Part shown: positions 1-64,000 of the stretch, piece after piece
Layout: every line of letters starts with the position of its first letter
Position numbering within the stretch: the stretch's first letter is position 1
DNA from: a bacterium
Lineage (GTDB): Bacteria; JAGOBX01
DNA: 64,000 bases
Direction: 5' to 3'
Assembly: GCA_029551925.1 (NCBI GenBank)
Contig: JAKPEO010000056.1
Coordinates: 703 to 64,702, forward strand
The notes under the pieces: model-generated
Told to the model about the DNA's origin: nothing
Databases searched by the model: none
What the model saw: the letters and a program-made list of their open reading frames with translations, nothing else
Program-made: the position numbers and the translations under genes

Positions 1-1
1 A

Positions 2-274
2 TCTGCTGATTTGATATTGATAATGTCTGTTTATCCAGGGTTTGGTGGGCAGAAATTTATTTATTCAGCATTAAAAAAAATTGAATATTTAAAAGAACAA
101 AAAATAAAAAATAATTATCAATATCTTATTCAAGTAGATGGCGGCGTTAATGTTGACACGGCGCCATTATTGATTAAAGCAGGCGCTGAAATTTTAGTGG
201 CAGGCAGTGCAGTATTTGAAGCACACGATAAACGCCAAGCAATTGACTCATTATTAAATACAAAAATTTTTTAA
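2..274 (+). CDS. rpe: ribulose-phosphate 3-epimerase, C-terminal part (5' end outside window)
   Basis: Frame is open to the window edge. Motifs SVYPGFGGQKF, VDGGVN and LVAGSAVF are typical of Rpe. Confidence 0.85.
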   Translation, partial: SADLILIMSVYPGFGGQKFIYSALKKIEYLKEQKIKNNYQYLIQVDGGVNVDTAPLLIKAGAEILVAGSAVFEAHDKRQAIDSLLNTKIF

Positions 275-314
275 ACTGAATATTTAATTTACTTACAATA
301 AGAGAGAAAAATCT

Positions 315-1676
315 ATGAACGAGTTGAATACTTCTATGTTGCCGCCTCATAATTTAGAAGCGGAACAATCATTATTAGGCGCAATTTTATTTAATCCTGA
401 ATGTATGCATATTGTTCGAGATTTATTGAAATCCGAAGTTTATTTTTATAATACTGCCAATAAGAAAATATATTCTGCATTTTTGAAATTATATGAACAA
501 AATGTGCCGATAGATGCGGTTACATTAATAAATCAATTGAATAAAGATAAAATATTAGAACAGGTCGGAGGACCTGTATATATCGCTGAATTAATAGAAA
601 AGGTATCAAATTACAGCAATGCAGAATACTATGCCAAAATCATAAAAGAAAAATATATTTTGCGGACATTAATAAATAAAGCAAATGAAATATTAAAAGA
701 AAGTTACGATGATAGTAAATCAGCTAATGATATTTTATTGACTGCTGAACGCAGTATTTTTGAATTAAGCGACGAGACAATAGAAGGCGGTTTCAAACAT
801 ATAGGCGAGATAGTGGGCAATATTTTGAAAAATGTTGAAGCGCTGCATAAATCAAAAGAAGCAGTGCCCGGCGTGCCGTCAGGCTATACCAAACTTGATG
901 CTATTACTTCTGGTTTTCAAAAATCTGATTTAATAATTTTAGCGGCGCGTCCGTCAATGGGAAAGACAAGTCTGGCTTTAAATATAGCGTTTAATGCTGC
1001 GTATAAACATAAGGTGCCGACTGCTATTTTTAGTTTGGAAATGTCCGCTGAACAAATAGTATCGCGATTAATATCTACTACTGCGAAAGTGCCGCAAGAT
1101 AAATTGCGCACTGGTTTTTTAGATGAAGCGGATTGGGCGCGGATTATTACAGCTTCTGAATTATTGTCTGAAACGCCGATTTATATTGATAATACTTATG
1201 GTATTGATCCAGTCTCTGTTTTAAGCAAATTACGAAGATTGAAAAAAGAAGCAAATATCGGTTTTGTGGTAATTGACTATTTGCAGTTGATGAAATTGAA
1301 AATAGGTAGAATAGAGAACAGACAGCAGGAAGTATCAGAAATATCGCGCGCGCTTAAGGGGATAGCGCGGGAATTGAATATTCCTGTTATGGTGCTTTCG
1401 CAATTGAGCAGACAATTGGAAAATCGACCAGATAAGCGCCCGCAATTATCAGATTTGCGCGAATCTGGCGCAATTGAACAAGATGCGGATTTAGTTATGT
1501 TCGTTTATCGCGATGAAAAATATAATCCGGATTCTGAATTTAAAGGCGTAGCTGAAATAAATATCAGCAAACATCGAAATGGCCCGCTTGGAAAATTTTA
1601 TCTTACATTTATTGATAAATTTATGAGTTTTGAAAATTATGCAGATGAACGATTTGATGAATTTGAGGATAATTAA
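315..1676 (+). CDS. dnaB: replicative DNA helicase DnaB
   Basis: 453 aa. N-terminal PPHNLEAEQSLLGAIL, Walker A ARPSMGKTSLALN, IDYLQLM and SKHRNGP. Length shows no intein. Confidence 0.95.
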   Translation: MNELNTSMLPPHNLEAEQSLLGAILFNPECMHIVRDLLKSEVYFYNTANKKIYSAFLKLYEQNVPIDAVTLINQLNKDKILEQVGGPVYIAELIEKVSNYSNAEYYAKIIKEKYILRTLINKANEILKESYDDSKSANDILLTAERSIFELSDETIEGGFKHIGEIVGNILKNVEALHKSKEAVPGVPSGYTKLDAITSGFQKSDLIILAARPSMGKTSLALNIAFNAAYKHKVPTAIFSLEMSAEQIVSRLISTTAKVPQDKLRTGFLDEADWARIITASELLSETPIYIDNTYGIDPVSVLSKLRRLKKEANIGFVVIDYLQLMKLKIGRIENRQQEVSEISRALKGIARELNIPVMVLSQLSRQLENRPDKRPQLSDLRESGAIEQDADLVMFVYRDEKYNPDSEFKGVAEINISKHRNGPLGKFYLTFIDKFMSFENYADERFDEFEDN

Positions 1677-2424
1677 TACTTTTCTTTTGTTTTTAGGGAA
1701 TATCGGCGAATTTGCGGTTTTATTTTTTAAAACATTGCGTTTGATTTTTGTTCGGCCATACAGATTTAATTTACTTGTCGAACAAATGATGATACTCGGT
1801 GTAAAATCAATACCAATAGTTTTGATTACCGGTTTTTTTTCTGGAATGGTAATGGCTTATCAGGTTACTATACAATTGAGGCAATTTGGCGCTGAAATAT
1901 ATGTCGGCGGAATTACCGCGCTCGCATTAGCGCGAGAATTAGCGCCTGTATTTACAGCGCTTATGGTCGCAGGAAGAGTGAGCGCCGGAATTACAGCGGA
2001 AATCGGCAGTATGCGAGTGACCGAACAAATAGACGCGCTTGAGACCTTGGCTGTTAATCCAATACATTATTTAATAGTGCCGCGGTTGATTGCTACTGTT
2101 ATTATGCTGCCTCTGCTTACTATATTTGCTGATGCTATTGGTTATTTAGGTGCTTATCTTGTCAGCGTTGTAAAATTAGATATTGACAGCGCGCTTTTTA
2201 TTGACAGAACGATTTATATAGTAAAAATTTCAGATGTGCTGTCTGGAATAGCAAAATCATATTTTTTTGCCGTGATTATTGCAATGATTGGCTGCTATTG
2301 CGGTTTTACTACAAAAGGCGGCGCTACTGGTGTAGGAAAAAGCGCGCTAATATCAGTAGTAACAAGTTGCATATTAATTTTTATTATGGATTATTTTCTT
2401 ACCGCGTTGTTTTATAGTTTTTAA
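1630..2424 (+). CDS. mlaE: MlaE/Ttg2B-type ABC transporter permease (lipid asymmetry maintenance)
   Basis: Polytopic membrane protein with the MRVTEQIDALETLAVNP signature. The longest ORF overlaps the dnaB 3' end by 47 nt, so the real start is probably an internal Met (e.g. 1657). Confidence 0.75.
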   Translation: MKIMQMNDLMNLRIINTFLLFLGNIGEFAVLFFKTLRLIFVRPYRFNLLVEQMMILGVKSIPIVLITGFFSGMVMAYQVTIQLRQFGAEIYVGGITALALARELAPVFTALMVAGRVSAGITAEIGSMRVTEQIDALETLAVNPIHYLIVPRLIATVIMLPLLTIFADAIGYLGAYLVSVVKLDIDSALFIDRTIYIVKISDVLSGIAKSYFFAVIIAMIGCYCGFTTKGGATGVGKSALISVVTSCILIFIMDYFLTALFYSF

Positions 2425-2435
2425 AAAAAAAATAA

Positions 2436-3914
2436 TTAATCTGCGCTTTTTAATTTAATTATAACTTCCGCGCCTTGATGGTCAGCGGCATTATTAATTT
2501 CTATTTTAGCATTATAAAGATCTAATATAGATTTTACTATATACAAACCCAGACCATTGCCTTCGCCGTCAGGTTTTGTGGTAAAAAATGGCTTGAATAA
2601 ATTTGGTTTGTCTGATTCTTTTATTCCTATACCAAAATCAATAAATTCGATGATTATATAATTATTTTCTTTTTGGATTTTGATTATTATTTTATCGCCG
2701 CAGTTGGTAGAGGCATCTATTGCATTTAATAAAATATTTACGAAACAATGGAGAATACTCCACTTTGAGACATTCGCTAAAAAACTATCATTAGGATTAT
2801 ATTCACAGTCAATACGAATATTTGAGTTTTTCAATTTATAATCAACAAGTTTTATTGATTCTTGTATTAATTCTATTATATCGATTTTTTTTATGTCTTC
2901 AATAATGGGTTTTTTTCTTGATAATATTAACATTTTTTCAATAAGATTTTTTATTCTATTGGTTATATCCAGCATTGTATTTATATCTTCTTTAAATTCT
3001 TTAGGCATTTTTTTATTTGTATTCATCATTTGTATTAAGCCGGACAATAGCGTTAACGGGTTATTGATTTCATGCGCTAAACTTGCTGCTAATCTTCCTA
3101 TTGACGATAATTTATCGCTATGCACCAGCATTTCTTCGACTTTTTTGTATTCGGTAATATCAACAAATGTTTGGACAATTCCTAATATTTTATTTTCTTC
3201 TATTACCTGATATTCTTCTGTGTAAAAGAAAAGTTTTTCGCTTTTGATATTTGTTAGTAGATGCGTATAATTAATTTTTTCTTCTATGTTTTTATTTAAT
3301 AATTTCGGTTGAGGCAAACAAGTTATTTTTATTAAATCTGAAATATTGAGATTGTCAATATTTGTCGATTTTTCAAGAATGAAGTTTTCTTTTATGTATT
3401 TATTGCAGAACAATAATTTTCCACTTATTGAATAAAACACAACACCAAAACTTGCATTTTCTAAAATTAATTCTATATTTCGTTTGAGTTCATTTAATTT
3501 TTGAATTTCAATTTCTGTTTCGTGCGTTTTTTGATATTGATTAAGCGCTTTTTTTATACGCGCTATTAATATGTCAAAAGTAAAAGGTTTTGTTATATAA
3601 TCGTCAGCGCCGTAATTGAATGCTTCTTGCAAACTGTCATCTTCCGGCCGAGCAGTAAGCATTAAAACAGGAATATGATTGTAATCAGGATTTTGACGGA
3701 TGATTTTTAATGTTTCTATCCCGTCCAATTCTTCCATCATAATGTCCAATAAAATCAGATTGATTTTATTAGCATTTTCTTTTAGTTTTTTTAACGCGTC
3801 TTTTGCAAAGGTGGATTCTATTACAGAAAAGCCCTCGATATTTAAACCGATTTTTACTAAATCTAATATTTCCTGTTCGTTATCTACTATTAATATTGTT
3901 GACTGATTGGACAT
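2436..3914 (-). CDS. receiver-PAS sensor histidine kinase (N-terminal REC, PAS, HisKA, HATPase_c)
   Basis: N-terminal receiver (ILIVDNE ... LILLDIMM ... TAR ... KPF), H-box SLAHEINNPLT and G-box GNGLGLYIVKSIL. Confidence 0.85.
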   Translation of the reverse strand: MSNQSTILIVDNEQEILDLVKIGLNIEGFSVIESTFAKDALKKLKENANKINLILLDIMMEELDGIETLKIIRQNPDYNHIPVLMLTARPEDDSLQEAFNYGADDYITKPFTFDILIARIKKALNQYQKTHETEIEIQKLNELKRNIELILENASFGVVFYSISGKLLFCNKYIKENFILEKSTNIDNLNISDLIKITCLPQPKLLNKNIEEKINYTHLLTNIKSEKLFFYTEEYQVIEENKILGIVQTFVDITEYKKVEEMLVHSDKLSSIGRLAASLAHEINNPLTLLSGLIQMMNTNKKMPKEFKEDINTMLDITNRIKNLIEKMLILSRKKPIIEDIKKIDIIELIQESIKLVDYKLKNSNIRIDCEYNPNDSFLANVSKWSILHCFVNILLNAIDASTNCGDKIIIKIQKENNYIIIEFIDFGIGIKESDKPNLFKPFFTTKPDGEGNGLGLYIVKSILDLYNAKIEINNAADHQGAEVIIKLKSAD

Positions 3915-3919
3915 TGTTT

Positions 3920-4519
3920 TTATATATCTCTTGTTATTTCTTCTAATTTAGTATTTAAGCCCTTACATATTTTGTATAAAGTTAAAAGCGACGGCATAAC
4001 CTTTCCGTTTTCTATTTGCGAACATAAACTTATTGATAAATCTATTTTATCAGATAAATCTTTTAGTGTCATTTTTTGAGATTTTCTTAATTTTTTTAAT
4101 CTGCCGCCTACTGTTTCTGCAATGTAGTCGTCTATATCTGTTAGTAAATTATTTTTACGCGCAATTTTATTTATTAAATCAATAATTCCTTGATTATCAA
4201 ATGGTTTTTTTATATAATCTTCCGCACCTAATTTTAAAGTATTCACAGCGCTTTCTACTGATGGATAACCAGTAATTATTACGATAGCCGCTTTTGGATT
4301 ATAGCGTTTTAATTCTGTTATTCCTTCCTCTCCGCTTTTTCCTGGCATTATTAAATCTAAAAATATAATATGAAATTTTTCAGATTTGACTTTAATAATA
4401 GCATCATCTATATTCATTGCAGAAGTTACTTCCCACCCCTGTTCTATTAATAATTTTTTAAAATATAATTGTACTGCCTGTTCGTCATCAACAACTAATA
4501 TTTTTAAATTTATTGCCAT
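3920..4519 (-). CDS. response regulator with XRE-family (Cro/C1) helix-turn-helix output domain
   Basis: REC domain (ILVVDDEQ, IIFLDLIMPG, ITGY, KKPF) followed by RLKKLRKSQKMTLKDLSDKIDLSISLCSQIENGK, a typical HTH_XRE. Only 5 nt separate it from the kinase gene. Confidence 0.8.
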   Translation of the reverse strand: MAINLKILVVDDEQAVQLYFKKLLIEQGWEVTSAMNIDDAIIKVKSEKFHIIFLDLIMPGKSGEEGITELKRYNPKAAIVIITGYPSVESAVNTLKLGAEDYIKKPFDNQGIIDLINKIARKNNLLTDIDDYIAETVGGRLKKLRKSQKMTLKDLSDKIDLSISLCSQIENGKVMPSLLTLYKICKGLNTKLEEITRDI

Positions 4520-4636
4520 TTTTTCCTCCTTTGCCTCTTTAACTCTATATTTAAAATGATAAAATTATATTTATATTATTAAAATTGTCAAGTTTTTTAT
4601 TTGAAATTAATATTTTTTTTAAAAAAAATTTTTTGC

Positions 4637-4665
4637 TTGCTTTAATAATGAAAATATGTTATAAT
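4637..4665 (+). promoter_or_regulatory. sigma70-type promoter candidate (TTGCTT-17-TATAAT with TG extended -10)
   Basis: TTGCTT at 4637-4642, TG at 4657-4658, TATAAT at 4660-4665. Lies about 55 nt upstream of the 4719 ATG in a divergent intergenic region. Confidence 0.35.
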
Positions 4666-4718
4666 AAAAACTTTGAACAGTTATAAAATAGTTTTTTTAT
4701 TTCAGGGGTTTAATAGTT

Positions 4719-5681
4719 ATGAAATTTAAAAAAATAATAATTTTTTTTATTGTGATTGTTAGTTTGTTTTTTAGCGCTTTTGTTTTAATTGCGGAAGATT
4801 TAAAAATTACTAATGAAGAAGAACGCAGCGAATATTTTAGAAATGAAATAATATCGAACTTATCGCGCCAGCAGATTTTGACTTATCTATTACGTAAAGA
4901 AACAGCAGAAAAATTAGAGCCGGTTGAATTATCGCTTCGTTATGTTTTTAATTTATTACCGCCGTATGACAGAAAAATAGATATAACGCTTGCGGATAAT
5001 TGGACGCGGTTGACTAATGCTGAAAAAGACGAATATCGTTATAATTGGTTTATTAAAAATAAAAATATTGTTTCTACTAAAGAAATTCAAAAATATATTA
5101 TAATTGATGATATTGTAGTAAAAGCGCGCGAAGCATTTGAACAATACAAAAAGAGAAGCCAGCGCGAAATATTAGAGTTTGATGATTTATATTCTGAACC
5201 TGAATTTTTTGCATATGTAGATAAAAGCGCTAAACAAATAGAAATACCACTACCAAAAATTGAAAAGAAGATAGAAAACGAACCGAAAAAACAGTTAAAA
5301 TCCAAAGCAAGCGCTTCTAATAAAAAAACAGCGGCTGTAAAATCTGAAAAAAGTGCGGAAACTCAAATATCGAAAAAAACATCTCGGCAGTCCAAAGCGC
5401 ATTCCAAATCTTCAGTTAAAACAAAATCTAAATCAGGCATAGAAGATTTAGCGGCAAAAGCAAGAGTTAGACAATTAGAACAAGAAATGAAAACTGAAAT
5501 AAGGGCGCTTGATAAATCTGCTGAAACTAAAAAAATGTTTGAGCCGTCCACTCCTCGCGAAAAAGATATTGACGCGCAGAAAATAGACGAACGAATGAAG
5601 AATCTTCAAAAAAATATTGACGCGTTGAAACAGCAGATACAGCGCAATATTCAAGAAGTAGATAGACTGAAAAATTATTAA
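4719..5681 (+). CDS. hypothetical secreted or membrane-anchored protein with Lys/Ser-rich low-complexity and coiled-coil C-terminus
   Basis: N-terminal hydrophobic signal or anchor (IIIFFIVIVSLFFSAFVLIA). A K/S-rich tract (KSKASASNKKTAAVKSEKS...) is followed by heptad-like charged sequence. No family recognised. Confidence 0.45.
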   Translation: MKFKKIIIFFIVIVSLFFSAFVLIAEDLKITNEEERSEYFRNEIISNLSRQQILTYLLRKETAEKLEPVELSLRYVFNLLPPYDRKIDITLADNWTRLTNAEKDEYRYNWFIKNKNIVSTKEIQKYIIIDDIVVKAREAFEQYKKRSQREILEFDDLYSEPEFFAYVDKSAKQIEIPLPKIEKKIENEPKKQLKSKASASNKKTAAVKSEKSAETQISKKTSRQSKAHSKSSVKTKSKSGIEDLAAKARVRQLEQEMKTEIRALDKSAETKKMFEPSTPREKDIDAQKIDERMKNLQKNIDALKQQIQRNIQEVDRLKNY

Positions 5682-5708
5682 GGAAAATATTTTTATTAGG
5701 AAAAAAAA

Positions 5709-6884
5709 ATGAATCTTAAAAAAAATGAAAAAGTTTTTAATTTTGATGATGTTGATCATAAGGTTTATATTTTGAACAAAGGGAAAATAAGATTATTTAT
5801 TCGTGCGGGCAATAAAGAATGTCCACTATATATTTTAGATGAACCTAATACAATATTTGGTATAGTGGAGAATGTTTTAGATGTAAAAAGATTGATAGCC
5901 GCACAGACAATAGATGATGATAATATTATTACTCCAATAGAAATTTGGGGGAGGAAATTATTTGATACTGTTACAGTTAATCCTAAATTAGGTTTGCAAT
6001 TGGCGATATTCCAAGCAGTTGCCTTACAAAAAACAAATGCGCAATTAACGAATTTATCTAAAACTTTGAATGAAATAAAAAATAAGACTAATGAATTATG
6101 TATAAATTATTATGAAGCGTGCGAAGCAATTAACGAATTGAATAATAAATATAAATATCCTTGGTTGAAAGCAATTTACGAACAAGCACGTCAAAGTTTG
6201 ATATATCAATACGGCAATTCAGCAAAAGCAGGTAAAGATGTCCTTGACGAAATGGCGGCAGAAGCGCAGCAGAAGATAGCTGCTTCTGTTGAAAAAGAAA
6301 ATTTAGAGAATACCACTTCAAAAGTATATAAAGCTGGCGAAGTTTTATGTAATGAAGGCGAATTAGGTAAGGAAATGTACATATTATTAGACGGCGAATT
6401 AAGTGTATATGTTAATAACAATAAAGTTGCAGAGATAACGAAAAAAGGCGAAGTAATAGGAGAAATAGCAGTGTTGTTGGGCATAAAAACAAAGACCTTT
6501 GAAAAACGCACAGCGACTGTAAAAGTCAAGAAAGACGCTAAAATAGTAAGCATTCCAGCTGCGAAGATTATAGAAGTTATCAGTAAAGATCCGAAGATTA
6601 TTGTTCATACATTAAAGACCTTATCAGAGCGCATACCTGAATCCTATAATAAATTAACAGAAATTTATGATAAGATGGATAAGGCGATAAATTTGATGAA
6701 TCCGCGCGCCGCAACATCAGCTACTTGTCCGAAAGCATATCAGCAACTAATAGTTTTAATTGAGCAGAAATCTAATGATAGAGAAAAGGTAGATAGCATC
6801 TTGAAAAATCTACAAAAATGGATTGATTTATCGAAAGAAAGTTATAGTAAATTTTCTGCTGTTTATGAAGGACTGGCAAATTAA
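5709..6884 (+). CDS. cyclic nucleotide-binding domain protein (one canonical plus one degenerate cNMP domain, no recognisable output domain)
   Basis: Second domain has GEVLCNEGELGKEMYILLDGELSVY ... GEVIGEIAVLLG ... RTATVKV. The N-terminal region has a weaker copy (VYILNKGKIRLF ... IFGIVE). Confidence 0.7.
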   Translation: MNLKKNEKVFNFDDVDHKVYILNKGKIRLFIRAGNKECPLYILDEPNTIFGIVENVLDVKRLIAAQTIDDDNIITPIEIWGRKLFDTVTVNPKLGLQLAIFQAVALQKTNAQLTNLSKTLNEIKNKTNELCINYYEACEAINELNNKYKYPWLKAIYEQARQSLIYQYGNSAKAGKDVLDEMAAEAQQKIAASVEKENLENTTSKVYKAGEVLCNEGELGKEMYILLDGELSVYVNNNKVAEITKKGEVIGEIAVLLGIKTKTFEKRTATVKVKKDAKIVSIPAAKIIEVISKDPKIIVHTLKTLSERIPESYNKLTEIYDKMDKAINLMNPRAATSATCPKAYQQLIVLIEQKSNDREKVDSILKNLQKWIDLSKESYSKFSAVYEGLAN

Positions 6885-6920
6885 TTTTATACTCTAAAAT
6901 AAAAGGTAAAAATTATATCA

Positions 6921-9482
6921 ATGAAAAAAATAAATATTTTATTATTGTTTTTTTGTATTTTATTTGTTAATAATATCGAGGCGTTTCCGCCGCCTTCGAC
7001 GGATTTTATTGATAATCCAGAAAAGATAATACAATATCAAAATGGTTTGCGAAAATATTCGCGATTTGTAAAATTAGCCGACAATAGATTAGCGCCGAAA
7101 TATACATCATTTAATTATCCGTCAGCGCTCGGCAATACAAAGATTTGCGTTATTTTGTTGCAATTCAGTAATGTTTCAGCGTCGCCTGCGAGCACTAAAC
7201 AAAAAATTTATGATTTGATATTTAATGAAGAAACCAATAGTTTAGCAAAATATTATAAAGATGTATCTTACGGTAAATTTAGGATAGTCGGAACTATAAA
7301 TGATATTCACGGCTGGTATACAAGCAGCCGGACAATGGAATATTATGGCGCAGATTCGGCCGGCGGAGTAGATGATCTAAATACATCAATAAATAATATG
7401 ATAAAAGAAGCGATAGATTTGGCAAAAGCGAATGGCGTAGATTTCAGTCAATACGATGTAGATGGTAATGGCGTGATTGACCATTTGTTAGTTGTGCATT
7501 CTGGCGTTGATCAAGCGAATACTTCTAATAATGACGCTATTTGGTCGCACGGTTGGTTTGTTAACGGCGATTCGCCGAGCCCGTATTATCCGAGCGGCAG
7601 CGCCAAAGGTTTTTCAAATTATATAACCATTTCAGAATTTTCGCCGATTGGATTAGTTGCTCATGAGTTCGGGCACGATATAGGATTAATTGATACTTAT
7701 AAAACTTCATCTTTCGGCGGGCAGAGCGTTATCGGTAAATGGGATTTAATGGATTATGGCATTTGGAATAATAATGGTAATACTCCGGCCGCGCCGTGCG
7801 TGTATCATAAAATACAACTCGGTTGGATAATACCAACTGTTATAACAACATCAGTAAATTATTATTCTTTACAAAATATATATGATGCTGATGTTGCAGT
7901 GAAAATACCGCATCCTCGCGCTGCTAATCCGTCATTAGAATATTATCTTTTGTCTAATAGACAAAAAAAAGGATGGGATGCTTATATTCCCGGAGAAGGA
8001 TTATTAGTCTGGCATATTAACGATGCGCAGGGCTCATTAACAGAAAATGATGTTCAAAATTATAATCCGCCGCGTATTAGATTAGTGTCTCAAAGTAATA
8101 ACACAAGTTTTGAGAGTAATAAAGGATTAAGTACTGACCCGTGGAAAAATAATTTGATTGGCTTGACTGCCACTTCAATTCCAAATAATGCCGCATATAA
8201 TGGGCAAACTCATAGTAAACCTATAATTTCAAATATAAGCAATTCCGGTAATTTTATGAGTTTTCATATTTTGTCAGATGGCAGCGCAATAACAGAAAAT
8301 ATTTATTTTGATACGACAGCGTATTATTATAATAATTCTTTGAATTTATCGTGGGCAGTCAGCGATCCAAATGTCAGCACTGAAATCAGACAATACAAGA
8401 TATACATTTATTATGGTTTGACTGCTGATAGTTTGATTTTATATACTACTTCGACTATTGCCGCTAAAAATGTAAATATCAATAGTTCGCCAATGGTTTT
8501 AGTTAAAATAGAAGGATATAATGAAAACAATTATACTATTGCATATTCTAATTATAAAATGTTTTTTGATACTTCGCAGATAACAAAAACTGATTTTTCA
8601 GCTAATAATATTACAGTGATTGCCAATTCTGTGATAAAAACTGATACGGAAGATTTTACAGGCGCGATGCTAGAATATTTATGTCTTGATAGAGCAGCTG
8701 ACACTTTTATAATATTTGATGTCAGCGAGGCAAATACTAATTTGAATGTAAAATTAAAAATGGATAATAAAGAAAAGTATATTCTTGCGGCATTAAAGAA
8801 AAAATCGAAATTATCGATTTCAGCGTTGACAAATAATTCATTATTAAATAATGACCAGAATATTTTAGACGGGACAATTTTTGATGTTTCTATTAGTAAT
8901 GAGACAGGGGTTATTTATTTTAATTTCAGCGAGTATTTTGATAGTATTGCCTTGATTTATAAATTTCCCAATAATGTAAATGTCAGAGAATACACATTAG
9001 TTTATTTTGATAATGCGAATAATGTATGGAAACCAATAGAAAATGAAATTGTGTATGGCGCTAATTATATAAAGACGCATACGAATCATTTGACATATTT
9101 TGCTGTGCGGCGTGCAACTGATTATACAGCAAGCGCGCAATTAGTAATTTATCCGAATCCTTGGGATATAAGAAGATACCGCAGTTTAGATGGTATTTAT
9201 GAAAATACAATAAAGTTTTGTTATCAGTCATCTGGCAATTATTATGATTTTGAACGAGGCACGATTTTAAAAATCTATGATGTTAGCGGAAAATTAATAA
9301 AACAAATAATAAAAACAACAAATTTGGGCAATCCTGATACTTTAACTGGTTCGTCTGTATCGCTGTTAAGTTGGGATTTGACTAATCAAGCAAATGTTCC
9401 GGTAGCGAGCGGCGTATATCTTGTATTAATACAGACGCCTAACGGCAAGAAATTTACTGGAAAATGTGCTGTAATTAAATAG
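6921..9482 (+). CDS. secreted M6-family (immune inhibitor A-like) zinc metalloprotease with T9SS-type/FlgD-Ig-like C-terminal sorting domain
   Basis: Signal peptide and HEFGHDIGL zinc motif in an M6-like context (KICVILLQFSN, VDHLLVVHSG). C-terminal ~90 aa: VIYPNPW ... ILKIYDVSGKLIK ... SGVYLVLIQTPNGKKFTGKCAVIK. Confidence 0.75.
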   Translation: MKKINILLLFFCILFVNNIEAFPPPSTDFIDNPEKIIQYQNGLRKYSRFVKLADNRLAPKYTSFNYPSALGNTKICVILLQFSNVSASPASTKQKIYDLIFNEETNSLAKYYKDVSYGKFRIVGTINDIHGWYTSSRTMEYYGADSAGGVDDLNTSINNMIKEAIDLAKANGVDFSQYDVDGNGVIDHLLVVHSGVDQANTSNNDAIWSHGWFVNGDSPSPYYPSGSAKGFSNYITISEFSPIGLVAHEFGHDIGLIDTYKTSSFGGQSVIGKWDLMDYGIWNNNGNTPAAPCVYHKIQLGWIIPTVITTSVNYYSLQNIYDADVAVKIPHPRAANPSLEYYLLSNRQKKGWDAYIPGEGLLVWHINDAQGSLTENDVQNYNPPRIRLVSQSNNTSFESNKGLSTDPWKNNLIGLTATSIPNNAAYNGQTHSKPIISNISNSGNFMSFHILSDGSAITENIYFDTTAYYYNNSLNLSWAVSDPNVSTEIRQYKIYIYYGLTADSLILYTTSTIAAKNVNINSSPMVLVKIEGYNENNYTIAYSNYKMFFDTSQITKTDFSANNITVIANSVIKTDTEDFTGAMLEYLCLDRAADTFIIFDVSEANTNLNVKLKMDNKEKYILAALKKKSKLSISALTNNSLLNNDQNILDGTIFDVSISNETGVIYFNFSEYFDSIALIYKFPNNVNVREYTLVYFDNANNVWKPIENEIVYGANYIKTHTNHLTYFAVRRATDYTASAQLVIYPNPWDIRRYRSLDGIYENTIKFCYQSSGNYYDFERGTILKIYDVSGKLIKQIIKTTNLGNPDTLTGSSVSLLSWDLTNQANVPVASGVYLVLIQTPNGKKFTGKCAVIK

Positions 9483-9567
9483 TGTTAAATAAATAGTGTT
9501 AAATAGTGACGGCTGTCTTAAAATCCTTCAAAATTATCTTGAAAAGAGGTGAAGAGGTGACGCCTGT
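9477..9567. repeat. short tandem and direct repeats in the intergenic region
   Basis: AAATAGTG(TT/AC) occurs three times (9477-9510). GAGGTGA occurs twice (9546-9560). GTGACGGCTGTC (9506-9517) and GTGACGCCTGTC (9556-9567) are 50 nt apart. Confidence 0.5.
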
Positions 9568-9581
9568 CCCCAATAAAATAT

Positions 9582-10433
9582 ATGGCGAATAATTCAAAAT
9601 TGAAAATTATTATTACAATAGATTGCGATTTTGCAGATTATTTTCCTTTTGATAACAAAATAAAATTTAACGATACTGCGTGTTATACTGAAATTTTGGC
9701 GACTTTATCGTTAGTTAAAGAATTGAATGTTCCAGCTTGTTTTTTGCCGCATACTTCAATATACATTCGGCGCTGTCATAACAATATATTTTTTACTAAA
9801 CTCGACTATCGAAAATTATGGAAATCAATATTTAATCAGGGCTATGATATTGGTTTGCATCCGCACGAAGAATCGCCGGCCGGCAAATATTATTATTATT
9901 CCATACCAAAATATATGAATGAAATTATAAAATATCATAAAGAAGAATTGCAGAGTTTTGGAGTAATCCCGACTGCCGTTAGATTTGGTTATTTTTGTTT
10001 GACTGAATGGAGTATTCCAATATTAGAAAAATATAATATACTGTTGTCTTTTGATAATATGGGCGGATATATCGGGTGCGTATCAAATCATTTTGAAGAT
10101 GCGCCGCTAAATGAATATTATTATTCGTATGAAAATAAAGAAAAACCCGGAAATTCTAAAATTTTAGCGATACCATTAGGTATGATTGAAAATAAAAGAT
10201 TATGGCAGGGGTTGGTGCCAGAAGCTAATAGTATTGAAGAACAAAAACAATTAATAGATGAATTATATTTACGTGCGCAAAATAGAGAACAAGGCTTAAC
10301 TGTTAATTTATTGATGCATAGTTATAACACAACAAAAAATTATAAAAAACATAAGAAAATAATAGAATATATCAAGACTAAAGCACAGTTTGTTAATTGC
10401 GAAGATATACTCTCAACGCATAAAAATTTCTAA
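9582..10433 (+). CDS. hypothetical protein (possibly polysaccharide deacetylase-like metal hydrolase)
   Basis: The ORF is real-looking. The function guess rests on weak cues only: IIITIDCDF, GLHPHEE, and its position next to a glycosyltransferase. Confidence 0.3.
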   Translation: MANNSKLKIIITIDCDFADYFPFDNKIKFNDTACYTEILATLSLVKELNVPACFLPHTSIYIRRCHNNIFFTKLDYRKLWKSIFNQGYDIGLHPHEESPAGKYYYYSIPKYMNEIIKYHKEELQSFGVIPTAVRFGYFCLTEWSIPILEKYNILLSFDNMGGYIGCVSNHFEDAPLNEYYYSYENKEKPGNSKILAIPLGMIENKRLWQGLVPEANSIEEQKQLIDELYLRAQNREQGLTVNLLMHSYNTTKNYKKHKKIIEYIKTKAQFVNCEDILSTHKNF

Positions 10434-10462
10434 AATAAAAAGATAAAAGGCAGTAAATAAAA

Positions 10463-11602
10463 ATGAAAAAATTAGCGCATATAATAACAAAATTGGAATT
10501 AGGCGGCGCGCAGTTAAATACGATTTATACAGTTAATTATTTTGCGGAAAAAAATTATGAAGTATATTTGATAACCGGCACCGGCGGTATAGTGGATAAA
10601 TCAATAATTTCTTCAAAAGTAAAAATTATTGAGATAGAGGAATTAGCGCGCGAAATTAATATTTTAAAAGATTTGATTGCATTTTTTAGGATTTTTTGGC
10701 TGTGTAGAAAATATAAATTTGATATTGTTCATACTCATAGTTCAAAAGCTGGGATACTGGGCAGGTTGGCGGCGTATTTAGCGTTTGTTCCTAAAATTAT
10801 TCATACAGTTCACGGCTGGGGATTTACGCCGCTGCAATCAGAAATAGCATATAAAACATTTGTTTTATTAGAAAGATTATGCGCAAAAATTACTGATAAA
10901 TTAGTTGTAGTAGCTGATGACAATTGCAATAAGGGCTTAAAAAATAAAATCGGCGAAAAAACGCAATATATTACAATTCGCAGCGGTATAGATTTATCGT
11001 TATTTCCGTATCAAGTATATAATTTGCCAAAAGATGATAGATTGAAATTTCGCGAACGATTAGGATTGAATGCAGATGATATTGTGATTACTATGACTGC
11101 GTGTTTCAAACTGCAGAAAAATCCGATAGAATTTGTCAAGATTGCGAAATTATTGATTGATAAAAAATATAATAATTTAAAATTTATTATAGTGGGCGAC
11201 GGCGAATTGCGAAAAGAAATAGAACAAGAAATAGTAAAAAATAATTTGCGCGATTATTTTATATTGTTGGGCTGGTATAAAAATATAACTGAAATTCTGT
11301 ATGCGTCAGATATATTTTGTCTGACATCATTATGGGAAGGGCTGCCGCGCGCTATAATAGAAGCATACGCCGCCGGCTTGCCTATTGTAGCGACTAATGT
11401 AGATGGCAATAAAGAAATAGTCTTGCATAATATTACTGGTTATTTATATGAAAACTATCAGATATTTGAAGCGGCACATTACTTAGAATTATTGATAAAT
11501 GATAAAGATAGAAGAATGGAATTTGGCAGATTAGGCAATTATTTTATTAATCCTGAATTTAGTTTGAATTTAATGTTGGAAACAATAGAAAAAATTTATT
11601 GA
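10463..11602 (+). CDS. glycosyltransferase, GT4 family (GT-B fold)
   Basis: N-terminal KLELGGAQ. C-terminal EGLPRAIIEAYAAGLPIVATNVDGNKEIV, the typical E-x7-E region. Confidence 0.85.
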   Translation: MKKLAHIITKLELGGAQLNTIYTVNYFAEKNYEVYLITGTGGIVDKSIISSKVKIIEIEELAREINILKDLIAFFRIFWLCRKYKFDIVHTHSSKAGILGRLAAYLAFVPKIIHTVHGWGFTPLQSEIAYKTFVLLERLCAKITDKLVVVADDNCNKGLKNKIGEKTQYITIRSGIDLSLFPYQVYNLPKDDRLKFRERLGLNADDIVITMTACFKLQKNPIEFVKIAKLLIDKKYNNLKFIIVGDGELRKEIEQEIVKNNLRDYFILLGWYKNITEILYASDIFCLTSLWEGLPRAIIEAYAAGLPIVATNVDGNKEIVLHNITGYLYENYQIFEAAHYLELLINDKDRRMEFGRLGNYFINPEFSLNLMLETIEKIY

Positions 11603-11660
11603 CTTAATAATAAAAAAATATTATAATAATACGATTTAATTTTTGTATGTTGAACGATTA

Positions 11661-14534
11661 ATGAATTATAAGAAAAATGCAGCGCTAATTTTATTTTGTC
11701 TGAGTATTTATTTTTTTTCATTACATACTCGACTAATAGCCCAACCGATAGATAAAAATAAAAATATCTATATTTATACATTAAATAAAGCAATATCGTT
11801 TGATACAAAATTGATTGAAAATTTTAAGTGGCTTGATAATTATCAAAAATATTTAGAATATGGCGTAATTGCCGCCGGCGCTGGCGCCGTGCCTGCTAAT
11901 GATACATTTATTAGATTGCTTGATTTGTCTTATTATAAAAAAAATACCGGGTTATTTTATTATTCTATTCCGTTAAATTCTTTTGATGAATTCAATAGAT
12001 TAAGCGAAGTGCAGAGCGTTAGAAATTATATTGAAATGATTGAAACCGAGATTTCAAAAATTAGTAATACATTAAAAACAGGAAATGCGGAAGTTTCGGC
12101 ATTTTATTTAGGAGCACTTGCAAAATATATTACAAATTTAGCGCTGTGGAATTATGCGTTAGGTCGAAATTCGCATATAGGCCAAGCTAAAACAGAAGTT
12201 ATAATAGAATTTTTTGACGAATTAGATAAATTTATTAGTTCAAATAATAATTTCAAAATTGATAGAAGTATTGAATGGGACGGGCTTGTCGAAGAATTTG
12301 ACGCTGTTAATTTTGTAGTTGAGATGATAAAAAATTCTGCTTTTGATTATTATAATCCTTTAAGAAATCGCGATGCGTTAGCTATGTATAATCAGACATT
12401 AATGTCTGATGCTTTGAATAAAAGTATAACAGCAGATAAAACATTAAAAACTTTATCAGGCGAATATGTTTCATATCAAGATTGGAAAGACGATTATATA
12501 AAAAGAATATCTGAAACTTTAAATCTTGCAACAAATTATTTTTATGAATTACTATTGAAATTACCTGCGCTTGATACAAGACCGGCAGTGGAAATTGCGA
12601 AGTTAAGTTATGAAGCGAATGACAGACGCGTGCGATTATTCTGGGATTTGAATATTAATCGCAGAGTTGAACGGCAATTAATTTATCGTTTTAATTCCAA
12701 TCGTAAAGTTTGGGAATATTTAAGCGCCGCGCCTGGCGGCACGCAAAGTTATATAGTAGATAATTTAGAAAATGGTAAGCAGTATATTTTTAAAGTGACA
12801 GTTCAAGAATATTTAAGACCAGAATCAGTCGGTAAACAGATTACCGCTGTGCCGATAGATAATGTTCCGCCGGCAAAACCGCCGAAATTAATAGTTCAGC
12901 CGCTTAATAAAGCAGTTTCGCTAAAATTATCCGCTAAACAAACAGATTATGATTTAGCAAATTATTTGTTGTATGTTTATGACGACAGCGAACAGTTGAT
13001 AAGAAATATAGAACTGCCAAAAGATTTTGGGACATTTATAATTGATAATTTAAAAAACAAAAGAAAATATAAAATTGCGCTTAGCGCTGTTGATAAAGCT
13101 TTGAATGAAAGTCAAGAGTCAAGTGTTTCCTACGCTGAACCGATGGATACGCAGCCGCCACTTTCTATAATAAATTTACAAGCGCAAGGCGTTAATAATA
13201 AAATAACAATAACTTGGGACCAGCCGAAAAATCAATTTAATGATATAGATTATCAGATTGTGCGGTTATATGATAATACAAATAAAATTTTGAGAGAAGT
13301 CAAACTTGCGGCTAATGTTAAATATTATTTTTTTGATGATGTGTTCAATGATTATACTTATAAAATCGGAATAATCAATATTGATGAAGAAGATAATAAA
13401 AGTAAAGAAATTAATGTTAGCGTTATTCCTGTAATGCAAGGCGATTATTATGATTTACAGAAGCCGGATATAGTAATTAATGATGTTAATCCATTTGTGA
13501 AAATATATGATTGGAATAATGATAAATATTTAGATTTAGTTGCTTTTTCTAATGAAAATGAACTTTTACTTCTTGAAAATAAAAAAAATGAATTTATTAA
13601 AAAAGCGACAAATATAAAATTGTCAAACAGCGAACAACTGAAAAAAATTATAATTTGCGATTTTAATAATAACAATAAAAAAGATATATTGATTCTTGCG
13701 GATAATACCATAACGATTTTTGCTGAAAATATTAATAATAAATACGAAGAAATAAAATATTTAAAAATTAATAATAATACGAATATTAAACAAATATATG
13801 ATGTGAATATTGATGATGATAAAAAAAACGATTTATTGATTTTATATAATTCTGGCGAACTTGCAATTTATCGAAATATCGGAAATTACAATTTTGAATT
13901 AGTAAACGCGGAAATGGGAATAGAAGTTATTGATAGATTTTCATATATTATTCCATTTGATTATAATAATGACGGGTTGACAGATTTTTTAGCGCAAACG
14001 AATTATATTATGGATAAAAATCATTTTATTTTATTTGAGAATAACAATGGAAAATTCTACAAAAAAAATATTTTACAAAATGTATTTCTTGATATTTTAA
14101 ATTGGACAAGCGCAGATTTTAATTTTGACGGCAGAAAAGATTTATTTTTATCTTTTGCTAATGCTAAAATTGGCGATAAGATTTTGAATAATATTTTATT
14201 GTTAAATTTTAAAGATAAAGGCTTTGTTTTTTCATATAAAAATTCGCCGTTTTTGAACACAGATAATCCTATAACAATATCTGAATATATAGATTATAAT
14301 GCAGACAAGAAAAAAGATTTGATTACTTATTCTATTGATAATATTTTTAAAATTTGGCGAAATAACGAGAAATTTAATTTTGACGAAACAGCGGAATTTA
14401 CTGTTTCTGGTTTGAAATATTTAACGCAAATAATTACAGCAGATATAGATAATGACGGCGATGACGATATAATATTAGTGTTAAATGATAACATAAAAAT
14501 ATATAAAAATAGATCTAATACTTATATTAAATAA
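11661..14534 (+). CDS. large secreted protein: unknown N-terminal domain, about 3-4 fibronectin-III-like repeats, FG-GAP/VCBS-type beta-propeller repeats
   Basis: ATG at 11661 gives signal peptide MNYKKNAALILFCLSIYFF. Repeated PPxxP-delimited ~95-aa modules occur (NLENGKQYIFKV, NLKNKRKYKIAL). C-terminal repeats include DFNNNNKKDILIL, DDDKKNDLLIL, DYNNDGLTDF, DFNFDGRKDL and DIDNDGDDDIIL. Confidence 0.7.
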   Translation: MNYKKNAALILFCLSIYFFSLHTRLIAQPIDKNKNIYIYTLNKAISFDTKLIENFKWLDNYQKYLEYGVIAAGAGAVPANDTFIRLLDLSYYKKNTGLFYYSIPLNSFDEFNRLSEVQSVRNYIEMIETEISKISNTLKTGNAEVSAFYLGALAKYITNLALWNYALGRNSHIGQAKTEVIIEFFDELDKFISSNNNFKIDRSIEWDGLVEEFDAVNFVVEMIKNSAFDYYNPLRNRDALAMYNQTLMSDALNKSITADKTLKTLSGEYVSYQDWKDDYIKRISETLNLATNYFYELLLKLPALDTRPAVEIAKLSYEANDRRVRLFWDLNINRRVERQLIYRFNSNRKVWEYLSAAPGGTQSYIVDNLENGKQYIFKVTVQEYLRPESVGKQITAVPIDNVPPAKPPKLIVQPLNKAVSLKLSAKQTDYDLANYLLYVYDDSEQLIRNIELPKDFGTFIIDNLKNKRKYKIALSAVDKALNESQESSVSYAEPMDTQPPLSIINLQAQGVNNKITITWDQPKNQFNDIDYQIVRLYDNTNKILREVKLAANVKYYFFDDVFNDYTYKIGIINIDEEDNKSKEINVSVIPVMQGDYYDLQKPDIVINDVNPFVKIYDWNNDKYLDLVAFSNENELLLLENKKNEFIKKATNIKLSNSEQLKKIIICDFNNNNKKDILILADNTITIFAENINNKYEEIKYLKINNNTNIKQIYDVNIDDDKKNDLLILYNSGELAIYRNIGNYNFELVNAEMGIEVIDRFSYIIPFDYNNDGLTDFLAQTNYIMDKNHFILFENNNGKFYKKNILQNVFLDILNWTSADFNFDGRKDLFLSFANAKIGDKILNNILLLNFKDKGFVFSYKNSPFLNTDNPITISEYIDYNADKKKDLITYSIDNIFKIWRNNEKFNFDETAEFTVSGLKYLTQIITADIDNDGDDDIILVLNDNIKIYKNRSNTYIK

Positions 14535-14540
14535 GAGCGG

Positions 14541-15623
14541 ATGGTTAAAATGAAAATCGAATCTCTATTGTTTTTGGTTTTTATAATTTGTTTTAGCGCT
14601 GTCGGAATTTTTGCCGAATCAAATATTTCTACGAGATATTTTTATAATTCAAAATTAAAACTAAATGATAATATTAAGTTCACTGGAAATTTTATTGATT
14701 TTATTATAGGTCAAGAAATAAATAAAAATTTATATGCGGGCGCGTCTTTTGGCAATTGGTTAATACAATTAGAAGATGTTAATTTGAAATTAGATGTAAA
14801 GGACAATTTAGTATACGGCTTAATGGTTAAACTAACAGCACCGCTACCTAATGATTTCAGCATTGAAAGCGAACTAAATTATATTCATACTATCGGAGAT
14901 AATTATATTGAAACAGCCGCTATTTCTGATTTTCGCGTATATATGTTTTCAAATGATTTGTTGTTAAAAAAAAGATTTAATAAATTCGGAATAGCAGCTG
15001 GATTACAATATAGTGATTTGTATATAAAATCTTCTATATCTTCATTGCCGAATTTTTATATATTTGATTTAAAGAATAAAAATCAATTTTCTTATAAAAT
15101 TTTATTTGACTTTGCAATTTGGAAAAATTTTGATGCTACACTTTCAGTGGCAAATAGAACTGTCAGTGCTGCTGTTAAATATTCGTTTAAATTAGACAAT
15201 AATGCCGACCAGCCTTTAAAAACTGCGGAATTATCTGAAAAAAATAAAACAGAAATTTTTCAAAAAGATAAAGATATTATTGTTGAAAATAATAAAAAAA
15301 CGGAAGAGAGCAATGCAGATGTTTTAGCAGAAGAAGAAAATAATAATTCAAAAGAGAACGAGCAGGAAAAAAAAGAAATAGAATTTATCAATCATCAAGA
15401 TATGCCGGTTTTATTTACAATATATGACGATTTAAGAAATAAAGGAATAATATTATTGAGAACAGGCAATTATAATGACGCCTTAAATTGTTTTTTATCC
15501 GCAAAAAATAGCAGACCAGAAAATCCTGAGATTTATAAATTGATAGCAGAAACTTATGAAAAATTAGGGAATTTAGAAGAAGCAATAAAGAATTATGATA
15601 AAGCATTAAATTTAATGCGCTAA
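14541..15623 (+). CDS. hypothetical outer-membrane-like protein with acidic linker and C-terminal TPR
   Basis: Signal peptide, ~200 aa with alternating beta-strand-like pattern, an E/K/N-rich linker, then a TPR-like end (GNYNDALNCFLSA ... YEKLGNLEEAIKNYDKAL). Confidence 0.45.
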   Translation: MVKMKIESLLFLVFIICFSAVGIFAESNISTRYFYNSKLKLNDNIKFTGNFIDFIIGQEINKNLYAGASFGNWLIQLEDVNLKLDVKDNLVYGLMVKLTAPLPNDFSIESELNYIHTIGDNYIETAAISDFRVYMFSNDLLLKKRFNKFGIAAGLQYSDLYIKSSISSLPNFYIFDLKNKNQFSYKILFDFAIWKNFDATLSVANRTVSAAVKYSFKLDNNADQPLKTAELSEKNKTEIFQKDKDIIVENNKKTEESNADVLAEEENNNSKENEQEKKEIEFINHQDMPVLFTIYDDLRNKGIILLRTGNYNDALNCFLSAKNSRPENPEIYKLIAETYEKLGNLEEAIKNYDKALNLMR

Positions 15624-15645
15624 AAAAGTGTAGGTGTAAAATTTA

Positions 15646-17652
15646 ATGGATAGACGATTAGATATTTTATGCGCAAATACTATTAGGGTATTATCAGCGG
15701 ATGCGATAGAAAAAGCGAATTCTGGTCATCCGGGCTTGCCGCTTGGCGCTGTTGATTTTGCCTATATTTTATGGCTGAAATTTTTGAGACATTATAATAA
15801 AGAACCTAAATGGCTAAATCGCGATAGATTTGTGTTGTCTGCTGGGCACGGGTCAATGCTTTTGTATTCGCTGCTTCATTTATTTGATTATCCGATGCCG
15901 CTTGACGAAATAAAAAAATTTCGGCAGATAGGCAGTTTAACGCCTGGACATCCGGAATACGGCCATACTATCGGCGTAGAAACTACGACAGGACCGTTAG
16001 GTCAAGGTTTTGCAAATGCCGTAGGTATGGCAATAGCTGAAAAAATGATGCAAGCGCGATTAAATAAATTTGGCAAAGAAATTATTAATCATAAAATATT
16101 TGTTCTTGCTGGCGACGGCTGTATAATGGAAGGTATTACAAGCGAAGCCGCGTCATTTGCCGGGCATTTGTGTTTGAATAATTTGATTGTTGTTTATGAC
16201 GATAATAATATTACAATTGAAGGAAATACTAATATAACATTTAGCGAAGATGTATGTAAAAAATTTGAAGCGATGGGCTGGGATACTTATTCTATTGATG
16301 GGCATAATTTTGACGAAATAGAACAGACATTTGAAAAAGTTTTGAAAAATCAAGAAAAACCAGTATTAATAAAGGCAAAAACAATAATAGGTAAAGGCGC
16401 GCCGACAAAAAATAATCATTGCGATGTTCACGGTTCGCCGTTAGGCAAAGAAGAATTGCGAAGATTAAAAGAAAATTTGGGATTTAATCCGGACGAATAT
16501 TTTGCGATTTCGCAAGAAGTTTATGATGTTTTCAAAAAGAGAAATGAATATTTAGAAAAACAATATAAAGAATGGCAAAAAGAATTTGAAGAATTGTATC
16601 ATAATAACAGCGAATTTCGGAGAGTTTATGATTTATATTTTAATAATGAAATCAAATTAGAAAATTTAAAAGAAGATTTGTATAAATTATTTGAAAAAGA
16701 TAAAAGTATCGCTACGCGCGCAGCGAGCGGAAAAATAATGAATTTTATTTCTGAACAAATACCTGCGCTTATCGGCGGCTCTGCTGATTTAGGCACTTCG
16801 ACAAAGACGATATTAGATAAATATCCGTTTATTGAAAAAAATAAATTTGACGGCAGGAATTTTCATTTCGGAGTGCGCGAGCATTCAATGGCTGCAATTT
16901 GCAATGGTATCGCATTATACGGCGGTTTTATTCCATATTGCTCGTCATTTTTTGTATTTACTGATTATTTGAGACCAGCGCTTCGTTTATCTGCGTTAAT
17001 GAAATTGCAAGTGATTTATATTATGACTCACGATTCTATTTTTGTTGGCGAAGACGGACCTACGCATCAGCCGATAGAACAAGCGATGTGCTGCAGAATG
17101 ATTCCTAATTTATTAGTATTCAGACCGGCTGATGCTATTGAGACAGTAGATGTTTGGCTTAAAGCATTAGCTGAAAAAAATAGACCGTCATTGGTATTAT
17201 TAACTCGTCAAAATTTACCGATTATAGATAGAAAAAAATATAATCAATCGGAAGCGGCAAAAGGCGGGTATATAATAAAAAAAGAAAAGTCATCAGAAAA
17301 ATTAGATATGATAATAATTGCTACTGGTTCGGAAATAAGTATTTCGCTTGACGCGGCAGAAAAATTGGAAGAAGAAGGTTATAGTATTCGCGTAGTGAGT
17401 ATGCCGTGTTTTAAAATTTTTGACGAGCAATCAGAAGATTATAAAAATCATGTGTTGCCGAAGGATTGTAAAATGCGTATTGCTGTTGAAGCGGGCATTT
17501 CAAGCGGTTGGGAGCGCTATGTATTTGATAGAAACAATGTAATTGCAATTGACGAATTCGGTATTAGCGGTCCTGCTGATCAATTAGCAATTAAATTTGG
17601 TTTCACTTCGGAAAATATAATAAAAAAAATAAAAAAAAAATTGACATCATAA
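15646..17652 (+). CDS. tkt: transketolase (full length)
   Basis: 668 aa. Motifs SGHPG, GDGCIMEGITSEAASFAGH and THDSIFVGEDGPTHQPIEQ. Confidence 0.95.
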   Translation: MDRRLDILCANTIRVLSADAIEKANSGHPGLPLGAVDFAYILWLKFLRHYNKEPKWLNRDRFVLSAGHGSMLLYSLLHLFDYPMPLDEIKKFRQIGSLTPGHPEYGHTIGVETTTGPLGQGFANAVGMAIAEKMMQARLNKFGKEIINHKIFVLAGDGCIMEGITSEAASFAGHLCLNNLIVVYDDNNITIEGNTNITFSEDVCKKFEAMGWDTYSIDGHNFDEIEQTFEKVLKNQEKPVLIKAKTIIGKGAPTKNNHCDVHGSPLGKEELRRLKENLGFNPDEYFAISQEVYDVFKKRNEYLEKQYKEWQKEFEELYHNNSEFRRVYDLYFNNEIKLENLKEDLYKLFEKDKSIATRAASGKIMNFISEQIPALIGGSADLGTSTKTILDKYPFIEKNKFDGRNFHFGVREHSMAAICNGIALYGGFIPYCSSFFVFTDYLRPALRLSALMKLQVIYIMTHDSIFVGEDGPTHQPIEQAMCCRMIPNLLVFRPADAIETVDVWLKALAEKNRPSLVLLTRQNLPIIDRKKYNQSEAAKGGYIIKKEKSSEKLDMIIIATGSEISISLDAAEKLEEEGYSIRVVSMPCFKIFDEQSEDYKNHVLPKDCKMRIAVEAGISSGWERYVFDRNNVIAIDEFGISGPADQLAIKFGFTSENIIKKIKKKLTS

Positions 17653-17669
17653 TAAAAAAAAAGTAAAAT
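17641..17669 (+). promoter_or_regulatory. sigma70-type promoter candidate TTGACA-17-TAAAAT
   Basis: TTGACA at 17641-17646 (overlapping the last tkt codons) and TAAAAT at 17664-17669. Upstream of the REC-HDOD gene. Confidence 0.4.
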
Positions 17670-17700
17670 TTTGTAAATTTTTTTGGAGTTATATAATCAA

Positions 17701-18975
17701 ATGGCGCGGATATATTTTTTAAGTGATGATTCAGCGGAAATAGATAAAGTTTTAGCTGGGTTGGAGTTGAAATACAATGTAGAAGTATTCAAACAACTCA
17801 ATGAATTAATTGCAGAAATTGCCAAGCAGATACCTGATGTTTTAATATTAGACCATCAGTTCAAGCAAATAAATATTATTCAATTAGTGGAGAAATTAAA
17901 AGAAAAAGAGATATTTAAAAATATACCGATTATTATATTGACTACGCCTGAAAGCAGAAATGAAATTGTTAATTGCATAAAATTAGGAGTTAAAGATTTT
18001 TTAATCAAGCCGTATTTGACGAGTATATTATTGCAAAAGATAAAAAGTTTGATTACTCCTGAAACTTTGACTACTGGCGTAGCGCGAACAGCGCAATCAG
18101 GGACATTGAATGTCGTAGCAGAAGAAAAACGGAAAAAATTAATATTAGCGGAATTAGAAAATCTGCCTGCGTTTCCATTGATAGTGCAAAAGGTTATTCA
18201 AATAGCGAGCGACAGACATTCATCAGCTTCGGATTTTGAAAATGTAGTGAATAAAGACCAGACGCTTACAGCTAAAATGTTAAAAATGGCGAATTCACCA
18301 TTTTATAATTTACAGCGTGAAATAGTGCTTATTCGCGATGCGGTTGTTACGCTTGGCTATAATACTGTTAAGTCAATAGCGTTTGCCGCAGGTACAGGCG
18401 AGATATTTCAAAAAAATTTGCCGCAATATGGTTTGGCGCCGGGCGGCTTGTGGAAACATTCGTTGGGCTGCGCAATTGCGGCAAGAACAATAGCAAAAGA
18501 ATTTAATTATGACGATGATATGTCAGAAGAATTATTCGTCTGCGGATTATTACACGATATAGGCAAACTTGTTTTAGGCAAATTTATTTCGCGCGACGAT
18601 CAAGTTTATCTTGCGCCTGAAACCGGGATAAATAATATATGTCAGTTAGAAAAAAAACTTACCGGCTTTGACCATTCGGAATTAGGCGAGAAAATTGCTG
18701 AAAATTGGAAATTACCGGATGTAATCAAACAAGCGGCAAAATATCATCATATTCCAGACGAAGCAAGCGGTCATTCGCGCGATGTTACTATTGTTACTTT
18801 TGCTAATTATATCTGCAATTATTTAAAAATTGGTTATAGTAAAAAAAATAATTTTGAAGCGAAATTGATGGACAGCGTTCGCAGAAATCTTGATTTGAAT
18901 GATGAATTGATAAAGAAAATAATAGAAAAAGTTTCTGAAAATTTACAAGAAATTGATAAAATAGCGGGTTATTAA
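17701..18975 (+). CDS. response-regulator receiver fused to HDOD domain
   Basis: ATG at 17701; the ORF track starts at an upstream TTG. REC motifs DVLILDHQF and IKPY. HDOD region LPAFPLIVQKVIQ ... GLLHDIGKLVLG ... DHSELG. Confidence 0.8.
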   Translation: MARIYFLSDDSAEIDKVLAGLELKYNVEVFKQLNELIAEIAKQIPDVLILDHQFKQINIIQLVEKLKEKEIFKNIPIIILTTPESRNEIVNCIKLGVKDFLIKPYLTSILLQKIKSLITPETLTTGVARTAQSGTLNVVAEEKRKKLILAELENLPAFPLIVQKVIQIASDRHSSASDFENVVNKDQTLTAKMLKMANSPFYNLQREIVLIRDAVVTLGYNTVKSIAFAAGTGEIFQKNLPQYGLAPGGLWKHSLGCAIAARTIAKEFNYDDDMSEELFVCGLLHDIGKLVLGKFISRDDQVYLAPETGINNICQLEKKLTGFDHSELGEKIAENWKLPDVIKQAAKYHHIPDEASGHSRDVTIVTFANYICNYLKIGYSKKNNFEAKLMDSVRRNLDLNDELIKKIIEKVSENLQEIDKIAGY

Positions 18976-18979
18976 ATTT

Positions 18980-20065
18980 ATGTTGATTACAGAATTAGAT
19001 AGTTTTTATATTGATAATGTTAATAATTTAATGTATAAATCTGCTACTCCGGAAGAATTATACAAAAAATTAGACGAATTTTTTATAAATGAATTTGATA
19101 CATATTTTTATTCAGTGCTGTTGTTAGATGATAATGACAATAATTTTTATGTTGAACATTCTTGTATGCCTGGGCTGCAGCGATTAAAAAATAAATTATT
19201 GCCGTTATTTGAAAATAAGATATTGCGTCGGCTTTACGGGTTCGGCACATTAAAAGATTTTATTCCCGGCGAGAATTCATATATATCGATAGGCGGCGAA
19301 TATGTTGAACTTAATAATGCTATGACTATTGAATATAACAGCAGATTGATTGGCTTTTTTTTATTGCACGATAAAGGGTTATACGAGACAGAATATTCAG
19401 AAAAATTCAAATATTTATTAAAGCAATTAGCAAATGCGATTGTTATATTCAAGCGTTTGGAAGCTGAACGTTATTTGAATTTTACTTATTTATCGAATTT
19501 GAAGATTATGAAATTTCTCAATAGTCTTCTTAAAGAAAATTCTATTGAAGCGATATTTTATCGGATTTTAAATGATATTTATGAATTAACAGAAGCAGAA
19601 GCCGGCTGTGTTGCGCTGTTTAATGAAGAAGAATGGATAACACCTGCGGAATTAGGTATGAATATTAATATCCTGCACGCATTGAAATTTAGAGACGGTA
19701 TGAATTTGTTAGAGTTTGCTCAACAAGTGCAACAGATATATAATATCGAAGCGCCGCAGATAAGTGAACAATTGGATTTATCGCAACTTAAAGTGAATAT
19801 TAAGTCGATACTTATAGCACCAATTATAATAAACGGCGAATGCAATAATTTTGTAGTGATTGTTAATTATCATAAATTTTTAGATGAAAATACTATATTG
19901 TATATCCAAAAGATTACTGAAATCGCGGCAACAGCAATACAGAATTATGATATTTCGAATGATGCCGATTTGTCATTCCCAGAAAAAGAAGCAAAATTAA
20001 ATAATTTACGCGATAAATTTATCATTACATTAGAGACCTTGCTTGACCAGATAGAAATAAATTAA
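18980..20065 (+). CDS. hypothetical protein with two GAF-like modules
   Basis: Two ~150-aa halves, each ending with an 'RLIGFFLL / NNFVVIVNY' style beta-strand plus a helix. Only 4 nt downstream of the REC-HDOD gene. Assignment by pattern only. Confidence 0.4.
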   Translation: MLITELDSFYIDNVNNLMYKSATPEELYKKLDEFFINEFDTYFYSVLLLDDNDNNFYVEHSCMPGLQRLKNKLLPLFENKILRRLYGFGTLKDFIPGENSYISIGGEYVELNNAMTIEYNSRLIGFFLLHDKGLYETEYSEKFKYLLKQLANAIVIFKRLEAERYLNFTYLSNLKIMKFLNSLLKENSIEAIFYRILNDIYELTEAEAGCVALFNEEEWITPAELGMNINILHALKFRDGMNLLEFAQQVQQIYNIEAPQISEQLDLSQLKVNIKSILIAPIIINGECNNFVVIVNYHKFLDENTILYIQKITEIAATAIQNYDISNDADLSFPEKEAKLNNLRDKFIITLETLLDQIEIN

Positions 20066-20085
20066 AAAAAGGGGGAGCGGGTTTT

Positions 20086-20310
20086 ATGGAAAAGAAAATT
20101 CAAGTTGTAGTCGATAGGATTGAAAATGATATTGCTGTGCTTGAATTGCCAGATTTAGATATTATTGAAATCCACAAAAAACATTTACCAGCCAAAGTTC
20201 GTGAAGGCAATGTCATAGATGTTATTTTTAGGATTAATAAAGAAGAAGAAGAAAAAAGATTAAAAGAAGTAAGCGAATTGCAAAAGGAATTATTAAATCG
20301 AAATTTATAA
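20086..20310 (+). CDS. DUF3006-family small protein
   Basis: VVDRIENDIAVLEL ... LPAKVREGNVIDV, then an E/K-rich tail. Preceded by a GGGGGAG Shine-Dalgarno. Confidence 0.6.
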   Translation: MEKKIQVVVDRIENDIAVLELPDLDIIEIHKKHLPAKVREGNVIDVIFRINKEEEEKRLKEVSELQKELLNRNL

Positions 20311-20386
20311 TTTTTTTATTTTTTCTTTTAACAGCCCTTCAATTAATTTTTGAAAATAAACTAATTGCTATTATTCTATTTGCTTT

Positions 20387-21214
20387 ATGGAAAAATTAAT
20401 CTGGTCGCGTTCTAAAAATAAAATTCTTAATGATTGTTTTAGAAAATATTATTATCAATATATTTCCCAAAACGAAGCGACAGAATTTCAAACATTGAAA
20501 AAATTAAAGTCCAGATATTTTTTTAAAATGATTGTTTTGAAAAATTCTATTTTTAATATGATAACAGATTATTTATATGGTTTTGATATTGCCCTTGAAA
20601 ATTATTTGGATACAGCTTATAAAGAGTTATCTATCGCTATTCGGACAGATTCTTTTTTATTTGAAAAATATTATAATTTAAATAATAAAATTGATTTTTT
20701 GGCGTTTTCGGTGGAATTGGCAAACAATTTGAAAAATTTTTATAATTCGGAGATTTTTAAAATTGTAAAATCTAAACAATTGAAAGATGTGATTATTCCA
20801 ACATTAGAAGAAGACATCGGACAATTTGATTTTTTGGATTATACTATTTTTTTTATGCCTGACTTGATTGTAGATAATGAAACCAGCAAATTAATAATAA
20901 ATTTTTTTTATGATATTACCCGCGAAAATTTTGACGATTATTTGGCATGGACAATGGCATTATCTTATTTATTTGTGCGAGCGTATAATATTGCCGAATT
21001 TGAAAAATTGGTTTTTATTAATTATTCGCTGCGCGATAATATATTTAAACAAGCGAATTATAATGAACGGCAAATTTCTAAAAAAATCGATGAATTGAAA
21101 AAATCTATTATTCTGATGCAGAAATTTCAAAACGAAACAGATATTGAAAAATTTTATAAAACAAATAATAATGAAATTTGTAAATTTTGTAATTTTCAAA
21201 AATTGTGTTTTTAA
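20387..21214 (+). CDS. PD-(D/E)XK superfamily, Cas4/RecB-exonuclease-like protein with Fe-S cysteine set
   Basis: N-terminal SRSKNKILNDCFRKYYYQYI and C-terminal CKFCNFQKLC (C-x2-C-x5-C), as in the Cas4/AddB nuclease domain. The expected D...(D/E)xK block reads PDLIVD...IINFFYD. Confidence 0.55.
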   Translation: MEKLIWSRSKNKILNDCFRKYYYQYISQNEATEFQTLKKLKSRYFFKMIVLKNSIFNMITDYLYGFDIALENYLDTAYKELSIAIRTDSFLFEKYYNLNNKIDFLAFSVELANNLKNFYNSEIFKIVKSKQLKDVIIPTLEEDIGQFDFLDYTIFFMPDLIVDNETSKLIINFFYDITRENFDDYLAWTMALSYLFVRAYNIAEFEKLVFINYSLRDNIFKQANYNERQISKKIDELKKSIILMQKFQNETDIEKFYKTNNNEICKFCNFQKLCF

Positions 21215-21229
21215 TTTTTAATAGTTTTT

Positions 21230-22048
21230 ATGAAAAAAAATATATTGGTTACAGGTATTAGTTCGGAATTACTTACTAAATTATGTTTGAAAATTAATCA
21301 AGATGAATATCGGATTTTTGGCGTTAGCAGAACAAAAAATAAAATTGAGAGGTTGGAATATGCTTGTTTATTAAACGGAGATTTAACCGCTGAAAATTTT
21401 GTAAATAAAATCTTTTCCGGAAATAAATTTGATATGGTAATACACGGTGCAGCGCTAACGCATTCATTTGATGCGGAAAAATATTTTGAAATAAATTATA
21501 GAGCGACAAAGACGATTGTTGACGCTGTAAAAAAATATCAGGAAGATTGCATATTTATATTTATCAGTTCGCGCACCGCAGGTTATAAAAGCGGCGCTTA
21601 TGGTAAATCCAAAATTTTAGCTGAAGAATATATTATAAAGAATTTAGAAAATTGGCTGATATTTAGACCGTCAGAAATTTTTGGCGGCTTGAAAAATGAA
21701 GGGATAAATAAATTGTTAAATGACGCGAGCAATAAAAAGATTTTGTTTTGTCCTGCAAATTTAAAAGCAAAATTATATCCGATTAGTATTGATTACGCAG
21801 CAGATTTGATGTTTGATGATATTTTTAATAAAAAAAATAGAAATAAAATTATTACGATAAAAGGCGCAGACGGCTGGACATATATAGAATATGCAAAAAA
21901 AATTAGCAAAGAAAAAAATAATAAAATATTTATTATGCCGATACCAAAAATTTTGATGTATATCCTGAAATATTTTCTTATTATATTTCGGATAAAAAAA
22001 ATTATAGCGCCTGACCAGATTGATAGATTATATGCTGAAAAAAATTAA
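21230..22048 (+). CDS. NAD(P)-dependent epimerase/dehydratase-like SDR protein
   Basis: N-terminal ILVTGISSELL, catalytic-type YGKSK, ~270 aa. Sits in an envelope/glycan gene context. Confidence 0.55.
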   Translation: MKKNILVTGISSELLTKLCLKINQDEYRIFGVSRTKNKIERLEYACLLNGDLTAENFVNKIFSGNKFDMVIHGAALTHSFDAEKYFEINYRATKTIVDAVKKYQEDCIFIFISSRTAGYKSGAYGKSKILAEEYIIKNLENWLIFRPSEIFGGLKNEGINKLLNDASNKKILFCPANLKAKLYPISIDYAADLMFDDIFNKKNRNKIITIKGADGWTYIEYAKKISKEKNNKIFIMPIPKILMYILKYFLIIFRIKKIIAPDQIDRLYAEKN

Positions 22049-24353
22049 AACAGAAATAATATTATTTTTTTTTATAGTAGTTTTTATTATTTTTAGATTA
22101 TACGCTTTGCTTAATGACGATGTAATATATCAAGGTATTAGTTGGCTGACTTGTAATTATCAATCTGATTTTCCGCTGTGGAATTATAATCTTATTGCTG
22201 GATTTTCAAATATTGCTTCAATTTCAATGATGACATTTCATCCGCTTGTTTTGTTGGTCAGATTTGGAATTTTCACACCTGAAAATTTTTTTGTTTTTTT
22301 GATGGCGCTTTATTTATTTTTAGCGTTTGCCGGAATGTATTTTTGGATTTTTCAAAAAACAGAGAATAGATATTCGGCAATTATTTCAGCAATACTTTTT
22401 ACATTTGGTGGTTTTACTGCAAATTGTGTTTTTAAAGGGCATTATATGCTTTTGGGCAGTTATTGTTTTTATCCGTTTATTTTTTTGTTGTGCGATAAAT
22501 TACTGCAAAAAAATGAAAAGATTTTTAGATTTGATTTTGCAGAATTATTTTTTATATTAATTTTTTCATTGCAGATTTTAGCAGGGCATCCGCAGCAGGT
22601 ATACTATCAAGTTATTGTTTTATTTCCATATATTTTATTTGCAAATAAAAATAATGTTAAATTAAAAATATTTATAAGTTTGAAGGTGTTTTTACTGTGT
22701 TTGTTTTCAGCGGCGCTTTGCGCAGCGCAATTATTGCCGACTTATAATTTTTCAAAAGAAGCGGCGCGGCCGATTGGCGCGGCTATTGAGATAGCGCAGC
22801 AATATTCTACATCGTTAAATCATCTAATACAAATTATTTTTCCGTTTTTTTGGGGCCGCAGCGCAACTAATAATTTTTTTCTTGCGAGTTTTGAAGATTA
22901 TTCGCAATATTTAGGGATTTGTTCTGTGATTTTGTTGGTAATAGCGATTATTTTATTTTTTAAAAATAAATTTTCTGTTGAACTTTGGTTTTGGTTTGCG
23001 ATTTTTATTATTTCTTTTTTATTGGCATTAGGTCAGTATTTTTCGTTGTTTGAAATATTTTATAATTGTCTGCCTGCTTTTAAAATGTTTCGCGGGCCGA
23101 TAAGATTATTTTCTATTAATCTATTCGCTTTGTCTGTTATTATTGGTTTTGTAATAAAATTTTTGATTGATGTTCGAAAAGATAATGTAATTATTACGAT
23201 ACTGATTTTTTTTGTTTTTTTAACTTTGATATTGTTGATTTTTTGCAGACCGTTAATTGAATATTTTTCACAGATAAATTCTAATTCGAGTTTTATAAAA
23301 AATCTTAATGCCGCATTGAATACCGAAAAAATGCATATAATGATTAATGCAATGAAGAGTCAATTGTTTATTGCCCTGCTATTTGAATTAATGCTGTTGA
23401 TATTTTTAAAATTTCAATTAAAGCTTTTAGTTAATGCGATAGTAATAATATTTTTGGCTGAGTTTCTTTTTTTCTTTAACAGCGTATTGCCTGAAAAAAA
23501 GAGAATAGAATATTTCAAACCGAATATTAATTCTGCTGTGTATAAATATATTTTATCTGATACAGATTTTTTTCGGATAAAATATTATGAGAATCAATTG
23601 AATATCAATAAAAATTTGTATATTCATAATTTGAGAAATATAGACGGTTATACTAATATTATTCCATTAAATACTGCATTATTGGAATGTTATATAAATG
23701 AAAAAGACGAAATTAATAAAATTATAAAAAGCAATAGAATATTTATTGAAAATATAGACAGTTATAAATTTAGTTTAACAAATGTGAAGTATCTGGTATC
23801 ATCGCAAAAACTTGACAATTTAAAAAATTGGGAATTTATTTTATCTGACAATGTAGAATATCTTTATAAAAATAAATGTTTTTTACCTGTTTTTTTTGCT
23901 GTGCGGCAGATAATAGTTCAACCCAAAAGTGATTATGATTTTTCTGAATTAGATAAAATAAATAATTATTATGACACAGCATTAGTATATATTCCACAGA
24001 ATATAGAAATCCAAAAAGAATACAATTCAGAAAATTCAAAAATTTTGGAATTGAAATATTTAAAAGATGAAATTTATTTGAAAATACGGGCGGATAGTCC
24101 GCAATTTATTGCGTCATTAGAACCATTTGATAAAGATTGGCAACTGTATGTAAATGGTGAAAATAAGGAAATTTATAGAACAAATCTTTTTTTTAAAGGA
24201 TTTTTTATTAATGCCGGCGATAATGAAATTATATTAAAATATCAGCCAAATATATTTAAAATTGGTTTTGTTATTAGTTTTTTTGCGTTATGCATTATTT
24301 TAATTTTTATTTTTTTTAGGATAAAAAATATATATGCAAAAAATAAGTCTTGA
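22032..24353 (+). CDS. large polytopic membrane protein, YfhO-like (putative glycan/lipid-linked sugar transferase)
   Basis: ~770 aa with more than 12 hydrophobic segments, a C-terminal soluble domain and a final TM. ATG at 22032 is preferred over the overlapping TTG at 22020. Confidence 0.45.
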   Translation: MLKKIKTEIILFFFIVVFIIFRLYALLNDDVIYQGISWLTCNYQSDFPLWNYNLIAGFSNIASISMMTFHPLVLLVRFGIFTPENFFVFLMALYLFLAFAGMYFWIFQKTENRYSAIISAILFTFGGFTANCVFKGHYMLLGSYCFYPFIFLLCDKLLQKNEKIFRFDFAELFFILIFSLQILAGHPQQVYYQVIVLFPYILFANKNNVKLKIFISLKVFLLCLFSAALCAAQLLPTYNFSKEAARPIGAAIEIAQQYSTSLNHLIQIIFPFFWGRSATNNFFLASFEDYSQYLGICSVILLVIAIILFFKNKFSVELWFWFAIFIISFLLALGQYFSLFEIFYNCLPAFKMFRGPIRLFSINLFALSVIIGFVIKFLIDVRKDNVIITILIFFVFLTLILLIFCRPLIEYFSQINSNSSFIKNLNAALNTEKMHIMINAMKSQLFIALLFELMLLIFLKFQLKLLVNAIVIIFLAEFLFFFNSVLPEKKRIEYFKPNINSAVYKYILSDTDFFRIKYYENQLNINKNLYIHNLRNIDGYTNIIPLNTALLECYINEKDEINKIIKSNRIFIENIDSYKFSLTNVKYLVSSQKLDNLKNWEFILSDNVEYLYKNKCFLPVFFAVRQIIVQPKSDYDFSELDKINNYYDTALVYIPQNIEIQKEYNSENSKILELKYLKDEIYLKIRADSPQFIASLEPFDKDWQLYVNGENKEIYRTNLFFKGFFINAGDNEIILKYQPNIFKIGFVISFFALCIILIFIFFRIKNIYAKNKS

Positions 24354-24362
24354 AAAAGGATT

Positions 24363-24620
24363 GTGAATATAATAAAATATAAAAACTATGAAAAAATCAA
24401 AGACGGCGCAAAAAGCATGGAGGATAGAATATTTATAACAGGGGTAAGTCAGATTACGCTCGATAGTATAACAAACGGATTTAATATAGCGATGAATATC
24501 ACATTAGAACCGGAATTTAATTCGATGCCCGAAAACGCAGAAACAGATAGAATGCTGCCGCGCGGCAAAGGAATTATCGCAAGAAAAATATTTGCGCAAA
24601 TATGTAATGGTCATAGTTAG
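24363..24620 (+). pseudogene. probable remnant of a 'predicted AAA-ATPase' (PF09820-like) gene
   Basis: RIFITGVSQITLDSITNGFNIAMNITLEPEFNSM matches my recollection of the internal FITGVSPITLDDLTSGFNI..N..L.P.FN.M block of much larger (>500 aa) proteins. Here it is only 85 aa with a GTG start. Confidence 0.35.
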
Positions 24621-24735
24621 CGCTGAAATCGTAAAAGTCGAAGAAGTAAAATAAATAATTTAATTAATTAAAATACTTAATTTTTTATTTATTTTAATAT
24701 ATACTAATTAAAAAAATAGAAAAGGAGGTAGAAAA

Positions 24736-25005
24736 ATGAAAAGTGTGATTATTGAAAAAAAATCTGATGATGAATTAAAGAAAATAGGTGTTTTAAATTG
24801 GGGTATATGGACAAAAGAAAAATCTATATTTGATTGGTATTATGACAGCGATGAGCAGTGTTATATATTAGATGGCCGCGTGATTGTTCATACTGCGGAA
24901 GGCGATTATGAAATAAAAAGAGGCGATTTTGTGACTTTCAAAAAAGGATTAAAATGCAAGTGGGAAATTTTAGAGGATATACGAAAACATTATAATTTTG
25001 TTTGA
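24736..25005 (+). CDS. small cupin, DUF861/cupin_3-like
   Basis: 89 aa with W..W......F.W.Y...E.CYILDG.V .. GD.V.F..G..C.W.. pattern. Strong AAGGAGG Shine-Dalgarno. Confidence 0.65.
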   Translation: MKSVIIEKKSDDELKKIGVLNWGIWTKEKSIFDWYYDSDEQCYILDGRVIVHTAEGDYEIKRGDFVTFKKGLKCKWEILEDIRKHYNFV

Positions 25006-25016
25006 TTGAAATAATT

Positions 25017-26024
25017 ATGAAAAAAGAAGTAAAAGTAGGATTATTTTTTTTAGTGGCATTAGCGATATTTTCGTATCTTATTATTAGATATAAACATATA
25101 GAATTCGGCAAAAAAACATATAGTATTTATACTTATTTTTCAACAGTGTCCGGAATAGAAATTAATTCATTAGTGAAATTATCAGGGTTTAAAGTTGGCA
25201 GGGTGGTTGAAATTATACCAGAAACAGATAATAACAGAATAAAAGTGATTATGCATATTCGAAATGAGGTAAAGATACATAAAGATGCAGTTGCGCGAAT
25301 GCAGATGGATAATGTTATGGGCGGTAAACATATATCGATTTCATTTGGCAAGGCAAAAGAATATTTGCAAGATAATGATTATATTATAAGTGAAGACCAG
25401 ATGGATATAGAAAAATTAGTGCAGAGTTTTACTGAAACTTCTGAAGATGCCAAAAAATTAATCAAAAAATTTTATGAGATGTTAGATGAAAATCAATTGA
25501 AAGTCAAATCGTTTATTGAAAATATCGAAGAAATTGCGCGCGATTCAAAACCGAAAATTAATAATATTTTGACATATATAGATACTGCGATGCCTGATTT
25601 AAAAAAATCATTAAGTAATATAGAAAATATAACGATGAAGATACGAGATGGCAAAGGGACATTGGGTAAAGCAGTGAATGATCCGAAATTGTATGAAGAA
25701 TTGATTGATTCCTTTGAAAATGTAAAAAAGAGTTTTGCGCGTGTGGAAAATATTCTTGCGAGAAATGAGGATAATATTGACAGTATAGTAGTTGGTTTGC
25801 GCGATACAATAGTTCCTGTAAAAAAGAGTTTTTCTAATTTAAGCGATATAACAGATAAAATTAAGCGCGGTGAAGGCACTGTGGGAATGCTGGTGAATGA
25901 TACGGGTTTATATACAAGCGCCAAAAAGACAATAGAAAAGATAAATGAAAATTTAGAAGATCAGCGTGAACAGACGATAATGTCAACTTTTACAGGTACG
26001 ATATTGGGGATATTTAAATTTTAA
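25017..26024 (+). CDS. mlaD: MCE/MlaD-domain protein
   Basis: N-terminal anchor KVGLFFLVALAIFSYLI, then MCE-like SGIEINSLVKLSGFKVGRVVEI, followed by a long helical C-terminus. ATG at 25017 preferred. Confidence 0.7.
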   Translation: MKKEVKVGLFFLVALAIFSYLIIRYKHIEFGKKTYSIYTYFSTVSGIEINSLVKLSGFKVGRVVEIIPETDNNRIKVIMHIRNEVKIHKDAVARMQMDNVMGGKHISISFGKAKEYLQDNDYIISEDQMDIEKLVQSFTETSEDAKKLIKKFYEMLDENQLKVKSFIENIEEIARDSKPKINNILTYIDTAMPDLKKSLSNIENITMKIRDGKGTLGKAVNDPKLYEELIDSFENVKKSFARVENILARNEDNIDSIVVGLRDTIVPVKKSFSNLSDITDKIKRGEGTVGMLVNDTGLYTSAKKTIEKINENLEDQREQTIMSTFTGTILGIFKF

Positions 26025-26109
26025 AAATAATCAGTGAATTTACTCATACATTTCTATTTCTAAAATTTGTAAAAGATAGAATTAAATTATTTAAATTAGG
26101 AGTTGAGCG

Positions 26110-26604
26110 ATGCAAAAAAAAAATTTTTTGTTAATATTAATTTTGCTGATGCCGATAGTTGTGTTTGGCAATCAAAAAAAATACATAAAAACCAACAATA
26201 CTAAATTATATGAAACTGCCTCTGCTGCGGCAAGAGTAGTAAAAAAATTGAATAAAGATGAAGAAGTAATAGTTTTAAAAAAAGTTAATAGATTTTTTGA
26301 AGTAGAGACGAACGATAAAAAACGCGGCTTTGTATTTGAATTTAGTTTAGTTGATAATCTTCCTCAGCAGCAAAAAGGAGCGGGGGTATTAGCGAATCTT
26401 ACAACAGACAATTATGCGAGTCGTGACAGCGCTACTCGCGCAAATGTTCGCGGATTGACAGAAATGTCCAAACAATACGCGGTAAATAATAAAATTTCAA
26501 AATCAGTAGTCGATACTGTAATAGAAATGGAAAATTATTATATACCATTGGAAATAATAGATGAATTTATGAAAATAGGAAGAATAGGCGAATATGCGGA
26601 ATAA
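26110..26604 (+). CDS. secreted hypothetical protein with SH3b-like domain
   Basis: Signal peptide, then TNNTKLYETASAAARVVKKLNKDEEVIVLKKVNRFFEVE...RGFVF, which resembles bacterial SH3. Confidence 0.4.
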   Translation: MQKKNFLLILILLMPIVVFGNQKKYIKTNNTKLYETASAAARVVKKLNKDEEVIVLKKVNRFFEVETNDKKRGFVFEFSLVDNLPQQQKGAGVLANLTTDNYASRDSATRANVRGLTEMSKQYAVNNKISKSVVDTVIEMENYYIPLEIIDEFMKIGRIGEYAE

Positions 26605-26626
26605 TTTTTTTAAATTAGGTGATATT

Positions 26627-27604
26627 ATGAAAAAAATAATTTTATTTATATTTATAGGATTATTGATATTCAATTGTTCGTCAAATGCTTTTTCATTAAA
26701 AAAAATATTAAGAGAAACATCGTCTGAAAAAAACAAAACTACTGACCAAAATAAAACAGATGCAGCTTCGGATACAAGCGCCGCCGCGCAGAGCGGAGAA
26801 TCTGATAAAAAAACCGGATGGTTATTAGATATGGGCAGAAACCTCGGATTAAAAGAGAAAGATTTAAAAGTAATAGATGCTGGCGCAGGATTATTGAAAT
26901 CGCAAGTAGAAATAACAAAAGAAGAAGAGTTAGAAATAGGCGGTAGCTTGGCATTAGAAGTTGTCGCTCGCTATGGCGGCAAATATAAAAATGAAAAAGT
27001 GAACGAGTATGTCAATCTTGTAGGATTGACATTAGTAAAATATTGTGATTATGTAGATATACCATATAAATTTTTAGTTTTAGATTCAGAAGAAATAAAT
27101 GCATTTGCTGCACCTGGTGGATATGTATTTATTACAAAGGGCTTGTTTTATTCATTATCCAGCGAAGCGCAATTGGCTGGTATCTTAGCTCACGAAATTG
27201 CGCATATTACGCAAAAGCATATATTAAAGACGCTGAAACGCGGGAAGTTATTAGAAAATCTTACAAAGTTAACAGCGACATTATCTAAAAGTAATGTTGA
27301 AAAATATACCCAGATAATGTCAGAAGTAAATTCTACATTGTTTGAAAAAGGCGTTGACCAAACTATGGAATACGAAGCGGATAGAATAGCAGTAGAGTAT
27401 GTTTATCGCACTGGTTATAATCCTAATGGTTTATTGGAATTTGTAAAATATCTTCAAAATAATATTGGTTCAAAAAAATCAGTGTTTTTTTCTACGCATC
27501 CGAATATAAATCAAAGAATCGAAAAATTAGAAAAAGAAGTTTTACCGAATTATCCTGTCGGCGGTCAGGTTTTAGCTGATAGATTAAAAAAATATTTGGA
27601 ATAA
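26627..27604 (+). CDS. M48-family zinc metalloprotease lipoprotein
   Basis: Lipobox-like LLIFNCSS after the ATG at 26627 (AGGTGA Shine-Dalgarno). HEIAHITQKH with downstream EYEADRIAVEY. Confidence 0.8.
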   Translation: MKKIILFIFIGLLIFNCSSNAFSLKKILRETSSEKNKTTDQNKTDAASDTSAAAQSGESDKKTGWLLDMGRNLGLKEKDLKVIDAGAGLLKSQVEITKEEELEIGGSLALEVVARYGGKYKNEKVNEYVNLVGLTLVKYCDYVDIPYKFLVLDSEEINAFAAPGGYVFITKGLFYSLSSEAQLAGILAHEIAHITQKHILKTLKRGKLLENLTKLTATLSKSNVEKYTQIMSEVNSTLFEKGVDQTMEYEADRIAVEYVYRTGYNPNGLLEFVKYLQNNIGSKKSVFFSTHPNINQRIEKLEKEVLPNYPVGGQVLADRLKKYLE

Positions 27605-27626
27605 AAAAGCAGGTGAATTAATATAG

Positions 27627-28532
27627 ATGAAACGAAAATTATTAATAATTTTATTTTTTATTTTTTTAATGAATGAAATTGGGTTTTGTTGGGGTGAACA
27701 AGGGCATCGCTGGATATTAATGGAAGCGATAGATTTGCTGCCGCAGGAAATAAAAAAATATTATAAATCTTTAGAATCGGAATTATTGAATAAAGTGATG
27801 GACCCGGATATGCGTAAAGGTGCAGATAATAATAATGAAGCGGCGAATCATTATATTAATCCTGAATTATATGTGTCGTTCGGATTTAGTATTGACACTG
27901 TGCCGTGGCGCGAGAGCGAAGTATTAAAAAAAGTCAGCGCTGAAAAAATGAATGAATACGGAGTTTTGCCGTTCGCCATCAAAAAGACCTATATGAAATT
28001 AGTTGAAGCATTAAAAAAAAGCGATACTCAGGCGATAATAGTATATGCCGCTGATTTAGCACATTATGTTGGAGACGCCCATCAGCCGTTACATCTGACT
28101 GAAAATTTTAATGGGCAATTAACAGGTAATTTGAATATACATTTTAGATTTGAAAACGATTTGGTTTTAGAATATCTGAATAAAGTGCCGGCGCCCGCAA
28201 AAAAAGAATTGCAAAAAATTAAGGATATAGATAAATACTGTTGGGAGCATATAAAAAAAATTAGTAAATTTGTGCCAGCGATAATTCAAGCAGATAATGC
28301 TGGAGTAGCGGTTTCAAAAATTTATGATGATAAATATTTTCGAGTATTGTGGAATAATACAAAAGATATTTTTCAAGCAGTATTTATAAATGGGGCATAT
28401 GCATTGAGCGAATATTATTATACTGCATATTTGACAGCGTTTCCTACGCCACAAAATAAAAAAACAAAATCAACTAAAACAGCAGATAAATCTAAAATAT
28501 CAACCACAAAAAATAAAACTTTAAAAAAATAA
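27627..28532 (+). CDS. S1/P1-type zinc nuclease (phospholipase C/P1 nuclease fold), secreted
   Basis: Signal peptide, then CWGEQGHRWI at the mature N-terminus and HYVGDAHQPLH. K/T-rich C-terminal tail. Confidence 0.75.
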   Translation: MKRKLLIILFFIFLMNEIGFCWGEQGHRWILMEAIDLLPQEIKKYYKSLESELLNKVMDPDMRKGADNNNEAANHYINPELYVSFGFSIDTVPWRESEVLKKVSAEKMNEYGVLPFAIKKTYMKLVEALKKSDTQAIIVYAADLAHYVGDAHQPLHLTENFNGQLTGNLNIHFRFENDLVLEYLNKVPAPAKKELQKIKDIDKYCWEHIKKISKFVPAIIQADNAGVAVSKIYDDKYFRVLWNNTKDIFQAVFINGAYALSEYYYTAYLTAFPTPQNKKTKSTKTADKSKISTTKNKTLKK

Positions 28533-28536
28533 AATT

Positions 28537-29364
28537 ATGATTGCGCATGAAAAATTAAAGTATTTAGAAGATAAAGCATTAGAAATTCGCAGAGAAACAG
28601 TAAGATTAGTATATGAACTCGGCGGCGGGCATATAGGAGGATCATTATCGCTAATAGAAATTATTACTGTTTTATATTATCATTATTTGAATATAAATTC
28701 AATTGACCCTTTAAATAATTTAAGAGATAGATTTATATTAAGCAAAGGGCATTCTTGTTATCCGCTGTATTATATACTTGCTGATAAAGGTTTTTTTGAT
28801 AAATCCGAATTAGAAAAAATTACCAAAGATTCTGATTTATTGGGCGCACATCCGGAGATTAATAATGAGTTAGGAATAGAGATAACATCTGGCTCGTTAG
28901 GTCATGGATTGTCTATTGCTTGCGGTATTGCATTAGCGGGGAAATTTAATAAAAAAACATATAAGACATTTGTATTATTAGGTGATGGCGAATGTCAAGA
29001 AGGCAGTGTTTGGGAAGCGGCATTATTTGCAGCGCAGCATAAATTATCAGAATTGATTGCGATAGTAGATTACAACAAATTACAGGCGATACAGCCGGTA
29101 AGCGAAGTATTGGAGTTAAATCCATTGTCCGAGAAATGGCGGGCATTCGGTTGGAATGTATTGGAAACTAACGGTCATTCAATAAATGATATAATTAATT
29201 GTATAGATAAATTTTATAACAATAATAATGATAAACCGAATGTTTTAATTGCAAACACTATCAAAGGCCGCGGTGTAAGTTATATGGAAAATACCGCTAT
29301 TTGGCATTATCGCGCGCCTAATGATGAAGAATATAAAATAGCGTTAAATGAATTAAAAAGATAA
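28537..29364 (+). CDS. transketolase N-terminal (TPP-binding) subunit, split-type
   Basis: 275 aa. Motifs GGHIGGSLS, SKGH, GSLGHGLS, GDGECQEGSVWEAALFAAQHKL and VDYNKLQ. No C-terminal-subunit gene follows. Confidence 0.85.
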   Translation: MIAHEKLKYLEDKALEIRRETVRLVYELGGGHIGGSLSLIEIITVLYYHYLNINSIDPLNNLRDRFILSKGHSCYPLYYILADKGFFDKSELEKITKDSDLLGAHPEINNELGIEITSGSLGHGLSIACGIALAGKFNKKTYKTFVLLGDGECQEGSVWEAALFAAQHKLSELIAIVDYNKLQAIQPVSEVLELNPLSEKWRAFGWNVLETNGHSINDIINCIDKFYNNNNDKPNVLIANTIKGRGVSYMENTAIWHYRAPNDEEYKIALNELKR

Positions 29365-29365
29365 A

Positions 29366-30805
29366 ATGTATTTATTAGAAAAACTGTATTTGCTGGTAGA
29401 GTATCTAAATAATAGAGTTGCCACATTACAAAAAACAGATGTAGAAAATTATTTAGAAAAGCTGCGGTTACAAACGAATACTGAATTTATATCATTATAT
29501 TTATTTGATTCAAGTTATCATTTACAATATACGACTAATAGTTTTGTCGGGCAGATAAATCTGAATAATCCGCTAATAAAAAAAGTATTTTTAAAAAAAA
29601 ATGCGATTATAGCGTCAGCGCCGCAAATATTTCATAATATAGTATTGATATTTAAAGATTACAAATGCAATATTTATCCGCTTTTTTTTAATAACACTAA
29701 TTTAGGGCTCGTAATTTTATTTTTTAAAAACAAAATGAACGAAGAATTAAAATGGTTTGCCGATTTAGCTGTTAGATATTTAGCGCAAATAATATATGGC
29801 AAGACGGATGTATTGCTGAACGGACAAAGCGGCGATAACGCAGCAGATACAATTTTTTTTGAAAATCCGATAATGCAAAAAAATATTGAAATTATAAAAA
29901 ATATAGCGCCTACAAAAATTAATGTGTTATTGACAGGCGAAAGCGGCGCAGGTAAAGAATTAATGGCGCGTTATATTCATAAATTAAGTGACAGAAAAGA
30001 ATATCCTTTTATTACGGTATCTTGCAGTGCCATCCCGTCGACTTTAATAGAAAGCGAATTATTCGGAGTAAAAAAAGGGGCGTTTACAGGTGCGTTAGCG
30101 GATAGAAAAGGAAAATTTTTATTAGCAGATAAAGGCACAGTTTTTTTAGATGATGTGTCAGAATTATCAGAAAATGTTCAGATGAAGTTATTAAGAGTGC
30201 TTCAAGAACGCAAAATACAGCCGCTCGGCGATGTAGAAGAACAATTAATAGATGTTAGAATAATAGCTGCGACGCGCGAACCTTTGGAAAAATTAATTAG
30301 TTCAAAGAAAATTCGTGAAGATTTATTTTTTAGATTGAATGGTATAGTTATTAATATTCCGCCACTTCGCGAGCGTCGTGAAGATTTGCCGTTATTGATA
30401 AATTATTTTTTGAATAAATATAATGTTGCTTATTCTAAAAATATAAAAATTCCAAATGACATTTTGAAGAAAATGTTTAAAAATGAATGGCGCGGAAATG
30501 TGAGAGAATTACAAAATTATATAGAACGCCTTGTAGTGCTTTCTGATGAAAATGAAATAGTTGAAAATCTTAATTTATACGCAAGCGTGGATAGAAAAAT
30601 AACTAACTCAACAGAATTAGATGAATTATTAAAAATACAAGAGTCAAACAATATTACTTTATCGGAAGCAGAATATTTATTCAAAAAATGGTTTTTGAAA
30701 ATGCAATTATCAAAGAATAATTTTAATATTACAAATACCGCAAAAAAGATTAATGTTCAGCGTACATATTTAAGTAAATTAGTAAAGGATTATAAATTAA
30801 AGTAA
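29366..30805 (+). CDS. sigma-54-dependent transcriptional activator (GAF-like N-terminus, AAA+, Fis-type HTH)
   Basis: GESGAGKE Walker A, ESELFG, GAFTGA, RVIAATRE-like IIAATRE, and C-terminal NITNTAKKINVQRTYLSKLVK. Confidence 0.9.
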   Translation: MYLLEKLYLLVEYLNNRVATLQKTDVENYLEKLRLQTNTEFISLYLFDSSYHLQYTTNSFVGQINLNNPLIKKVFLKKNAIIASAPQIFHNIVLIFKDYKCNIYPLFFNNTNLGLVILFFKNKMNEELKWFADLAVRYLAQIIYGKTDVLLNGQSGDNAADTIFFENPIMQKNIEIIKNIAPTKINVLLTGESGAGKELMARYIHKLSDRKEYPFITVSCSAIPSTLIESELFGVKKGAFTGALADRKGKFLLADKGTVFLDDVSELSENVQMKLLRVLQERKIQPLGDVEEQLIDVRIIAATREPLEKLISSKKIREDLFFRLNGIVINIPPLRERREDLPLLINYFLNKYNVAYSKNIKIPNDILKKMFKNEWRGNVRELQNYIERLVVLSDENEIVENLNLYASVDRKITNSTELDELLKIQESNNITLSEAEYLFKKWFLKMQLSKNNFNITNTAKKINVQRTYLSKLVKDYKLK

Positions 30806-30820
30806 AGGAGCGAAGATTAT

Positions 30821-31360
30821 ATGTTAAAAAAAGTTGATTTAAAATATACAAATAGATTAATAAATCACGGACCGCTTGTTATTGTATCAGCAGAAAATGC
30901 AGATAAACGCACATTTACTCCGATAGCCTGGAATATGCCTGTTGAGCATTCGCCGGCATTAATTGCTTTGACAATAGCAAAAGAAAATTTTGTTAATACA
31001 TTAATCAAAAAATCAAAAGAATTTTGTGTGAATATCCCGAGCATTGATTATTTGGATTTAGTGCTAAAATTAGGGAGCGTATCCGGTAAAGAGATAGATA
31101 AAATCAGAGAATACAAATTGAAGGTCAAAAAATGTAAAAAAATAAATTGTCATTATTGGACAGAAGCAATAGCGACGATTGAATGCAAACTTATAAAAAC
31201 TGTCGGCATATCAGAAGTAGATATTTTTATTGGCGAAGCATTATATTGTTCAGCAAATGAAAATTTTAAAAACGATTGTTGGTCAGCAGATAAATTGCAG
31301 ACCGTCCATCATTTAGGCAATTTGAATTTTGTAACTCTCAAAAAAATAAAAAGAAATTAA
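30821..31360 (+). CDS. flavin reductase-like FMN-binding (split-barrel) protein
   Basis: GPLVIVSAENADKRTFTPIAWNMPV ... PALIALTIAKENFVNTLIKKSKEFCVNIPS, a typical Flavin_Reduct pattern. Confidence 0.7.
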   Translation: MLKKVDLKYTNRLINHGPLVIVSAENADKRTFTPIAWNMPVEHSPALIALTIAKENFVNTLIKKSKEFCVNIPSIDYLDLVLKLGSVSGKEIDKIREYKLKVKKCKKINCHYWTEAIATIECKLIKTVGISEVDIFIGEALYCSANENFKNDCWSADKLQTVHHLGNLNFVTLKKIKRN

Positions 31361-31361
31361 T

Positions 31362-31390
31362 TTGACAATGTTTGAAATGAAAAGTAAAAT
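31362..31390 (+). promoter_or_regulatory. sigma70-type promoter candidate TTGACA-17-TAAAAT
   Basis: TTGACA at 31362-31367 and TAAAAT at 31385-31390, ~55 nt upstream of the hydrogenase-like MCP gene. Confidence 0.4.
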
Positions 31391-31443
31391 TATTATTTAA
31401 TTAAGATGTTTTTAAAAAAATATAAATAACAAGGTGTTAAAAA

Positions 31444-33318
31444 ATGCAAAATTTAGCGGCTGTAATAAAAATTGATGAAACAAAATGTATAAATTGCTAT
31501 CGCTGCATAAGCGTATGTCCAGTGAAATATTGTAATGACGGTAGCGGTGATTATGTTAAAATAAATCATAATCTTTGTTTGGGCTGCGGTGCTTGTATTA
31601 AAGCGTGTTCGCATAAAGCGCGTATCGGAATAGATGATTTAGATTTATTTTTAGAAGATTTATCAAAAGGTATTCCAATAGTAGCAATAGCGGCGCCAGC
31701 GGTCGCTTCAAATTTTCCATATAAATATTTAAAATTAAATACTTGGCTGAAATCAAAAGGAGTTAAAGCGATATTTGATGTAAGTTTTGGCGCGGAATTA
31801 ACAATAAAATCATATTTAGAATATGTGAAAGCAAGTAACCCTAAATGCGTGATTGCTCAGCCTTGTCCTGCGATTGTGACATTTATAGAAATTTACAAAC
31901 CGGAATTAATTACATATTTATCGCCCGCACACAGTCCAATGCTTCATACCATCGCTATGGTGAAAAATTTTTATACGCAGTATCGAAATTGTAAGTTTGT
32001 AGTTATCTCTCCCTGTTTAGCAAAACGCAGAGAATTTAATGAAACGAATTTAGGCGATTATAATGTTACAATTGCAAATTTGAATAGATATTTTGAAAAT
32101 AATAATATTTCGTTAAATGCTTTACAAGATACAGAATACGATAATCCGCCAGCAGAACGCGCTGTATTATTTTCTACGCCAGGCGGATTAATGAGGACCG
32201 CGATGCGCGAGATACCGCAAATAATGGAAGCCACAAGAAAAATAGAAGGCAACCCGCTAATCTATCATTATTTAGAAAAATTAATTGATATTATAAACGC
32301 CAATAAATCGCCATTAATTGTAGATTGTTTAAATTGTGAATTTGGCTGTAATGCCGGTCCCGGCACCTTAAATATTGATGAACATCCTGATGATTTTGAA
32401 TTTTATATAGAAGAACGGCAGCGTGAAATGCGCGAAAAATACAAACCTACTGGCTTGAATAAATTAACAAAAACAAATAAAAAATTAAAAAAAACAATAA
32501 ATAGTTTTTGGAAGCCGGGAATATATGATAGACATTATCGGAATTTATCTGAAAATAATATTTTGAAAAATCCGAATGAAATTCAATTAAAAGAAATATA
32601 CGAATCAATGTTAAAAAAAAGTGATGAAGATATTTATAATTGCTCATCATGCGGGTATAATTCCTGCAGAAATATGGCGATTGCAATTTTTAATAATTTA
32701 AACAAAAAAGAAAATTGTCATTATTATCAGAAAAAATTATTAGAATTAGAACATTCGAGAGTAGAAGATGAAATGCTGAAAACTCAAAAGGCAAATAAAG
32801 AAATGATAAGTATCGCTAAATCTATAAGCGAAGCGATTATTGAACTCGATACGAATAACATTACAATAAAAAAGATGGCAGAGGATTTATTAAGAGAATC
32901 AAAAATACAGGAAAAAAGTTTTGTTAATCTTGTTAAAGAAATAACCAACACTTCCGCGATTACCAAAGAATTTAATACGATAGTATCAGCGATTACAAAA
33001 ATAGCGGAGCAAACAGGATTATTATCGCTAAATGCCGCGATAGAAGCAGCGCGGGCTGGCGCATCAGGCAAAGGTTTTGCAATTGTTGCAGACGAAGTGA
33101 AAAAGTTGTCAATGCATACGCAAATTGAAGCTAAAAAAATCGAACCATACGCTGAAAAAATTAAATCTGTATTTGATATGATTATTGATAAAGTAAAATA
33201 TTCAGCGGAAAAATATTCTGAAACGAGCAATTTAGTAGAAAATATGACGGCGGCAGCTGTAGAAATTTCAGAAGCTACTGGTAAATTACGGCAGGAAATT
33301 ATAGATAAAAATTTATAA
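31444..33318 (+). CDS. soluble [FeFe]-hydrogenase-like sensor fused to a methyl-accepting chemotaxis (MCP) signalling domain
   Basis: Two ferredoxin motifs ([24 protein letters not shown]). H-cluster-type motifs [19 protein letters not shown] and [13 protein letters not shown]. An extra CSSCGYNSC...C motif. C-terminal MCP hairpin [37 protein letters not shown]. No TM segments. Confidence 0.85.
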
Positions 33319-33330
33319 TTAAAATTAATT

Positions 33331-33651
33331 ATGAATCTATTAAGAAATTTTAGATTAAAAATGCAATCTGTAAATGATATTAATCTAAATAGCGGTCTGC
33401 GCCCTCGCAAAAAAATCAAAACAAAGAAAAAAAAGATTTTTGATTTGTATAGAATATATTATAAAATTGTTAAGGGTCGTGAGCAAGTGATTACCGCCTT
33501 TGTAGTGGGCGTAGTGCTGATAGCATTGTGGTTTTTATATTTAATATTCGGCACTTGGAGCCCTGCAAAATTTATGGCTGGCGTAGATCAAAACGAAGAA
33601 ATAAAATTGCCTGGCAATAATATATACAATGAAAAATTGCCTAAAGAATGA
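33331..33651 (+). CDS. small single-pass membrane protein, hypothetical
   Basis: Basic N-terminus and a convincing TM helix VITAFVVGVVLIALWFLYLIFG. ATGA overlap with the next gene. Confidence 0.35.
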   Translation: MNLLRNFRLKMQSVNDINLNSGLRPRKKIKTKKKKIFDLYRIYYKIVKGREQVITAFVVGVVLIALWFLYLIFGTWSPAKFMAGVDQNEEIKLPGNNIYNEKLPKE

Positions 33652-34250
33652 TAACATTATCTAAAAAAGAATTTCGTCAACTCGTCAAAAATGAATTTAC
33701 TAAATTTTCTATTGATTATTTAAAAATCAATTCGGAAAAAATTTGCCGAAAATTAATAGACTTTTTGCAAATCAACAAATATCAATATTCTAATAACATT
33801 ATAACTTATATGCCGATAAAATATGAAGTTGATGTTAGTTTGTTTAATAAATATATTTTAAATTCAGCAGAATATAAATTATTAGTTCCGAAAATTATTG
33901 ATGCGCAAAAATTTGAAGTTTTTGAAATAAATAAATATACCAAATATAAAACTAATAAATACGGTATTTTAGAACCGTCAGATGTTTTGATAGAAAATAA
34001 AGAATATAAAGATATTGAATTAAGAAAAAAAATAATTATAATATGTCCCGGCTTAGCATTTGATTTGAGCGGAAATAGATTGGGCCGCGGCGCTGGCTAT
34101 TATGATAATTTTTTTGAAAGCAATAATGCCGAAAGGTTTTATAAAATCGGCGTATGCTTTGATTTTATGCTGTTTGACGCGTTGCCGTCAAATTTGCGCG
34201 ATGTAAAAATGGATTGTATAATAATGTCGGAAAAAATTATTAATATTTGA
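33648..34250 (+). CDS. 5-formyltetrahydrofolate cyclo-ligase
   Basis: 200 aa. PGLAFDLSGNRLGRGAGYYDNFF is the family signature. Confidence 0.8.
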   Translation: MITLSKKEFRQLVKNEFTKFSIDYLKINSEKICRKLIDFLQINKYQYSNNIITYMPIKYEVDVSLFNKYILNSAEYKLLVPKIIDAQKFEVFEINKYTKYKTNKYGILEPSDVLIENKEYKDIELRKKIIIICPGLAFDLSGNRLGRGAGYYDNFFESNNAERFYKIGVCFDFMLFDALPSNLRDVKMDCIIMSEKIINI

Positions 34251-34265
34251 AATTGTTGAATAAAT

Positions 34266-35564
34266 ATGATTTGGAAAATAATTTATAATTTTTTGTTAAT
34301 ACAATTAGGCAGAATTTATTATTACGAGCAAATAATATTTAATGAAAAAGTATATACTTCGTATAAACTTCGGCAGGATACATTTAAAGAATTAGTCAAT
34401 ATACGAAAAAATTGCGGCGTTAATAAGAAAATAATTTTGATACACAGCGCGTCAGTCGGCGAATTTGAACAAGCGCGTCCTGTAATTTCGCTAATTAAAG
34501 AAAAATTCGGCGATGATTATGCTATTGTTTGCACTTTTTATTCGCCGTCTGGTTATTATTTTGCCAAAAAATTGAACGACGTAAAAATTAGCGGAATAGC
34601 AATGCTGCCGCTTGATACATATCCGCGAATGTATAAATTTTTTAAGATATTAAAGCCGTCTATGATATTTTTTATGCGTTATGATTTATGGGCGAATATG
34701 GTCTGGCGCGCAGCGAAAAATAATGTTAAGATGTATATATTAAACGGCACGGTCCGCGAGACATCTTTGCGCGGCAGTAAAATGACACAGTCATTTTTTA
34801 GAAGTTTTTATAAATATATAGATAAAGTTTTTGTGATTTCTGAAAATGATAAAAATAGATATGCTAAAATAGTAGATGAAAATAAAATAATTATTACTGG
34901 CGATTCGCGCTATGATATAGTATTTGAAAAAGCGCAGACTGCGAAATTTGACGAAAAAATATTTGCTGTATTTGCGGATAAAAAAAATAATTTTAGAATA
35001 TTTATAGCAGGCAGCACATATATAGACGAAGATAAGATATTATTAGCTGCTGTAAAAAAACTCAAAGAAAAAATTAGCAATTTTAAATATATAGTTGTTC
35101 CTCATGAAATAGCGCCGCCGCGCATAAACGAATTGATTAATTTTTGCAAAGAACATAATTTGACTTATGTCTGTGAAACAGATAATCCTTCTGAAAAAGA
35201 TTATTTAGAAAAAGATGTTATAATTTACAACAAAATCGGAGCGCTTTATAAAATTTATAAATTGTCAGATATATCGTTTATTGGTGGTAGTTTTCACGGC
35301 AGTATTCATAACATTATGGAACCTGCTGTGTATGAAAAATTTATTGTGTTTGGTCCTACTTATAGAAACGCGTATGAAGCGCAGTTGTTTTTACAGAATA
35401 ATGCCGCTGAATGTTTTATTAATTCCGAAGAATTAGTAAAAATTATTGAAGATTATTTTTTGAATGAAAATTCAAAATATAAAAAATATCCTAAAAAAGC
35501 AAAGGAAATAGTATCGCAGAATCTTGGCTGCGCAAAAAAAATATTTGAAAATATTTTCTGTTAA
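34266..35564 (+). CDS. waaA: 3-deoxy-D-manno-octulosonic acid (Kdo) transferase
   Basis: IHSASVGEFEQARPVI near the N-terminus, ~430 aa, GT30 layout. Confidence 0.8.
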   Translation: MIWKIIYNFLLIQLGRIYYYEQIIFNEKVYTSYKLRQDTFKELVNIRKNCGVNKKIILIHSASVGEFEQARPVISLIKEKFGDDYAIVCTFYSPSGYYFAKKLNDVKISGIAMLPLDTYPRMYKFFKILKPSMIFFMRYDLWANMVWRAAKNNVKMYILNGTVRETSLRGSKMTQSFFRSFYKYIDKVFVISENDKNRYAKIVDENKIIITGDSRYDIVFEKAQTAKFDEKIFAVFADKKNNFRIFIAGSTYIDEDKILLAAVKKLKEKISNFKYIVVPHEIAPPRINELINFCKEHNLTYVCETDNPSEKDYLEKDVIIYNKIGALYKIYKLSDISFIGGSFHGSIHNIMEPAVYEKFIVFGPTYRNAYEAQLFLQNNAAECFINSEELVKIIEDYFLNENSKYKKYPKKAKEIVSQNLGCAKKIFENIFC

Positions 35565-35570
35565 AATTTT

Positions 35571-37133
35571 ATGAAGAAAAAAAATATAAAATTATTTTTT
35601 TTTATTTTTTGCTGTGTTTTTTTGTTTTTTTTAAATGAAAAAAATATAAATGCAGCAAATGATGAAGTAAAAATAATAAATGAATATTTGCAGAATTTAA
35701 AAAAAATTATTTCTAATTCGCCGATTGATTTAGTAGCGTCAAAAGAAAATGAAGTTTTAAATGAAATTAATTTTTTTGATAAAAATATTTTCGAAAAATT
35801 ATGGATATATGTTCAGCAAGATATTTTAGATGCAAATAATATAAATGTTTTTGTAAAAGAAATAAAAATTAATAATGAATATTATGAAGTTGAGATTTTG
35901 AAAATTGGTAAAATATCGTATTTATTCAGAACATCAGATGATAAATTAGTCGGATATTTAGATTACAATGATAAAAGTTATATTTGGAAAATAGCGGAGC
36001 CGCGCGTCAAAAAAGAAATATTAAAAGCGTTTAAAATTTATAATAAAGTAGCTATACCTGAAATGTGTATGCTGCCTATATTAGCGCCTAAAAAAATAAA
36101 AATTCTTGAATTATCACAACTGCCGCAAAATTTCGATAATCTGATTGCATTAAAAAAACAATTGGATAATGATATAAACAATGTAAATTTATTAAAAGTT
36201 TTTTTTGATGAATGCTTGAAATATCAGTCGTATTTATATTCTGTTGTTTATGTTGATGATGAAATTTATGTTGGTTCATTAGGTCGTCAGCCGGCAAGTA
36301 TAATAGTATTTGGCAATTTAAACGGATACTATAATTTAAAAAATAAAAGAGTCTATGGAATATTAAATTTTCAAAAAGACCGGAAAAAAATAGAAGCGAT
36401 AGATTATTTTAAGACATTATCATATTCAAAAAAAATTAAGGCGTTATTTGAAAATTTAGAAAGCGGAAAATTATTTTTTGCGCCAATAGATATTAGTCAA
36501 GGCCGCGCGCGCGAGCGTTTAGAGTTTGGAAAAAATATAATAGAATATTTAAAATCCGGAGGATTATTAGTTTATCCTATATTATTAATTGGATTAATTT
36601 CGATAATTATTGTAATCGAACGGCTGATATTTTTAAAAAGAAAAATAGGCAATTCTGATGAATTAACCACTAATATTATTGAATTGATTCAAAAAAAAGA
36701 TTGGCAGACAGCAGAAAATATTTGTAAACAAAAAAAATGGCTAATAGCGAAAATATTATTGCGCGGCATACAAAATAAAAATGCTGATGCGGAACAGATG
36801 ACTAATGTATTGAATGCCGCGGCGCTTTTTGAAATACCGAAATTAGAGAGATATTTATCGACTTTAAATGTATTTGCCGCTATTACCCCGCTGCTTGGAT
36901 TATTAGGAACGGTTGTCGGTATGATTAAGACATTTGAGGCAATATCAATATTTGGCGCAGGTGACCCGCGCTTGATGTCTGCTGGTATATCTGAAGCTTT
37001 GATTACGACTGAATTAGGGCTTAGTGTCGCTATACCTATACTTTTTATTCATAATTTATTAGAAAATAAAGTTGATATTGTTGTGTCAGATATAGCGCGC
37101 GATTGTTTGCGATTTTGCAATGCGTTAAAATAA
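35571..37133 (+). CDS. MotA/TolQ/ExbB-family proton channel protein with ~330-aa N-terminal periplasmic extension
   Basis: Signal peptide and a long soluble domain. C-terminal PLLGLLGTVVGMIKTFEAI ... SEALITTELGLSVAIPILFIHN. Confidence 0.8.
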   Translation: MKKKNIKLFFFIFCCVFLFFLNEKNINAANDEVKIINEYLQNLKKIISNSPIDLVASKENEVLNEINFFDKNIFEKLWIYVQQDILDANNINVFVKEIKINNEYYEVEILKIGKISYLFRTSDDKLVGYLDYNDKSYIWKIAEPRVKKEILKAFKIYNKVAIPEMCMLPILAPKKIKILELSQLPQNFDNLIALKKQLDNDINNVNLLKVFFDECLKYQSYLYSVVYVDDEIYVGSLGRQPASIIVFGNLNGYYNLKNKRVYGILNFQKDRKKIEAIDYFKTLSYSKKIKALFENLESGKLFFAPIDISQGRARERLEFGKNIIEYLKSGGLLVYPILLIGLISIIIVIERLIFLKRKIGNSDELTTNIIELIQKKDWQTAENICKQKKWLIAKILLRGIQNKNADAEQMTNVLNAAALFEIPKLERYLSTLNVFAAITPLLGLLGTVVGMIKTFEAISIFGAGDPRLMSAGISEALITTELGLSVAIPILFIHNLLENKVDIVVSDIARDCLRFCNALK

Positions 37134-37158
37134 ATTTTTGTTTTTATAAATTTATATT

Positions 37159-37734
37159 ATGACAAATTTATTTTATAAGGCGATAGACGATTTGCAATCA
37201 GGCGGTATTATTATGCTGCTTTTATATATTATTTCAATTTATCTTTGGACTAATATGCTTAAAAAATATTGGTTTTTAAAAAAACAGCAATCAGAGAAAG
37301 TAGATAAAATATTATGTTTTAAAGATTTTAATAGCTTTTCTGAATTATGCGAAGAGTCATTATTTTTAAATATTTTTAAGAGTTTAAAACAAACGCCATC
37401 AAATCAAAAAATAAATAAATTTTATGAATTATCTATTTTTGCAGCATCGCTTTTTAATAAAGATTTGAAGATAATTAATGCCTTGATTATCATTGCGCCG
37501 TTGCTTGGATTATTGGGCACAGTTAATGGTATGATAAAAACATTTGAAACATTAAATTATTACAATGCTGAAACATTAGCGTTTTCTGACGGCATCAAAC
37601 AGGCGCTTTATACAACTGAATTAGGTTTGGTTATATCTATTCCAGCATTTTTTTTCTTTAATAGATTAAAGCGCAAAGTAGAAAAATTAACACAACAAAT
37701 AAATAAATTAGAATTATTAATAAAAGAAAATTAA
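37159..37734 (+). CDS. exbB: MotA/TolQ/ExbB-family proton channel protein (short form)
   Basis: PLLGLLGTVNGMIKTFE ... KQALYTTELGLVISIPAFFFFN. Confidence 0.8.
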   Translation: MTNLFYKAIDDLQSGGIIMLLLYIISIYLWTNMLKKYWFLKKQQSEKVDKILCFKDFNSFSELCEESLFLNIFKSLKQTPSNQKINKFYELSIFAASLFNKDLKIINALIIIAPLLGLLGTVNGMIKTFETLNYYNAETLAFSDGIKQALYTTELGLVISIPAFFFFNRLKRKVEKLTQQINKLELLIKEN

Positions 37735-37739
37735 AAAAA

Positions 37740-38150
37740 ATGCTTAATATCAAACGCGCGACTAAACGGATAAATGAAACTATAAATATTACGCCACTAA
37801 TAGATGTAATATTTATTTTATTATTGTTTTTTATAGTTACTACGCAATTTAAAAAAGATGCGGAATTGAATATTGTCAATCCTTCATCAAAAACAGCAGT
37901 CGCGCAGAAGATAGAAAAAATATTAGTGATTTCGTTAACTGCTGATGAAAAAATATTTTTTGATGGTAAACAAATAGAATTGCTGCAATTGCCTGAAATT
38001 TTAAAATACACTGATGCCGGCGCAGTTCAAAAGGCGGTAGTTTTGAATATTGACAAAAAGGTTTCAACGGGTTTTCTTATTGCCATTATAGATGAATGTA
38101 AATTAAGCGGCTTTGAAAATGTAAAGATTAGAGTTAATAAAATTGAATAA
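37740..38150 (+). CDS. exbD: ExbD/TolR biopolymer transport protein
   Basis: INITPLIDVIFILLLFFIVTTQF. 136 aa. Confidence 0.85.
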   Translation: MLNIKRATKRINETINITPLIDVIFILLLFFIVTTQFKKDAELNIVNPSSKTAVAQKIEKILVISLTADEKIFFDGKQIELLQLPEILKYTDAGAVQKAVVLNIDKKVSTGFLIAIIDECKLSGFENVKIRVNKIE

Positions 38151-38167
38151 AATAGAATAAAATTGAT

Positions 38168-38938
38168 TTGATTATGATTAAATTTGAAAATTTAATTTTT
38201 TTTGTTTGCGCGTGTATAATTACATTGTTTATTTTTATTTTATTATCGAGTTTGACAATTAAACAGCATCCGATTAAATTTAAAATAACAGACGAAATTT
38301 TTTTAGATATTTACGATACGCCAAATCAAATACAGAAAAAAAATAGCAATATTGCGTCAAGTCAAAAAAATACGCAGGAAAAAAAAATAGAGCAGCCGCT
38401 TGAAAAAACAGAAAAAATTAATGTCATTAATAACGAAAGATCCATAGAGGAAGAAAAAATAAATGAAGAATCAAAAAAAGAAATAAAGCCGGAGCCGGAG
38501 TATAATATTGAAAATGTTAATCTTTCGCCAAAAGCCGAAGATAAAAAGCAGTCGAATAATTTTGTAATTAGCGAAAATAAAAATAATAGCAGCATATTAA
38601 AAAATGATAATGATGCTGGCGATAAAGATTTTACTAATAATACAGGAGTATATAATCAGAGCGAGTTAGACGTTGCGCCAAAAGTTTTAAATAAAGTTAT
38701 GCCAGAATATCCTTATTTTGCGAGAGAATCCAATAAGACAGGTATTGTAAGATTATCGTTTGTTATTTTATCTGACGGCAGCGTATCTGATATTAAAGTA
38801 ATAAGTGAGACACTGCCCGGAGTATTTACTACTAGCGCAATAAAGGCATTAAGACAATGGAAATTTCAAGCCGGAATTTTAAAAAATAAAAAAGTATCTA
38901 CTTTGGCGACAATAGAATTCAAATTCAAATTAGAATAA
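38168..38938 (+). CDS. tonB: TonB-family energy transducer
   Basis: N-terminal TM, an E/K/P-rich linker, and a C-terminal TonB_C (PEYPYFARESNKTGIVRLSFVILSDGSVSDIKVI ... ALRQWKFQ). The start could be the ATG at 38174. Confidence 0.8.
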   Translation: MIMIKFENLIFFVCACIITLFIFILLSSLTIKQHPIKFKITDEIFLDIYDTPNQIQKKNSNIASSQKNTQEKKIEQPLEKTEKINVINNERSIEEEKINEESKKEIKPEPEYNIENVNLSPKAEDKKQSNNFVISENKNNSSILKNDNDAGDKDFTNNTGVYNQSELDVAPKVLNKVMPEYPYFARESNKTGIVRLSFVILSDGSVSDIKVISETLPGVFTTSAIKALRQWKFQAGILKNKKVSTLATIEFKFKLE

Positions 38939-39008
38939 TTATTTGACTTTATTTTGATTTTATTTTAACATTATAAAAATTATGTTTAAAGGCTATTCTA
39001 AATAAATT

Positions 39009-40310
39009 ATGAAAAACAAAATAATTTTGTTGTTTTTTGGCGCTATTTGCTGCTGCCTTTTTTTGATACAGTGCTCGACAATTAATTCGGATTTAAAAGA
39101 CACAATACAAATTGGCGGAGTAAAAGAAGTGAAGATTCCGACTAATATTCAGACAGACAGCGGATATTTAGGCAAAAAAATACAATTTATATTTGATAAA
39201 GAGATAAAACTCGAAAAAGATATTTCTAAAATTGAGCAAGTATTGGCAAATGCTAATGCCGCGATAATAAAAGAAGATAATGGCAAATTGTGGTTTTATT
39301 TTGAAGAAACGCGCAAATTTTACGACAGCGGCTGGTATTGGTATGACAGTGTAAATAATGCGTTTGTAAAAGCGATAAGAACATATTTTGATGTTGATTT
39401 GATAAATGATTTAAAACCAAAATACAATAAAAAGGAATATTATTATTTTAAGAAAAAATCATTTGATAAAATAGAATTATTTAGATTTGATCAACCGCTC
39501 TACACTTGGCTTTATACGACTTTTAAAAATGAAATCAGCGATACGAATATTTTAATTATTGCGCTTGACGAATACGATATTTGGTTTGCTTTGAAAAATA
39601 ATATTAAGAAATTTAATATGAAAAATGAAATCTGGTATGATGTGATTAAAGAACGCAATTTATATGAATATTTTGCATCTTCTGATGTTTCAGAAATAAA
39701 TGTTTCAGAATATTATATATGGTTTGCTTTGCTTGATGGCTCTTTAATTGGTTATGATAAGAAAAATGATGTATGGCGCTTCTGGCGGCAGACTGATGAA
39801 TTTACCAGAACTTATATTTCATATATTTTTGAAAATGAAAATAACGCGTTTTTTAAAACAAATGTCGGTATAAAAAAATTTGACAAACAGCGATTGCGCT
39901 GGTCTGATTTTGACGAAGCCAATCATTTAAGCGATAAGAATATAAAAAATGTCGAACTTGATAAAAATGAAAATTTATGGGTAGAGACTGCGAATGAAAT
40001 AGCGAGATATTCAGTTAAATCAAATGTTTGGGACATAATAAAAAAATCAAATTTTCCAGAGCGGACGCGCGCCGGCGAAAATTATATTGAAAATATAAAT
40101 AACATTACTTTTGATTTTGATAATATGTGGCTTGCCGCAGTTAATGGAGTATTAATATATAGTATCGAGAGTAAAAAATGGATAATCTACGATAAAAAAG
40201 ATATTAATGATTATTTTAGAACTGATATAACAAATTTTAATCTGATATTTATTGATGATAATTATGTCTGGCTCGGCTCAAATGACGGACTTTTTAGAAT
40301 AAAAAAATAA
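39009..40310 (+). CDS. hypothetical lipoprotein with repeated Trp-containing beta-propeller-like modules
   Basis: Lipobox LFLIQCS. Recurrent IWFAL / YIWFALLDG / NMWLAAVNG / YVWLGSNDGLF motifs resemble two-component-regulator propeller repeats. Confidence 0.4.
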   Translation: MKNKIILLFFGAICCCLFLIQCSTINSDLKDTIQIGGVKEVKIPTNIQTDSGYLGKKIQFIFDKEIKLEKDISKIEQVLANANAAIIKEDNGKLWFYFEETRKFYDSGWYWYDSVNNAFVKAIRTYFDVDLINDLKPKYNKKEYYYFKKKSFDKIELFRFDQPLYTWLYTTFKNEISDTNILIIALDEYDIWFALKNNIKKFNMKNEIWYDVIKERNLYEYFASSDVSEINVSEYYIWFALLDGSLIGYDKKNDVWRFWRQTDEFTRTYISYIFENENNAFFKTNVGIKKFDKQRLRWSDFDEANHLSDKNIKNVELDKNENLWVETANEIARYSVKSNVWDIIKKSNFPERTRAGENYIENINNITFDFDNMWLAAVNGVLIYSIESKKWIIYDKKDINDYFRTDITNFNLIFIDDNYVWLGSNDGLFRIKK

Positions 40311-40338
40311 TCAATTATATATTTTTTTTGGATTTAAA

Positions 40339-41643
40339 ATGCTTGAACTTGTTGCAATTATCGGAAAACCGAATGTCGGGAAATCAACGCTTTTCAATAG
40401 AATAATCAAACAGCGTCGCGCTGTTACTTCGCCGATTGCCGGTGTTACGCGCGATAGAATAATTGCGCAAGCAGAATGTAATGATATTAAATTTAATCTG
40501 GTTGATACAGGCGGAATAATAACTGAATTCAAAAATGATATTGAAAAAGAAACATTAGAACAAACGCAGCAAGCGATAGATAATGCTAATGTAATTATTT
40601 TGCTGCTTGACGCACAGAGCGGTATTACTGCGCTTGACGAGCATATTGTAGAGAAAATTAGAAAAATAAATAAGCCGATAATTGTCGCGATTAATAAAGT
40701 TGATGATTTTGAAAAACACGACTGGTCAGAATTTTATAAATTGGGCTTTGATGAATTAATCCCTATATCAGCTGAGCACGGAAAAAATATAAATGAATTA
40801 TTGGATAAGGTTGTCATTAATTTGCGCGGTCAGTCAAAAATAGATTTTGAATTTGACGGAATAAAAATAGCGATAATTGGCAGACCGAATGTCGGAAAAT
40901 CAAGTATTTTAAATAAAATATCAGGGACAAAGAGAAGTATAGTCAGCGATATCCCTGGCACTACGCGTGATATAGTGGAAACTATAATAAAATACCACAA
41001 AAAAAATTATTTGTTTCTGGATACTGCGGGTTTGCGTAAAAAGCAAAAAATTAATGACGCGGTAGAACATTATTCGGTATTGCGGACTTTGAAAGGGATT
41101 AGCGACTGTGATATATCGCTGCTTGTAATCGACGCGCTGCGCGGAATAGACGAGCAGGATTTGAAGATTGCAGAGTTAGTAATTGAAAATAACAAGGGCT
41201 TGATTATTGCGGTTAATAAATGGGATTTAATTGAAAAAGAAAATAACACAGCAAAGCAATTTGAAGATTATATATATAAAAAAGCGCCGTTTATAAGATT
41301 TGCTCCGATTATATTTATTTCTGCGCTGACAGGGCAAAGACTGAATAAAATATACGAAACCGCAGATTTAGTGTTTGAAAATTTAACAAAAAAAATTTCT
41401 ACTGCAGCATTATTGAAATTTATGAATGAATTAAAAAGCAAATATTCAATGCCAGCTAATAAAGGAAAAAAAATAAAATTAAATTATTTCACGCAAGTAG
41501 AAGGTGCTGCGCCGACATTCGTAGCGCATATAACTCACAGAGAATTGGCAACGGCTAATTTTAAAAATTTCTTGATTAATCAATTGCGCGAAAATTTCGG
41601 TTTTATTGGCGCGCCGCTAAATTTATATTTTAAAAATAAATAA
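40339..41643 (+). CDS. der: ribosome-associated GTPase Der (EngA)
   Basis: Two G domains (GKPNVGKST / DTGG / NKVD and GRPNVGKSS / DTAG / NKWD) and a KH-like C-terminus. Confidence 0.95.
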   Translation: MLELVAIIGKPNVGKSTLFNRIIKQRRAVTSPIAGVTRDRIIAQAECNDIKFNLVDTGGIITEFKNDIEKETLEQTQQAIDNANVIILLLDAQSGITALDEHIVEKIRKINKPIIVAINKVDDFEKHDWSEFYKLGFDELIPISAEHGKNINELLDKVVINLRGQSKIDFEFDGIKIAIIGRPNVGKSSILNKISGTKRSIVSDIPGTTRDIVETIIKYHKKNYLFLDTAGLRKKQKINDAVEHYSVLRTLKGISDCDISLLVIDALRGIDEQDLKIAELVIENNKGLIIAVNKWDLIEKENNTAKQFEDYIYKKAPFIRFAPIIFISALTGQRLNKIYETADLVFENLTKKISTAALLKFMNELKSKYSMPANKGKKIKLNYFTQVEGAAPTFVAHITHRELATANFKNFLINQLRENFGFIGAPLNLYFKNK

Positions 41644-42491
41644 TGGATTTATTACACAAGTTTTTGGATAACTTATTACACAATCGCAAATTTGATTTTT
41701 GTTTAGGTATTTTTATTTTGTCTGTTATTTTGATTTCTTTTTTGTATATTAACGATTATAAATTAGTAGAGATAAATGACGGCAGAGATAATTTTTTTGT
41801 AATTACAAAATTTACAAAAGCAATAGATGTAATAAATCATAAAAATATTTTTTTATCGCCTGCCGATTTGATTTTTCCGTCGCCGTCCGCTAAAATGCCG
41901 AAATTTCGTGGAAAAATAACTATTAATCGCGCTGATGAAATTATTAAAACAAAATTTATAGAAATAAATCAGGAAATGGTTGAAATTCAAACAGCGGCAC
42001 TGCCAAGCGGTAGAAGATTAGTTATTAATCCCGGCGCTAAGGGCTATCGCGAAGAAATATATCGCAGTATCTGGCTTGATGGCGTGAAGATAAAAGAAGA
42101 ATTGATTGATGTAAAAAATATTTGCAAGCCGCGTAAAGGAATAGCGCTTATTGGAAATTCTAAAAAATATTTTGATTTTTATAAAGATACTGATAAACAA
42201 ATAAAAAAAATTATTATGCGCGCATCAGCATATTCGCCGAGCAGTCATTCTTGCGCGCCGTTTGATGACGGTATGACCGCTATTGGGCTGCGCGCAGATT
42301 ATGGTATTGCGGCAGTTGATCCGAAAATTATACCGCTCGGTTCGCTATTATATATTGAAGGTTATGGTTATGCAATAGCTGGCGATGTCGGCAGCAGTAT
42401 AAAAAAAAATTATATAGATTTATGTTTTCCAAATCATAAAACTGCGTTAGAATTCGGCGTGCGTCAAGTAAATGTCTTTGTTTTGGAATAA
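41643..42491 (+). CDS. 3D-domain (MltA/RlpA-like double-psi barrel) cell-wall-associated protein
   Basis: N-terminal TM. C-terminal ASAYSPSS...DGMTAIGLRADYGIAAVDPKIIPLGSLLYIEGYGYAIAGDVGSSIKKNYIDLCF. Confidence 0.7.
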   Translation: MDLLHKFLDNLLHNRKFDFCLGIFILSVILISFLYINDYKLVEINDGRDNFFVITKFTKAIDVINHKNIFLSPADLIFPSPSAKMPKFRGKITINRADEIIKTKFIEINQEMVEIQTAALPSGRRLVINPGAKGYREEIYRSIWLDGVKIKEELIDVKNICKPRKGIALIGNSKKYFDFYKDTDKQIKKIIMRASAYSPSSHSCAPFDDGMTAIGLRADYGIAAVDPKIIPLGSLLYIEGYGYAIAGDVGSSIKKNYIDLCFPNHKTALEFGVRQVNVFVLE

Positions 42492-42585
42492 TTCTCCAAA
42501 GTATTTTAAGAGCAAAATTATTATATTAAAAATTAAAAGTTTGAAAATAATTCAAATAATTAGTTTTTAAAATTTCAAAAAAAAA

Positions 42586-42614
42586 TTGACAAATATATCT
42601 AATTAAAATACATT
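42586..42614 (+). promoter_or_regulatory. promoter candidate TTGACA-17-TACATT
   Basis: TTGACA at 42586-42591 and a weaker -10 at 42609-42614. Upstream of the aroA'/aroB' pair. Confidence 0.3.
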
Positions 42615-42661
42615 ATTTTAATTGCAATACAATAAGTTTTTTTGTATAGGAGGATATAAAA

Positions 42662-43453
42662 TTGATAGGCAAGAATATTAGATTAGAAAGAATAATTAAT
42701 CGCAATACTGGAAAAGCAGTGATTATTCCAATGGATCACGGATTGACAGTCGGTCCGATTAAGGGCTTAGAAAATATGAAAAACACGATAAATGCAGTAG
42801 CAAACGGCGGCGCAAATGCGATAATACTGCATAAAGGAATAGTTATAAATGGTCATCGCAAGAAAGGAAAAGATATAGGGCTGATTATTCATTTATCAGG
42901 AAGCACATCATTGAGTTCTGATCCTAATGCTAAAGTATTAGTATGTTCAGTAGAAGAAGCGATAAGATTAGGCGCTGATGCTGTGTCAATACATATTAAT
43001 ATTGGCGCTGAGAGCGAGAGCAAAATGCTTGAAGATTTTGGCGCTATTTCTAAAAAATGTATGGATTGGGGAATGCCGTTATTAGCGATGATTTATACGC
43101 GCGGCAAAAAAATCAAAAATGAAAATGAGGTCGAAGTAGTAAAGCATGCAGCCCGCGTTGCCGCAGAAATGGGCGCTGATATAGTGAAAGTATCATATAC
43201 CGGCAGCGAATCATCATTTAAGCAAGTTGTAAAAGGTTGCCCGATTCCTGTGATGATAGCTGGCGGCGAGACACAAGCGAATGAACGTGATTTTTTGGAA
43301 TGTGTGTATTCAGCCATCCGCGCAGGCGCATCCGGAGTGACAATAGGTAGGAATGCGTTTAGCCATAAAAATCCAGCAAAGATGACAGCTGCTATTTGCG
43401 CGATAGTTCATCAAAAGAAATCAGTGAATGAAGCGTTGAAATTATTAGATTAA
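42662..43453 (+). CDS. aroA': 2-amino-3,7-dideoxy-D-threo-hept-6-ulosonate (ADH) synthase, class I aldolase DhnA family (archaeal-type AroA')
   Basis: TTG start after an AGGAGG Shine-Dalgarno. Near-collinear resemblance to my recollection of M. jannaschii MJ0400: LERI.NR..GK.VI.PMDHG...[54 protein letters not shown]. Confidence 0.8.
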
Positions 43454-43463
43454 GGAACGATAG

Positions 43464-44468
43464 ATGAGAAAGATACTATTTAATTCGTCAGATAAATTTG
43501 TTAAAAATTTAATTACTTTTGCGATAGAGCATGGAATTACTGATTTTTTAACCGCCAGCGAAGAAGTAGCGCAAAAAATCAGAGAATTAGCGAAAGTGAA
43601 AATTATAAGTTCGCAGAGTTTTGCAGATATATTAATTGGTAGAGATATTGAATATATCAATGTTAGCGATAAAAAGAGCGAAGAATTAGCAGTGCAATCA
43701 GCGCGCGTTAAACCTGTTATTGTAAAATTAGAAAATTGGAAAATTATACCAATTGAAAATATATTAGCGCAGACAGATAATATAATAGTAGAAGTCAATA
43801 ATTTTGAAGAATTGAAATTATGCGCTGGGATATTAGAAAAAGGCGTTAGCGCTTTTGTTATAAATACGAGCGATTTTAATGAATTAAAAGAGATGATTGA
43901 TTATATAAATAGTCAGACATTAAAATTAGAATTAATTGACGCTGAAATCATAAAGGTTTCGCAGTTGCCTGTGACTGATAGAGTGTGCATTGATTCCTGC
44001 AATATAATGACAATCGGCGAAGGTTTTTTAATTGGCTCGTCGAGTCAATGTTTATTTTTAGTTCATTCTGAAACCGTAGAAAATCCGTATGTTGCAGCGC
44101 GGCCTTTCAGAGTAAATGCCGGCGCAGTGCATTCGTATATTTTACTGCCGGATAATAAAACGCAGTATTTATCAGAATTAAAAGCAGGCGATTCGTTATT
44201 GACTGTAAATGCCAAAGGCGAGACGCAGTTGAATGTAGTAGGCAGAATAAAACTCGAAAAGCGTCCGATGTTGCTAATAAAGGCGAAATACGAGCAGCGC
44301 GAATTTTCGGTAGTTTTGCAGAATGCCGAGACTGTGAATTTAACAAGCGCGGAAGGTATGCCTATTTCAGTGACAAAACTCAAATCAGGTGATAAAGTAA
44401 AGTGTTATATAGAAAATGTCGGCAGACATTTTGGTATGAGCATAGTAGAGACGATAACCGAAAAATAA
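43464..44468 (+). CDS. aroB': 3-dehydroquinate synthase II (archaeal-type AroB')
   Basis: 334 aa. WKIIPIENILAQ and RPFRVNAGAVHSY blocks match the DHQ synthase II family as I remember it. Adjacent to the ADH synthase gene, as in archaea. Confidence 0.75.
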   Translation: MRKILFNSSDKFVKNLITFAIEHGITDFLTASEEVAQKIRELAKVKIISSQSFADILIGRDIEYINVSDKKSEELAVQSARVKPVIVKLENWKIIPIENILAQTDNIIVEVNNFEELKLCAGILEKGVSAFVINTSDFNELKEMIDYINSQTLKLELIDAEIIKVSQLPVTDRVCIDSCNIMTIGEGFLIGSSSQCLFLVHSETVENPYVAARPFRVNAGAVHSYILLPDNKTQYLSELKAGDSLLTVNAKGETQLNVVGRIKLEKRPMLLIKAKYEQREFSVVLQNAETVNLTSAEGMPISVTKLKSGDKVKCYIENVGRHFGMSIVETITEK

Positions 44469-44481
44469 AAAGTGATTAAAT

Positions 44482-46575
44482 GTGAAAATTAATAGAGAAG
44501 TAAAATTTATTTTTAAATTATCAGATAATAAATCAGAAAATAAAATATTAATCGAAGAATTATTAAGAGAATTTATTGACTATTGGCGCGATACTCCGGA
44601 GATTCAAAATATCCTTTTAGAGATAGAAAATAACAATTCTATATATGAATTGCGATTTAATGTATATTCCACGGCGTTGGCAGAGGAAGCGCGCGGCATT
44701 ATTATTACCGGCTTTGGCAATTCTAAATACGAGAATTTATTTGATTTAACAGTGCTGCTTTTAAAGAATTTTTTGACGGAGAAAAATATCGCTAATTACA
44801 TTAAAGCGCCGATTGAAAAAGTCAACGGAGCATTTGAAGATATACATTCTGATATTGACGAATTAGAAGACGAGATCCCAAAAAATTTCAAAGACCTTGA
44901 TGATGAATCCTTAAAAGAATTGAAAATAAAATTATCATATCAATTGGAGATGATTTTAAACAAAGCTGATTTGATAATAAAAAACTTGAAATTATTAGAC
45001 GATAGAATATTAGCGTTTGTCAAAGAATATCAGATTAAATTAGGAATTCACAAACAAACAAAATTTGCTATTCAGAAGCAGTATGAGCAGACAATAGATT
45101 CAGCGAAATTATTGCTTAATAAAGATGTAGAAAAAATCCATATTGATAAAATTTCGCATTTTCGCGAAGGCAGCGGATATTTTGATTTAGGAATGTTTGA
45201 CGATGCAATTGACGAATTTAATAAAGCGCTTGAAATCGAGCCGGATAATATTGAATTATTGAATAAACTCGGCTGGGCGTATTTTATGCTCGATGATATG
45301 TCAAAAGCCGAAGAATATTTTAATAAAGTTTTGAATTTGGATAATAATAATATTCTTGCGATAAACGGGCTTGCTGCTATTACTTTTAAGACGCATAATT
45401 ATGATAAAAGCATCGAGTTATTTAATAAAAGCATTTCATTAGCGAATGATGTCGAGCCGATTTATTTTGCGTTAAATCAGTTAGGGCAATTGTATTTATT
45501 AAAATCAGATTATGAAATGGCAATAAAAAAATTTTATAAAGCAATAGAACTGCTGCCGGACAGAGAAGAGGCGCATTATAATTTAGCGAATATTTATTAT
45601 AATTTAGGATTGTTTAATGAAGCGGTGTATGAATATAATAAATGCCTTGAAATTAATAGCGCTGACCGTTATGCAGAAGCATATAAATTAACGGCAGAAG
45701 GTCAGATTTTGCTGAATGAAAATATGATTGATGAAGCGATAGAAAAATTTAAGGAAGCGATAGAAAAAGATATTGAAGACCCGTCGTTTTATAATAATTT
45801 AGGCGCAGCGTATAATAAATCCGGCGATTATTATAAAGCAGTGAAAGCATTTAAAAAAGCGATAGAACTCAATCCGAATTATCAAATAGCTTATATTAAT
45901 TTAGGATATATCAGCGATAAATTGAATGAATTAGACGAAGCGATAAAATATTATAAAAAAGCGCTTGAATTAAAACCGGACGATATTGTCGCATTGAATA
46001 ATTTGGGCTGGGATTTATATTTAGTTCATAAATACGACGAAGCAGAAGAGTGCTATTTAAAAGCGCTGAAAATAGATTCGCATAATATTCAAGCGTTGAA
46101 TAATCTTGGCTGGCTGTATATAAAAAAAGCAGAATACAGCAAAGCGCTCGGCGTGTATCAGATAGTATTAGAAATAGACCAAAATAATGCTATGGCATAT
46201 AATGATATTGGTTATTTGTATTATAAAAAAAATATGTTGGATAAAGCGATACTTGAATTAAATAAAGCCATTAGATTGAATAATGACCGCGAGGCAATGA
46301 CCTACGCTTATTATCATTTAGGTCTTGTTTATTTAAAGAAAAAATTAAAAAATGAAGCGATAGCGTCGTTTAATAAAGCGATAAAACTTGACGGGCAATA
46401 TCAAGAGCCGTATTATCAATTAGGGTTGCTTTATAAAAATAATGAAGAGTATGCCACTGCTTTGAAGTATTTTGATAATTGTATTTCAGTTAATCCAAAT
46501 ACTAAATACGCGAAAAAATCCAAAGAGCACATAAAAAAAATTCAGATAATAATGAAAGAAGAGGTGGAAAATTGA
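44482..46575 (+). CDS. tetratricopeptide-repeat protein (~13 TPR units after a ~200-aa helical N-terminal region)
   Basis: Reiterated A..Y..AL..(D/N)P.N......LG..Y motifs through the C-terminal 480 aa. GTG start. Confidence 0.8.
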   Translation: MKINREVKFIFKLSDNKSENKILIEELLREFIDYWRDTPEIQNILLEIENNNSIYELRFNVYSTALAEEARGIIITGFGNSKYENLFDLTVLLLKNFLTEKNIANYIKAPIEKVNGAFEDIHSDIDELEDEIPKNFKDLDDESLKELKIKLSYQLEMILNKADLIIKNLKLLDDRILAFVKEYQIKLGIHKQTKFAIQKQYEQTIDSAKLLLNKDVEKIHIDKISHFREGSGYFDLGMFDDAIDEFNKALEIEPDNIELLNKLGWAYFMLDDMSKAEEYFNKVLNLDNNNILAINGLAAITFKTHNYDKSIELFNKSISLANDVEPIYFALNQLGQLYLLKSDYEMAIKKFYKAIELLPDREEAHYNLANIYYNLGLFNEAVYEYNKCLEINSADRYAEAYKLTAEGQILLNENMIDEAIEKFKEAIEKDIEDPSFYNNLGAAYNKSGDYYKAVKAFKKAIELNPNYQIAYINLGYISDKLNELDEAIKYYKKALELKPDDIVALNNLGWDLYLVHKYDEAEECYLKALKIDSHNIQALNNLGWLYIKKAEYSKALGVYQIVLEIDQNNAMAYNDIGYLYYKKNMLDKAILELNKAIRLNNDREAMTYAYYHLGLVYLKKKLKNEAIASFNKAIKLDGQYQEPYYQLGLLYKNNEEYATALKYFDNCISVNPNTKYAKKSKEHIKKIQIIMKEEVEN

Positions 46576-47069
46576 AATTGTTAAAAAATCAGAGAATAGC
46601 GATATTTGTTGATGTTCAGAATATGTTTTATTCTGCAAAAAATATATATCATGCTAAATTAGATTTTGGAAAATTATTGGAAAATATAATTAAAGATAGG
46701 CAGTTGATAAGAGCGATTGCTTATATAGTGCAAACTCCTGAAATTGATCAGACAGCGTTTATAAATATTTTAAGACATATAGGTTTTGAAGTAAAATCAA
46801 AGACATTAAAACAGCGACCGGATGGCTCTGCAAAAGGTGATTGGGATATGGGCTTGGCGATAGATGCGATTTCGATAGCAGCGAAAGTAGATGTGATTGC
46901 GCTTGCTAGCGGCGACGGCGATTTTACAGATTTAGTTTATCATTTAAAATCTCACGGTGTGCGCGTTGAGGTTCATTCATTTTTGCGCAGCACTGCCGAA
47001 GAATTGATAAATGCCGCCACAGAGCATTATCAATTAGACGAAAATATATTGATGCCTTATAAAAAATGA
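46572..47069 (+). CDS. NYN-domain (LabA/DUF88-like) putative ribonuclease
   Basis: IAIFVDVQNMFY ... GDWDMGLAIDA ... IALASGDGDFTDLV ... GVRVEV. TTGA overlap with the TPR gene stop. Confidence 0.8.
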   Translation: MKLLKNQRIAIFVDVQNMFYSAKNIYHAKLDFGKLLENIIKDRQLIRAIAYIVQTPEIDQTAFINILRHIGFEVKSKTLKQRPDGSAKGDWDMGLAIDAISIAAKVDVIALASGDGDFTDLVYHLKSHGVRVEVHSFLRSTAEELINAATEHYQLDENILMPYKK

Positions 47070-47845
47070 AATTATTTTTGAATTTTATCGAATATCGCGA
47101 ATTGCTTTATAATTTAGCGATTAAAGAAATCAAAGTGCGCTATAAAAGCGCATTATTAGGATTTATTTGGGCGCTGCTTGTGCCTGTATCTATTATGTTT
47201 GTTTTTTTGATTATATTCTCAATGCTTTTTAAGATTAAAGAATTAACGCCTGTTTATCTGCTTGCCGCATTATTTCCGTGGATTTTTTTGAGTATGTCAT
47301 TAAGCGGCGCGGCGACTTGCATAGTAGAAAACAGCAATATAATAAAAAAAGTTTTTTTTCCGAGAGAGTTATTGCCCGTATCAATTGTATTAGCGAATTT
47401 TTTTAATTTTGTTTTGTCTATTGCGTTATTGATTGTAATATCGATTATTTCAAAAAACAATATTAACGCCACACTGTTATTTTTGCCGATTGTGATGATT
47501 ATGCAGGCACTGTTCGTTTCAGGTATTACGCTTATATTTTCCGCGCTTTTTGTTTATTTCCGCGATATAAAATATTTTGTGGAAATTTTATTGACTATCT
47601 GGTTTTATCTTACTCCTATTTTTTATGACCAGAAATTAATCAGAAATTTTTCAGAAAAAGCGTTTACGATTTTTTTATTGAATCCGATGACTGGATTGAT
47701 TGTGATGTATCGTGATATTTTAATTAATGGCATTTTATCGTCAAGCGTTTTGATTTCATTTACTTTTTTTCTTTGTGTATTGACATTTGTTATTGGCTTG
47801 ATATTAAATAAAAAATTAAGTCCGTATTTTGCCGATTATGTTTAA
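47066..47845 (+). CDS. ABC-2-type (Wzm/TagG/KpsM-like) polysaccharide-export permease
   Basis: YRELLYNLAIKEIKVRYKSALLGFIWALL N-terminal signature and six TM segments. ATGA overlap with the NYN gene. No ATPase gene downstream. Confidence 0.8.
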   Translation: MKLFLNFIEYRELLYNLAIKEIKVRYKSALLGFIWALLVPVSIMFVFLIIFSMLFKIKELTPVYLLAALFPWIFLSMSLSGAATCIVENSNIIKKVFFPRELLPVSIVLANFFNFVLSIALLIVISIISKNNINATLLFLPIVMIMQALFVSGITLIFSALFVYFRDIKYFVEILLTIWFYLTPIFYDQKLIRNFSEKAFTIFLLNPMTGLIVMYRDILINGILSSSVLISFTFFLCVLTFVIGLILNKKLSPYFADYV

Positions 47846-47864
47846 AAAAAAAATTGATTAGATT

Positions 47865-48827
47865 ATGTCAAAATTAAAAGAAAAAAATCAAGAAATTAAC
47901 GAGTTTTTGGACGAAAAAAAAATAAGAGAATATTATGTTCCGCAATTTTTGGAATATTTAGCAACTGAAAAAAATTATTCGGAATTGACTATCCAATCAT
48001 ATTATTTAGATGTAGTGAAGTTTATAACTTATTTGGAAAAGGAATTTGGCGGCTATGCTTTGAATAATATCAATTATCGATTGATCCGGGATTTTTTAAG
48101 AATTTTAGAAATGAACGATGCCCAGAAATATAATCGCAATTCGTTAATAAGAATTTTGTCAGGCGTAAAATCTTATTTTAAATTTTTGACTAAAAAAAAT
48201 ATTATAACGATTAATCCCGCGCGAACAGTGGCAACTCCAAAAAAAGAAAAATATATACCAGAATTTTTATTTGAACAAGAATTAGAAAATTTTTTAAAGT
48301 TGCCGAATTGCAGTAAATTCGATGGGCTGCGCGATTATGTAATATTAGAGTTTTTGTATTCAACTGGCGTGCGTGTAAGCGAACTTGTAGGAATAAAAGT
48401 TAGCGATGTCCAAAATGCCGATGTTTTAAAAGTTTTTGGCAAAGGCAAAAAAGAACGAATTATTCCGATTGGCAGCGAATTAAAATGCGCAATAGCTGAT
48501 TATCTTCCGCGGCGCGAGTTGTTTTTGAATAGAAAAAATAAAAAAGAAAATCAATATTTATTTGTTAATTTAATGGGCGATAGATTAACGGATAGAGGTG
48601 TGAGATTAATAGTTGAAAAGTATTTGTTGAAATCAGCGCTTTTAAAAAATGTTTCGCCGCATACATTTAGACATACATTTGCTACGCATTTATTAAATCG
48701 CGGCGCTGATATTAGAGCAGTGCAGGAATTACTCGGACATTCGTCGTTATCGACCACTCAAATATATACGCATTTAACTACTGAACGAATAAAAAATGTG
48801 TATAATGCTTGTCATCCGCGCGCGTAA
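47865..48827 (+). CDS. tyrosine recombinase, XerC/XerD family
   Basis: SAM-like N-domain. Catalytic R (YSTGVRVSEL), HTFRHTFATHLL and LGHSSLSTTQIYTH. Confidence 0.85.
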   Translation: MSKLKEKNQEINEFLDEKKIREYYVPQFLEYLATEKNYSELTIQSYYLDVVKFITYLEKEFGGYALNNINYRLIRDFLRILEMNDAQKYNRNSLIRILSGVKSYFKFLTKKNIITINPARTVATPKKEKYIPEFLFEQELENFLKLPNCSKFDGLRDYVILEFLYSTGVRVSELVGIKVSDVQNADVLKVFGKGKKERIIPIGSELKCAIADYLPRRELFLNRKNKKENQYLFVNLMGDRLTDRGVRLIVEKYLLKSALLKNVSPHTFRHTFATHLLNRGADIRAVQELLGHSSLSTTQIYTHLTTERIKNVYNACHPRA

Positions 48828-49221
48828 AACTAAAATCAAATTCACAGCAGAGCCGCAGAGATAGCCAAGAGAAAAACGCAAAGAGAGATATTAATTAAAA
48901 AAATAATTATTAGAATGAAAAAAATAAAATTAAGCATTTGAATTAAAATGGAATAAAGTATTGTGGTTAGAAAATATTTTTTTTATAATACCGTTAACTC
49001 ATTACTTTTAAAGGGGCATAGTAGTTTTTTGCAGTTTTTTGGAGGGAGTTGAGTTTTATGATTTTTTCATCCAATTTTTTTTGAAATTTTTTTAAGTGTC
49101 ACAATTCTTATATTGTATTGTCTTAATTTTATTTAATGACAAATATATATTTTGTAAATTACGCAACTTGACTACCACAAAAAAATGAGTAAAATATTAA
49201 TTAAATCTTGTATTACGCAGT

Positions 49222-51030
49222 CTAAATCGCCAATTTTTCTTGATTAATAAAAAATAATTCTTCATTTTCAATAAGCGTAATAATACGTTTTATATGTTTT
49301 GCAATGCGATCAAAACATAAAACATATTCTTTAAAAACATAACTTTCTAGCGGATGGCGCTGATATTTTTTTATTTTATTTGTATTATATTCTTGTATTT
49401 GCATAGATGTTGTTTTATATGCTTGTAATGCCTCGTTTAGATTTTTACGCGCCTCGCTTGAATGTTGACTGTAAGGATTTATAGAATCACTGCTTGCATC
49501 AAGAACATTATGTAATTTTTTAAATAACATTTTTAAATGTTCAACATCGTCTTTTTCAAACCAAATTTTCCTTTTAATACGCAGATCTGTTATCTCAATT
49601 AATTTAGAAATATGATCGCCAATTCGTTCAACATCAATCGTTGCTTGTTCAATAAATTGCAGCAATAATGTTTGCCTGGCGGATAACGGTTGCCTTCCAA
49701 TTTGTATCAAATAATCAGAAATTGCTTTTTTTAATTTATCAGTAATTTCTTCATCTAATTCAACTTTTTTAAATTGCGTTTTATCAATTAATAAAAAACC
49801 TCGATAACAATTTTCTATCATCCTGTGTGTAATCTGTAACATTCGTTCTAATTCCTTGATTGCAGCTAATATTGCATTTTCTGGTTTATTCAATAATGCA
49901 TCGTCAAGATACGTGCCGTGTTCTTCAGGAGATTTACTCGGACTCAACGCTATAACTATTTTAATAAAAATCGGCGAAAAAATAAGAAAAATAATACCGT
50001 TTATTGTTTGGACAAGAGTATGCAAATTAGCAGTTTGCCGCACTAAATCAGCGCCGGATATTACAGGGATAAAACGATTATACAAACTAAAAAGCGCTGC
50101 GGCAATAATAGCGCCAAAGACATTAAATAACACATGCGCTAACGCTGAACGTTTGGCGCCAATATTCGTGCCGATTGCGCCGATAACAGTAACTATACAA
50201 GTTCCAATATGCGCACCTAAAATTAATGGAAATACAACTGCAAAATCAGTTATAACGTCGGTTGCGCATAAAGCAAAAATAATACCTATCATTGCGCCGC
50301 TGCTTTGCATAATAGCAGTTACCAGCGTAGAAAATAAGATGCCGCCTACCATACCAGTGAAAGTATGCGCGTTCGAAACACGAAATATTGATTGCACAAA
50401 TTCCGATTTTTTAAATGGATCAACCGCGTGTTTCATCGTAAGCATTCCTAAAAATAAAATGCCAAAACCCATAATGATAAGCCCAATATTTTTTATCCGT
50501 TCATTTTTAAAAAACATATCTATTACAAATCCAATTGCAATCGCTAAATAACAATATTTACCGACATCAAACGCTACAATTTGCATTGACAGAGTTGTGC
50601 CAATATTCGCGCCGATAATAACGCCGATAGAATTGCTAAACTGCAACAGTCCGCTGTTAATAAATCCTACTATCATAACCGTTGTGGCGCCGCTATGGAT
50701 TAAAAAAGATATGAAAGTTCCTACTATTGTTCCAGTAACCGCGTTGTTTGTTAATCGAGTTAAAAGCGACCGCAATTTACTACCCGCAGCATATTCTAAT
50801 GCGTGTGTCATCATTTTCATACCATATATAAAAAGTCCGGCGCCGCCAATTAATTCGCATACAACCAAAAAAAGACTTATTTCTGATTTGTTGTTTAAAA
50901 AAATACTGCTATCGCCAGAGACGGTTGCCAATAATACATTCGGCATCACAATCAAAAAAAGAAATAAAAACAATGAATATTTGACTAAAAAGGTAATGAA
51001 AAAATTACGAATAAAATACATTACCATCAT
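49222..51030 (-). CDS. Na+/phosphate cotransporter family protein with C-terminal PhoU-like domains
   Basis: Duplicated Na/Pi motifs GANIGTT and GAHIGTC in a polytopic N-half, and a helical PhoU-like C-half. GGGAG sits immediately before the first ATG, so the fourth codon (Met, 51021) may be the real start. Confidence 0.85.
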   Translation of the reverse strand: MMVMYFIRNFFITFLVKYSLFLFLFLIVMPNVLLATVSGDSSIFLNNKSEISLFLVVCELIGGAGLFIYGMKMMTHALEYAAGSKLRSLLTRLTNNAVTGTIVGTFISFLIHSGATTVMIVGFINSGLLQFSNSIGVIIGANIGTTLSMQIVAFDVGKYCYLAIAIGFVIDMFFKNERIKNIGLIIMGFGILFLGMLTMKHAVDPFKKSEFVQSIFRVSNAHTFTGMVGGILFSTLVTAIMQSSGAMIGIIFALCATDVITDFAVVFPLILGAHIGTCIVTVIGAIGTNIGAKRSALAHVLFNVFGAIIAAALFSLYNRFIPVISGADLVRQTANLHTLVQTINGIIFLIFSPIFIKIVIALSPSKSPEEHGTYLDDALLNKPENAILAAIKELERMLQITHRMIENCYRGFLLIDKTQFKKVELDEEITDKLKKAISDYLIQIGRQPLSARQTLLLQFIEQATIDVERIGDHISKLIEITDLRIKRKIWFEKDDVEHLKMLFKKLHNVLDASSDSINPYSQHSSEARKNLNEALQAYKTTSMQIQEYNTNKIKKYQRHPLESYVFKEYVLCFDRIAKHIKRIITLIENEELFFINQEKLAI

Positions 51031-51110
51031 CTCCCAATGATTTATTCATCAAAAAAAAATGAACATAAAAAAAATAAAACTATTTTATAAAAATAACAAA
51101 AGTTAACAAA

Positions 51111-51139
51111 ACTATATAATAAGACGAACTAAAAGTCAA
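51111..51139 (-). promoter_or_regulatory. promoter candidate for the Na/Pi transporter gene (TTGACT-17-TATAGT on minus strand)
   Basis: The plus strand reads ACTATA at 51111-51116 and AGTCAA at 51134-51139. Confidence 0.35.
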
Positions 51140-51497
51140 GATAAAAAAAGTAAAAAAATCGGAAAATATCAATATTGACGAGTGAAAAAAGAGAGGTGAA
51201 TAACAGGGCGCGGAGAGAAAAAAATAGGTAGAAAAAACAAAAAAAATATAAAAAAAACCAAAAAAAAAAAAGAAATTTATCAAATCTTTTTAAATATTCA
51301 TCGCTCTCGCTAATGCAGCCGCCAAATTTAGATAAAAAAATGATTTATCGGTCTCTCAACTTTTTGAATTTTGGTTAAATAATCTCTAAAGACTTCATTT
51401 TAAATATATTTCAAAAATAGTATTTATACTATGTATTTTTTTTGAAAAAGTTATTTATTTTTTTTTTATTTTTTTATATTTTTTCTTTTCTCGATTT

Positions 51498-51533
51498 TTG
51501 GTGTGAAAAAATTATTTTTTTTGGTGTAGAAAA
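51498..51533. repeat. direct repeat TTGGTGT(G/A)GAAAA x2, 23 nt apart, bracketed by TCGATTTTT x2
   Basis: TTGGTGTGAAAA at 51498-51509 and TTGGTGTAGAAAA at 51521-51533. TCGATTTTT at 51491-51499 and 51535-51543. Confidence 0.5.
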
Positions 51534-51629
51534 TTCGATTTTTTTATTTCAATTATTTCAACGCGAAATATTTTTATATTTTTTATGACTTTTCGAGGTT
51601 GAAACTAACGAATTTGTGGTTAATAAGAC

Positions 51630-51658
51630 TTGACAAAGCTGAGAGATTAACTTATAAT
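51630..51658 (+). promoter_or_regulatory. consensus sigma70 promoter TTGACA-17-TATAAT
   Basis: TTGACA at 51630-51635 and TATAAT at 51653-51658, ~37 nt upstream of the ATG at 51695. Confidence 0.5.
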
Positions 51659-51694
51659 CGAACAGCAAAAAAAAGATTAAAACAGTGAAATATT

Positions 51695-53056
51695 ATGAAA
51701 AAAAAAAATATATTTTTAATAATTCCAGTTATTGTAATTTTAGCTGCGGCAGTATATTTTTTTAAATTTAAAGTTCCCACCAAAAATTTATCAAATCAAA
51801 AGAATGAAAATGCCAGTATAACATTATTGCAATTTTCAAAAGAAAGTGTCAGAGAGATAAAAATAAACAATATTCGTATTGTCAAGAATTCGTTTTATAA
51901 TAAATGGGAGATAGTTGAGCCGATATATTCGCAAGTTGACGCTGAAAAAATGGAAGAGTTGTTAACTCTGATTTTTTCAATAGAATATACAAAAAAAGAA
52001 GAAAACGCAGATAAAAAATTATTAGATTATGAGATATTAATAGATTACGAATTATTGATAATAACAGCGACAGGCAGTTATTTTATATTTAATCCGAGCG
52101 CGCGCGCGATAGACGGAAATTATTATTTTTATACTAAAATCGATAATGCTCTATATACGCTCAATACAGATATAAGTAAAATATTTGAACTATCGTTATT
52201 TGAAATTCGCAGTAAAAAAATATTCGATTATTCAGCGAAGGATATAGAAAATTTAAAAATCATCAGAAAAAATAATGATGTATTGGAATTTCAGAAAGTG
52301 ATGGCGTTCAATCAGAGTCCGGAATGGGAATTAATCGTTCCAAAAAAGATGCGAGTAGATTGGCTAAAAATAAATAATATGATAGATAATTTATTGAATT
52401 TAAAAGTGGATATTTTTATAGATGATATTAATAATACGGATAGTTATGCAATTACTGAAATGCAGGATACATTGAGTATAATTTTGAAATTAAACACTGC
52501 TGAACTGGAAAAAAATATTACAATTTCAAAAATTAAAGTGAATGATACCTCAGCGATATTAGTAAAAAGCGGAAATAATTTATATGCCGTATATGATGCA
52601 AATTTAGAAAGTTATTATGATGATTATTTAAAATTTAGGGAATTATCGTTATTAAGTGCTAATATAAAATTAGAAGCGTTACAATCTTTGATAATAAAAA
52701 AAGGCCCGAAGAAAATCGAATTGCGCAGGCAGGACGATAGATTCAAAAGCGATAATATTGAACTAAATAATGATACAGATGCGATTGATAATTTTATTAG
52801 TTCGATAATGGTGTTTCAAGTAAAAGATTATGTATCAGACAAAGCGTCAGATTTATTTAGTTATAATTTAGACAAACCGTTATTTCAAATTTTTATGATT
52901 TTTAATGACAATACAAAATACACATTAAATTTTTCTAAAATGAACGAAAAATATTACGGTTGTTTATTAGCGGCTAATGATATTATAATATTCAAAATAT
53001 CAGATAATGTTGGCGACTTGCCTGAAATCATTTTACCATTGAAAAAATATTTGTGA
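51695..53056 (+). CDS. DUF4340-like membrane-anchored protein
   Basis: N-terminal TM. Repeated modules of the type 'W.iv.P....D...me.ll..i' (NKWEIVEPIYSQVDAEKMEELLTLI; PEWELIVPKKMRVDWLKINNMIDNLLNL). Confidence 0.45.
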   Translation: MKKKNIFLIIPVIVILAAAVYFFKFKVPTKNLSNQKNENASITLLQFSKESVREIKINNIRIVKNSFYNKWEIVEPIYSQVDAEKMEELLTLIFSIEYTKKEENADKKLLDYEILIDYELLIITATGSYFIFNPSARAIDGNYYFYTKIDNALYTLNTDISKIFELSLFEIRSKKIFDYSAKDIENLKIIRKNNDVLEFQKVMAFNQSPEWELIVPKKMRVDWLKINNMIDNLLNLKVDIFIDDINNTDSYAITEMQDTLSIILKLNTAELEKNITISKIKVNDTSAILVKSGNNLYAVYDANLESYYDDYLKFRELSLLSANIKLEALQSLIIKKGPKKIELRRQDDRFKSDNIELNNDTDAIDNFISSIMVFQVKDYVSDKASDLFSYNLDKPLFQIFMIFNDNTKYTLNFSKMNEKYYGCLLAANDIIIFKISDNVGDLPEIILPLKKYL

Positions 53057-53712
53057 TTTGTTTTATGAATATAGAAAAATACAAAATTTTTTGTTTTGAT
53101 TTTGATGGCGTAATAATAGAATCGTCGCATTTAAAAACAATAGCGTATAACGAACTATTTGAAAAATATTTTCCTGATAAGATTGAAAAAATACGCGATT
53201 ATCATCTAAAAAATTCAGGATTAGTGCGTTATAAAAAAATACGATATATATGCGAGAATATAGCAAAAATAAAGGACGCTGACGAATTAATAAATCAAAT
53301 GATAGAAGAATATGAGAAGGATATTTTTGAAAAAGTAATAAAATGTCCGCTGGTCAAGGGAATAATAGAATATTTGGATTACCTTAAAGAAAACAAAAAA
53401 GATATATATGTAATATCAGGTACGCCAGATGATGAATTGAAAAAAATTATAGAATTGCGGGGATTGGCAAAATATTTTGTTGATATTTATGGCGGCTCGC
53501 AAATGAAGAGTTATTGGCTCAAAAAAATAATAGCGGAACGTCAAGTGAATAGTAATGATATAATTTTTTTTGGTGACGGTTTAAATGATTATGAAGCAGC
53601 CGCAGAGTGTTCGGTAGATTTTGTTTTTAGATTAACAGGCGAAAATGATTATTTAAAAAATCAGATTAATTACTTGCAATTATATGAAAATTATGATAAA
53701 TTATTAATATAA
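53053..53712 (+). CDS. HAD-superfamily hydrolase (phosphatase-like)
   Basis: Motif I FCFDFDGVIIES and motif IV FFGDGLNDYEAA. GTG at 53053 overlaps the upstream stop; an alternative ATG is at 53065. Confidence 0.75.
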   Translation: MICFMNIEKYKIFCFDFDGVIIESSHLKTIAYNELFEKYFPDKIEKIRDYHLKNSGLVRYKKIRYICENIAKIKDADELINQMIEEYEKDIFEKVIKCPLVKGIIEYLDYLKENKKDIYVISGTPDDELKKIIELRGLAKYFVDIYGGSQMKSYWLKKIIAERQVNSNDIIFFGDGLNDYEAAAECSVDFVFRLTGENDYLKNQINYLQLYENYDKLLI

Positions 53713-53738
53713 AATTAAAAGAAAAGAGATGATAAAAG

Positions 53739-55178
53739 ATGAATATTGTTTTTGTATCGTCAGAAGTTTTTCCATTTTCAAAAACTGGCGGGTTAGCAGA
53801 TGTCTCTGCTGGTTTACCGAAAGCGCTGAAAGAACTTGGAGAAACGATAAAAATTTTTACTCCTTATTATAAATGCTGCGAAAAATACAATCCGCAATTT
53901 ATTGAAAATTCAAAAATCACAATAGCAATTGGCGATAATTTTGTAGATGTTTATTTATATATTGCGAAATTGCCAAACAGCGATGTAGATGTTTATTTTG
54001 TAGATAATAAACAATATTTTTTTAGAGAACATTTATACGGCGTTGGCAATGACGATTATCAAGACAATTTTTCGAGATTTGTATTATTTCAGCGAGCGGT
54101 ATTAGAATATTGCAAATTTTTAGATTTTATTCCTGATGTGATGCATACTAATGATTGGCAGACAGCGTTGATCCCTGTGTATTTAAAAACAATATATAAA
54201 GATGTATTCAACAAGACAAAATCAGTATTTACAATTCACAATATGGCGTATCAAGGGTTATTTTGGGTCTGGGATATGAAATTGACTGGACTGCCGTTTT
54301 CATTATTCAACTGGCGCGAATTGGAATATTATGGAAAATTAAATTTGATGAAAGGTGCATTAGTATTTGCAGATATGATAACAACAGTCAGTCCGACATA
54401 CGCTCGCGAAATTTTATCTGAAAATTTTGCTTATGGTTTGCAGACTGTTCTTGAAGAATATCGTTATAAATTACGAGGAATAGTGAATGGCGTAGATTAT
54501 AATGAATGGTCTCCAGAAACAGATAAACTTATACCATACAGATATTCTAAATTTAATTTAGAAGGCAAGCATCAAAACAAGAGAGTATTATGCGAGCGTT
54601 GTAATTTTAATTATGATGATTTGCCGCTGTTTGCCTTTATTGGCAGATTAGTTGAGCAAAAGGGCATAAAATTTATTACAGAGACGATAGATGCGCTTAT
54701 GTCTAAAAATTTGAGAATTGTTATTTTAGGCACAGGCGATAAAGGAATAGAAAACCATTTGAAATATTTAGAATCTCGGTATTACGATAAATTACGAGTG
54801 TTTATTTTATTTAATAATGAATTAGCGCATTTAATAGAAGCTGGCGCTGATTTGTATTTAATGCCGTCGTTGTTTGAACCGTGCGGATTGAATCAATTAT
54901 ACAGTTTGAAATACGGCACGATTCCAATAGTGCGCCGCACTGGCGGATTAGCCGATACTGTTAATAATGCAGTATACGATAGTATAATGCGCGGGGTAGG
55001 CACAGGATTTGTATTTAATGATATTGATAATGGCCAATTTTTAGAAAAAATAGACAGAGCACTTGAAACTTATTGGAATAAAGAATTATGGTATAAATTA
55101 ATAGATAATGCGATGTCGCAGGATTGGTCTTGGTCTGCGAGCGCGCGAAAATATCTTGAAATTTATAGAGCTCTTTAA
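53739..55178 (+). CDS. glgA: glycogen (starch) synthase
   Basis: VSSEVFPFSKTGGLADV, HTNDWQTAL and PSLFEPCGLNQLYSLKYGT. Confidence 0.9.
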   Translation: MNIVFVSSEVFPFSKTGGLADVSAGLPKALKELGETIKIFTPYYKCCEKYNPQFIENSKITIAIGDNFVDVYLYIAKLPNSDVDVYFVDNKQYFFREHLYGVGNDDYQDNFSRFVLFQRAVLEYCKFLDFIPDVMHTNDWQTALIPVYLKTIYKDVFNKTKSVFTIHNMAYQGLFWVWDMKLTGLPFSLFNWRELEYYGKLNLMKGALVFADMITTVSPTYAREILSENFAYGLQTVLEEYRYKLRGIVNGVDYNEWSPETDKLIPYRYSKFNLEGKHQNKRVLCERCNFNYDDLPLFAFIGRLVEQKGIKFITETIDALMSKNLRIVILGTGDKGIENHLKYLESRYYDKLRVFILFNNELAHLIEAGADLYLMPSLFEPCGLNQLYSLKYGTIPIVRRTGGLADTVNNAVYDSIMRGVGTGFVFNDIDNGQFLEKIDRALETYWNKELWYKLIDNAMSQDWSWSASARKYLEIYRAL

Positions 55179-55186
55179 AAAAATGT

Positions 55187-57337
55187 ATGATACAAAACTC
55201 TAAAATTTTGTTATGCATCAAGGGGTTAAAAGAACGCGAACAATTATTTGAAATTTTAATTGATACTAATTGTAATGTAATAATTTTCGATTACAGTATT
55301 GACAATATAATCGACTATCTAAAAGACAATTTACCTGATTTAATTATTGCTGATTTACCATCTATTAATTTAGTATTATCTTTAAAAAAAAATGAAAATC
55401 CCGCAAAATATCGGCATCTGCCAATATTATTGTTAATTGAAAAAATTGAAGATTTGTCTCAAAATATAGCGGAAAAAATTTCAGAATTTATTTTGGCGCC
55501 GTTCAGCGAAAAAGAAATTATTTTTAGAGTGAATAACGCGTTAAAGATGAAAAAATGCTATGAACTACTTGAAAGTGACGTAATGAATCTGGAAAATAAA
55601 ACAAAATTAAAAGAAAGTGAATTATTAAAATTAAAAGAATATAATAAATTTCTTATTGATGCCATTCCGATGTCTATATTGGTTATTGACTCTGAAATGC
55701 GTATAAAATTTGTAAACGAAAAATTTGTAAAAATTAGAAATACAAAAATAGATTATGTAATAAATAAATATTTGAATGAAATATTCAATTTTGATTTTTA
55801 CAATTCGAGATTGAAAATTGAAGTTAATAAAGCAATGTATTCAAAAGAAACGCGTGTTTTAACTAATGTTAGCGGAGTATTTTATGATTTGTCTGAAAAT
55901 ATTTTTGATATGACAATAATTCCGATAACATTATCTACCGCTGAAGAAATTTTAATGATTGTATTTGACGATATAACTCATAAAAAGAAAAGTGAATTTT
56001 ATAATTCGATAGTTCAGGAGTTGTTGTCATATATTCAAGATGTAATAGATTTAGATAAAATTTTGTTTATAATATTAACCTGTGTCACAGCAGGCGCGGG
56101 TATTGGTTTTAGTCGAGCATTTTTACTTTTGTTTGATGAAGGAAGCGGTAAATTAGAAGGTAAGTTTTGCGTAGGTCCTGAAAATCAAGATGATGCAAAT
56201 CGTATTTGGAGTGAATTATCGCAGACGCATAAAACATTGAGAGATTACATAAATGATTATGATAAACATAGTCTTGAATTAAAGAAAAAACACAAAAAAA
56301 TACTGGAAAAATTGATATTTGAAAAAAGCGAGATAGACGAGAGTTTAAAATTATGTTTTCGCGAAAAGCGTGCTCTTCGTTTTGAAAATAATTTTGAAGA
56401 TAGCACATTTATCGGGAAAATCGGAAGAATATTAGAAGTAGGCGAATTTGTAGTAGCGCCTTTGATAAGCGACAACAAACCAATCGGAATAATTATTGCA
56501 GATAATAAATATAGTTATAAGAAAATTGATAAAGATAATCTTATAATGTTGACTATGTATGCTACACATGCCGCGCAAAGCATAGCGATAGCGAATGCAA
56601 ATGCCACGCTATTGTCAAAAGGCAATGAATTGTTAAAGACAAAAGAACAACTGCAAATATCAGAACGATTAGCATCTATTGGAAAATTAGCGGCGAATAT
56701 TTCGCACGAGATTCGGAATCCTTTAACAACAATCGGAGGTTATGCTAATAGAATATTGAAATATTTGAAACAAGGCAATATATATAGCATACAAACAGCA
56801 GCAAGCATTATTTCAAAAGAAACTGAGAGATTGGAAGAATTATTAAGCAATATTATGGATTTTTCGCGGAGCGGAATAATCAAAAAATCATTGTGTAGTA
56901 TTAAAGATGTTATAGAAAATTCGCTGTTACTATTACAAGAAAGTTTAAGAGAAAATAATATATTAATTCACTACGATGAAAACAATGGAGATGTTGAATT
57001 AATGTGTGACCCGCAAAAGATGAAACAAGTGTTTATAAATATTTTAAAAAATTCTATTGATGCAATTAAAAGCAGAAAATTAGGTGCGGGAGTGATAAAA
57101 ATTTATATTTATTGTGAAATAGAATACTGCGTAGTAAAAATTGAAGATAATGGCTGCGGAATTTCGAAAGAAGATTTAGAAAATATATATTCTTTGTTTT
57201 TTACTACAAAAGAATTTGGCACCGGGCTAGGAATGGCAATAATAAAAAATATTATAGATGCTCATAAAGGAACTATTGAATATACCTCGATTGTAAATGA
57301 AGGCACTACTGTGCGAATAAAATTACCAATTATATGA
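55187..57337 (+). CDS. multidomain sensor histidine kinase (degenerate receiver-like N-terminus, PAS, GAF, HisKA, HATPase_c)
   Basis: N-terminal KILLCIKGLKE...DLIIADLPS lacks the acidic DD pocket. PAS (IPMSILVIDSEMRIKFVNEKF). GAF (GFSRAFLLLFDE ... VVAPLISDNKPIGIIIADN). H-box ISHEIRNPLTTI. GTGLGMAIIKNII. Confidence 0.8.
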   Translation: MIQNSKILLCIKGLKEREQLFEILIDTNCNVIIFDYSIDNIIDYLKDNLPDLIIADLPSINLVLSLKKNENPAKYRHLPILLLIEKIEDLSQNIAEKISEFILAPFSEKEIIFRVNNALKMKKCYELLESDVMNLENKTKLKESELLKLKEYNKFLIDAIPMSILVIDSEMRIKFVNEKFVKIRNTKIDYVINKYLNEIFNFDFYNSRLKIEVNKAMYSKETRVLTNVSGVFYDLSENIFDMTIIPITLSTAEEILMIVFDDITHKKKSEFYNSIVQELLSYIQDVIDLDKILFIILTCVTAGAGIGFSRAFLLLFDEGSGKLEGKFCVGPENQDDANRIWSELSQTHKTLRDYINDYDKHSLELKKKHKKILEKLIFEKSEIDESLKLCFREKRALRFENNFEDSTFIGKIGRILEVGEFVVAPLISDNKPIGIIIADNKYSYKKIDKDNLIMLTMYATHAAQSIAIANANATLLSKGNELLKTKEQLQISERLASIGKLAANISHEIRNPLTTIGGYANRILKYLKQGNIYSIQTAASIISKETERLEELLSNIMDFSRSGIIKKSLCSIKDVIENSLLLLQESLRENNILIHYDENNGDVELMCDPQKMKQVFINILKNSIDAIKSRKLGAGVIKIYIYCEIEYCVVKIEDNGCGISKEDLENIYSLFFTTKEFGTGLGMAIIKNIIDAHKGTIEYTSIVNEGTTVRIKLPII

Positions 57338-57370
57338 CAATCGAAGTTTTTGTAAAAGCGCCAAAAAAAC

Positions 57371-57399
57371 TTGAAAATAAAATAATATTGTGGTAATAT
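57371..57399 (+). promoter_or_regulatory. promoter candidate TTGAAA-17-TAATAT with TGn extended -10
   Basis: TTGAAA at 57371-57376, TGG at 57391-57393 and TAATAT at 57394-57399. This would give a ~250-nt leader before the radical SAM gene. Confidence 0.35.
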
Positions 57400-57646
57400 T
57401 AGTAAAAAATGCGGATGTAAAATTTTACAGATGATGCATATAGTATGCCGCGAGATAGATATGAATTGTTGTTAGAAACATTTGGCGATAGAGAAAAATC
57501 AGATAAAATGGCGTGCATTTTTGAAAAAGCAAATAGATACGATATACACAGAATCAAGAAAAACGATAGTTGATAAAAGGCAAGAAATGAAAAAGGAATA
57601 AAAAAAATAATCTGATTTTTATTATATATAATCACCATTATTTTTT

Positions 57647-58939
57647 ATGAAACATATCTTATTAATAAATCCTTATATATATGATTTTGCCGCATACGAT
57701 TTTTGGTTAAAACCATTGGGCTTATTGATTATAGCGAGATTATTAAAAAATTATGGTTTTACAATTAGTTTGATTGATTGCCTTGATAGAAGTGAATATC
57801 ATTATGAAAAGGAATATCGCACGCTTTACAATAATTCAGGCAAGTTCAAAAAAATTGAAGTTTCAAAACCTGAATGTTTAAAATTTATAAATAGAAAATT
57901 TTATAGATATGGTATTACGCTTGAAGAGTTTGAAAAAAAACTGCAAAATACATATCCCAAGCCGTCTGTAATTTGCGTTACTTGTATGATGAGTTATTGG
58001 TATTACGGAGCAAATGAAACCATAAAAATAATAAGAAAATTTTATCCTGATACTCCGATTATATTTGGCGGAATATATCATACATTATGGACTGACCATT
58101 CAAAAAAAAATATAGATGCCGATTATTTTATTGAAGGCGCCGCTGAAAATAAACTGCTTTTACTATTGAATGAATTATTTGATTTGAATTTGAAAATAGA
58201 TGCGCAGCCTGAATTTTTAGCGCCTGATTATTCGCTGTATCAAAAAATTTATTCAGCGCCTGTATTAACTACACGTGGCTGTATTTTTAATTGCGACTAT
58301 TGCGCGTCAAAAATATTATTTCAAAAATTTATACAGTATCCTATTGACAGAGTATTTGAAATAATTAATTATTTGGTTAATGTCAGAAAAATAGAAGATA
58401 TTGCATTTTATGATGATGCGCTATTGTATAATGCACAAAACCATTTTGCGCCATTAATGAAAAAAATAATTGATAGTAATATAAAATGCAGATTTCATTT
58501 GCCAAACGCTGTTCATATAAAATATATAACTTTTGAAATTGCAGAATTGATGAAACTTGCGAATTTTGATACAATCAGATTAGGATTAGAAGCAATTGAT
58601 GAAGATTGGCACAATCAGACGAGCGGAAAATTTACATTAAAAGATTATGATAGATGTTTGGATAATTTTAATAGAGCAGGTATAGATTTAAAAAAAGTCA
58701 AAGCGTATATTTTGACTGGATTACCTGAACAATCATTAGAAGATATAAAAAAAACAGCGGAAATAATTAAATCTTCGGGAATAGACATAGAATACGCTTT
58801 TTATTCGCCTATTCCCCACACCCAATATTGGCAAAAATCAATAATGAAAAATCCAGAAATTTTAAATGAGCCGCTTTTGACAAATTGTTCAGTTTATTCA
58901 GTTTTAAATAATTTATTTTTTGATAGACGCAGAAAATAA
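57647..58939 (+). CDS. B12-binding-domain radical SAM protein (class B-like)
   Basis: N-terminal Rossmann-like ILLINPYIYDFAAYDFWLKPLGLLIIARLL and CxxxCxxC cluster TTRGCIFNCDYCAS. Confidence 0.8.
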   Translation: MKHILLINPYIYDFAAYDFWLKPLGLLIIARLLKNYGFTISLIDCLDRSEYHYEKEYRTLYNNSGKFKKIEVSKPECLKFINRKFYRYGITLEEFEKKLQNTYPKPSVICVTCMMSYWYYGANETIKIIRKFYPDTPIIFGGIYHTLWTDHSKKNIDADYFIEGAAENKLLLLLNELFDLNLKIDAQPEFLAPDYSLYQKIYSAPVLTTRGCIFNCDYCASKILFQKFIQYPIDRVFEIINYLVNVRKIEDIAFYDDALLYNAQNHFAPLMKKIIDSNIKCRFHLPNAVHIKYITFEIAELMKLANFDTIRLGLEAIDEDWHNQTSGKFTLKDYDRCLDNFNRAGIDLKKVKAYILTGLPEQSLEDIKKTAEIIKSSGIDIEYAFYSPIPHTQYWQKSIMKNPEILNEPLLTNCSVYSVLNNLFFDRRRK

Positions 58940-59251
58940 ATTGTTGCGAAATATAGAAGATTATTTGTAATATAAATTATCATAGTAAATTATTAGTCAG
59001 TGATGCTCGATGCGTGAATGCCTCAGAATACTTCAATTGGTGGCGCTGCTCTGTATATGCTGAATAAATAAAATATAACCATTTAATTTATTCATATTTT
59101 GAAACATTAATTCGGTAAAATTGATTGTAGCGCTCTTAAAAAATAAGAACATAATAAATTTAAAAAAATATTGACAAAAAAAAAGAATTATTATAATTTT
59201 TATCATAATTAAACATTGATTTTTTAGTATTTTATATAATTTATTTAGTTA

Positions 59252-59323
59252 GGACCGCTAGCTCAATGGTAGAGCAACGGACTCTTAATCCGTAGGTTGA
59301 AGGTTCAAGTCCTTCGCGGTTCA
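59252..59323 (+). tRNA. tRNA-Lys (anticodon CTT), no encoded CCA
   Basis: Hand-folded cloverleaf. Acceptor GGACCGC/GCGGTTC (one G-U), D arm GCTC-AATGGTA-GAGC, anticodon arm ACGGA-CTCTTAA-TCCGT, variable AGGTT, T arm GAAGG-TTCAAGT-CCTTC, discriminator A. Confidence 0.9.
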
Positions 59324-59332
59324 CTGCTATAC

Positions 59333-59374
59333 AAACATTATTGTTATATTGATTAATTGTAATAATGTTTTTCT
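59333..59374 (+). terminator. weak AU-rich hairpin plus short T run downstream of the tRNA
   Basis: AAACATTATT (59333-59342) pairs with AATAATGTTT (59361-59370) around an 18-nt loop, followed by TTCT. Confidence 0.25.
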
Positions 59375-59553
59375 ACTGCCGTCAAAGATGATATTTTTTT
59401 ATTGCGAGAAAAATCAAAGTTAATTTTGATTCAGAAAAAATATAAAATAAATTAAAGATTAAAAAATACCGCAATTTATAGATTATTTTGGCACGCGCTA
59501 TTGAAGCGGTAGTATTGCCTTTATTCTATTAGTAATAAAAAAAAATAGATACT

Positions 59554-59805
59554 TTATTTTTTTTCTACATTATATGCTTTTAATATTTTATTTTGCGAAT
59601 CTAATTTGATTTCAAATTGGACAATATCGCCTTTTTCAACTGTCCGAAATAAATATGTTTTTGGCATAATAATATCTGAAAAATGAAAGAATATTTGTTC
59701 GTCTATCGAAATATCGTCCGGTTGTATATATCCGAAACCTTTTGCATTGTCAAAATCTAAAATTTTTCCTGTAAATATTTGTTTTGTATTTGGTATTATA
59801 GGCAT
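59554..59805 (-). CDS. cold-shock-domain-like small protein
   Basis: GKILDFDNAKGFGYIQPDD....IFFHFSDI resembles the CSD RNP motifs. It has an atypical N-terminal extension and C-terminus. Confidence 0.55.
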   Translation of the reverse strand: MPIIPNTKQIFTGKILDFDNAKGFGYIQPDDISIDEQIFFHFSDIIMPKTYLFRTVEKGDIVQFEIKLDSQNKILKAYNVEKK

Positions 59806-59832
59806 TTTATAATTATTTAGAAACTAAAAAAA

Positions 59833-60396
59833 TTATGCGCGGCTGATATATTCGCCTGTGCGCGTATCAACTTTGATTTTTGTGTCTATATCTACAAATA
59901 ACGGCACTTGTAAAGTATGACCTGTTTCTAATGTCGCTGGTTTTGTGACTTTGCCGGTAGTATCGCCGCGCACGCCCGGCTCTGTGTATGTTACAGTCAA
60001 GATAACGCTTGTCGGTAGTGTGATAGTAACTGCTTTTCCTTCATACACGCAAATTACTACTTCCATATTTTCAGTCAAAAAATTTTTAGCGTCGCCTATT
60101 AAATTTTTATCTAATTCATATTGTTCAAATGTCTCGTTGTCCATAAATGTATAATTTTCGCCGTCATTATATAAATATTGCATTTTCCGCACTTCTAAGT
60201 AAACATCTTCGAGTTTTTCAGAACTTTTAAATGACCGTTCAAGCGAAGCGCCTGTATAAATATTTTGTAAACGCACGCGATAAATCACTTCTGTCCGCGC
60301 TTCTTTCGGTTGATTAAAAGATACCTTTGTCACAATGTAAATATTATTGTCTAATTTTATGACTTTATTAGGTCTTAATTCAGTCGCTTGTATCAT
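59833..60396 (-). CDS. efp: translation elongation factor P
   Basis: 187 aa. Three-domain EF-P pattern with KPATLETGHTLQVPLFV. Confidence 0.95.
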   Translation of the reverse strand: MIQATELRPNKVIKLDNNIYIVTKVSFNQPKEARTEVIYRVRLQNIYTGASLERSFKSSEKLEDVYLEVRKMQYLYNDGENYTFMDNETFEQYELDKNLIGDAKNFLTENMEVVICVYEGKAVTITLPTSVILTVTYTEPGVRGDTTGKVTKPATLETGHTLQVPLFVDIDTKIKVDTRTGEYISRA

Positions 60397-60487
60397 AAAC
60401 TATTTCACCATATTTAGTTATTTTTACAAAATGCCAAAATTATAATTTTGCTTTTAAAAAAAACAATATTTTTTCTTATTAGTTTTT

Positions 60488-61045
60488 TTAAGATTTTAAT
60501 CCGTCAAGATACAACGGATATAAAACTTCGTAAAAAAATATTACAAAATCTTTTTCATCTGCCGCTTGCGAATAATGTTCATTCCAATAATTAACTATAT
60601 CATTATGCCAATTGCAGTTTTCAGAATAATAAGCGTATTTTTCTTCTAAATTCTGCCATTCTGTAAATTCGTCGTCATAATCGCCTGAGCATATATCGTA
60701 TTTTTCAATTACAAATTTTTTTAAGTCATTATCATATTTGATAGGATAAAAATAACAGACCGACGGTTTGATTTCTTGAATAACGCATTTTTTGTCTTTT
60801 AGAAATACGCAGCCGTCATAATAATTGTTTATTATGCTTAACAAATATTCTTTATTTTTTATCTTGAAAAAATTGTAGATATAATTTTCGCCAACTTGCA
60901 TTTCATTTATATCTATCAATTTGAATGTGTCATAAAACCGCTGACGAGTATGATGGAATATTTGCAGAGCGTCAACTAAATTTATTATGATTTTATAATG
61001 CTTGCAGCATTTTCCGCATATTCGGCATTTGAATTGAAATTTCAT
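60488..61045 (-). CDS. YkgJ-family cysteine-cluster (zinc/iron-chelating) protein
   Basis: N-terminal CRICGKCCKH plus later CVFL...KCVIQEIKPSVCYFYP. Confidence 0.65.
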   Translation of the reverse strand: MKFQFKCRICGKCCKHYKIIINLVDALQIFHHTRQRFYDTFKLIDINEMQVGENYIYNFFKIKNKEYLLSIINNYYDGCVFLKDKKCVIQEIKPSVCYFYPIKYDNDLKKFVIEKYDICSGDYDDEFTEWQNLEEKYAYYSENCNWHNDIVNYWNEHYSQAADEKDFVIFFYEVLYPLYLDGLKS

Positions 61046-61049
61046 AATT

Positions 61050-63665
61050 TTAGTTTGTTAAATACTCTTTTAATGACTTTATCGCTTCGTCTAATTTATC
61101 AATGTTTTTTATGCCAGCTTGACTGAACGCAGGCGCACCGCCGCCGCCGCCGCCAGTAATATTTGTAATTTGTTTTACTAACTCGCCGGCTTTGTATTTA
61201 TCAATTAAATTTTTGCCGACGCCGATAAATGCAATTGATTTTTTCGCTGAGATATTGACAATCACAGCAATTCCATTATTTTCGCGTTTTTTATATTCGT
61301 CGATAATAATCTTGATTTGGTCATTGTCAAAATCATTAAATTTTAAATACAAAAATTTTATAGCGCCTATCGCTTCAATTTTGGAAAAATAATCGTCGGT
61401 CATTCCTGCGGCAGCGCGCTGTTTTAATTCGCGATTTTCTTTTTCTAATCTGTGCAATTCATTTTTTAGTTTTTCTAATTTTGTCAAAACAGTATTAACA
61501 TCAGTTTCAAGTATTTCTGCAGCTTTATAAAATTTTTGGGCAAAATCATTGCAATAATCTAATGCTGTTAAACCAGTGACGCATTCGATTCTGCGCACGC
61601 CTGCGGCAATTGCGGATTCAGAAATTATTTTTAATAGTCCGATTTCTCCGGTAGCGTCTAAATGCGTGCCGCCGCATAATTCGAGCGAATAATCTGATAT
61701 TTTTACTACTCTCACTATTTCGCCATATTTTTCGCCGAATAATGCCATTGCTCCTAATTTTTTCGCTTCATTAATATTCGTATGAAAAATATTTACCGTC
61801 AAATTTTCTTGGATTTTTGAATTAATTAATTTTTCGATTTCTGATATTTGTTTATCGGATAATTTTTCAAAATGCGAAAAATCAAAACGAAATCCGCTGT
61901 CTGTAACATACGAGCCGGCTTGCTCGATATGCGTCCCGATAATTTTTCTTAATGCAGAATGCAGTAAATGCGTGGCTGTATGATTTTTTTTTATATTTGC
62001 GCGGCGCGCAGAATTAATGCTTGCAGATACTTTATTATTTTTGCGAATATCTTCTAATTCGCCTTTTGTAATTTTACATATGCAGACATTAGAGTTATTT
62101 ATTTTTTGAGTGTCTAATACTGATAATTCGTAATTAGCGCCTTTTATAATGCCGGTATCTCCGACCTGACCGCCTGATTCTGCATAAAATGGCGAATTTT
62201 TTAATATTATCTCAATTTTATTATTGTTTTCTCTATATGCAATTATGCGCGTGTCAATACTTTCATTTTCATAACCGACAAATTCTGAAATTTCGTTTTC
62301 TAATAAATTAAATTTTAAATCGTCAACATCATAGTTTGCGCTGAATTTTGAATGCGAACGTGAAGTTTCTTGCTGTTTACGCATTTCTTCGTTGAATGTT
62401 TCAATATCTACTTTTAAGCCGATTTCTCTGCACATTAATTCAGTTAAATCAAGTGGAAAACCGTAAGTATCATATAAAACAAATGCATCTTTGCCGTCCA
62501 TAATTTTTTTGTTTTTTGCTTTTAAGTCATCTACTAATTTATTGAATATTTCTAATCCACGATCTAATGTTTGTAAAAATCGTTCTTCTTCAGATTTGAT
62601 AACTTTCTGAATATGATCTTTTCGTTTGATGATTTCTGGATACTCGTCGCCGAGCGTCGCGCAAACATCATCAACTAATATATACATAAACGGCTTGTCA
62701 ATATTTAATTTTTTGCCGAATCGCAACCCGCGCCGCAATATTCTACGCAACACATAACCGCGGCCTTCATTAGACGGCAACGCGCCGTCAGCGATTGCAA
62801 AGGTTAAACAGCGAATATGATCGGCAATTACGCGAAAAGGCGCAGGATTAAATGTATATTCTGTCCCAGTAATATCTTGAATGTGCTTAATTATAGGTTG
62901 AAATATATCAATATCGAAATTTGTCGGTTTGTTTTGCAGTATCGCAGCCAACCGCTCTAATCCCATACCGGTATCAACGCTTTTCATTTTTAGTTTGTGC
63001 AGAACGCCGTGTTCGTCGCGGTTGAACTCCATAAATACATTATTCCAAATTTCTAAAAATCTATCGCAATCGCAGCCCGGACAGCATTCTTTATTATTAA
63101 ATTTGCATTCAGCGCCTGTATCATAATGAATTTCTGTGCAAGGACCGCACGGGCCAGTAGGTCCCATTGACCAGAAATTTTCTTCGTCGCCTTTTTCTAT
63201 ATCCCCTAATCTTATAATTTTATTAGCAGCTATGCCTATTTCTTTATGCCAGATATTATACGATTCATCGTCATCTTTATAAATCGAAACCCATAATTTT
63301 TCTTTTGGCAATTTCACTATATCAACTAAAAATTGCCAAGCCCAATGTATTGCTTCGCGTTTGTAATAATCGCCGAACGACCAATTGCCGAGCATCTCGA
63401 AAAATGTTAAATGCCGTGCGGTAAATCCTACATTTTCTAAATCATTATGCTTGCCGCCAGCGCGAATACATTTTTGTGATGACGCTGCGCGCTTATAATC
63501 TCGTTTCTCTACGCCTAACAATACATCTTTAAATTGATTCATTCCTGCATTAGTAAATAACAGCGTCGGGTCATCGTATGGTATAACCGGCGAACTCGGC
63601 ACTATCCGATGATCTAAATTTTTAAAATAATCCAAAAATAATTTGCGTATTTCATTTGTTTTCAT
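61050..63665 (-). CDS. alaS: alanine--tRNA ligase
   Basis: 871 aa. FTNAGMNQFK, HLTFFEMLGNWSFGDYYK, editing-domain HTATHLLH / CGGTH, and a C-terminal GGGGGAPAFSQAG. Confidence 0.97.
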   Translation of the reverse strand: MKTNEIRKLFLDYFKNLDHRIVPSSPVIPYDDPTLLFTNAGMNQFKDVLLGVEKRDYKRAASSQKCIRAGGKHNDLENVGFTARHLTFFEMLGNWSFGDYYKREAIHWAWQFLVDIVKLPKEKLWVSIYKDDDESYNIWHKEIGIAANKIIRLGDIEKGDEENFWSMGPTGPCGPCTEIHYDTGAECKFNNKECCPGCDCDRFLEIWNNVFMEFNRDEHGVLHKLKMKSVDTGMGLERLAAILQNKPTNFDIDIFQPIIKHIQDITGTEYTFNPAPFRVIADHIRCLTFAIADGALPSNEGRGYVLRRILRRGLRFGKKLNIDKPFMYILVDDVCATLGDEYPEIIKRKDHIQKVIKSEEERFLQTLDRGLEIFNKLVDDLKAKNKKIMDGKDAFVLYDTYGFPLDLTELMCREIGLKVDIETFNEEMRKQQETSRSHSKFSANYDVDDLKFNLLENEISEFVGYENESIDTRIIAYRENNNKIEIILKNSPFYAESGGQVGDTGIIKGANYELSVLDTQKINNSNVCICKITKGELEDIRKNNKVSASINSARRANIKKNHTATHLLHSALRKIIGTHIEQAGSYVTDSGFRFDFSHFEKLSDKQISEIEKLINSKIQENLTVNIFHTNINEAKKLGAMALFGEKYGEIVRVVKISDYSLELCGGTHLDATGEIGLLKIISESAIAAGVRRIECVTGLTALDYCNDFAQKFYKAAEILETDVNTVLTKLEKLKNELHRLEKENRELKQRAAAGMTDDYFSKIEAIGAIKFLYLKFNDFDNDQIKIIIDEYKKRENNGIAVIVNISAKKSIAFIGVGKNLIDKYKAGELVKQITNITGGGGGGAPAFSQAGIKNIDKLDEAIKSLKEYLTN

Positions 63666-63755
63666 TTTATATTTTTCCTAATTTTAATTAATTTTTAGTT
63701 GATTTTTTTAAGTGGTGTATTTTAATTAAAAATCCAAAAAAATTCAAATAAAAAA

Positions 63756-63998
63756 TTACCAAACATATCCGGTAATTTTTAGATTTTTATCTTGCTTTAA
63801 ATCGTATTCGATTATGTCTTTGTATAAATTGCCGGCATCTAATTTTCTGATTTTAGGTTTGAATGGCTGCGATTCATCGTAGTCGATTACTACGCCGATT
63901 TCGCCGTTATTCAAATATACAGTTGTGCCAATAGGATACGGCGGTATTGCTTTTATAAATATTTCAGATATTTTTTTGTCAAAACTATCGCTTGCGAT
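63756..63998 (-). CDS. C-terminal end of an HD-GYP/HD-domain-type signalling protein (5' part outside window)
   Basis: My own translation of the minus strand gives IASDSFDKKISEIFIKAIPPYPIGTTVYLNNGEIGVVIDYDESQPFKPKIRKLD...TGYVW*. The PYPIGT.V.L.NGE.GVV tail is common at HD-GYP C-termini. Not in the ORF track because the start is off-window. Confidence 0.35.
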   Translation of the reverse strand: MASDSFDKKISEIFIKAIPPYPIGTTVYLNNGEIGVVIDYDESQPFKPKIRKLDAGNLYKDIIEYDLKQDKNLKITGYVW

Positions 63999-64000
63999 TA

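What the first reader, a model, noticed from the sequence alone, without database searches (positions are those of the whole stretch)
31444..33318. Cytoplasmic [FeFe]-hydrogenase-like domain fused to an MCP signalling domain (putative H2/redox chemoreceptor)
One polypeptide contains the following elements:
- two 4Fe-4S ferredoxin motifs;
- an H-cluster domain with the cluster-ligating cysteines ([21 protein letters not shown]);
- an additional CSSCGYNSC...C motif;
- a short, soluble MCP signalling hairpin with a perfect [18 protein letters not shown] core.

The catalytic TSCCP motif reads AQPCP, so the Cys next to the ligating Cys (the proton-relay position in catalytic enzymes) is absent, as reported for sensory hydrogenases. 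This matches the bioinformatically defined 'group C2, chemotactic' class of putative sensory [FeFe]-hydrogenases. As far as I know, no member of that class has been characterised biochemically. No che or flagellar genes occur in this 64-kb window.
Basis: partly seen in the sequence, partly recalled or inferred. Interest (0 to 1): 0.7.

Follow-up and report, generated by a model that had tools for sequence, protein, structure and literature searches.

The report
Hydrogenase-like sensor fused to chemoreceptor
This gene encodes a soluble chemotaxis-type receptor whose sensing half is a degenerate [FeFe]-hydrogenase; it is a typical new member of a very widespread class that has been catalogued since 2016 and is thought to let anaerobes respond to hydrogen gas, but for which I found no experimental test.

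Summary
Window 31444-33318 (+) encodes a 624-aa soluble protein with these parts:
- two [4Fe-4S] ferredoxin motifs;
- an [FeFe]-hydrogenase H-domain with all four H-cluster cysteines in register (C141, C191, C298, C302);
- the Cx2Cx4Cx16C motif typical of sensory group C/D hydrogenases;
- a short MCP signalling hairpin of about 24 heptads with no methylation region.

The proton-relay Cys is replaced by Pro (QPCP).

The protein is ordinary for that class:
- At least 581 relatives occur in GTDB species genomes across many anaerobic phyla.
- The same sensor module recurs at 45-60% identity fused to histidine kinases and PP2C phosphatases, with the same active-site signature (P/S/L plus an extra Cys).
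- Outputs were swapped about 20 times on a rough tree.
- 11 of 80 relatives sit in cheA/cheW/cheB/cheR clusters.

The window itself has no che, flagellar or hydEFG genes. My searches found no paper characterising a C2 member.

The most likely function is a cytoplasmic H2 (or H2/redox) receptor controlling CheA, and this is inferred. Presence of HydEFG and Che genes in this genome could not be tested. Novelty: new member of a known kind.

The parts
31362..31390 (+). Sigma-70-like promoter candidate, TTGACA-17 nt-TAAAAT, in the 83-bp gap upstream of the gene
   Evidence: 11 of 12 consensus matches. This is a consensus match only, and such matches are common in this AT-rich DNA (44 found against 32 expected). 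No sigma-54 -24/-12 element was found in the gap.
31431..31436 (+). Ribosome-binding site AAGGTG, 7 nt before the ATG
   Evidence: Read directly from the sequence.
31444..33318 (+). Complete ORF of 624 aa plus stop: sensory-type [FeFe]-hydrogenase module fused to an MCP signalling hairpin
   Evidence: The same protein is found on independent assemblies, and more than 100 full-length homologues share the architecture.
31465..31620 (+). N-terminal 2x[4Fe-4S] ferredoxin domain (residues 8-59; ligands C15/18/21/25 and C45/48/51/55)
   Evidence: Pfam Fer4, Fer4_7 and Fer4_10. All eight Cys are invariant in 40 homologues.
31678..32373 (+). H-domain of the [FeFe]-hydrogenase fold (residues 79-310)
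   Evidence: Pfam PF02906, E = 1.7e-32. The AlphaFold2 model has mean pLDDT 87.8. Foldseek top hits are CbA5H, DdH and CpI with probability 1.00.
31858..31869 (+). L1 motif QPCP (residues 139-142). C141 is the [4Fe-4S]H ligand (CpI C300) and P140 replaces the proton-relay C299.
   Evidence: Aligned to TSCCP of solved hydrogenases. Q, P, C and P are invariant in 40 homologues. Pro occupies this position in 119 of 137 module representatives.
32008..32034 (+). L2 motif SPCLAKRRE (residues 189-197). C191 corresponds to CpI C355, K194 to K358 and E197 to E361; S189 replaces M353.
32323..32358 (+). L3 motif [12 protein letters not shown] (residues 294-305). C298 corresponds to CpI C499 and C302 to C503 (the bridging Cys); L296 replaces M497. 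C295 is an extra, near-invariant Cys.
   Evidence: The profile alignment to E(V/L)M(A/T)CxxGCxxG of 9rkm, 7qv7 and 7q4v (weak third or second domains) shows the register.
32641..32718 (+). C-terminal Cx2Cx4Cx16C [4Fe-4S] motif (C400, C403, C408, C425)
   Evidence: Exact regex match. The four Cys are invariant in 137 of 137 representatives. The motif is a hallmark of M2e/M2f sensory hydrogenases (PMC8163306). Pfam FeS PF04060 scores 21.9 bits.
32719..33315 (+). MCP signalling hairpin (residues 426-624). The N-arm helix 426-537 starts immediately after C425, the tip is at 538-541, and the C-arm is 539-623.
   Evidence: Pfam MCPsignal, E = 2.1e-27. Secondary structure is from the AF2 model. The region aligns without gaps to Tsr, Aer and Tm14.
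33007..33078 (+). Hairpin-tip core [24 protein letters not shown] (residues 522-545), the region that binds CheA/CheW in canonical receptors
   Evidence: The equivalence to Tsr 373-396 follows from the offset of 149 in the alignments. The CheA/CheW-binding role is established knowledge of MCPs and was not tested here.

Best explanation
The gene encodes a cytoplasmic chemoreceptor whose input module is a sensory-type [FeFe]-hydrogenase (HydDB group C2).

Proposed mechanism, with each step marked:

1. The module binds two N-terminal [4Fe-4S] clusters, an H-cluster and a C-terminal [4Fe-4S] cluster. The ligand sets are shown by sequence and model; cofactor occupancy is inferred.
2. H2 reacts slowly at an H-cluster that lacks the group-A proton pathway (P140 for C299, S189 for M353, L296 for M497). 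This would favour a long-lived reduced state rather than turnover, by analogy with TmHydS and TamHydS. This step is inferred.
3. Electrons leave through the N-terminal clusters to the ferredoxin pool, so the receptor reports H2 relative to cellular redox state. This step is inferred.
4. The resulting conformational change passes through the C-terminal Fe-S knob. Its last ligand, C425, is the first residue before a continuous 112-residue helix that runs to the hairpin tip. The structural continuity is shown in the model; the coupling is inferred.
5. In the homodimeric four-helix bundle, the tip modulates CheA/CheW and so motility or another Che-type output. This step is inferred and is supported by che-cluster linkage in relatives.

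The window protein has no adaptation (methylation) region. Any resetting would therefore have to come from redox re-equilibration of the sensor itself, which is speculative.
For: - Domain hits are well above threshold.
- The four H-cluster Cys, plus the K358 and E361 equivalents and the APAV and SPM motifs, are in register with solved hydrogenases. The four Cys and E197 are invariant, and K194 near-invariant, across 137 cluster representatives.
- The model is confident (pLDDT 87.8) and its best structural matches are all [FeFe]-hydrogenases.
- The Cx2Cx4Cx16C motif is the hallmark of the two sensory groups that have been shown to bind [2Fe]adt and react with H2 (PMC8163306; PMC10055695).
- TamHydS shares the S (M353) and L (M497) substitutions and still forms an H-cluster.
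- The same module is fused to other signal-transduction outputs (HisKA/HATPase 28 of 49, SpoIIE 13 of 49, PAS 31 of 49), which shows it behaves as an input domain.
- In 11 of 80 GTDB loci the gene lies within or beside cheA/cheW/cheB/cheR clusters, several on the same strand.
- The MCP tip residues are conserved.
- Helix 426-537 begins directly after C425.
Against: - I found no biochemical data on any QPCP-type or MCP-fused member.
- HydE/F/G and CheA/W/Y are absent from the 64-kb window. Genome-wide presence cannot be checked.
- Nar1/NARF-type proteins also keep the four Cys but bind no [2Fe] subcluster (my own knowledge), so motif conservation alone does not prove an H-cluster.
- In TamHydS the C-terminal cluster is not reduced by H2 (PMC13104023). 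A simple 'C-terminal cluster redox state is the signal' model is therefore unlikely, and the coupling step is unknown.
- 69 of 80 relatives have no che gene within 10 kb.
- The window protein has no methylation motif.
Confidence: 0.55

Rival explanations
1. The protein is an Fe-S-only redox or energy-taxis sensor. The H-domain carries only its [4Fe-4S] cluster, as in Nar1/NARF, with no [2Fe] subcluster. The four cubane clusters would report the reduction state of the ferredoxin pool to the Che pathway, and H2 would not be the direct ligand.
For: - The proton relay is lost, and M497 is replaced by Leu, which in CpI impaired [2Fe]H integration.
- No maturase genes lie in the window or in 80 x roughly 20-kb flanks of relatives.
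- Nar1-type proteins keep the same Cys motifs (my own knowledge).
- Soluble 24H receptors with PAS domains are proposed redox/O2 sensors (PMC7534058).
Against: - TamHydS has the same S and L substitutions and TmHydS also lacks C299, yet both assemble H-clusters and react with H2.
- The bridging Cys C302 is strictly invariant, K194 near-invariant and F243 highly conserved across 137 representatives. That conservation is easier to explain if a [2Fe] site is present.
- hydEFG genes are commonly unlinked from hydrogenase genes, so their absence from flanks says little.
Confidence: 0.2
2. The protein senses inhibitor or oxidant gases (O2, CO or NO). Damage to or ligation of the H-cluster or Fe-S clusters would trigger a repellent response, giving anaerobes negative aerotaxis.
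For: H-clusters and [4Fe-4S] clusters are intrinsically reactive with O2, CO and NO (established chemistry). All hosts identified are anaerobes.
Against: No specific evidence supports this. Sensory-type enzymes show reduced CO sensitivity (TamHydS). Irreversible cluster damage makes a poor reversible chemotaxis signal.
Confidence: 0.08
3. The input is the same, but the output is not flagellar chemotaxis. In this organism the receptor would feed a Che-like pathway that controls another process, such as type IV pili, biofilm formation or gene expression.
For: - The window shows no flagellar or che genes.
- The organism belongs to a deep uncultured lineage of unknown motility.
- 24H receptors are hard to assign to pathways (PMC7534058).
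- Che-like systems with non-motility outputs are well known (my own knowledge).
Against: The che clusters beside relatives are classical cheA-cheW-cheR-cheB sets with a second conventional MCP. This does not decide the output in this genome.
Confidence: 0.15
4. The protein is a catalytically relevant hydrogenase, and the MCP-like coiled coil serves only as a scaffold or oligomerisation domain.
For: The fold and ligands of a hydrogenase are intact.
Against: - The group-A proton pathway is absent: C299 is replaced by P, S319 by A in the family, and the E279/E282 segment is deleted.
- All NCBIfam hydrogenase models score far below their cutoffs, at most 129 bits against 405-900.
- The CheA/CheW-binding tip is conserved.
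- The same module is fused to kinases and phosphatases.
Confidence: 0.02

Closest known systems
HydDB [FeFe]-hydrogenase group C2, 'chemotactic (putative)' (Sondergaard, Pedersen and Greening 2016, PMC5037454)
   Same: It is defined as sensory-type [FeFe]-hydrogenases linked to methyl-accepting chemotaxis proteins, which is exactly this architecture. Its role is also undetermined.
   Different: Nothing essential differs. The HydDB classifier itself could not be run here. The nearest relatives outside this species are only about 54% identical.
TmHydS, Thermotoga maritima sensory [FeFe]-hydrogenase (group C, M2f)
   Same: [quoted passage not shown]
   Different: Its output is a PAS domain, not an MCP hairpin. 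Its active-site triplet is A/G/S where this protein has P/S/L. It lacks the extra Cys295 position seen here, as far as the cited text shows.
TamHydS, Thermoanaerobacter mathranii (group D, M2e)
   Same: It has the same S (M353) and L (M497) substitutions, the same Cx2Cx4Cx16C motif, low turnover and a stabilised Hred state.
   Different: It has no fused output domain, and C299 is replaced by Ala rather than Pro. Its C-terminal cluster is not reduced by H2, which cautions against assuming redox signalling through that cluster here.
Histidine-kinase-linked and PP2C-linked sensory [FeFe]-hydrogenases (HydDB C1 and C3)
   Same: The sensor module is 45-60% identical and carries the same P/S/L plus Cys295 signature and Fe-S motif. 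The closest single module to the window protein belongs to a hybrid kinase (P0121, 59% identity).
   Different: The output domain differs: HisKA/HATPase_c, Response_reg, Hpt or SpoIIE, often via PAS, instead of an MCP hairpin.
Soluble 24H-class chemoreceptors and Aer-type energy-taxis receptors (for example V. cholerae VC1406 and VCA0864, or E. coli Aer)
   Same: They are cytoplasmic sensing domains with a redox cofactor, coupled to an MCP signalling hairpin. The short hairpin aligns without gaps to Aer and Tsr around the tip.
   Different: The cofactor domain here is a hydrogenase module with four metal clusters, not PAS-FAD or PAS-haem. There is no HAMP domain.
Regulatory [NiFe]-hydrogenases (HoxBC/HupUV with the kinase HoxJ/HupT)
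   Same: The concept is the same: a crippled hydrogenase serves as the H2 sensor of a signal-transduction pathway (cited).
   Different: The metal site and fold are unrelated. The sensor and kinase are separate proteins, and the output is transcription rather than a Che pathway.
Nar1/NARF (eukaryotic hydrogenase-like Fe-S assembly proteins)
   Same: They have the hydrogenase fold and retain the cluster cysteines without hydrogenase activity (my own knowledge).
   Different: They are eukaryotic, have no Cx2Cx4Cx16C domain, no signalling output and no [2Fe] subcluster. This protein clusters with bacterial sensory hydrogenases.

Membership tests
[FeFe]-hydrogenase H-domain (Pfam PF02906 and fold) | Significant match to Fe_hyd_lg_C and the hydrogenase fold | tested here: met
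   113.5 bits against a cutoff of 22.1. Foldseek gives probability 1.00 to CbA5H, DdH and CpI, with target-normalised TM up to 0.66.
[FeFe]-hydrogenase H-domain (Pfam PF02906 and fold) | Four H-cluster cysteines in register (CpI C300, C355, C499, C503) | tested here: met
   C141, C191, C298 and C302 align to L1, L2 and L3 of solved enzymes. They are invariant in 137 of 137 representatives.
[FeFe]-hydrogenase H-domain (Pfam PF02906 and fold) | Actual incorporation of the [2Fe]H subcluster, and HydE/F/G maturases in the genome | not testable with these tools
   No hydEFG in the 64-kb window. The radical SAM gene at 57647-58939 is of the B12-binding type. The genome is not available.
Prototypical or catalytic group A/B [FeFe]-hydrogenase | TSCCP with the proton-relay Cys (C299), the E279/E282/S319 pathway, and M353 and M497 | tested here: not met
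   The protein has P140, S189 and L296. The E279/E282 segment is deleted in the alignment. The S319 position is Ala in the family (Ser in this protein).
Prototypical or catalytic group A/B [FeFe]-hydrogenase | Score above the NCBIfam curated cutoffs (TIGR02512, TIGR04105, NF040763, NF040762) | tested here: not met
   The best score is 129 bits against a cutoff of 450.
Sensory [FeFe]-hydrogenases, groups C/D (M2f/M2e) | N-terminal 2x[4Fe-4S] plus H-domain plus C-terminal Cx2Cx4Cx16C motif | tested here: met
   The definition comes from PMC8163306.
Sensory [FeFe]-hydrogenases, groups C/D (M2f/M2e) | Proton-relay Cys not conserved | tested here: met
   P140. Pro is reported in about 10% of group C sequences.
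Sensory [FeFe]-hydrogenases, groups C/D (M2f/M2e) | PAS domain after the C-terminal cluster (M2f proper) | tested here: not met
   There is no PAS hit. An MCPsignal hairpin follows directly.
HydDB [FeFe] group C2 (chemotactic) | Sensory-type hydrogenase linked to an MCP signalling domain | tested here: met
   Both lie on one polypeptide. More than 100 homologues have the same architecture.
HydDB [FeFe] group C2 (chemotactic) | Assignment by the HydDB classifier or sequence-similarity network | not testable with these tools
   HydDB is not available here. On my rough NJ tree, MCP-fused and other-output modules intermix: at least 21 changes are needed, against a shuffled mean of 41.
Methyl-accepting chemotaxis protein (PF00015) | Signalling domain above the gathering score, with a conserved hairpin tip | tested here: met
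   96.5 bits against a cutoff of 34.6. The tip residues N530, E534, R537, G539, G542, G544, F545 and E551 are conserved.
Methyl-accepting chemotaxis protein (PF00015) | Methylation (adaptation) helices with consensus sites | tested here: not met
   The protein ends at the equivalent of Tsr residue 475, before MH2 sites 493 and 502 (offset). It has no consensus motif, whereas 11 of 40 relatives have one.
Methyl-accepting chemotaxis protein (PF00015) | CheA/CheW partners encoded in the genome | not testable with these tools
   None are in the window. In relatives, 11 of 80 loci carry adjacent cheA/W/B/R genes.
24H heptad class of MCPs | Twelve heptads per arm, assigned by class-specific HMMs | tested here: inconclusive
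   The C-arm is 85 residues (about 12 heptads) here and 85-87 in most relatives. Class HMMs (MiST, or Alexander and Zhulin) were not available.
Nar1/NARF-like non-hydrogenase | Hydrogenase fold with cubane clusters only, in genomes without HydEFG | not testable with these tools
   This needs the genome or biochemistry. Against it, the Cx2Cx4Cx16C domain and the closest relatives are those of bacterial sensory hydrogenases.

The most novel reading that the evidence does not exclude
The QPCP-type module (P for C299, S for M353, L for M497, plus an extra conserved Cys at the V496 position) may be a distinct H2-sensing variant of the H-cluster site, for which my searches found no characterisation. 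It would be wired through C425 directly into a signalling helix. In its MCP-fused form it would be the receptor for bacterial hydrogen taxis in hundreds of anaerobic species, working without methylation-based adaptation in proteins like this one.
Probability: 0.4. Interest if true: 0.65.

Novelty: new member of a known kind. Interest (0 to 1): 0.38.

Why it matters
H2 is a central currency of anaerobic communities. How bacteria perceive it is known mechanistically only for regulatory [NiFe]-hydrogenases, and partly for two PAS-type or stand-alone [FeFe] sensors.

An MCP-fused hydrogenase would link H2 directly to motility and so to the spatial organisation of syntrophic consortia. It would also be a simple system for asking how an H-cluster state is converted into a conformational signal, because the output (CheA activity) is easy to assay.

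This particular gene adds little beyond the many existing homologues, some of them in cultured organisms. Its value is as one more example, not as a discovery.

Tried and rejected
- **Sigma-54 control by the adjacent enhancer-binding protein (29366-30805).** No -24/-12 element lies upstream of the gene. The pattern search gave 14 matches against 21 expected. A sigma-70-like promoter is there instead. A sigma-54 activator lies near the gene in only 4 of 80 loci.
- **A conserved operon partner.** The most frequent neighbour cluster occurs in only 9 of 79 loci. There is no universal partner. Flavin_Reduct (30821-31360) is not conserved next to relatives.
- **Linkage to maturases.** A crude HydF/HydG motif search in 1062 neighbour ORFs found none. 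The test is weak.
- **Finding this organism in GTDB.** The best hit was 54% identical. AlaRS placed it only as a deep uncultured lineage: 61% to the nearest relative, then 51% or less, and 46-48% to the named hits (Calditrichota, KSB1, Zixibacteria, Cloacimonadota and others).
- **Literature on a characterised C2 enzyme, or on Fe_hyd_lg_C as a chemoreceptor input.** Nothing was found. One paper discarded 'C2' calls in Clostridium acetogens as unvalidated. That is a reminder that HydDB C2 hits can be plain MCPs, which is not the case here.
- **Misassembly or artificial fusion.** Rejected, because the same ORF appears in independent assemblies and hundreds of homologues are co-linear.
- **Rfam and tRNA scans.** Only tRNA-Lys at 59252-59324 was found.
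Full report
**1. Observation**

Window 31444-33318 (+) is a 624-codon ORF. It has an AAGGTG ribosome-binding site 7 nt upstream. A near-consensus sigma-70-type promoter candidate (TTGACA-17-TAAAAT, 31362-31390) lies in the 83-bp gap after the preceding gene.

- two CxxCxxCxxxC motifs (residues 15-25 and 45-55);
- QPCP (139-142);
- SPCLAKRRE (189-197);
- CLNCEFGC (295-302);
- CSSCGYNSC (400-408), which extends to an exact Cx2Cx4Cx16C ending at C425;
- [18 protein letters not shown] (522-539).

Pfam gives Fe_hyd_lg_C (79-306, E = 1.7e-32), MCPsignal (479-619, E = 2.1e-27), Fer4 twice, and FeS/PF04060 just under its cutoff. There is no hydrophobic segment, so the protein is cytoplasmic. The identical ORF occurs on an independent JGI contig, and hundreds of co-linear homologues exist. 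The fusion is therefore not an assembly artefact.

**2. Is the hydrogenase part in register?**

Sequence and profile searches against the PDB return only [FeFe]-hydrogenases for residues 5-265.
- QPCP aligns with TSCCP, so C141 corresponds to CpI C300 and P140 occupies the proton-relay position C299.
- SPCLAKRRE aligns with MPCxxKxxE, giving C191 = C355, K194 = K358 and E197 = E361. S189 replaces M353.
- The weaker downstream segments of the profile alignment place [12 protein letters not shown] on E(V/L)M(A/T)CxxGCxxG, giving C298 = C499 and C302 = C503. L296 replaces M497.

CpI numbering is established knowledge, confirmed by the text of PMC10055695.

An AlphaFold2 model built on a 40-sequence alignment is confident, with mean pLDDT 87.8 and pTM 0.71. 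Its best Foldseek matches are all [FeFe]-hydrogenases (CbA5H, DdH, CpI, HydABC and HDCR HydA) at probability 1.00.

The group-A proton pathway is gone. C299 is replaced by Pro, the E279/E282 segment is deleted in the alignment, and the S319 position is Ala in the family. All curated NCBIfam hydrogenase models score far below their cutoffs.

**3. What kind of hydrogenase-like module is it?**

The combination of N-terminal 2x[4Fe-4S], H-domain and C-terminal Cx2Cx4Cx16C is the published hallmark of the putative sensory subclasses M2f (group C, TmHydS) and M2e (group D, TamHydS) (PMC8163306; PMC6984386).

In group C, the C299 position is Ala in about 43% of sequences, Cys in 17%, Pro in about 10% and Ser in about 10% (PMC10055695). 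The three positions compare as follows:

| Enzyme | C299 | M353 | M497 |
|---|---|---|---|
| TmHydS | A | G | S |
| TamHydS | A | S | L |
| This protein | P | S | L |

[quoted passage not shown] By architecture, this protein is a C2 member.

**4. How common is it, and how modular?**

A word-indexed search found more than 100 full-length proteins with Fer4, Fe_hyd_lg_C and MCPsignal at 48-54% identity. They include Thermodesulfatator indicus DSM 15286 and Fuchsiella alkaliacetigena.

They include MAGs labelled Geobacteraceae and other delta-proteobacteria, Bacteroidales, Spirochaetota, Planctomycetota, Fibrobacterota, Acidobacteriota, Synergistaceae, Halanaerobiales, Ignavibacteria, Cloacimonadota and Fusobacteriota.

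Searching only the sensor module (residues 1-430) against 1.84 billion cluster representatives gave 686 clusters at E <= 1e-30. Of the best 150, at 40-62% identity, only 53 contain an MCP domain. A sample of 49 of the others carried PAS (31), HATPase_c (28), HisKA (20), Response_reg (17), SpoIIE (13) and Hpt (6). These are the HydDB C1 and C3 architectures.

The active-site signature is the same whatever the output. The four ligand Cys and the four Fe-S Cys are invariant in 137 of 137 representatives. Pro at the C299 position occurs in 119 of 137, Ser at M353 in 129, Leu at M497 in 135, and an extra Cys at the V496 position in 132.

The single closest module to the window protein belongs to a hybrid histidine kinase (P0121, 59% identity). 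On a rough neighbour-joining tree, the MCP/non-MCP character needs at least 21 changes, against a shuffled mean of 41 and minimum of 34. The module therefore behaves as a mobile input domain whose output has been exchanged many times.

**5. The chemoreceptor half**

Residues 426-624 align without gaps to the tip-proximal parts of Tsr, Aer, Tm1143 and Tm14, at a Tsr offset of 149.

The model shows one continuous helix from 426 to 537, a turn at 538-541, and a return helix from 539 to 623 with a break at 565, near the near-invariant P568. The C-arm is 85 residues, about 12 heptads, and 85-87 in most relatives. The N-arm is 114 residues, with variants of 89, 128 and 142. The four-helix bundle of the dimer would thus be about 24 heptads long, with a roughly 30-residue two-helix stalk up to the Fe-S domain.

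This fits the 24H class in length (class description in PMC7534058). Class HMMs were not available, so the assignment is provisional.

The protein ends at the equivalent of Tsr 475, before the MH2 methylation sites, and has no methylation-consensus motif. Eleven of 40 relatives have one such motif near the C-terminus.

The N-arm helix starts immediately after C425, the last ligand of the C-terminal cluster.

**6. Genomic context**

The window (about 30% GC) has nearly all genes on the + strand. It contains no che, flagellar or hydEFG genes. The MotA_ExbB genes are part of an ExbB-ExbD-TonB set, and the radical SAM gene at 57647-58939 is of the B12-binding type.

Upstream lie a sigma-54 activator and a flavin reductase. 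No sigma-54 promoter precedes the gene, and neither neighbour is conserved.

Across 80 GTDB loci there is no universal neighbour. However, 11 loci place the gene within or next to cheA/cheW/cheB/cheR clusters, usually with a second, conventional MCP, and Pfam verifies these assignments. L056, L077 and L029 have the gene on the same strand, directly upstream of cheA or of an MCP followed by cheA. This is the strongest contextual evidence that the family really signals through Che pathways.

The T. indicus gene stands alone.

The organism is a deep-branching uncultured bacterium. Its AlaRS is 61% identical to the nearest relative, then 51% or less, and 46-48% to named MAG hits (Calditrichota, KSB1, Zixibacteria, Cloacimonadota and others). 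The Mla and Ton genes suggest a diderm envelope.

**7. Mechanism**

Shown here:
- ligand sets for four cubane-type sites and an H-cluster site;
- a hydrogenase fold;
- loss of the catalytic proton pathway;
- a canonical CheA/CheW-binding tip;
- structural continuity between the C-terminal cluster and the signalling helix;
- use of the module as an input to kinases, phosphatases and MCPs;
- che linkage in a minority of genomes.

Inferred: H2 reacts at a slow, sensor-tuned H-cluster, as demonstrated for TmHydS and TamHydS. The resulting state change is transmitted through the C-terminal Fe-S domain to the coiled coil, and CheA activity changes.

There is a caveat from 2026 work. In TamHydS the C-terminal cluster is not reduced under 1 atm H2, and its disruption barely affects catalysis. 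The authors conclude that signalling is unlikely to involve its redox state, although a structural role remains possible (PMC13104023). I therefore favour conformational rather than redox coupling through this domain, with low certainty.

**8. Rivals**

The main rival is an Fe-S-only redox (energy-taxis) sensor without a [2Fe] subcluster, as in Nar1. Motif conservation cannot exclude it. It can only be settled by HydEFG co-occurrence or by spectroscopy.

The other rivals are:
- a sensor for oxidant or inhibitor gases;
- a non-motility Che-like output in this organism;
- a catalytic role, which is very unlikely.

**9. Novelty and verdict**

The class has been catalogued since 2016 and is extremely widespread. 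This gene is a new, fairly divergent member from an uncultured lineage.

My searches found no biochemical or genetic study of an MCP-fused member or of any QPCP-type module. The library does not cover all subscription journals, so this absence is not proof.

It is ordinary for its class and does not make the open question more testable than homologues in cultured bacteria already do.

Noticed in passing
window 32326-32328 (Cys295 codon) and relatives: There is an extra Cys in L3 (DC295LNCxxGC), at the position that is Val, Ile or Leu in group-A enzymes. It is present in 132 of 137 sensor-module representatives whatever the output domain. Its role is unknown. It might substitute for the lost proton-relay Cys.
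   Followed up: partly
window 31531-31533 (Cys30 codon): A ninth, near-invariant Cys (126 of 137) lies between the two ferredoxin CxxCxxCxxxC motifs, in the conserved KYCNDGSGD segment. No function has been assigned to it.
   Followed up: partly
window 33145-33147 (Pro568 codon): A near-invariant proline lies in the C-arm of the MCP hairpin, about 28 residues after the tip, and the AF2 model breaks the helix at 565. This is unusual for MCP coiled coils. The canonical glycine-hinge positions are not Gly in this protein.
   Followed up: no
window 29366-31360: A sigma-54 enhancer-binding protein has an unassigned 165-residue N-terminal region and no detected HTH_8. It is followed by a Flavin_Reduct protein, and both lie directly upstream of the receptor gene on the same strand. 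A sigma-54 activator occurs near relatives in only 4 of 80 loci.
   Followed up: partly
window 42662-44468: A DeoC-family gene is followed by DHQS (PF01959, dehydroquinate synthase II). This pair marks the archaeal-type alternative entry into the shikimate pathway, here in a bacterial contig.
   Followed up: no
window 35571-38938: An ExbB-like (DUF3450 + MotA_ExbB), ExbB, ExbD and TonB_C cluster, together with MlaD and MlaE elsewhere (25002-26024 and 1630-2424), suggests a diderm envelope. The MotA_ExbB hits are not flagellar stators.
   Followed up: partly
window 315-48827, and the whole window: About 44 consecutive genes lie on the + strand (only two are on the minus strand, at 2436-4519), and GC skew is persistently positive. 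The orientation flips after about 59.5 kb. This is consistent with a long leading-strand stretch.
   Followed up: no
window 61050-63665 (AlaRS): The organism is phylogenetically isolated. The best non-self AlaRS is 61% identical, the rest are 51% or less, and named hits (46-48%) are spread over Calditrichota, KSB1, Zixibacteria, Cloacimonadota and Ignavibacteria. No GTDB species genome held a close copy of the receptor (maximum 54%).
   Followed up: partly
L010, L011 (GTDB loci): Two of the best relatives sit in MAGs labelled Nanobdellota archaeon and Methanosarcinales archaeon, and NCBI names another one Woesearchaeota. This is either transfer of a bacterial-type chemoreceptor to archaea or a binning error.
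   Followed up: no
L036 and three other loci: A group-4-type [NiFe]-hydrogenase large subunit (Complex1_49kDa/NiFeSe_Hases) lies about 4 kb upstream of the receptor gene in 4 of 80 loci.
   Followed up: no
window 47865-48827 and 59252-59324: A tyrosine recombinase (Phage_integrase with the SAM-like N domain, possibly XerC/D) ends the long + strand block. The only RNA gene in the window is tRNA-Lys(CTT).
   Followed up: no

Follow-up and report, generated by a model that had tools for sequence, protein, structure and literature searches.

The window, by which we mean the whole stretch of 64,000 nucleotides that was analysed, lies on contig C110 of a metagenome-assembled genome (MAG; hereafter G000) of an uncultured low-GC bacterium, which comprises 2.96 Mb on 131 contigs and is 86.3% complete. 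Two open reading frames are located in tandem on the plus strand of the window, separated by 10 nt and exactly where the first-pass annotation had placed them. The upstream gene, aroA' (42662-43453), starts with TTG and encodes a 263-aa DhnA-type class I aldolase, the putative 2-amino-3,7-dideoxy-D-threo-hept-6-ulosonate (ADH) synthase, and the downstream gene, aroB' (43464-44468), starts with ATG and encodes the 334-aa putative 3-dehydroquinate synthase II (DHQS II). The phylum of this bacterium is represented in the collection searched by four species genomes, namely G000 and three relatives, G001, G002 and G003. In G001 and G002, aroA' and aroB' are adjacent as in the window, with AroA' orthologues that are 79-80% identical, and G003 carries its orthologue of the window aldolase and its aroB' on separate contigs. 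We note that NCBI labels a protein from one relative as belonging to a 'Candidatus Dependentiae bacterium', which is a poor fit with genomes of 3-4.5 Mb that encode TonB, KDO synthesis and full chorismate synthesis.

A gap of 170 nt precedes aroA' and contains a sigma-70-like promoter candidate, TTGACA-17 nt-TACATT (42586-42614, plus strand), which matches the consensus at 10 of 12 positions and would leave a predicted 5' untranslated region of only ~45 nt; promoter-like consensus sites number 19 in the region, where 10.9 are expected. Two Shine-Dalgarno motifs can be read from the sequence on the same strand, AGGAGG (42648-42653), located 8 nt before the TTG of aroA', and AAGGA (43452-43456), which overlaps the stop codon of aroA' and precedes the ATG of aroB' by 7 nt. 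The promoter region and strong Shine-Dalgarno sequences that had been ascribed to the pair are therefore present as consensus matches and are its candidate expression signals. No Rfam match to a riboswitch or leader was found upstream of aroA', and the sole RNA gene that Rfam and ARAGORN report in the whole window is a tRNA-Lys(CTT) at 59252-59324.

The genes flanking the pair are der, a gene for a 3D/G5 wall-binding protein and a gene for a 697-aa TPR protein, the last of which (44482-46575) begins 13 nt downstream of aroB'. The single terminator-like match in the vicinity sits inside aroB', within chance expectation, and none was found in the window between aroB' and the TPR gene, so that transcription may run on from the one into the other. 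A long TPR protein also directly follows aroB' in G001 (L015; 61% identical) and in G003 (L011:2463-3962), the latter genome having kept this neighbourhood though the adjacency to aroA' is lost.

The profile searches proposed by the first-pass annotation confirm both a DhnA-type aldolase and a DHQS protein. AroA' scores 364.8 bits against the NCBIfam profile TIGR01949 (ADH_synth), above its equivalog cut-off of 299.45, and 405.1 bits against NF005556 (cut-off 241), and it matches the Pfam DeoC/LacD aldolase family PF01791 (DeoC) with 238.4 bits. AroB' matches positions 15-344 of the 344 in Pfam PF01959 (DHQS) with 386.9 bits (cut-off 22.2) and passes the DHQS II equivalog NF002627 by a narrow margin (400.6 bits, cut-off 392). 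With E-values between 1e-71 and 1e-122 for the family profiles, a chance match is excluded for both proteins. Within AroB', which is encoded by a single copy in the genome, the motifs RPFRVNAG (R213-G220) and QNAET (Q286-T290) are invariant in eight diverse sequences. AroA' aligns end to end with Methanocaldococcus jannaschii MJ0400 (PDB 2qjg; 331 bits, residues 2-261 of the query on 10-269 of the chain), and the counterparts of MJ0400 Asp33, Tyr153 and Lys184 are identical, as are the surrounding conserved motifs PMDHG, YTRGK and DIVKVSY. Thus, the gene identities proposed for the pair hold on the NCBIfam and Pfam scores as well as on the MJ0400 alignment. Tyr153 is a residue of MJ0400 that we take to be catalytic.

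Other members of the same superfamilies were considered and rejected. AroA' falls far under the cut-off of the archaeal class I fructose-bisphosphate aldolase (FBA) model NF040816 (213.5 bits, cut-off 430) and of the LsrF thiolase model NF006081 (191.3 bits, cut-off 297). The same is true of the GriI/GriH-type models NF041223 and NF041224, for which AroA' scores 223.3 bits as BagB/FevI (cut-off 500) and AroB' 159.1 bits as BagC/FevH (cut-off 750). These last matches bear on the suggestion that the pair is a GriI/GriH-type (BagB/BagC) system producing 3-amino-4-hydroxybenzoate for a secondary metabolite, since the same two protein families do perform that chemistry and both proteins give the sub-threshold matches. 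However, the cut-offs for ADH synthase and DHQS II are passed whereas these are not, the genes surrounding the pair are not biosynthetic, and five downstream shikimate enzymes would be left without a substrate if the pair served another chemistry. We accordingly attach a negligible probability to a role of this kind.

The setting in which aroA' and aroB' would operate is given by the remainder of the genome. G000 encodes, on contigs other than that of the window, a type II dehydroquinase (aroQ), a shikimate dehydrogenase (aroE), aroK, an EPSP synthase (aroA) and a chorismate synthase (aroC), and it also carries asd for aspartate-semialdehyde dehydrogenase. The AroK assignment is that of a shikimate-kinase-family protein, which passes the Pfam SKI profile and lies under the NCBIfam equivalog cut-offs. 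By contrast, no canonical entry into the pathway was found. The only match to PF00793 in G000 is KdsA (KDO-8-phosphate synthase), which adjoins kdsD, no type II DAHP synthase was detected with PF01474 (a profile searched in G000 alone), and no protein of the genome matches the classical AroB profile PF01761. The three relatives likewise lack AroB, and the single PF00793 match in each of them is KdsA; the KdsA match of G003 (G003:C35:13588-14352, L024) is reported with one in-frame TGA, and its 259-aa open reading frame is still clearly KdsA (327 bits). DHQS II is present in all four genomes, which share the pattern of downstream enzymes and asd without the canonical entry.

The first-pass annotation had called for a check that DAHP synthase and classical aroB are absent, and neither was found in G000 or in the three other genomes of the phylum. 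It had named a canonical aroG/aroF and aroB set, together with an aldolase that groups with class I FBA paralogues, as the contrary outcome; no such set is seen and the aldolase scores as an ADH synthase. The four genomes on which the lack of a DAHP synthase and of AroB is based are each incomplete (86% for G000 and 97, 90 and 87% for the others), and at such levels of completeness a loss of the canonical entry through incomplete assembly is unlikely. A DAHP synthase and an AroB might nevertheless sit in the unassembled 14% of this genome, which is only 86.3% complete, so that the pair would constitute a redundant second entry, as is conceivable from G021, the one sampled bacterium in which DHQS II and AroB occur together. 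Yet AroB and a DAHP synthase of the PF00793 family are missing from four of four genomes in the phylum, including those that are 97% and 90% complete, and we regard such redundancy as highly improbable. With the canonical enzymes not found, the route to chorismate is complete only if aroA' and aroB' provide 3-dehydroquinate. From the sequences we consider it very probable that the pair represents aroA' (ADH synthase, EC 2.2.1.10) and aroB' (DHQS II, EC 1.4.1.24), and that together they form the only recognisable entry into the shikimate pathway here.

Such a pair is not rare and is ordinary in bacteria. A protein search returned 7946 significant matches among 8000 candidates, many of them bacterial MAG proteins that already bear the name '3-dehydroquinate synthase II', and scanning species genomes for the two AroB' motifs (RPFRVNAG and QNAET) yielded at least 596 confirmed relatives. 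The best 80 of these at least 596 relatives are all 40-50% identical to the query and derive mostly from MAGs labelled Planctomycetota, Desulfobacterota, Aquificota, Spirochaetota, Nitrospirota, Omnitrophota and others, along with a few archaea; in most of these 80 loci an ADH-synthase-like aldolase lies directly upstream of DHQS II, across many bacterial and archaeal lineages. In a sample of 401 bacterial genomes, 398 of which are other bacterial genomes that are each at least 90% complete, DHQS II is found in about 34 of the 398 (9%, or ~1 in 11). All 37 genomes with DHQS II in this sample, that of the window included, contain an ADH synthase match over the cut-off, and only one genome has such an aldolase without DHQS II. 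Within the 41-genome sample that was searched for AroB, the enzyme is lacking in seven of the eight other genomes with DHQS II.

The description of the bacterial route as patchy was therefore not borne out, given that about 9% of the 398 sampled bacterial genomes carry DHQS II. No explicit statement on how the route is distributed in bacteria was found in the GapMind papers, Price 2018, Zucko 2010 or a 2023 network study, and since this literature does not describe the bacterial distribution, our view that the route is widespread rests on our own genome counts and on a cluster table for Desulfovibrio hydrothermalis (see below). NCBI's curated models automatically name aroA'/aroB' modules of this typical sort, so that the pair is nothing new in kind.

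The occurrence of an archaeal-type route in a bacterium had been taken in the first-pass annotation as a sign of lateral transfer. We built a quick maximum-likelihood tree from 89 AroB' sequences; it is unrooted, and its sample is biased towards query-like sequences. The window protein falls into a clade with those of G001 and G002 (support 100), to which G003 and a further bacterium are joined with weak support. The archaeal sequences, six or seven in number, are dispersed among the bacterial ones, and the deep nodes are unresolved. Of the phylogenetic comparison with archaea, the part that stood is the interleaving of archaeal and bacterial sequences; an archaeal sister group for the window clade did not emerge, and because the trees give none, no recent archaeal donor is seen. 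A recent transfer of the pair from an archaeon could draw on this interleaving and on the discovery of the pathway in methanogens. Against it, four of four genomes in the phylum carry the AroB' of the pair, with full support for the window-family clade, and the closest sequences from outside the phylum among the matches listed are 44-50% identical and are bacterial as well as archaeal. Moreover, the GC content of 0.35 around the pair, compared with ~0.30 for the window overall, falls inside the range of the window. We conclude that recent lateral transfer is very unlikely, with the gene shared throughout the phylum, no archaeal sister group and an identity to outside sequences of ~50% at most. 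An ancient inter-domain transfer, in either direction, may have taken place and is compatible with an unrooted AroB' tree with unresolved deep nodes; with a sample biased to query-like sequences and no root, this tree cannot settle the ancient history.

The less usual aspect of this genome concerns the aldolase, as G000 encodes three DhnA aldolases that pass the ADH synthase cut-off of TIGR01949. In addition to the window copy (364.8 bits), these are found on contig C25 (3974-4744; L003:1444-2259; 362.3 bits) and contig C21 (39746-40516; L004:1432-2232; 356.8 bits), unlinked to the window pair and 58-59% identical to its aldolase. The paralogues are identical at residues D25, Y145 and K176. 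The triplet is kept in G001 and G002, and G003 has two copies. The family of the window is the only one in the 401-genome sample with three copies that pass the cut-off, and most genomes with DHQS II have one. In a quick aldolase tree the C25 and C21 copies branch separately from the window copy; by an AU test, however, a topology that unites all 11 aldolase copies of the phylum in one clade is not rejected (p 0.40). The neighbours of the paralogues, a 207-aa Cys-rich open reading frame without a Pfam match and a DUF155 protein, provide no functional clue. The Cys-rich frame (L003:2256-2879 on C25 of G000; L029:2275-2886; L031:758-1384) matches no Pfam or NCBIfam model and sits between the C25-type aldolase and rsmD in three of three family genomes, with 45% identity; its start in G000 overlaps the stop codon of the C25 aldolase.

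Because all three paralogues pass the cut-off, it is adjacency and orthology that single out the window copy as ADH synthase. The scores of the three copies and their retained catalytic residues would also permit the window aldolase to be a glycolytic or other class I aldolase, with the C25 or C21 paralogue as the true partner of AroB'; the MJ0400 homologue of Halobacterium salinarum shows FBP aldolase activity (PMC4162585), and the G003 orthologue of the window copy is not beside aroB'. This arrangement appears improbable to us, since across lineages the gene beside aroB' is as a rule an aldolase, this adjacency is retained by the window copy and by its orthologues in G001 and G002, and a class II FBA already serves glycolysis and gluconeogenesis. 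Furthermore, only one ADH-synthase-like aldolase occurs in most bacteria that have DHQS II, and in these it must be the enzyme of the pathway. The window copy thus remains our preferred ADH synthase.

The use of ADH synthase implies a need for a DKFP-forming activity, a point on which we agree with the first-pass annotation. MJ1585 of M. jannaschii is a class I FBA that acts on methylglyoxal and fructose 1,6-bisphosphate. In that organism it is the enzyme that forms DKFP, according to White and Xu as cited in PMC4162585. Searching G000 for the corresponding aldolase gave candidates, namely the two extra DhnA paralogues and the class II FBA, but neither a methylglyoxal synthase (mgsA) that could feed DKFP formation nor a member of the archaeal class I FBA family NF040816, for which the best score of any protein is 213.5 bits against the cut-off of 430. 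No bifunctional FBP aldolase/phosphatase was found in the genome, and a eukaryote-type class I aldolase gave no match in a search whose control likewise matched in no genome and which is therefore uninformative. The class II FBA present in G000 covers glycolysis and gluconeogenesis. Beside ftsA on contig C36 of G000 (L005:781-2151) we also observed a deoxyribose-phosphate aldolase (TIGR00126, residues 239-447) that carries a fused N-terminal extension of ~230 aa, for which Flavoprotein (PF02441) gives a weak match; G001 and G002 have frames of comparable length.

It is possible, if on balance unlikely, that the ASA/DKFP route is ancestral in this four-species phylum and that the family has split the aldolase work over three paralogues, with one of the unlinked copies acting as a bacterial DKFP synthase. 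Such a division would fit the catalytic residues kept in all three copies, the restriction of the triplet to this family and the failure to find mgsA or an archaeal-type class I FBA in the genome. A single copy suffices for most bacteria that use the route, and a DKFP role for the extra copies therefore remains speculation.

For annotation, the consequence is that this MAG should be scored as chorismate-capable despite the DAHP synthase and AroB not being found, and pipelines that test for the canonical entry alone would miscall it as an aromatic amino-acid auxotroph. That all genomes of this very small and deep bacterial phylum have the route adds a data point for an old and widespread pathway in anaerobic bacteria, and speaks against the route as an archaeal peculiarity. 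The pair itself raises no new question; what goes modestly beyond the ordinary is that all four genomes of this tiny candidate phylum have it, together with the threefold paralogy of the aldolase.

Which substrates and activity the two enzymes have in this bacterium, and where its DKFP comes from, is inferred from the characterised M. jannaschii enzymes. By this analogy, AroA' would form its Schiff base through the lysine that corresponds to Lys184 of MJ0400, and AroB' would oxidatively deaminate ADH with NAD+ and cyclise the product to yield 3-dehydroquinate, which could then be converted to chorismate by the ordinary bacterial enzymes AroQ, AroE, AroK, AroA and AroC. In MJ0400, for which the structures 2QJG, 2QJH and 2QJI are available in the PDB, Lys184 is the Schiff base residue and Asp33 the proton acceptor (PMC4162585). 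Even for archaea there is debate over the donor substrate, with work on H. salinarum having set DKFP against fructose 1,6-bisphosphate (PMC4162585, PMC8305020).

Among known systems, M. jannaschii MJ0400 (AroA') resembles the window aldolase in its full-length alignment, catalytic residues and TIGR01949 membership, and differs in that the host of the window aldolase is bacterial, its genome holds two further paralogues of the same subfamily, and its function is predicted. AroB' is likened to M. jannaschii MJ1249 (AroB') by PF01959, NF002627 and the RPFRVNAG and QNAET motifs rather than by direct alignment, and a sequence search detected no solved structure related to it. The GriI/GriH (BagB/BagC, FevI/FevH) 3,4-AHBA synthases of actinomycetes share the same two folds and families with the window pair, which nevertheless scores far under the cut-offs of their models and differs in genomic role. 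The GriI/GriH system takes aspartate semialdehyde as a substrate. A bacterial parallel is provided by Desulfovibrio hydrothermalis, in which an aldolase of the 'aq_1554' type and a 3-dehydroquinate synthase are followed by pheA, aroA, tyrA and trp genes, and the Desulfovibrio transcriptome indicates that the pair heads a co-regulated aromatic amino-acid cluster (PMC4162548). Whereas the window pair stands outside any aromatic operon, with the downstream aro genes scattered over other contigs, the two pairs are both bacterial and are the same in gene content and order.
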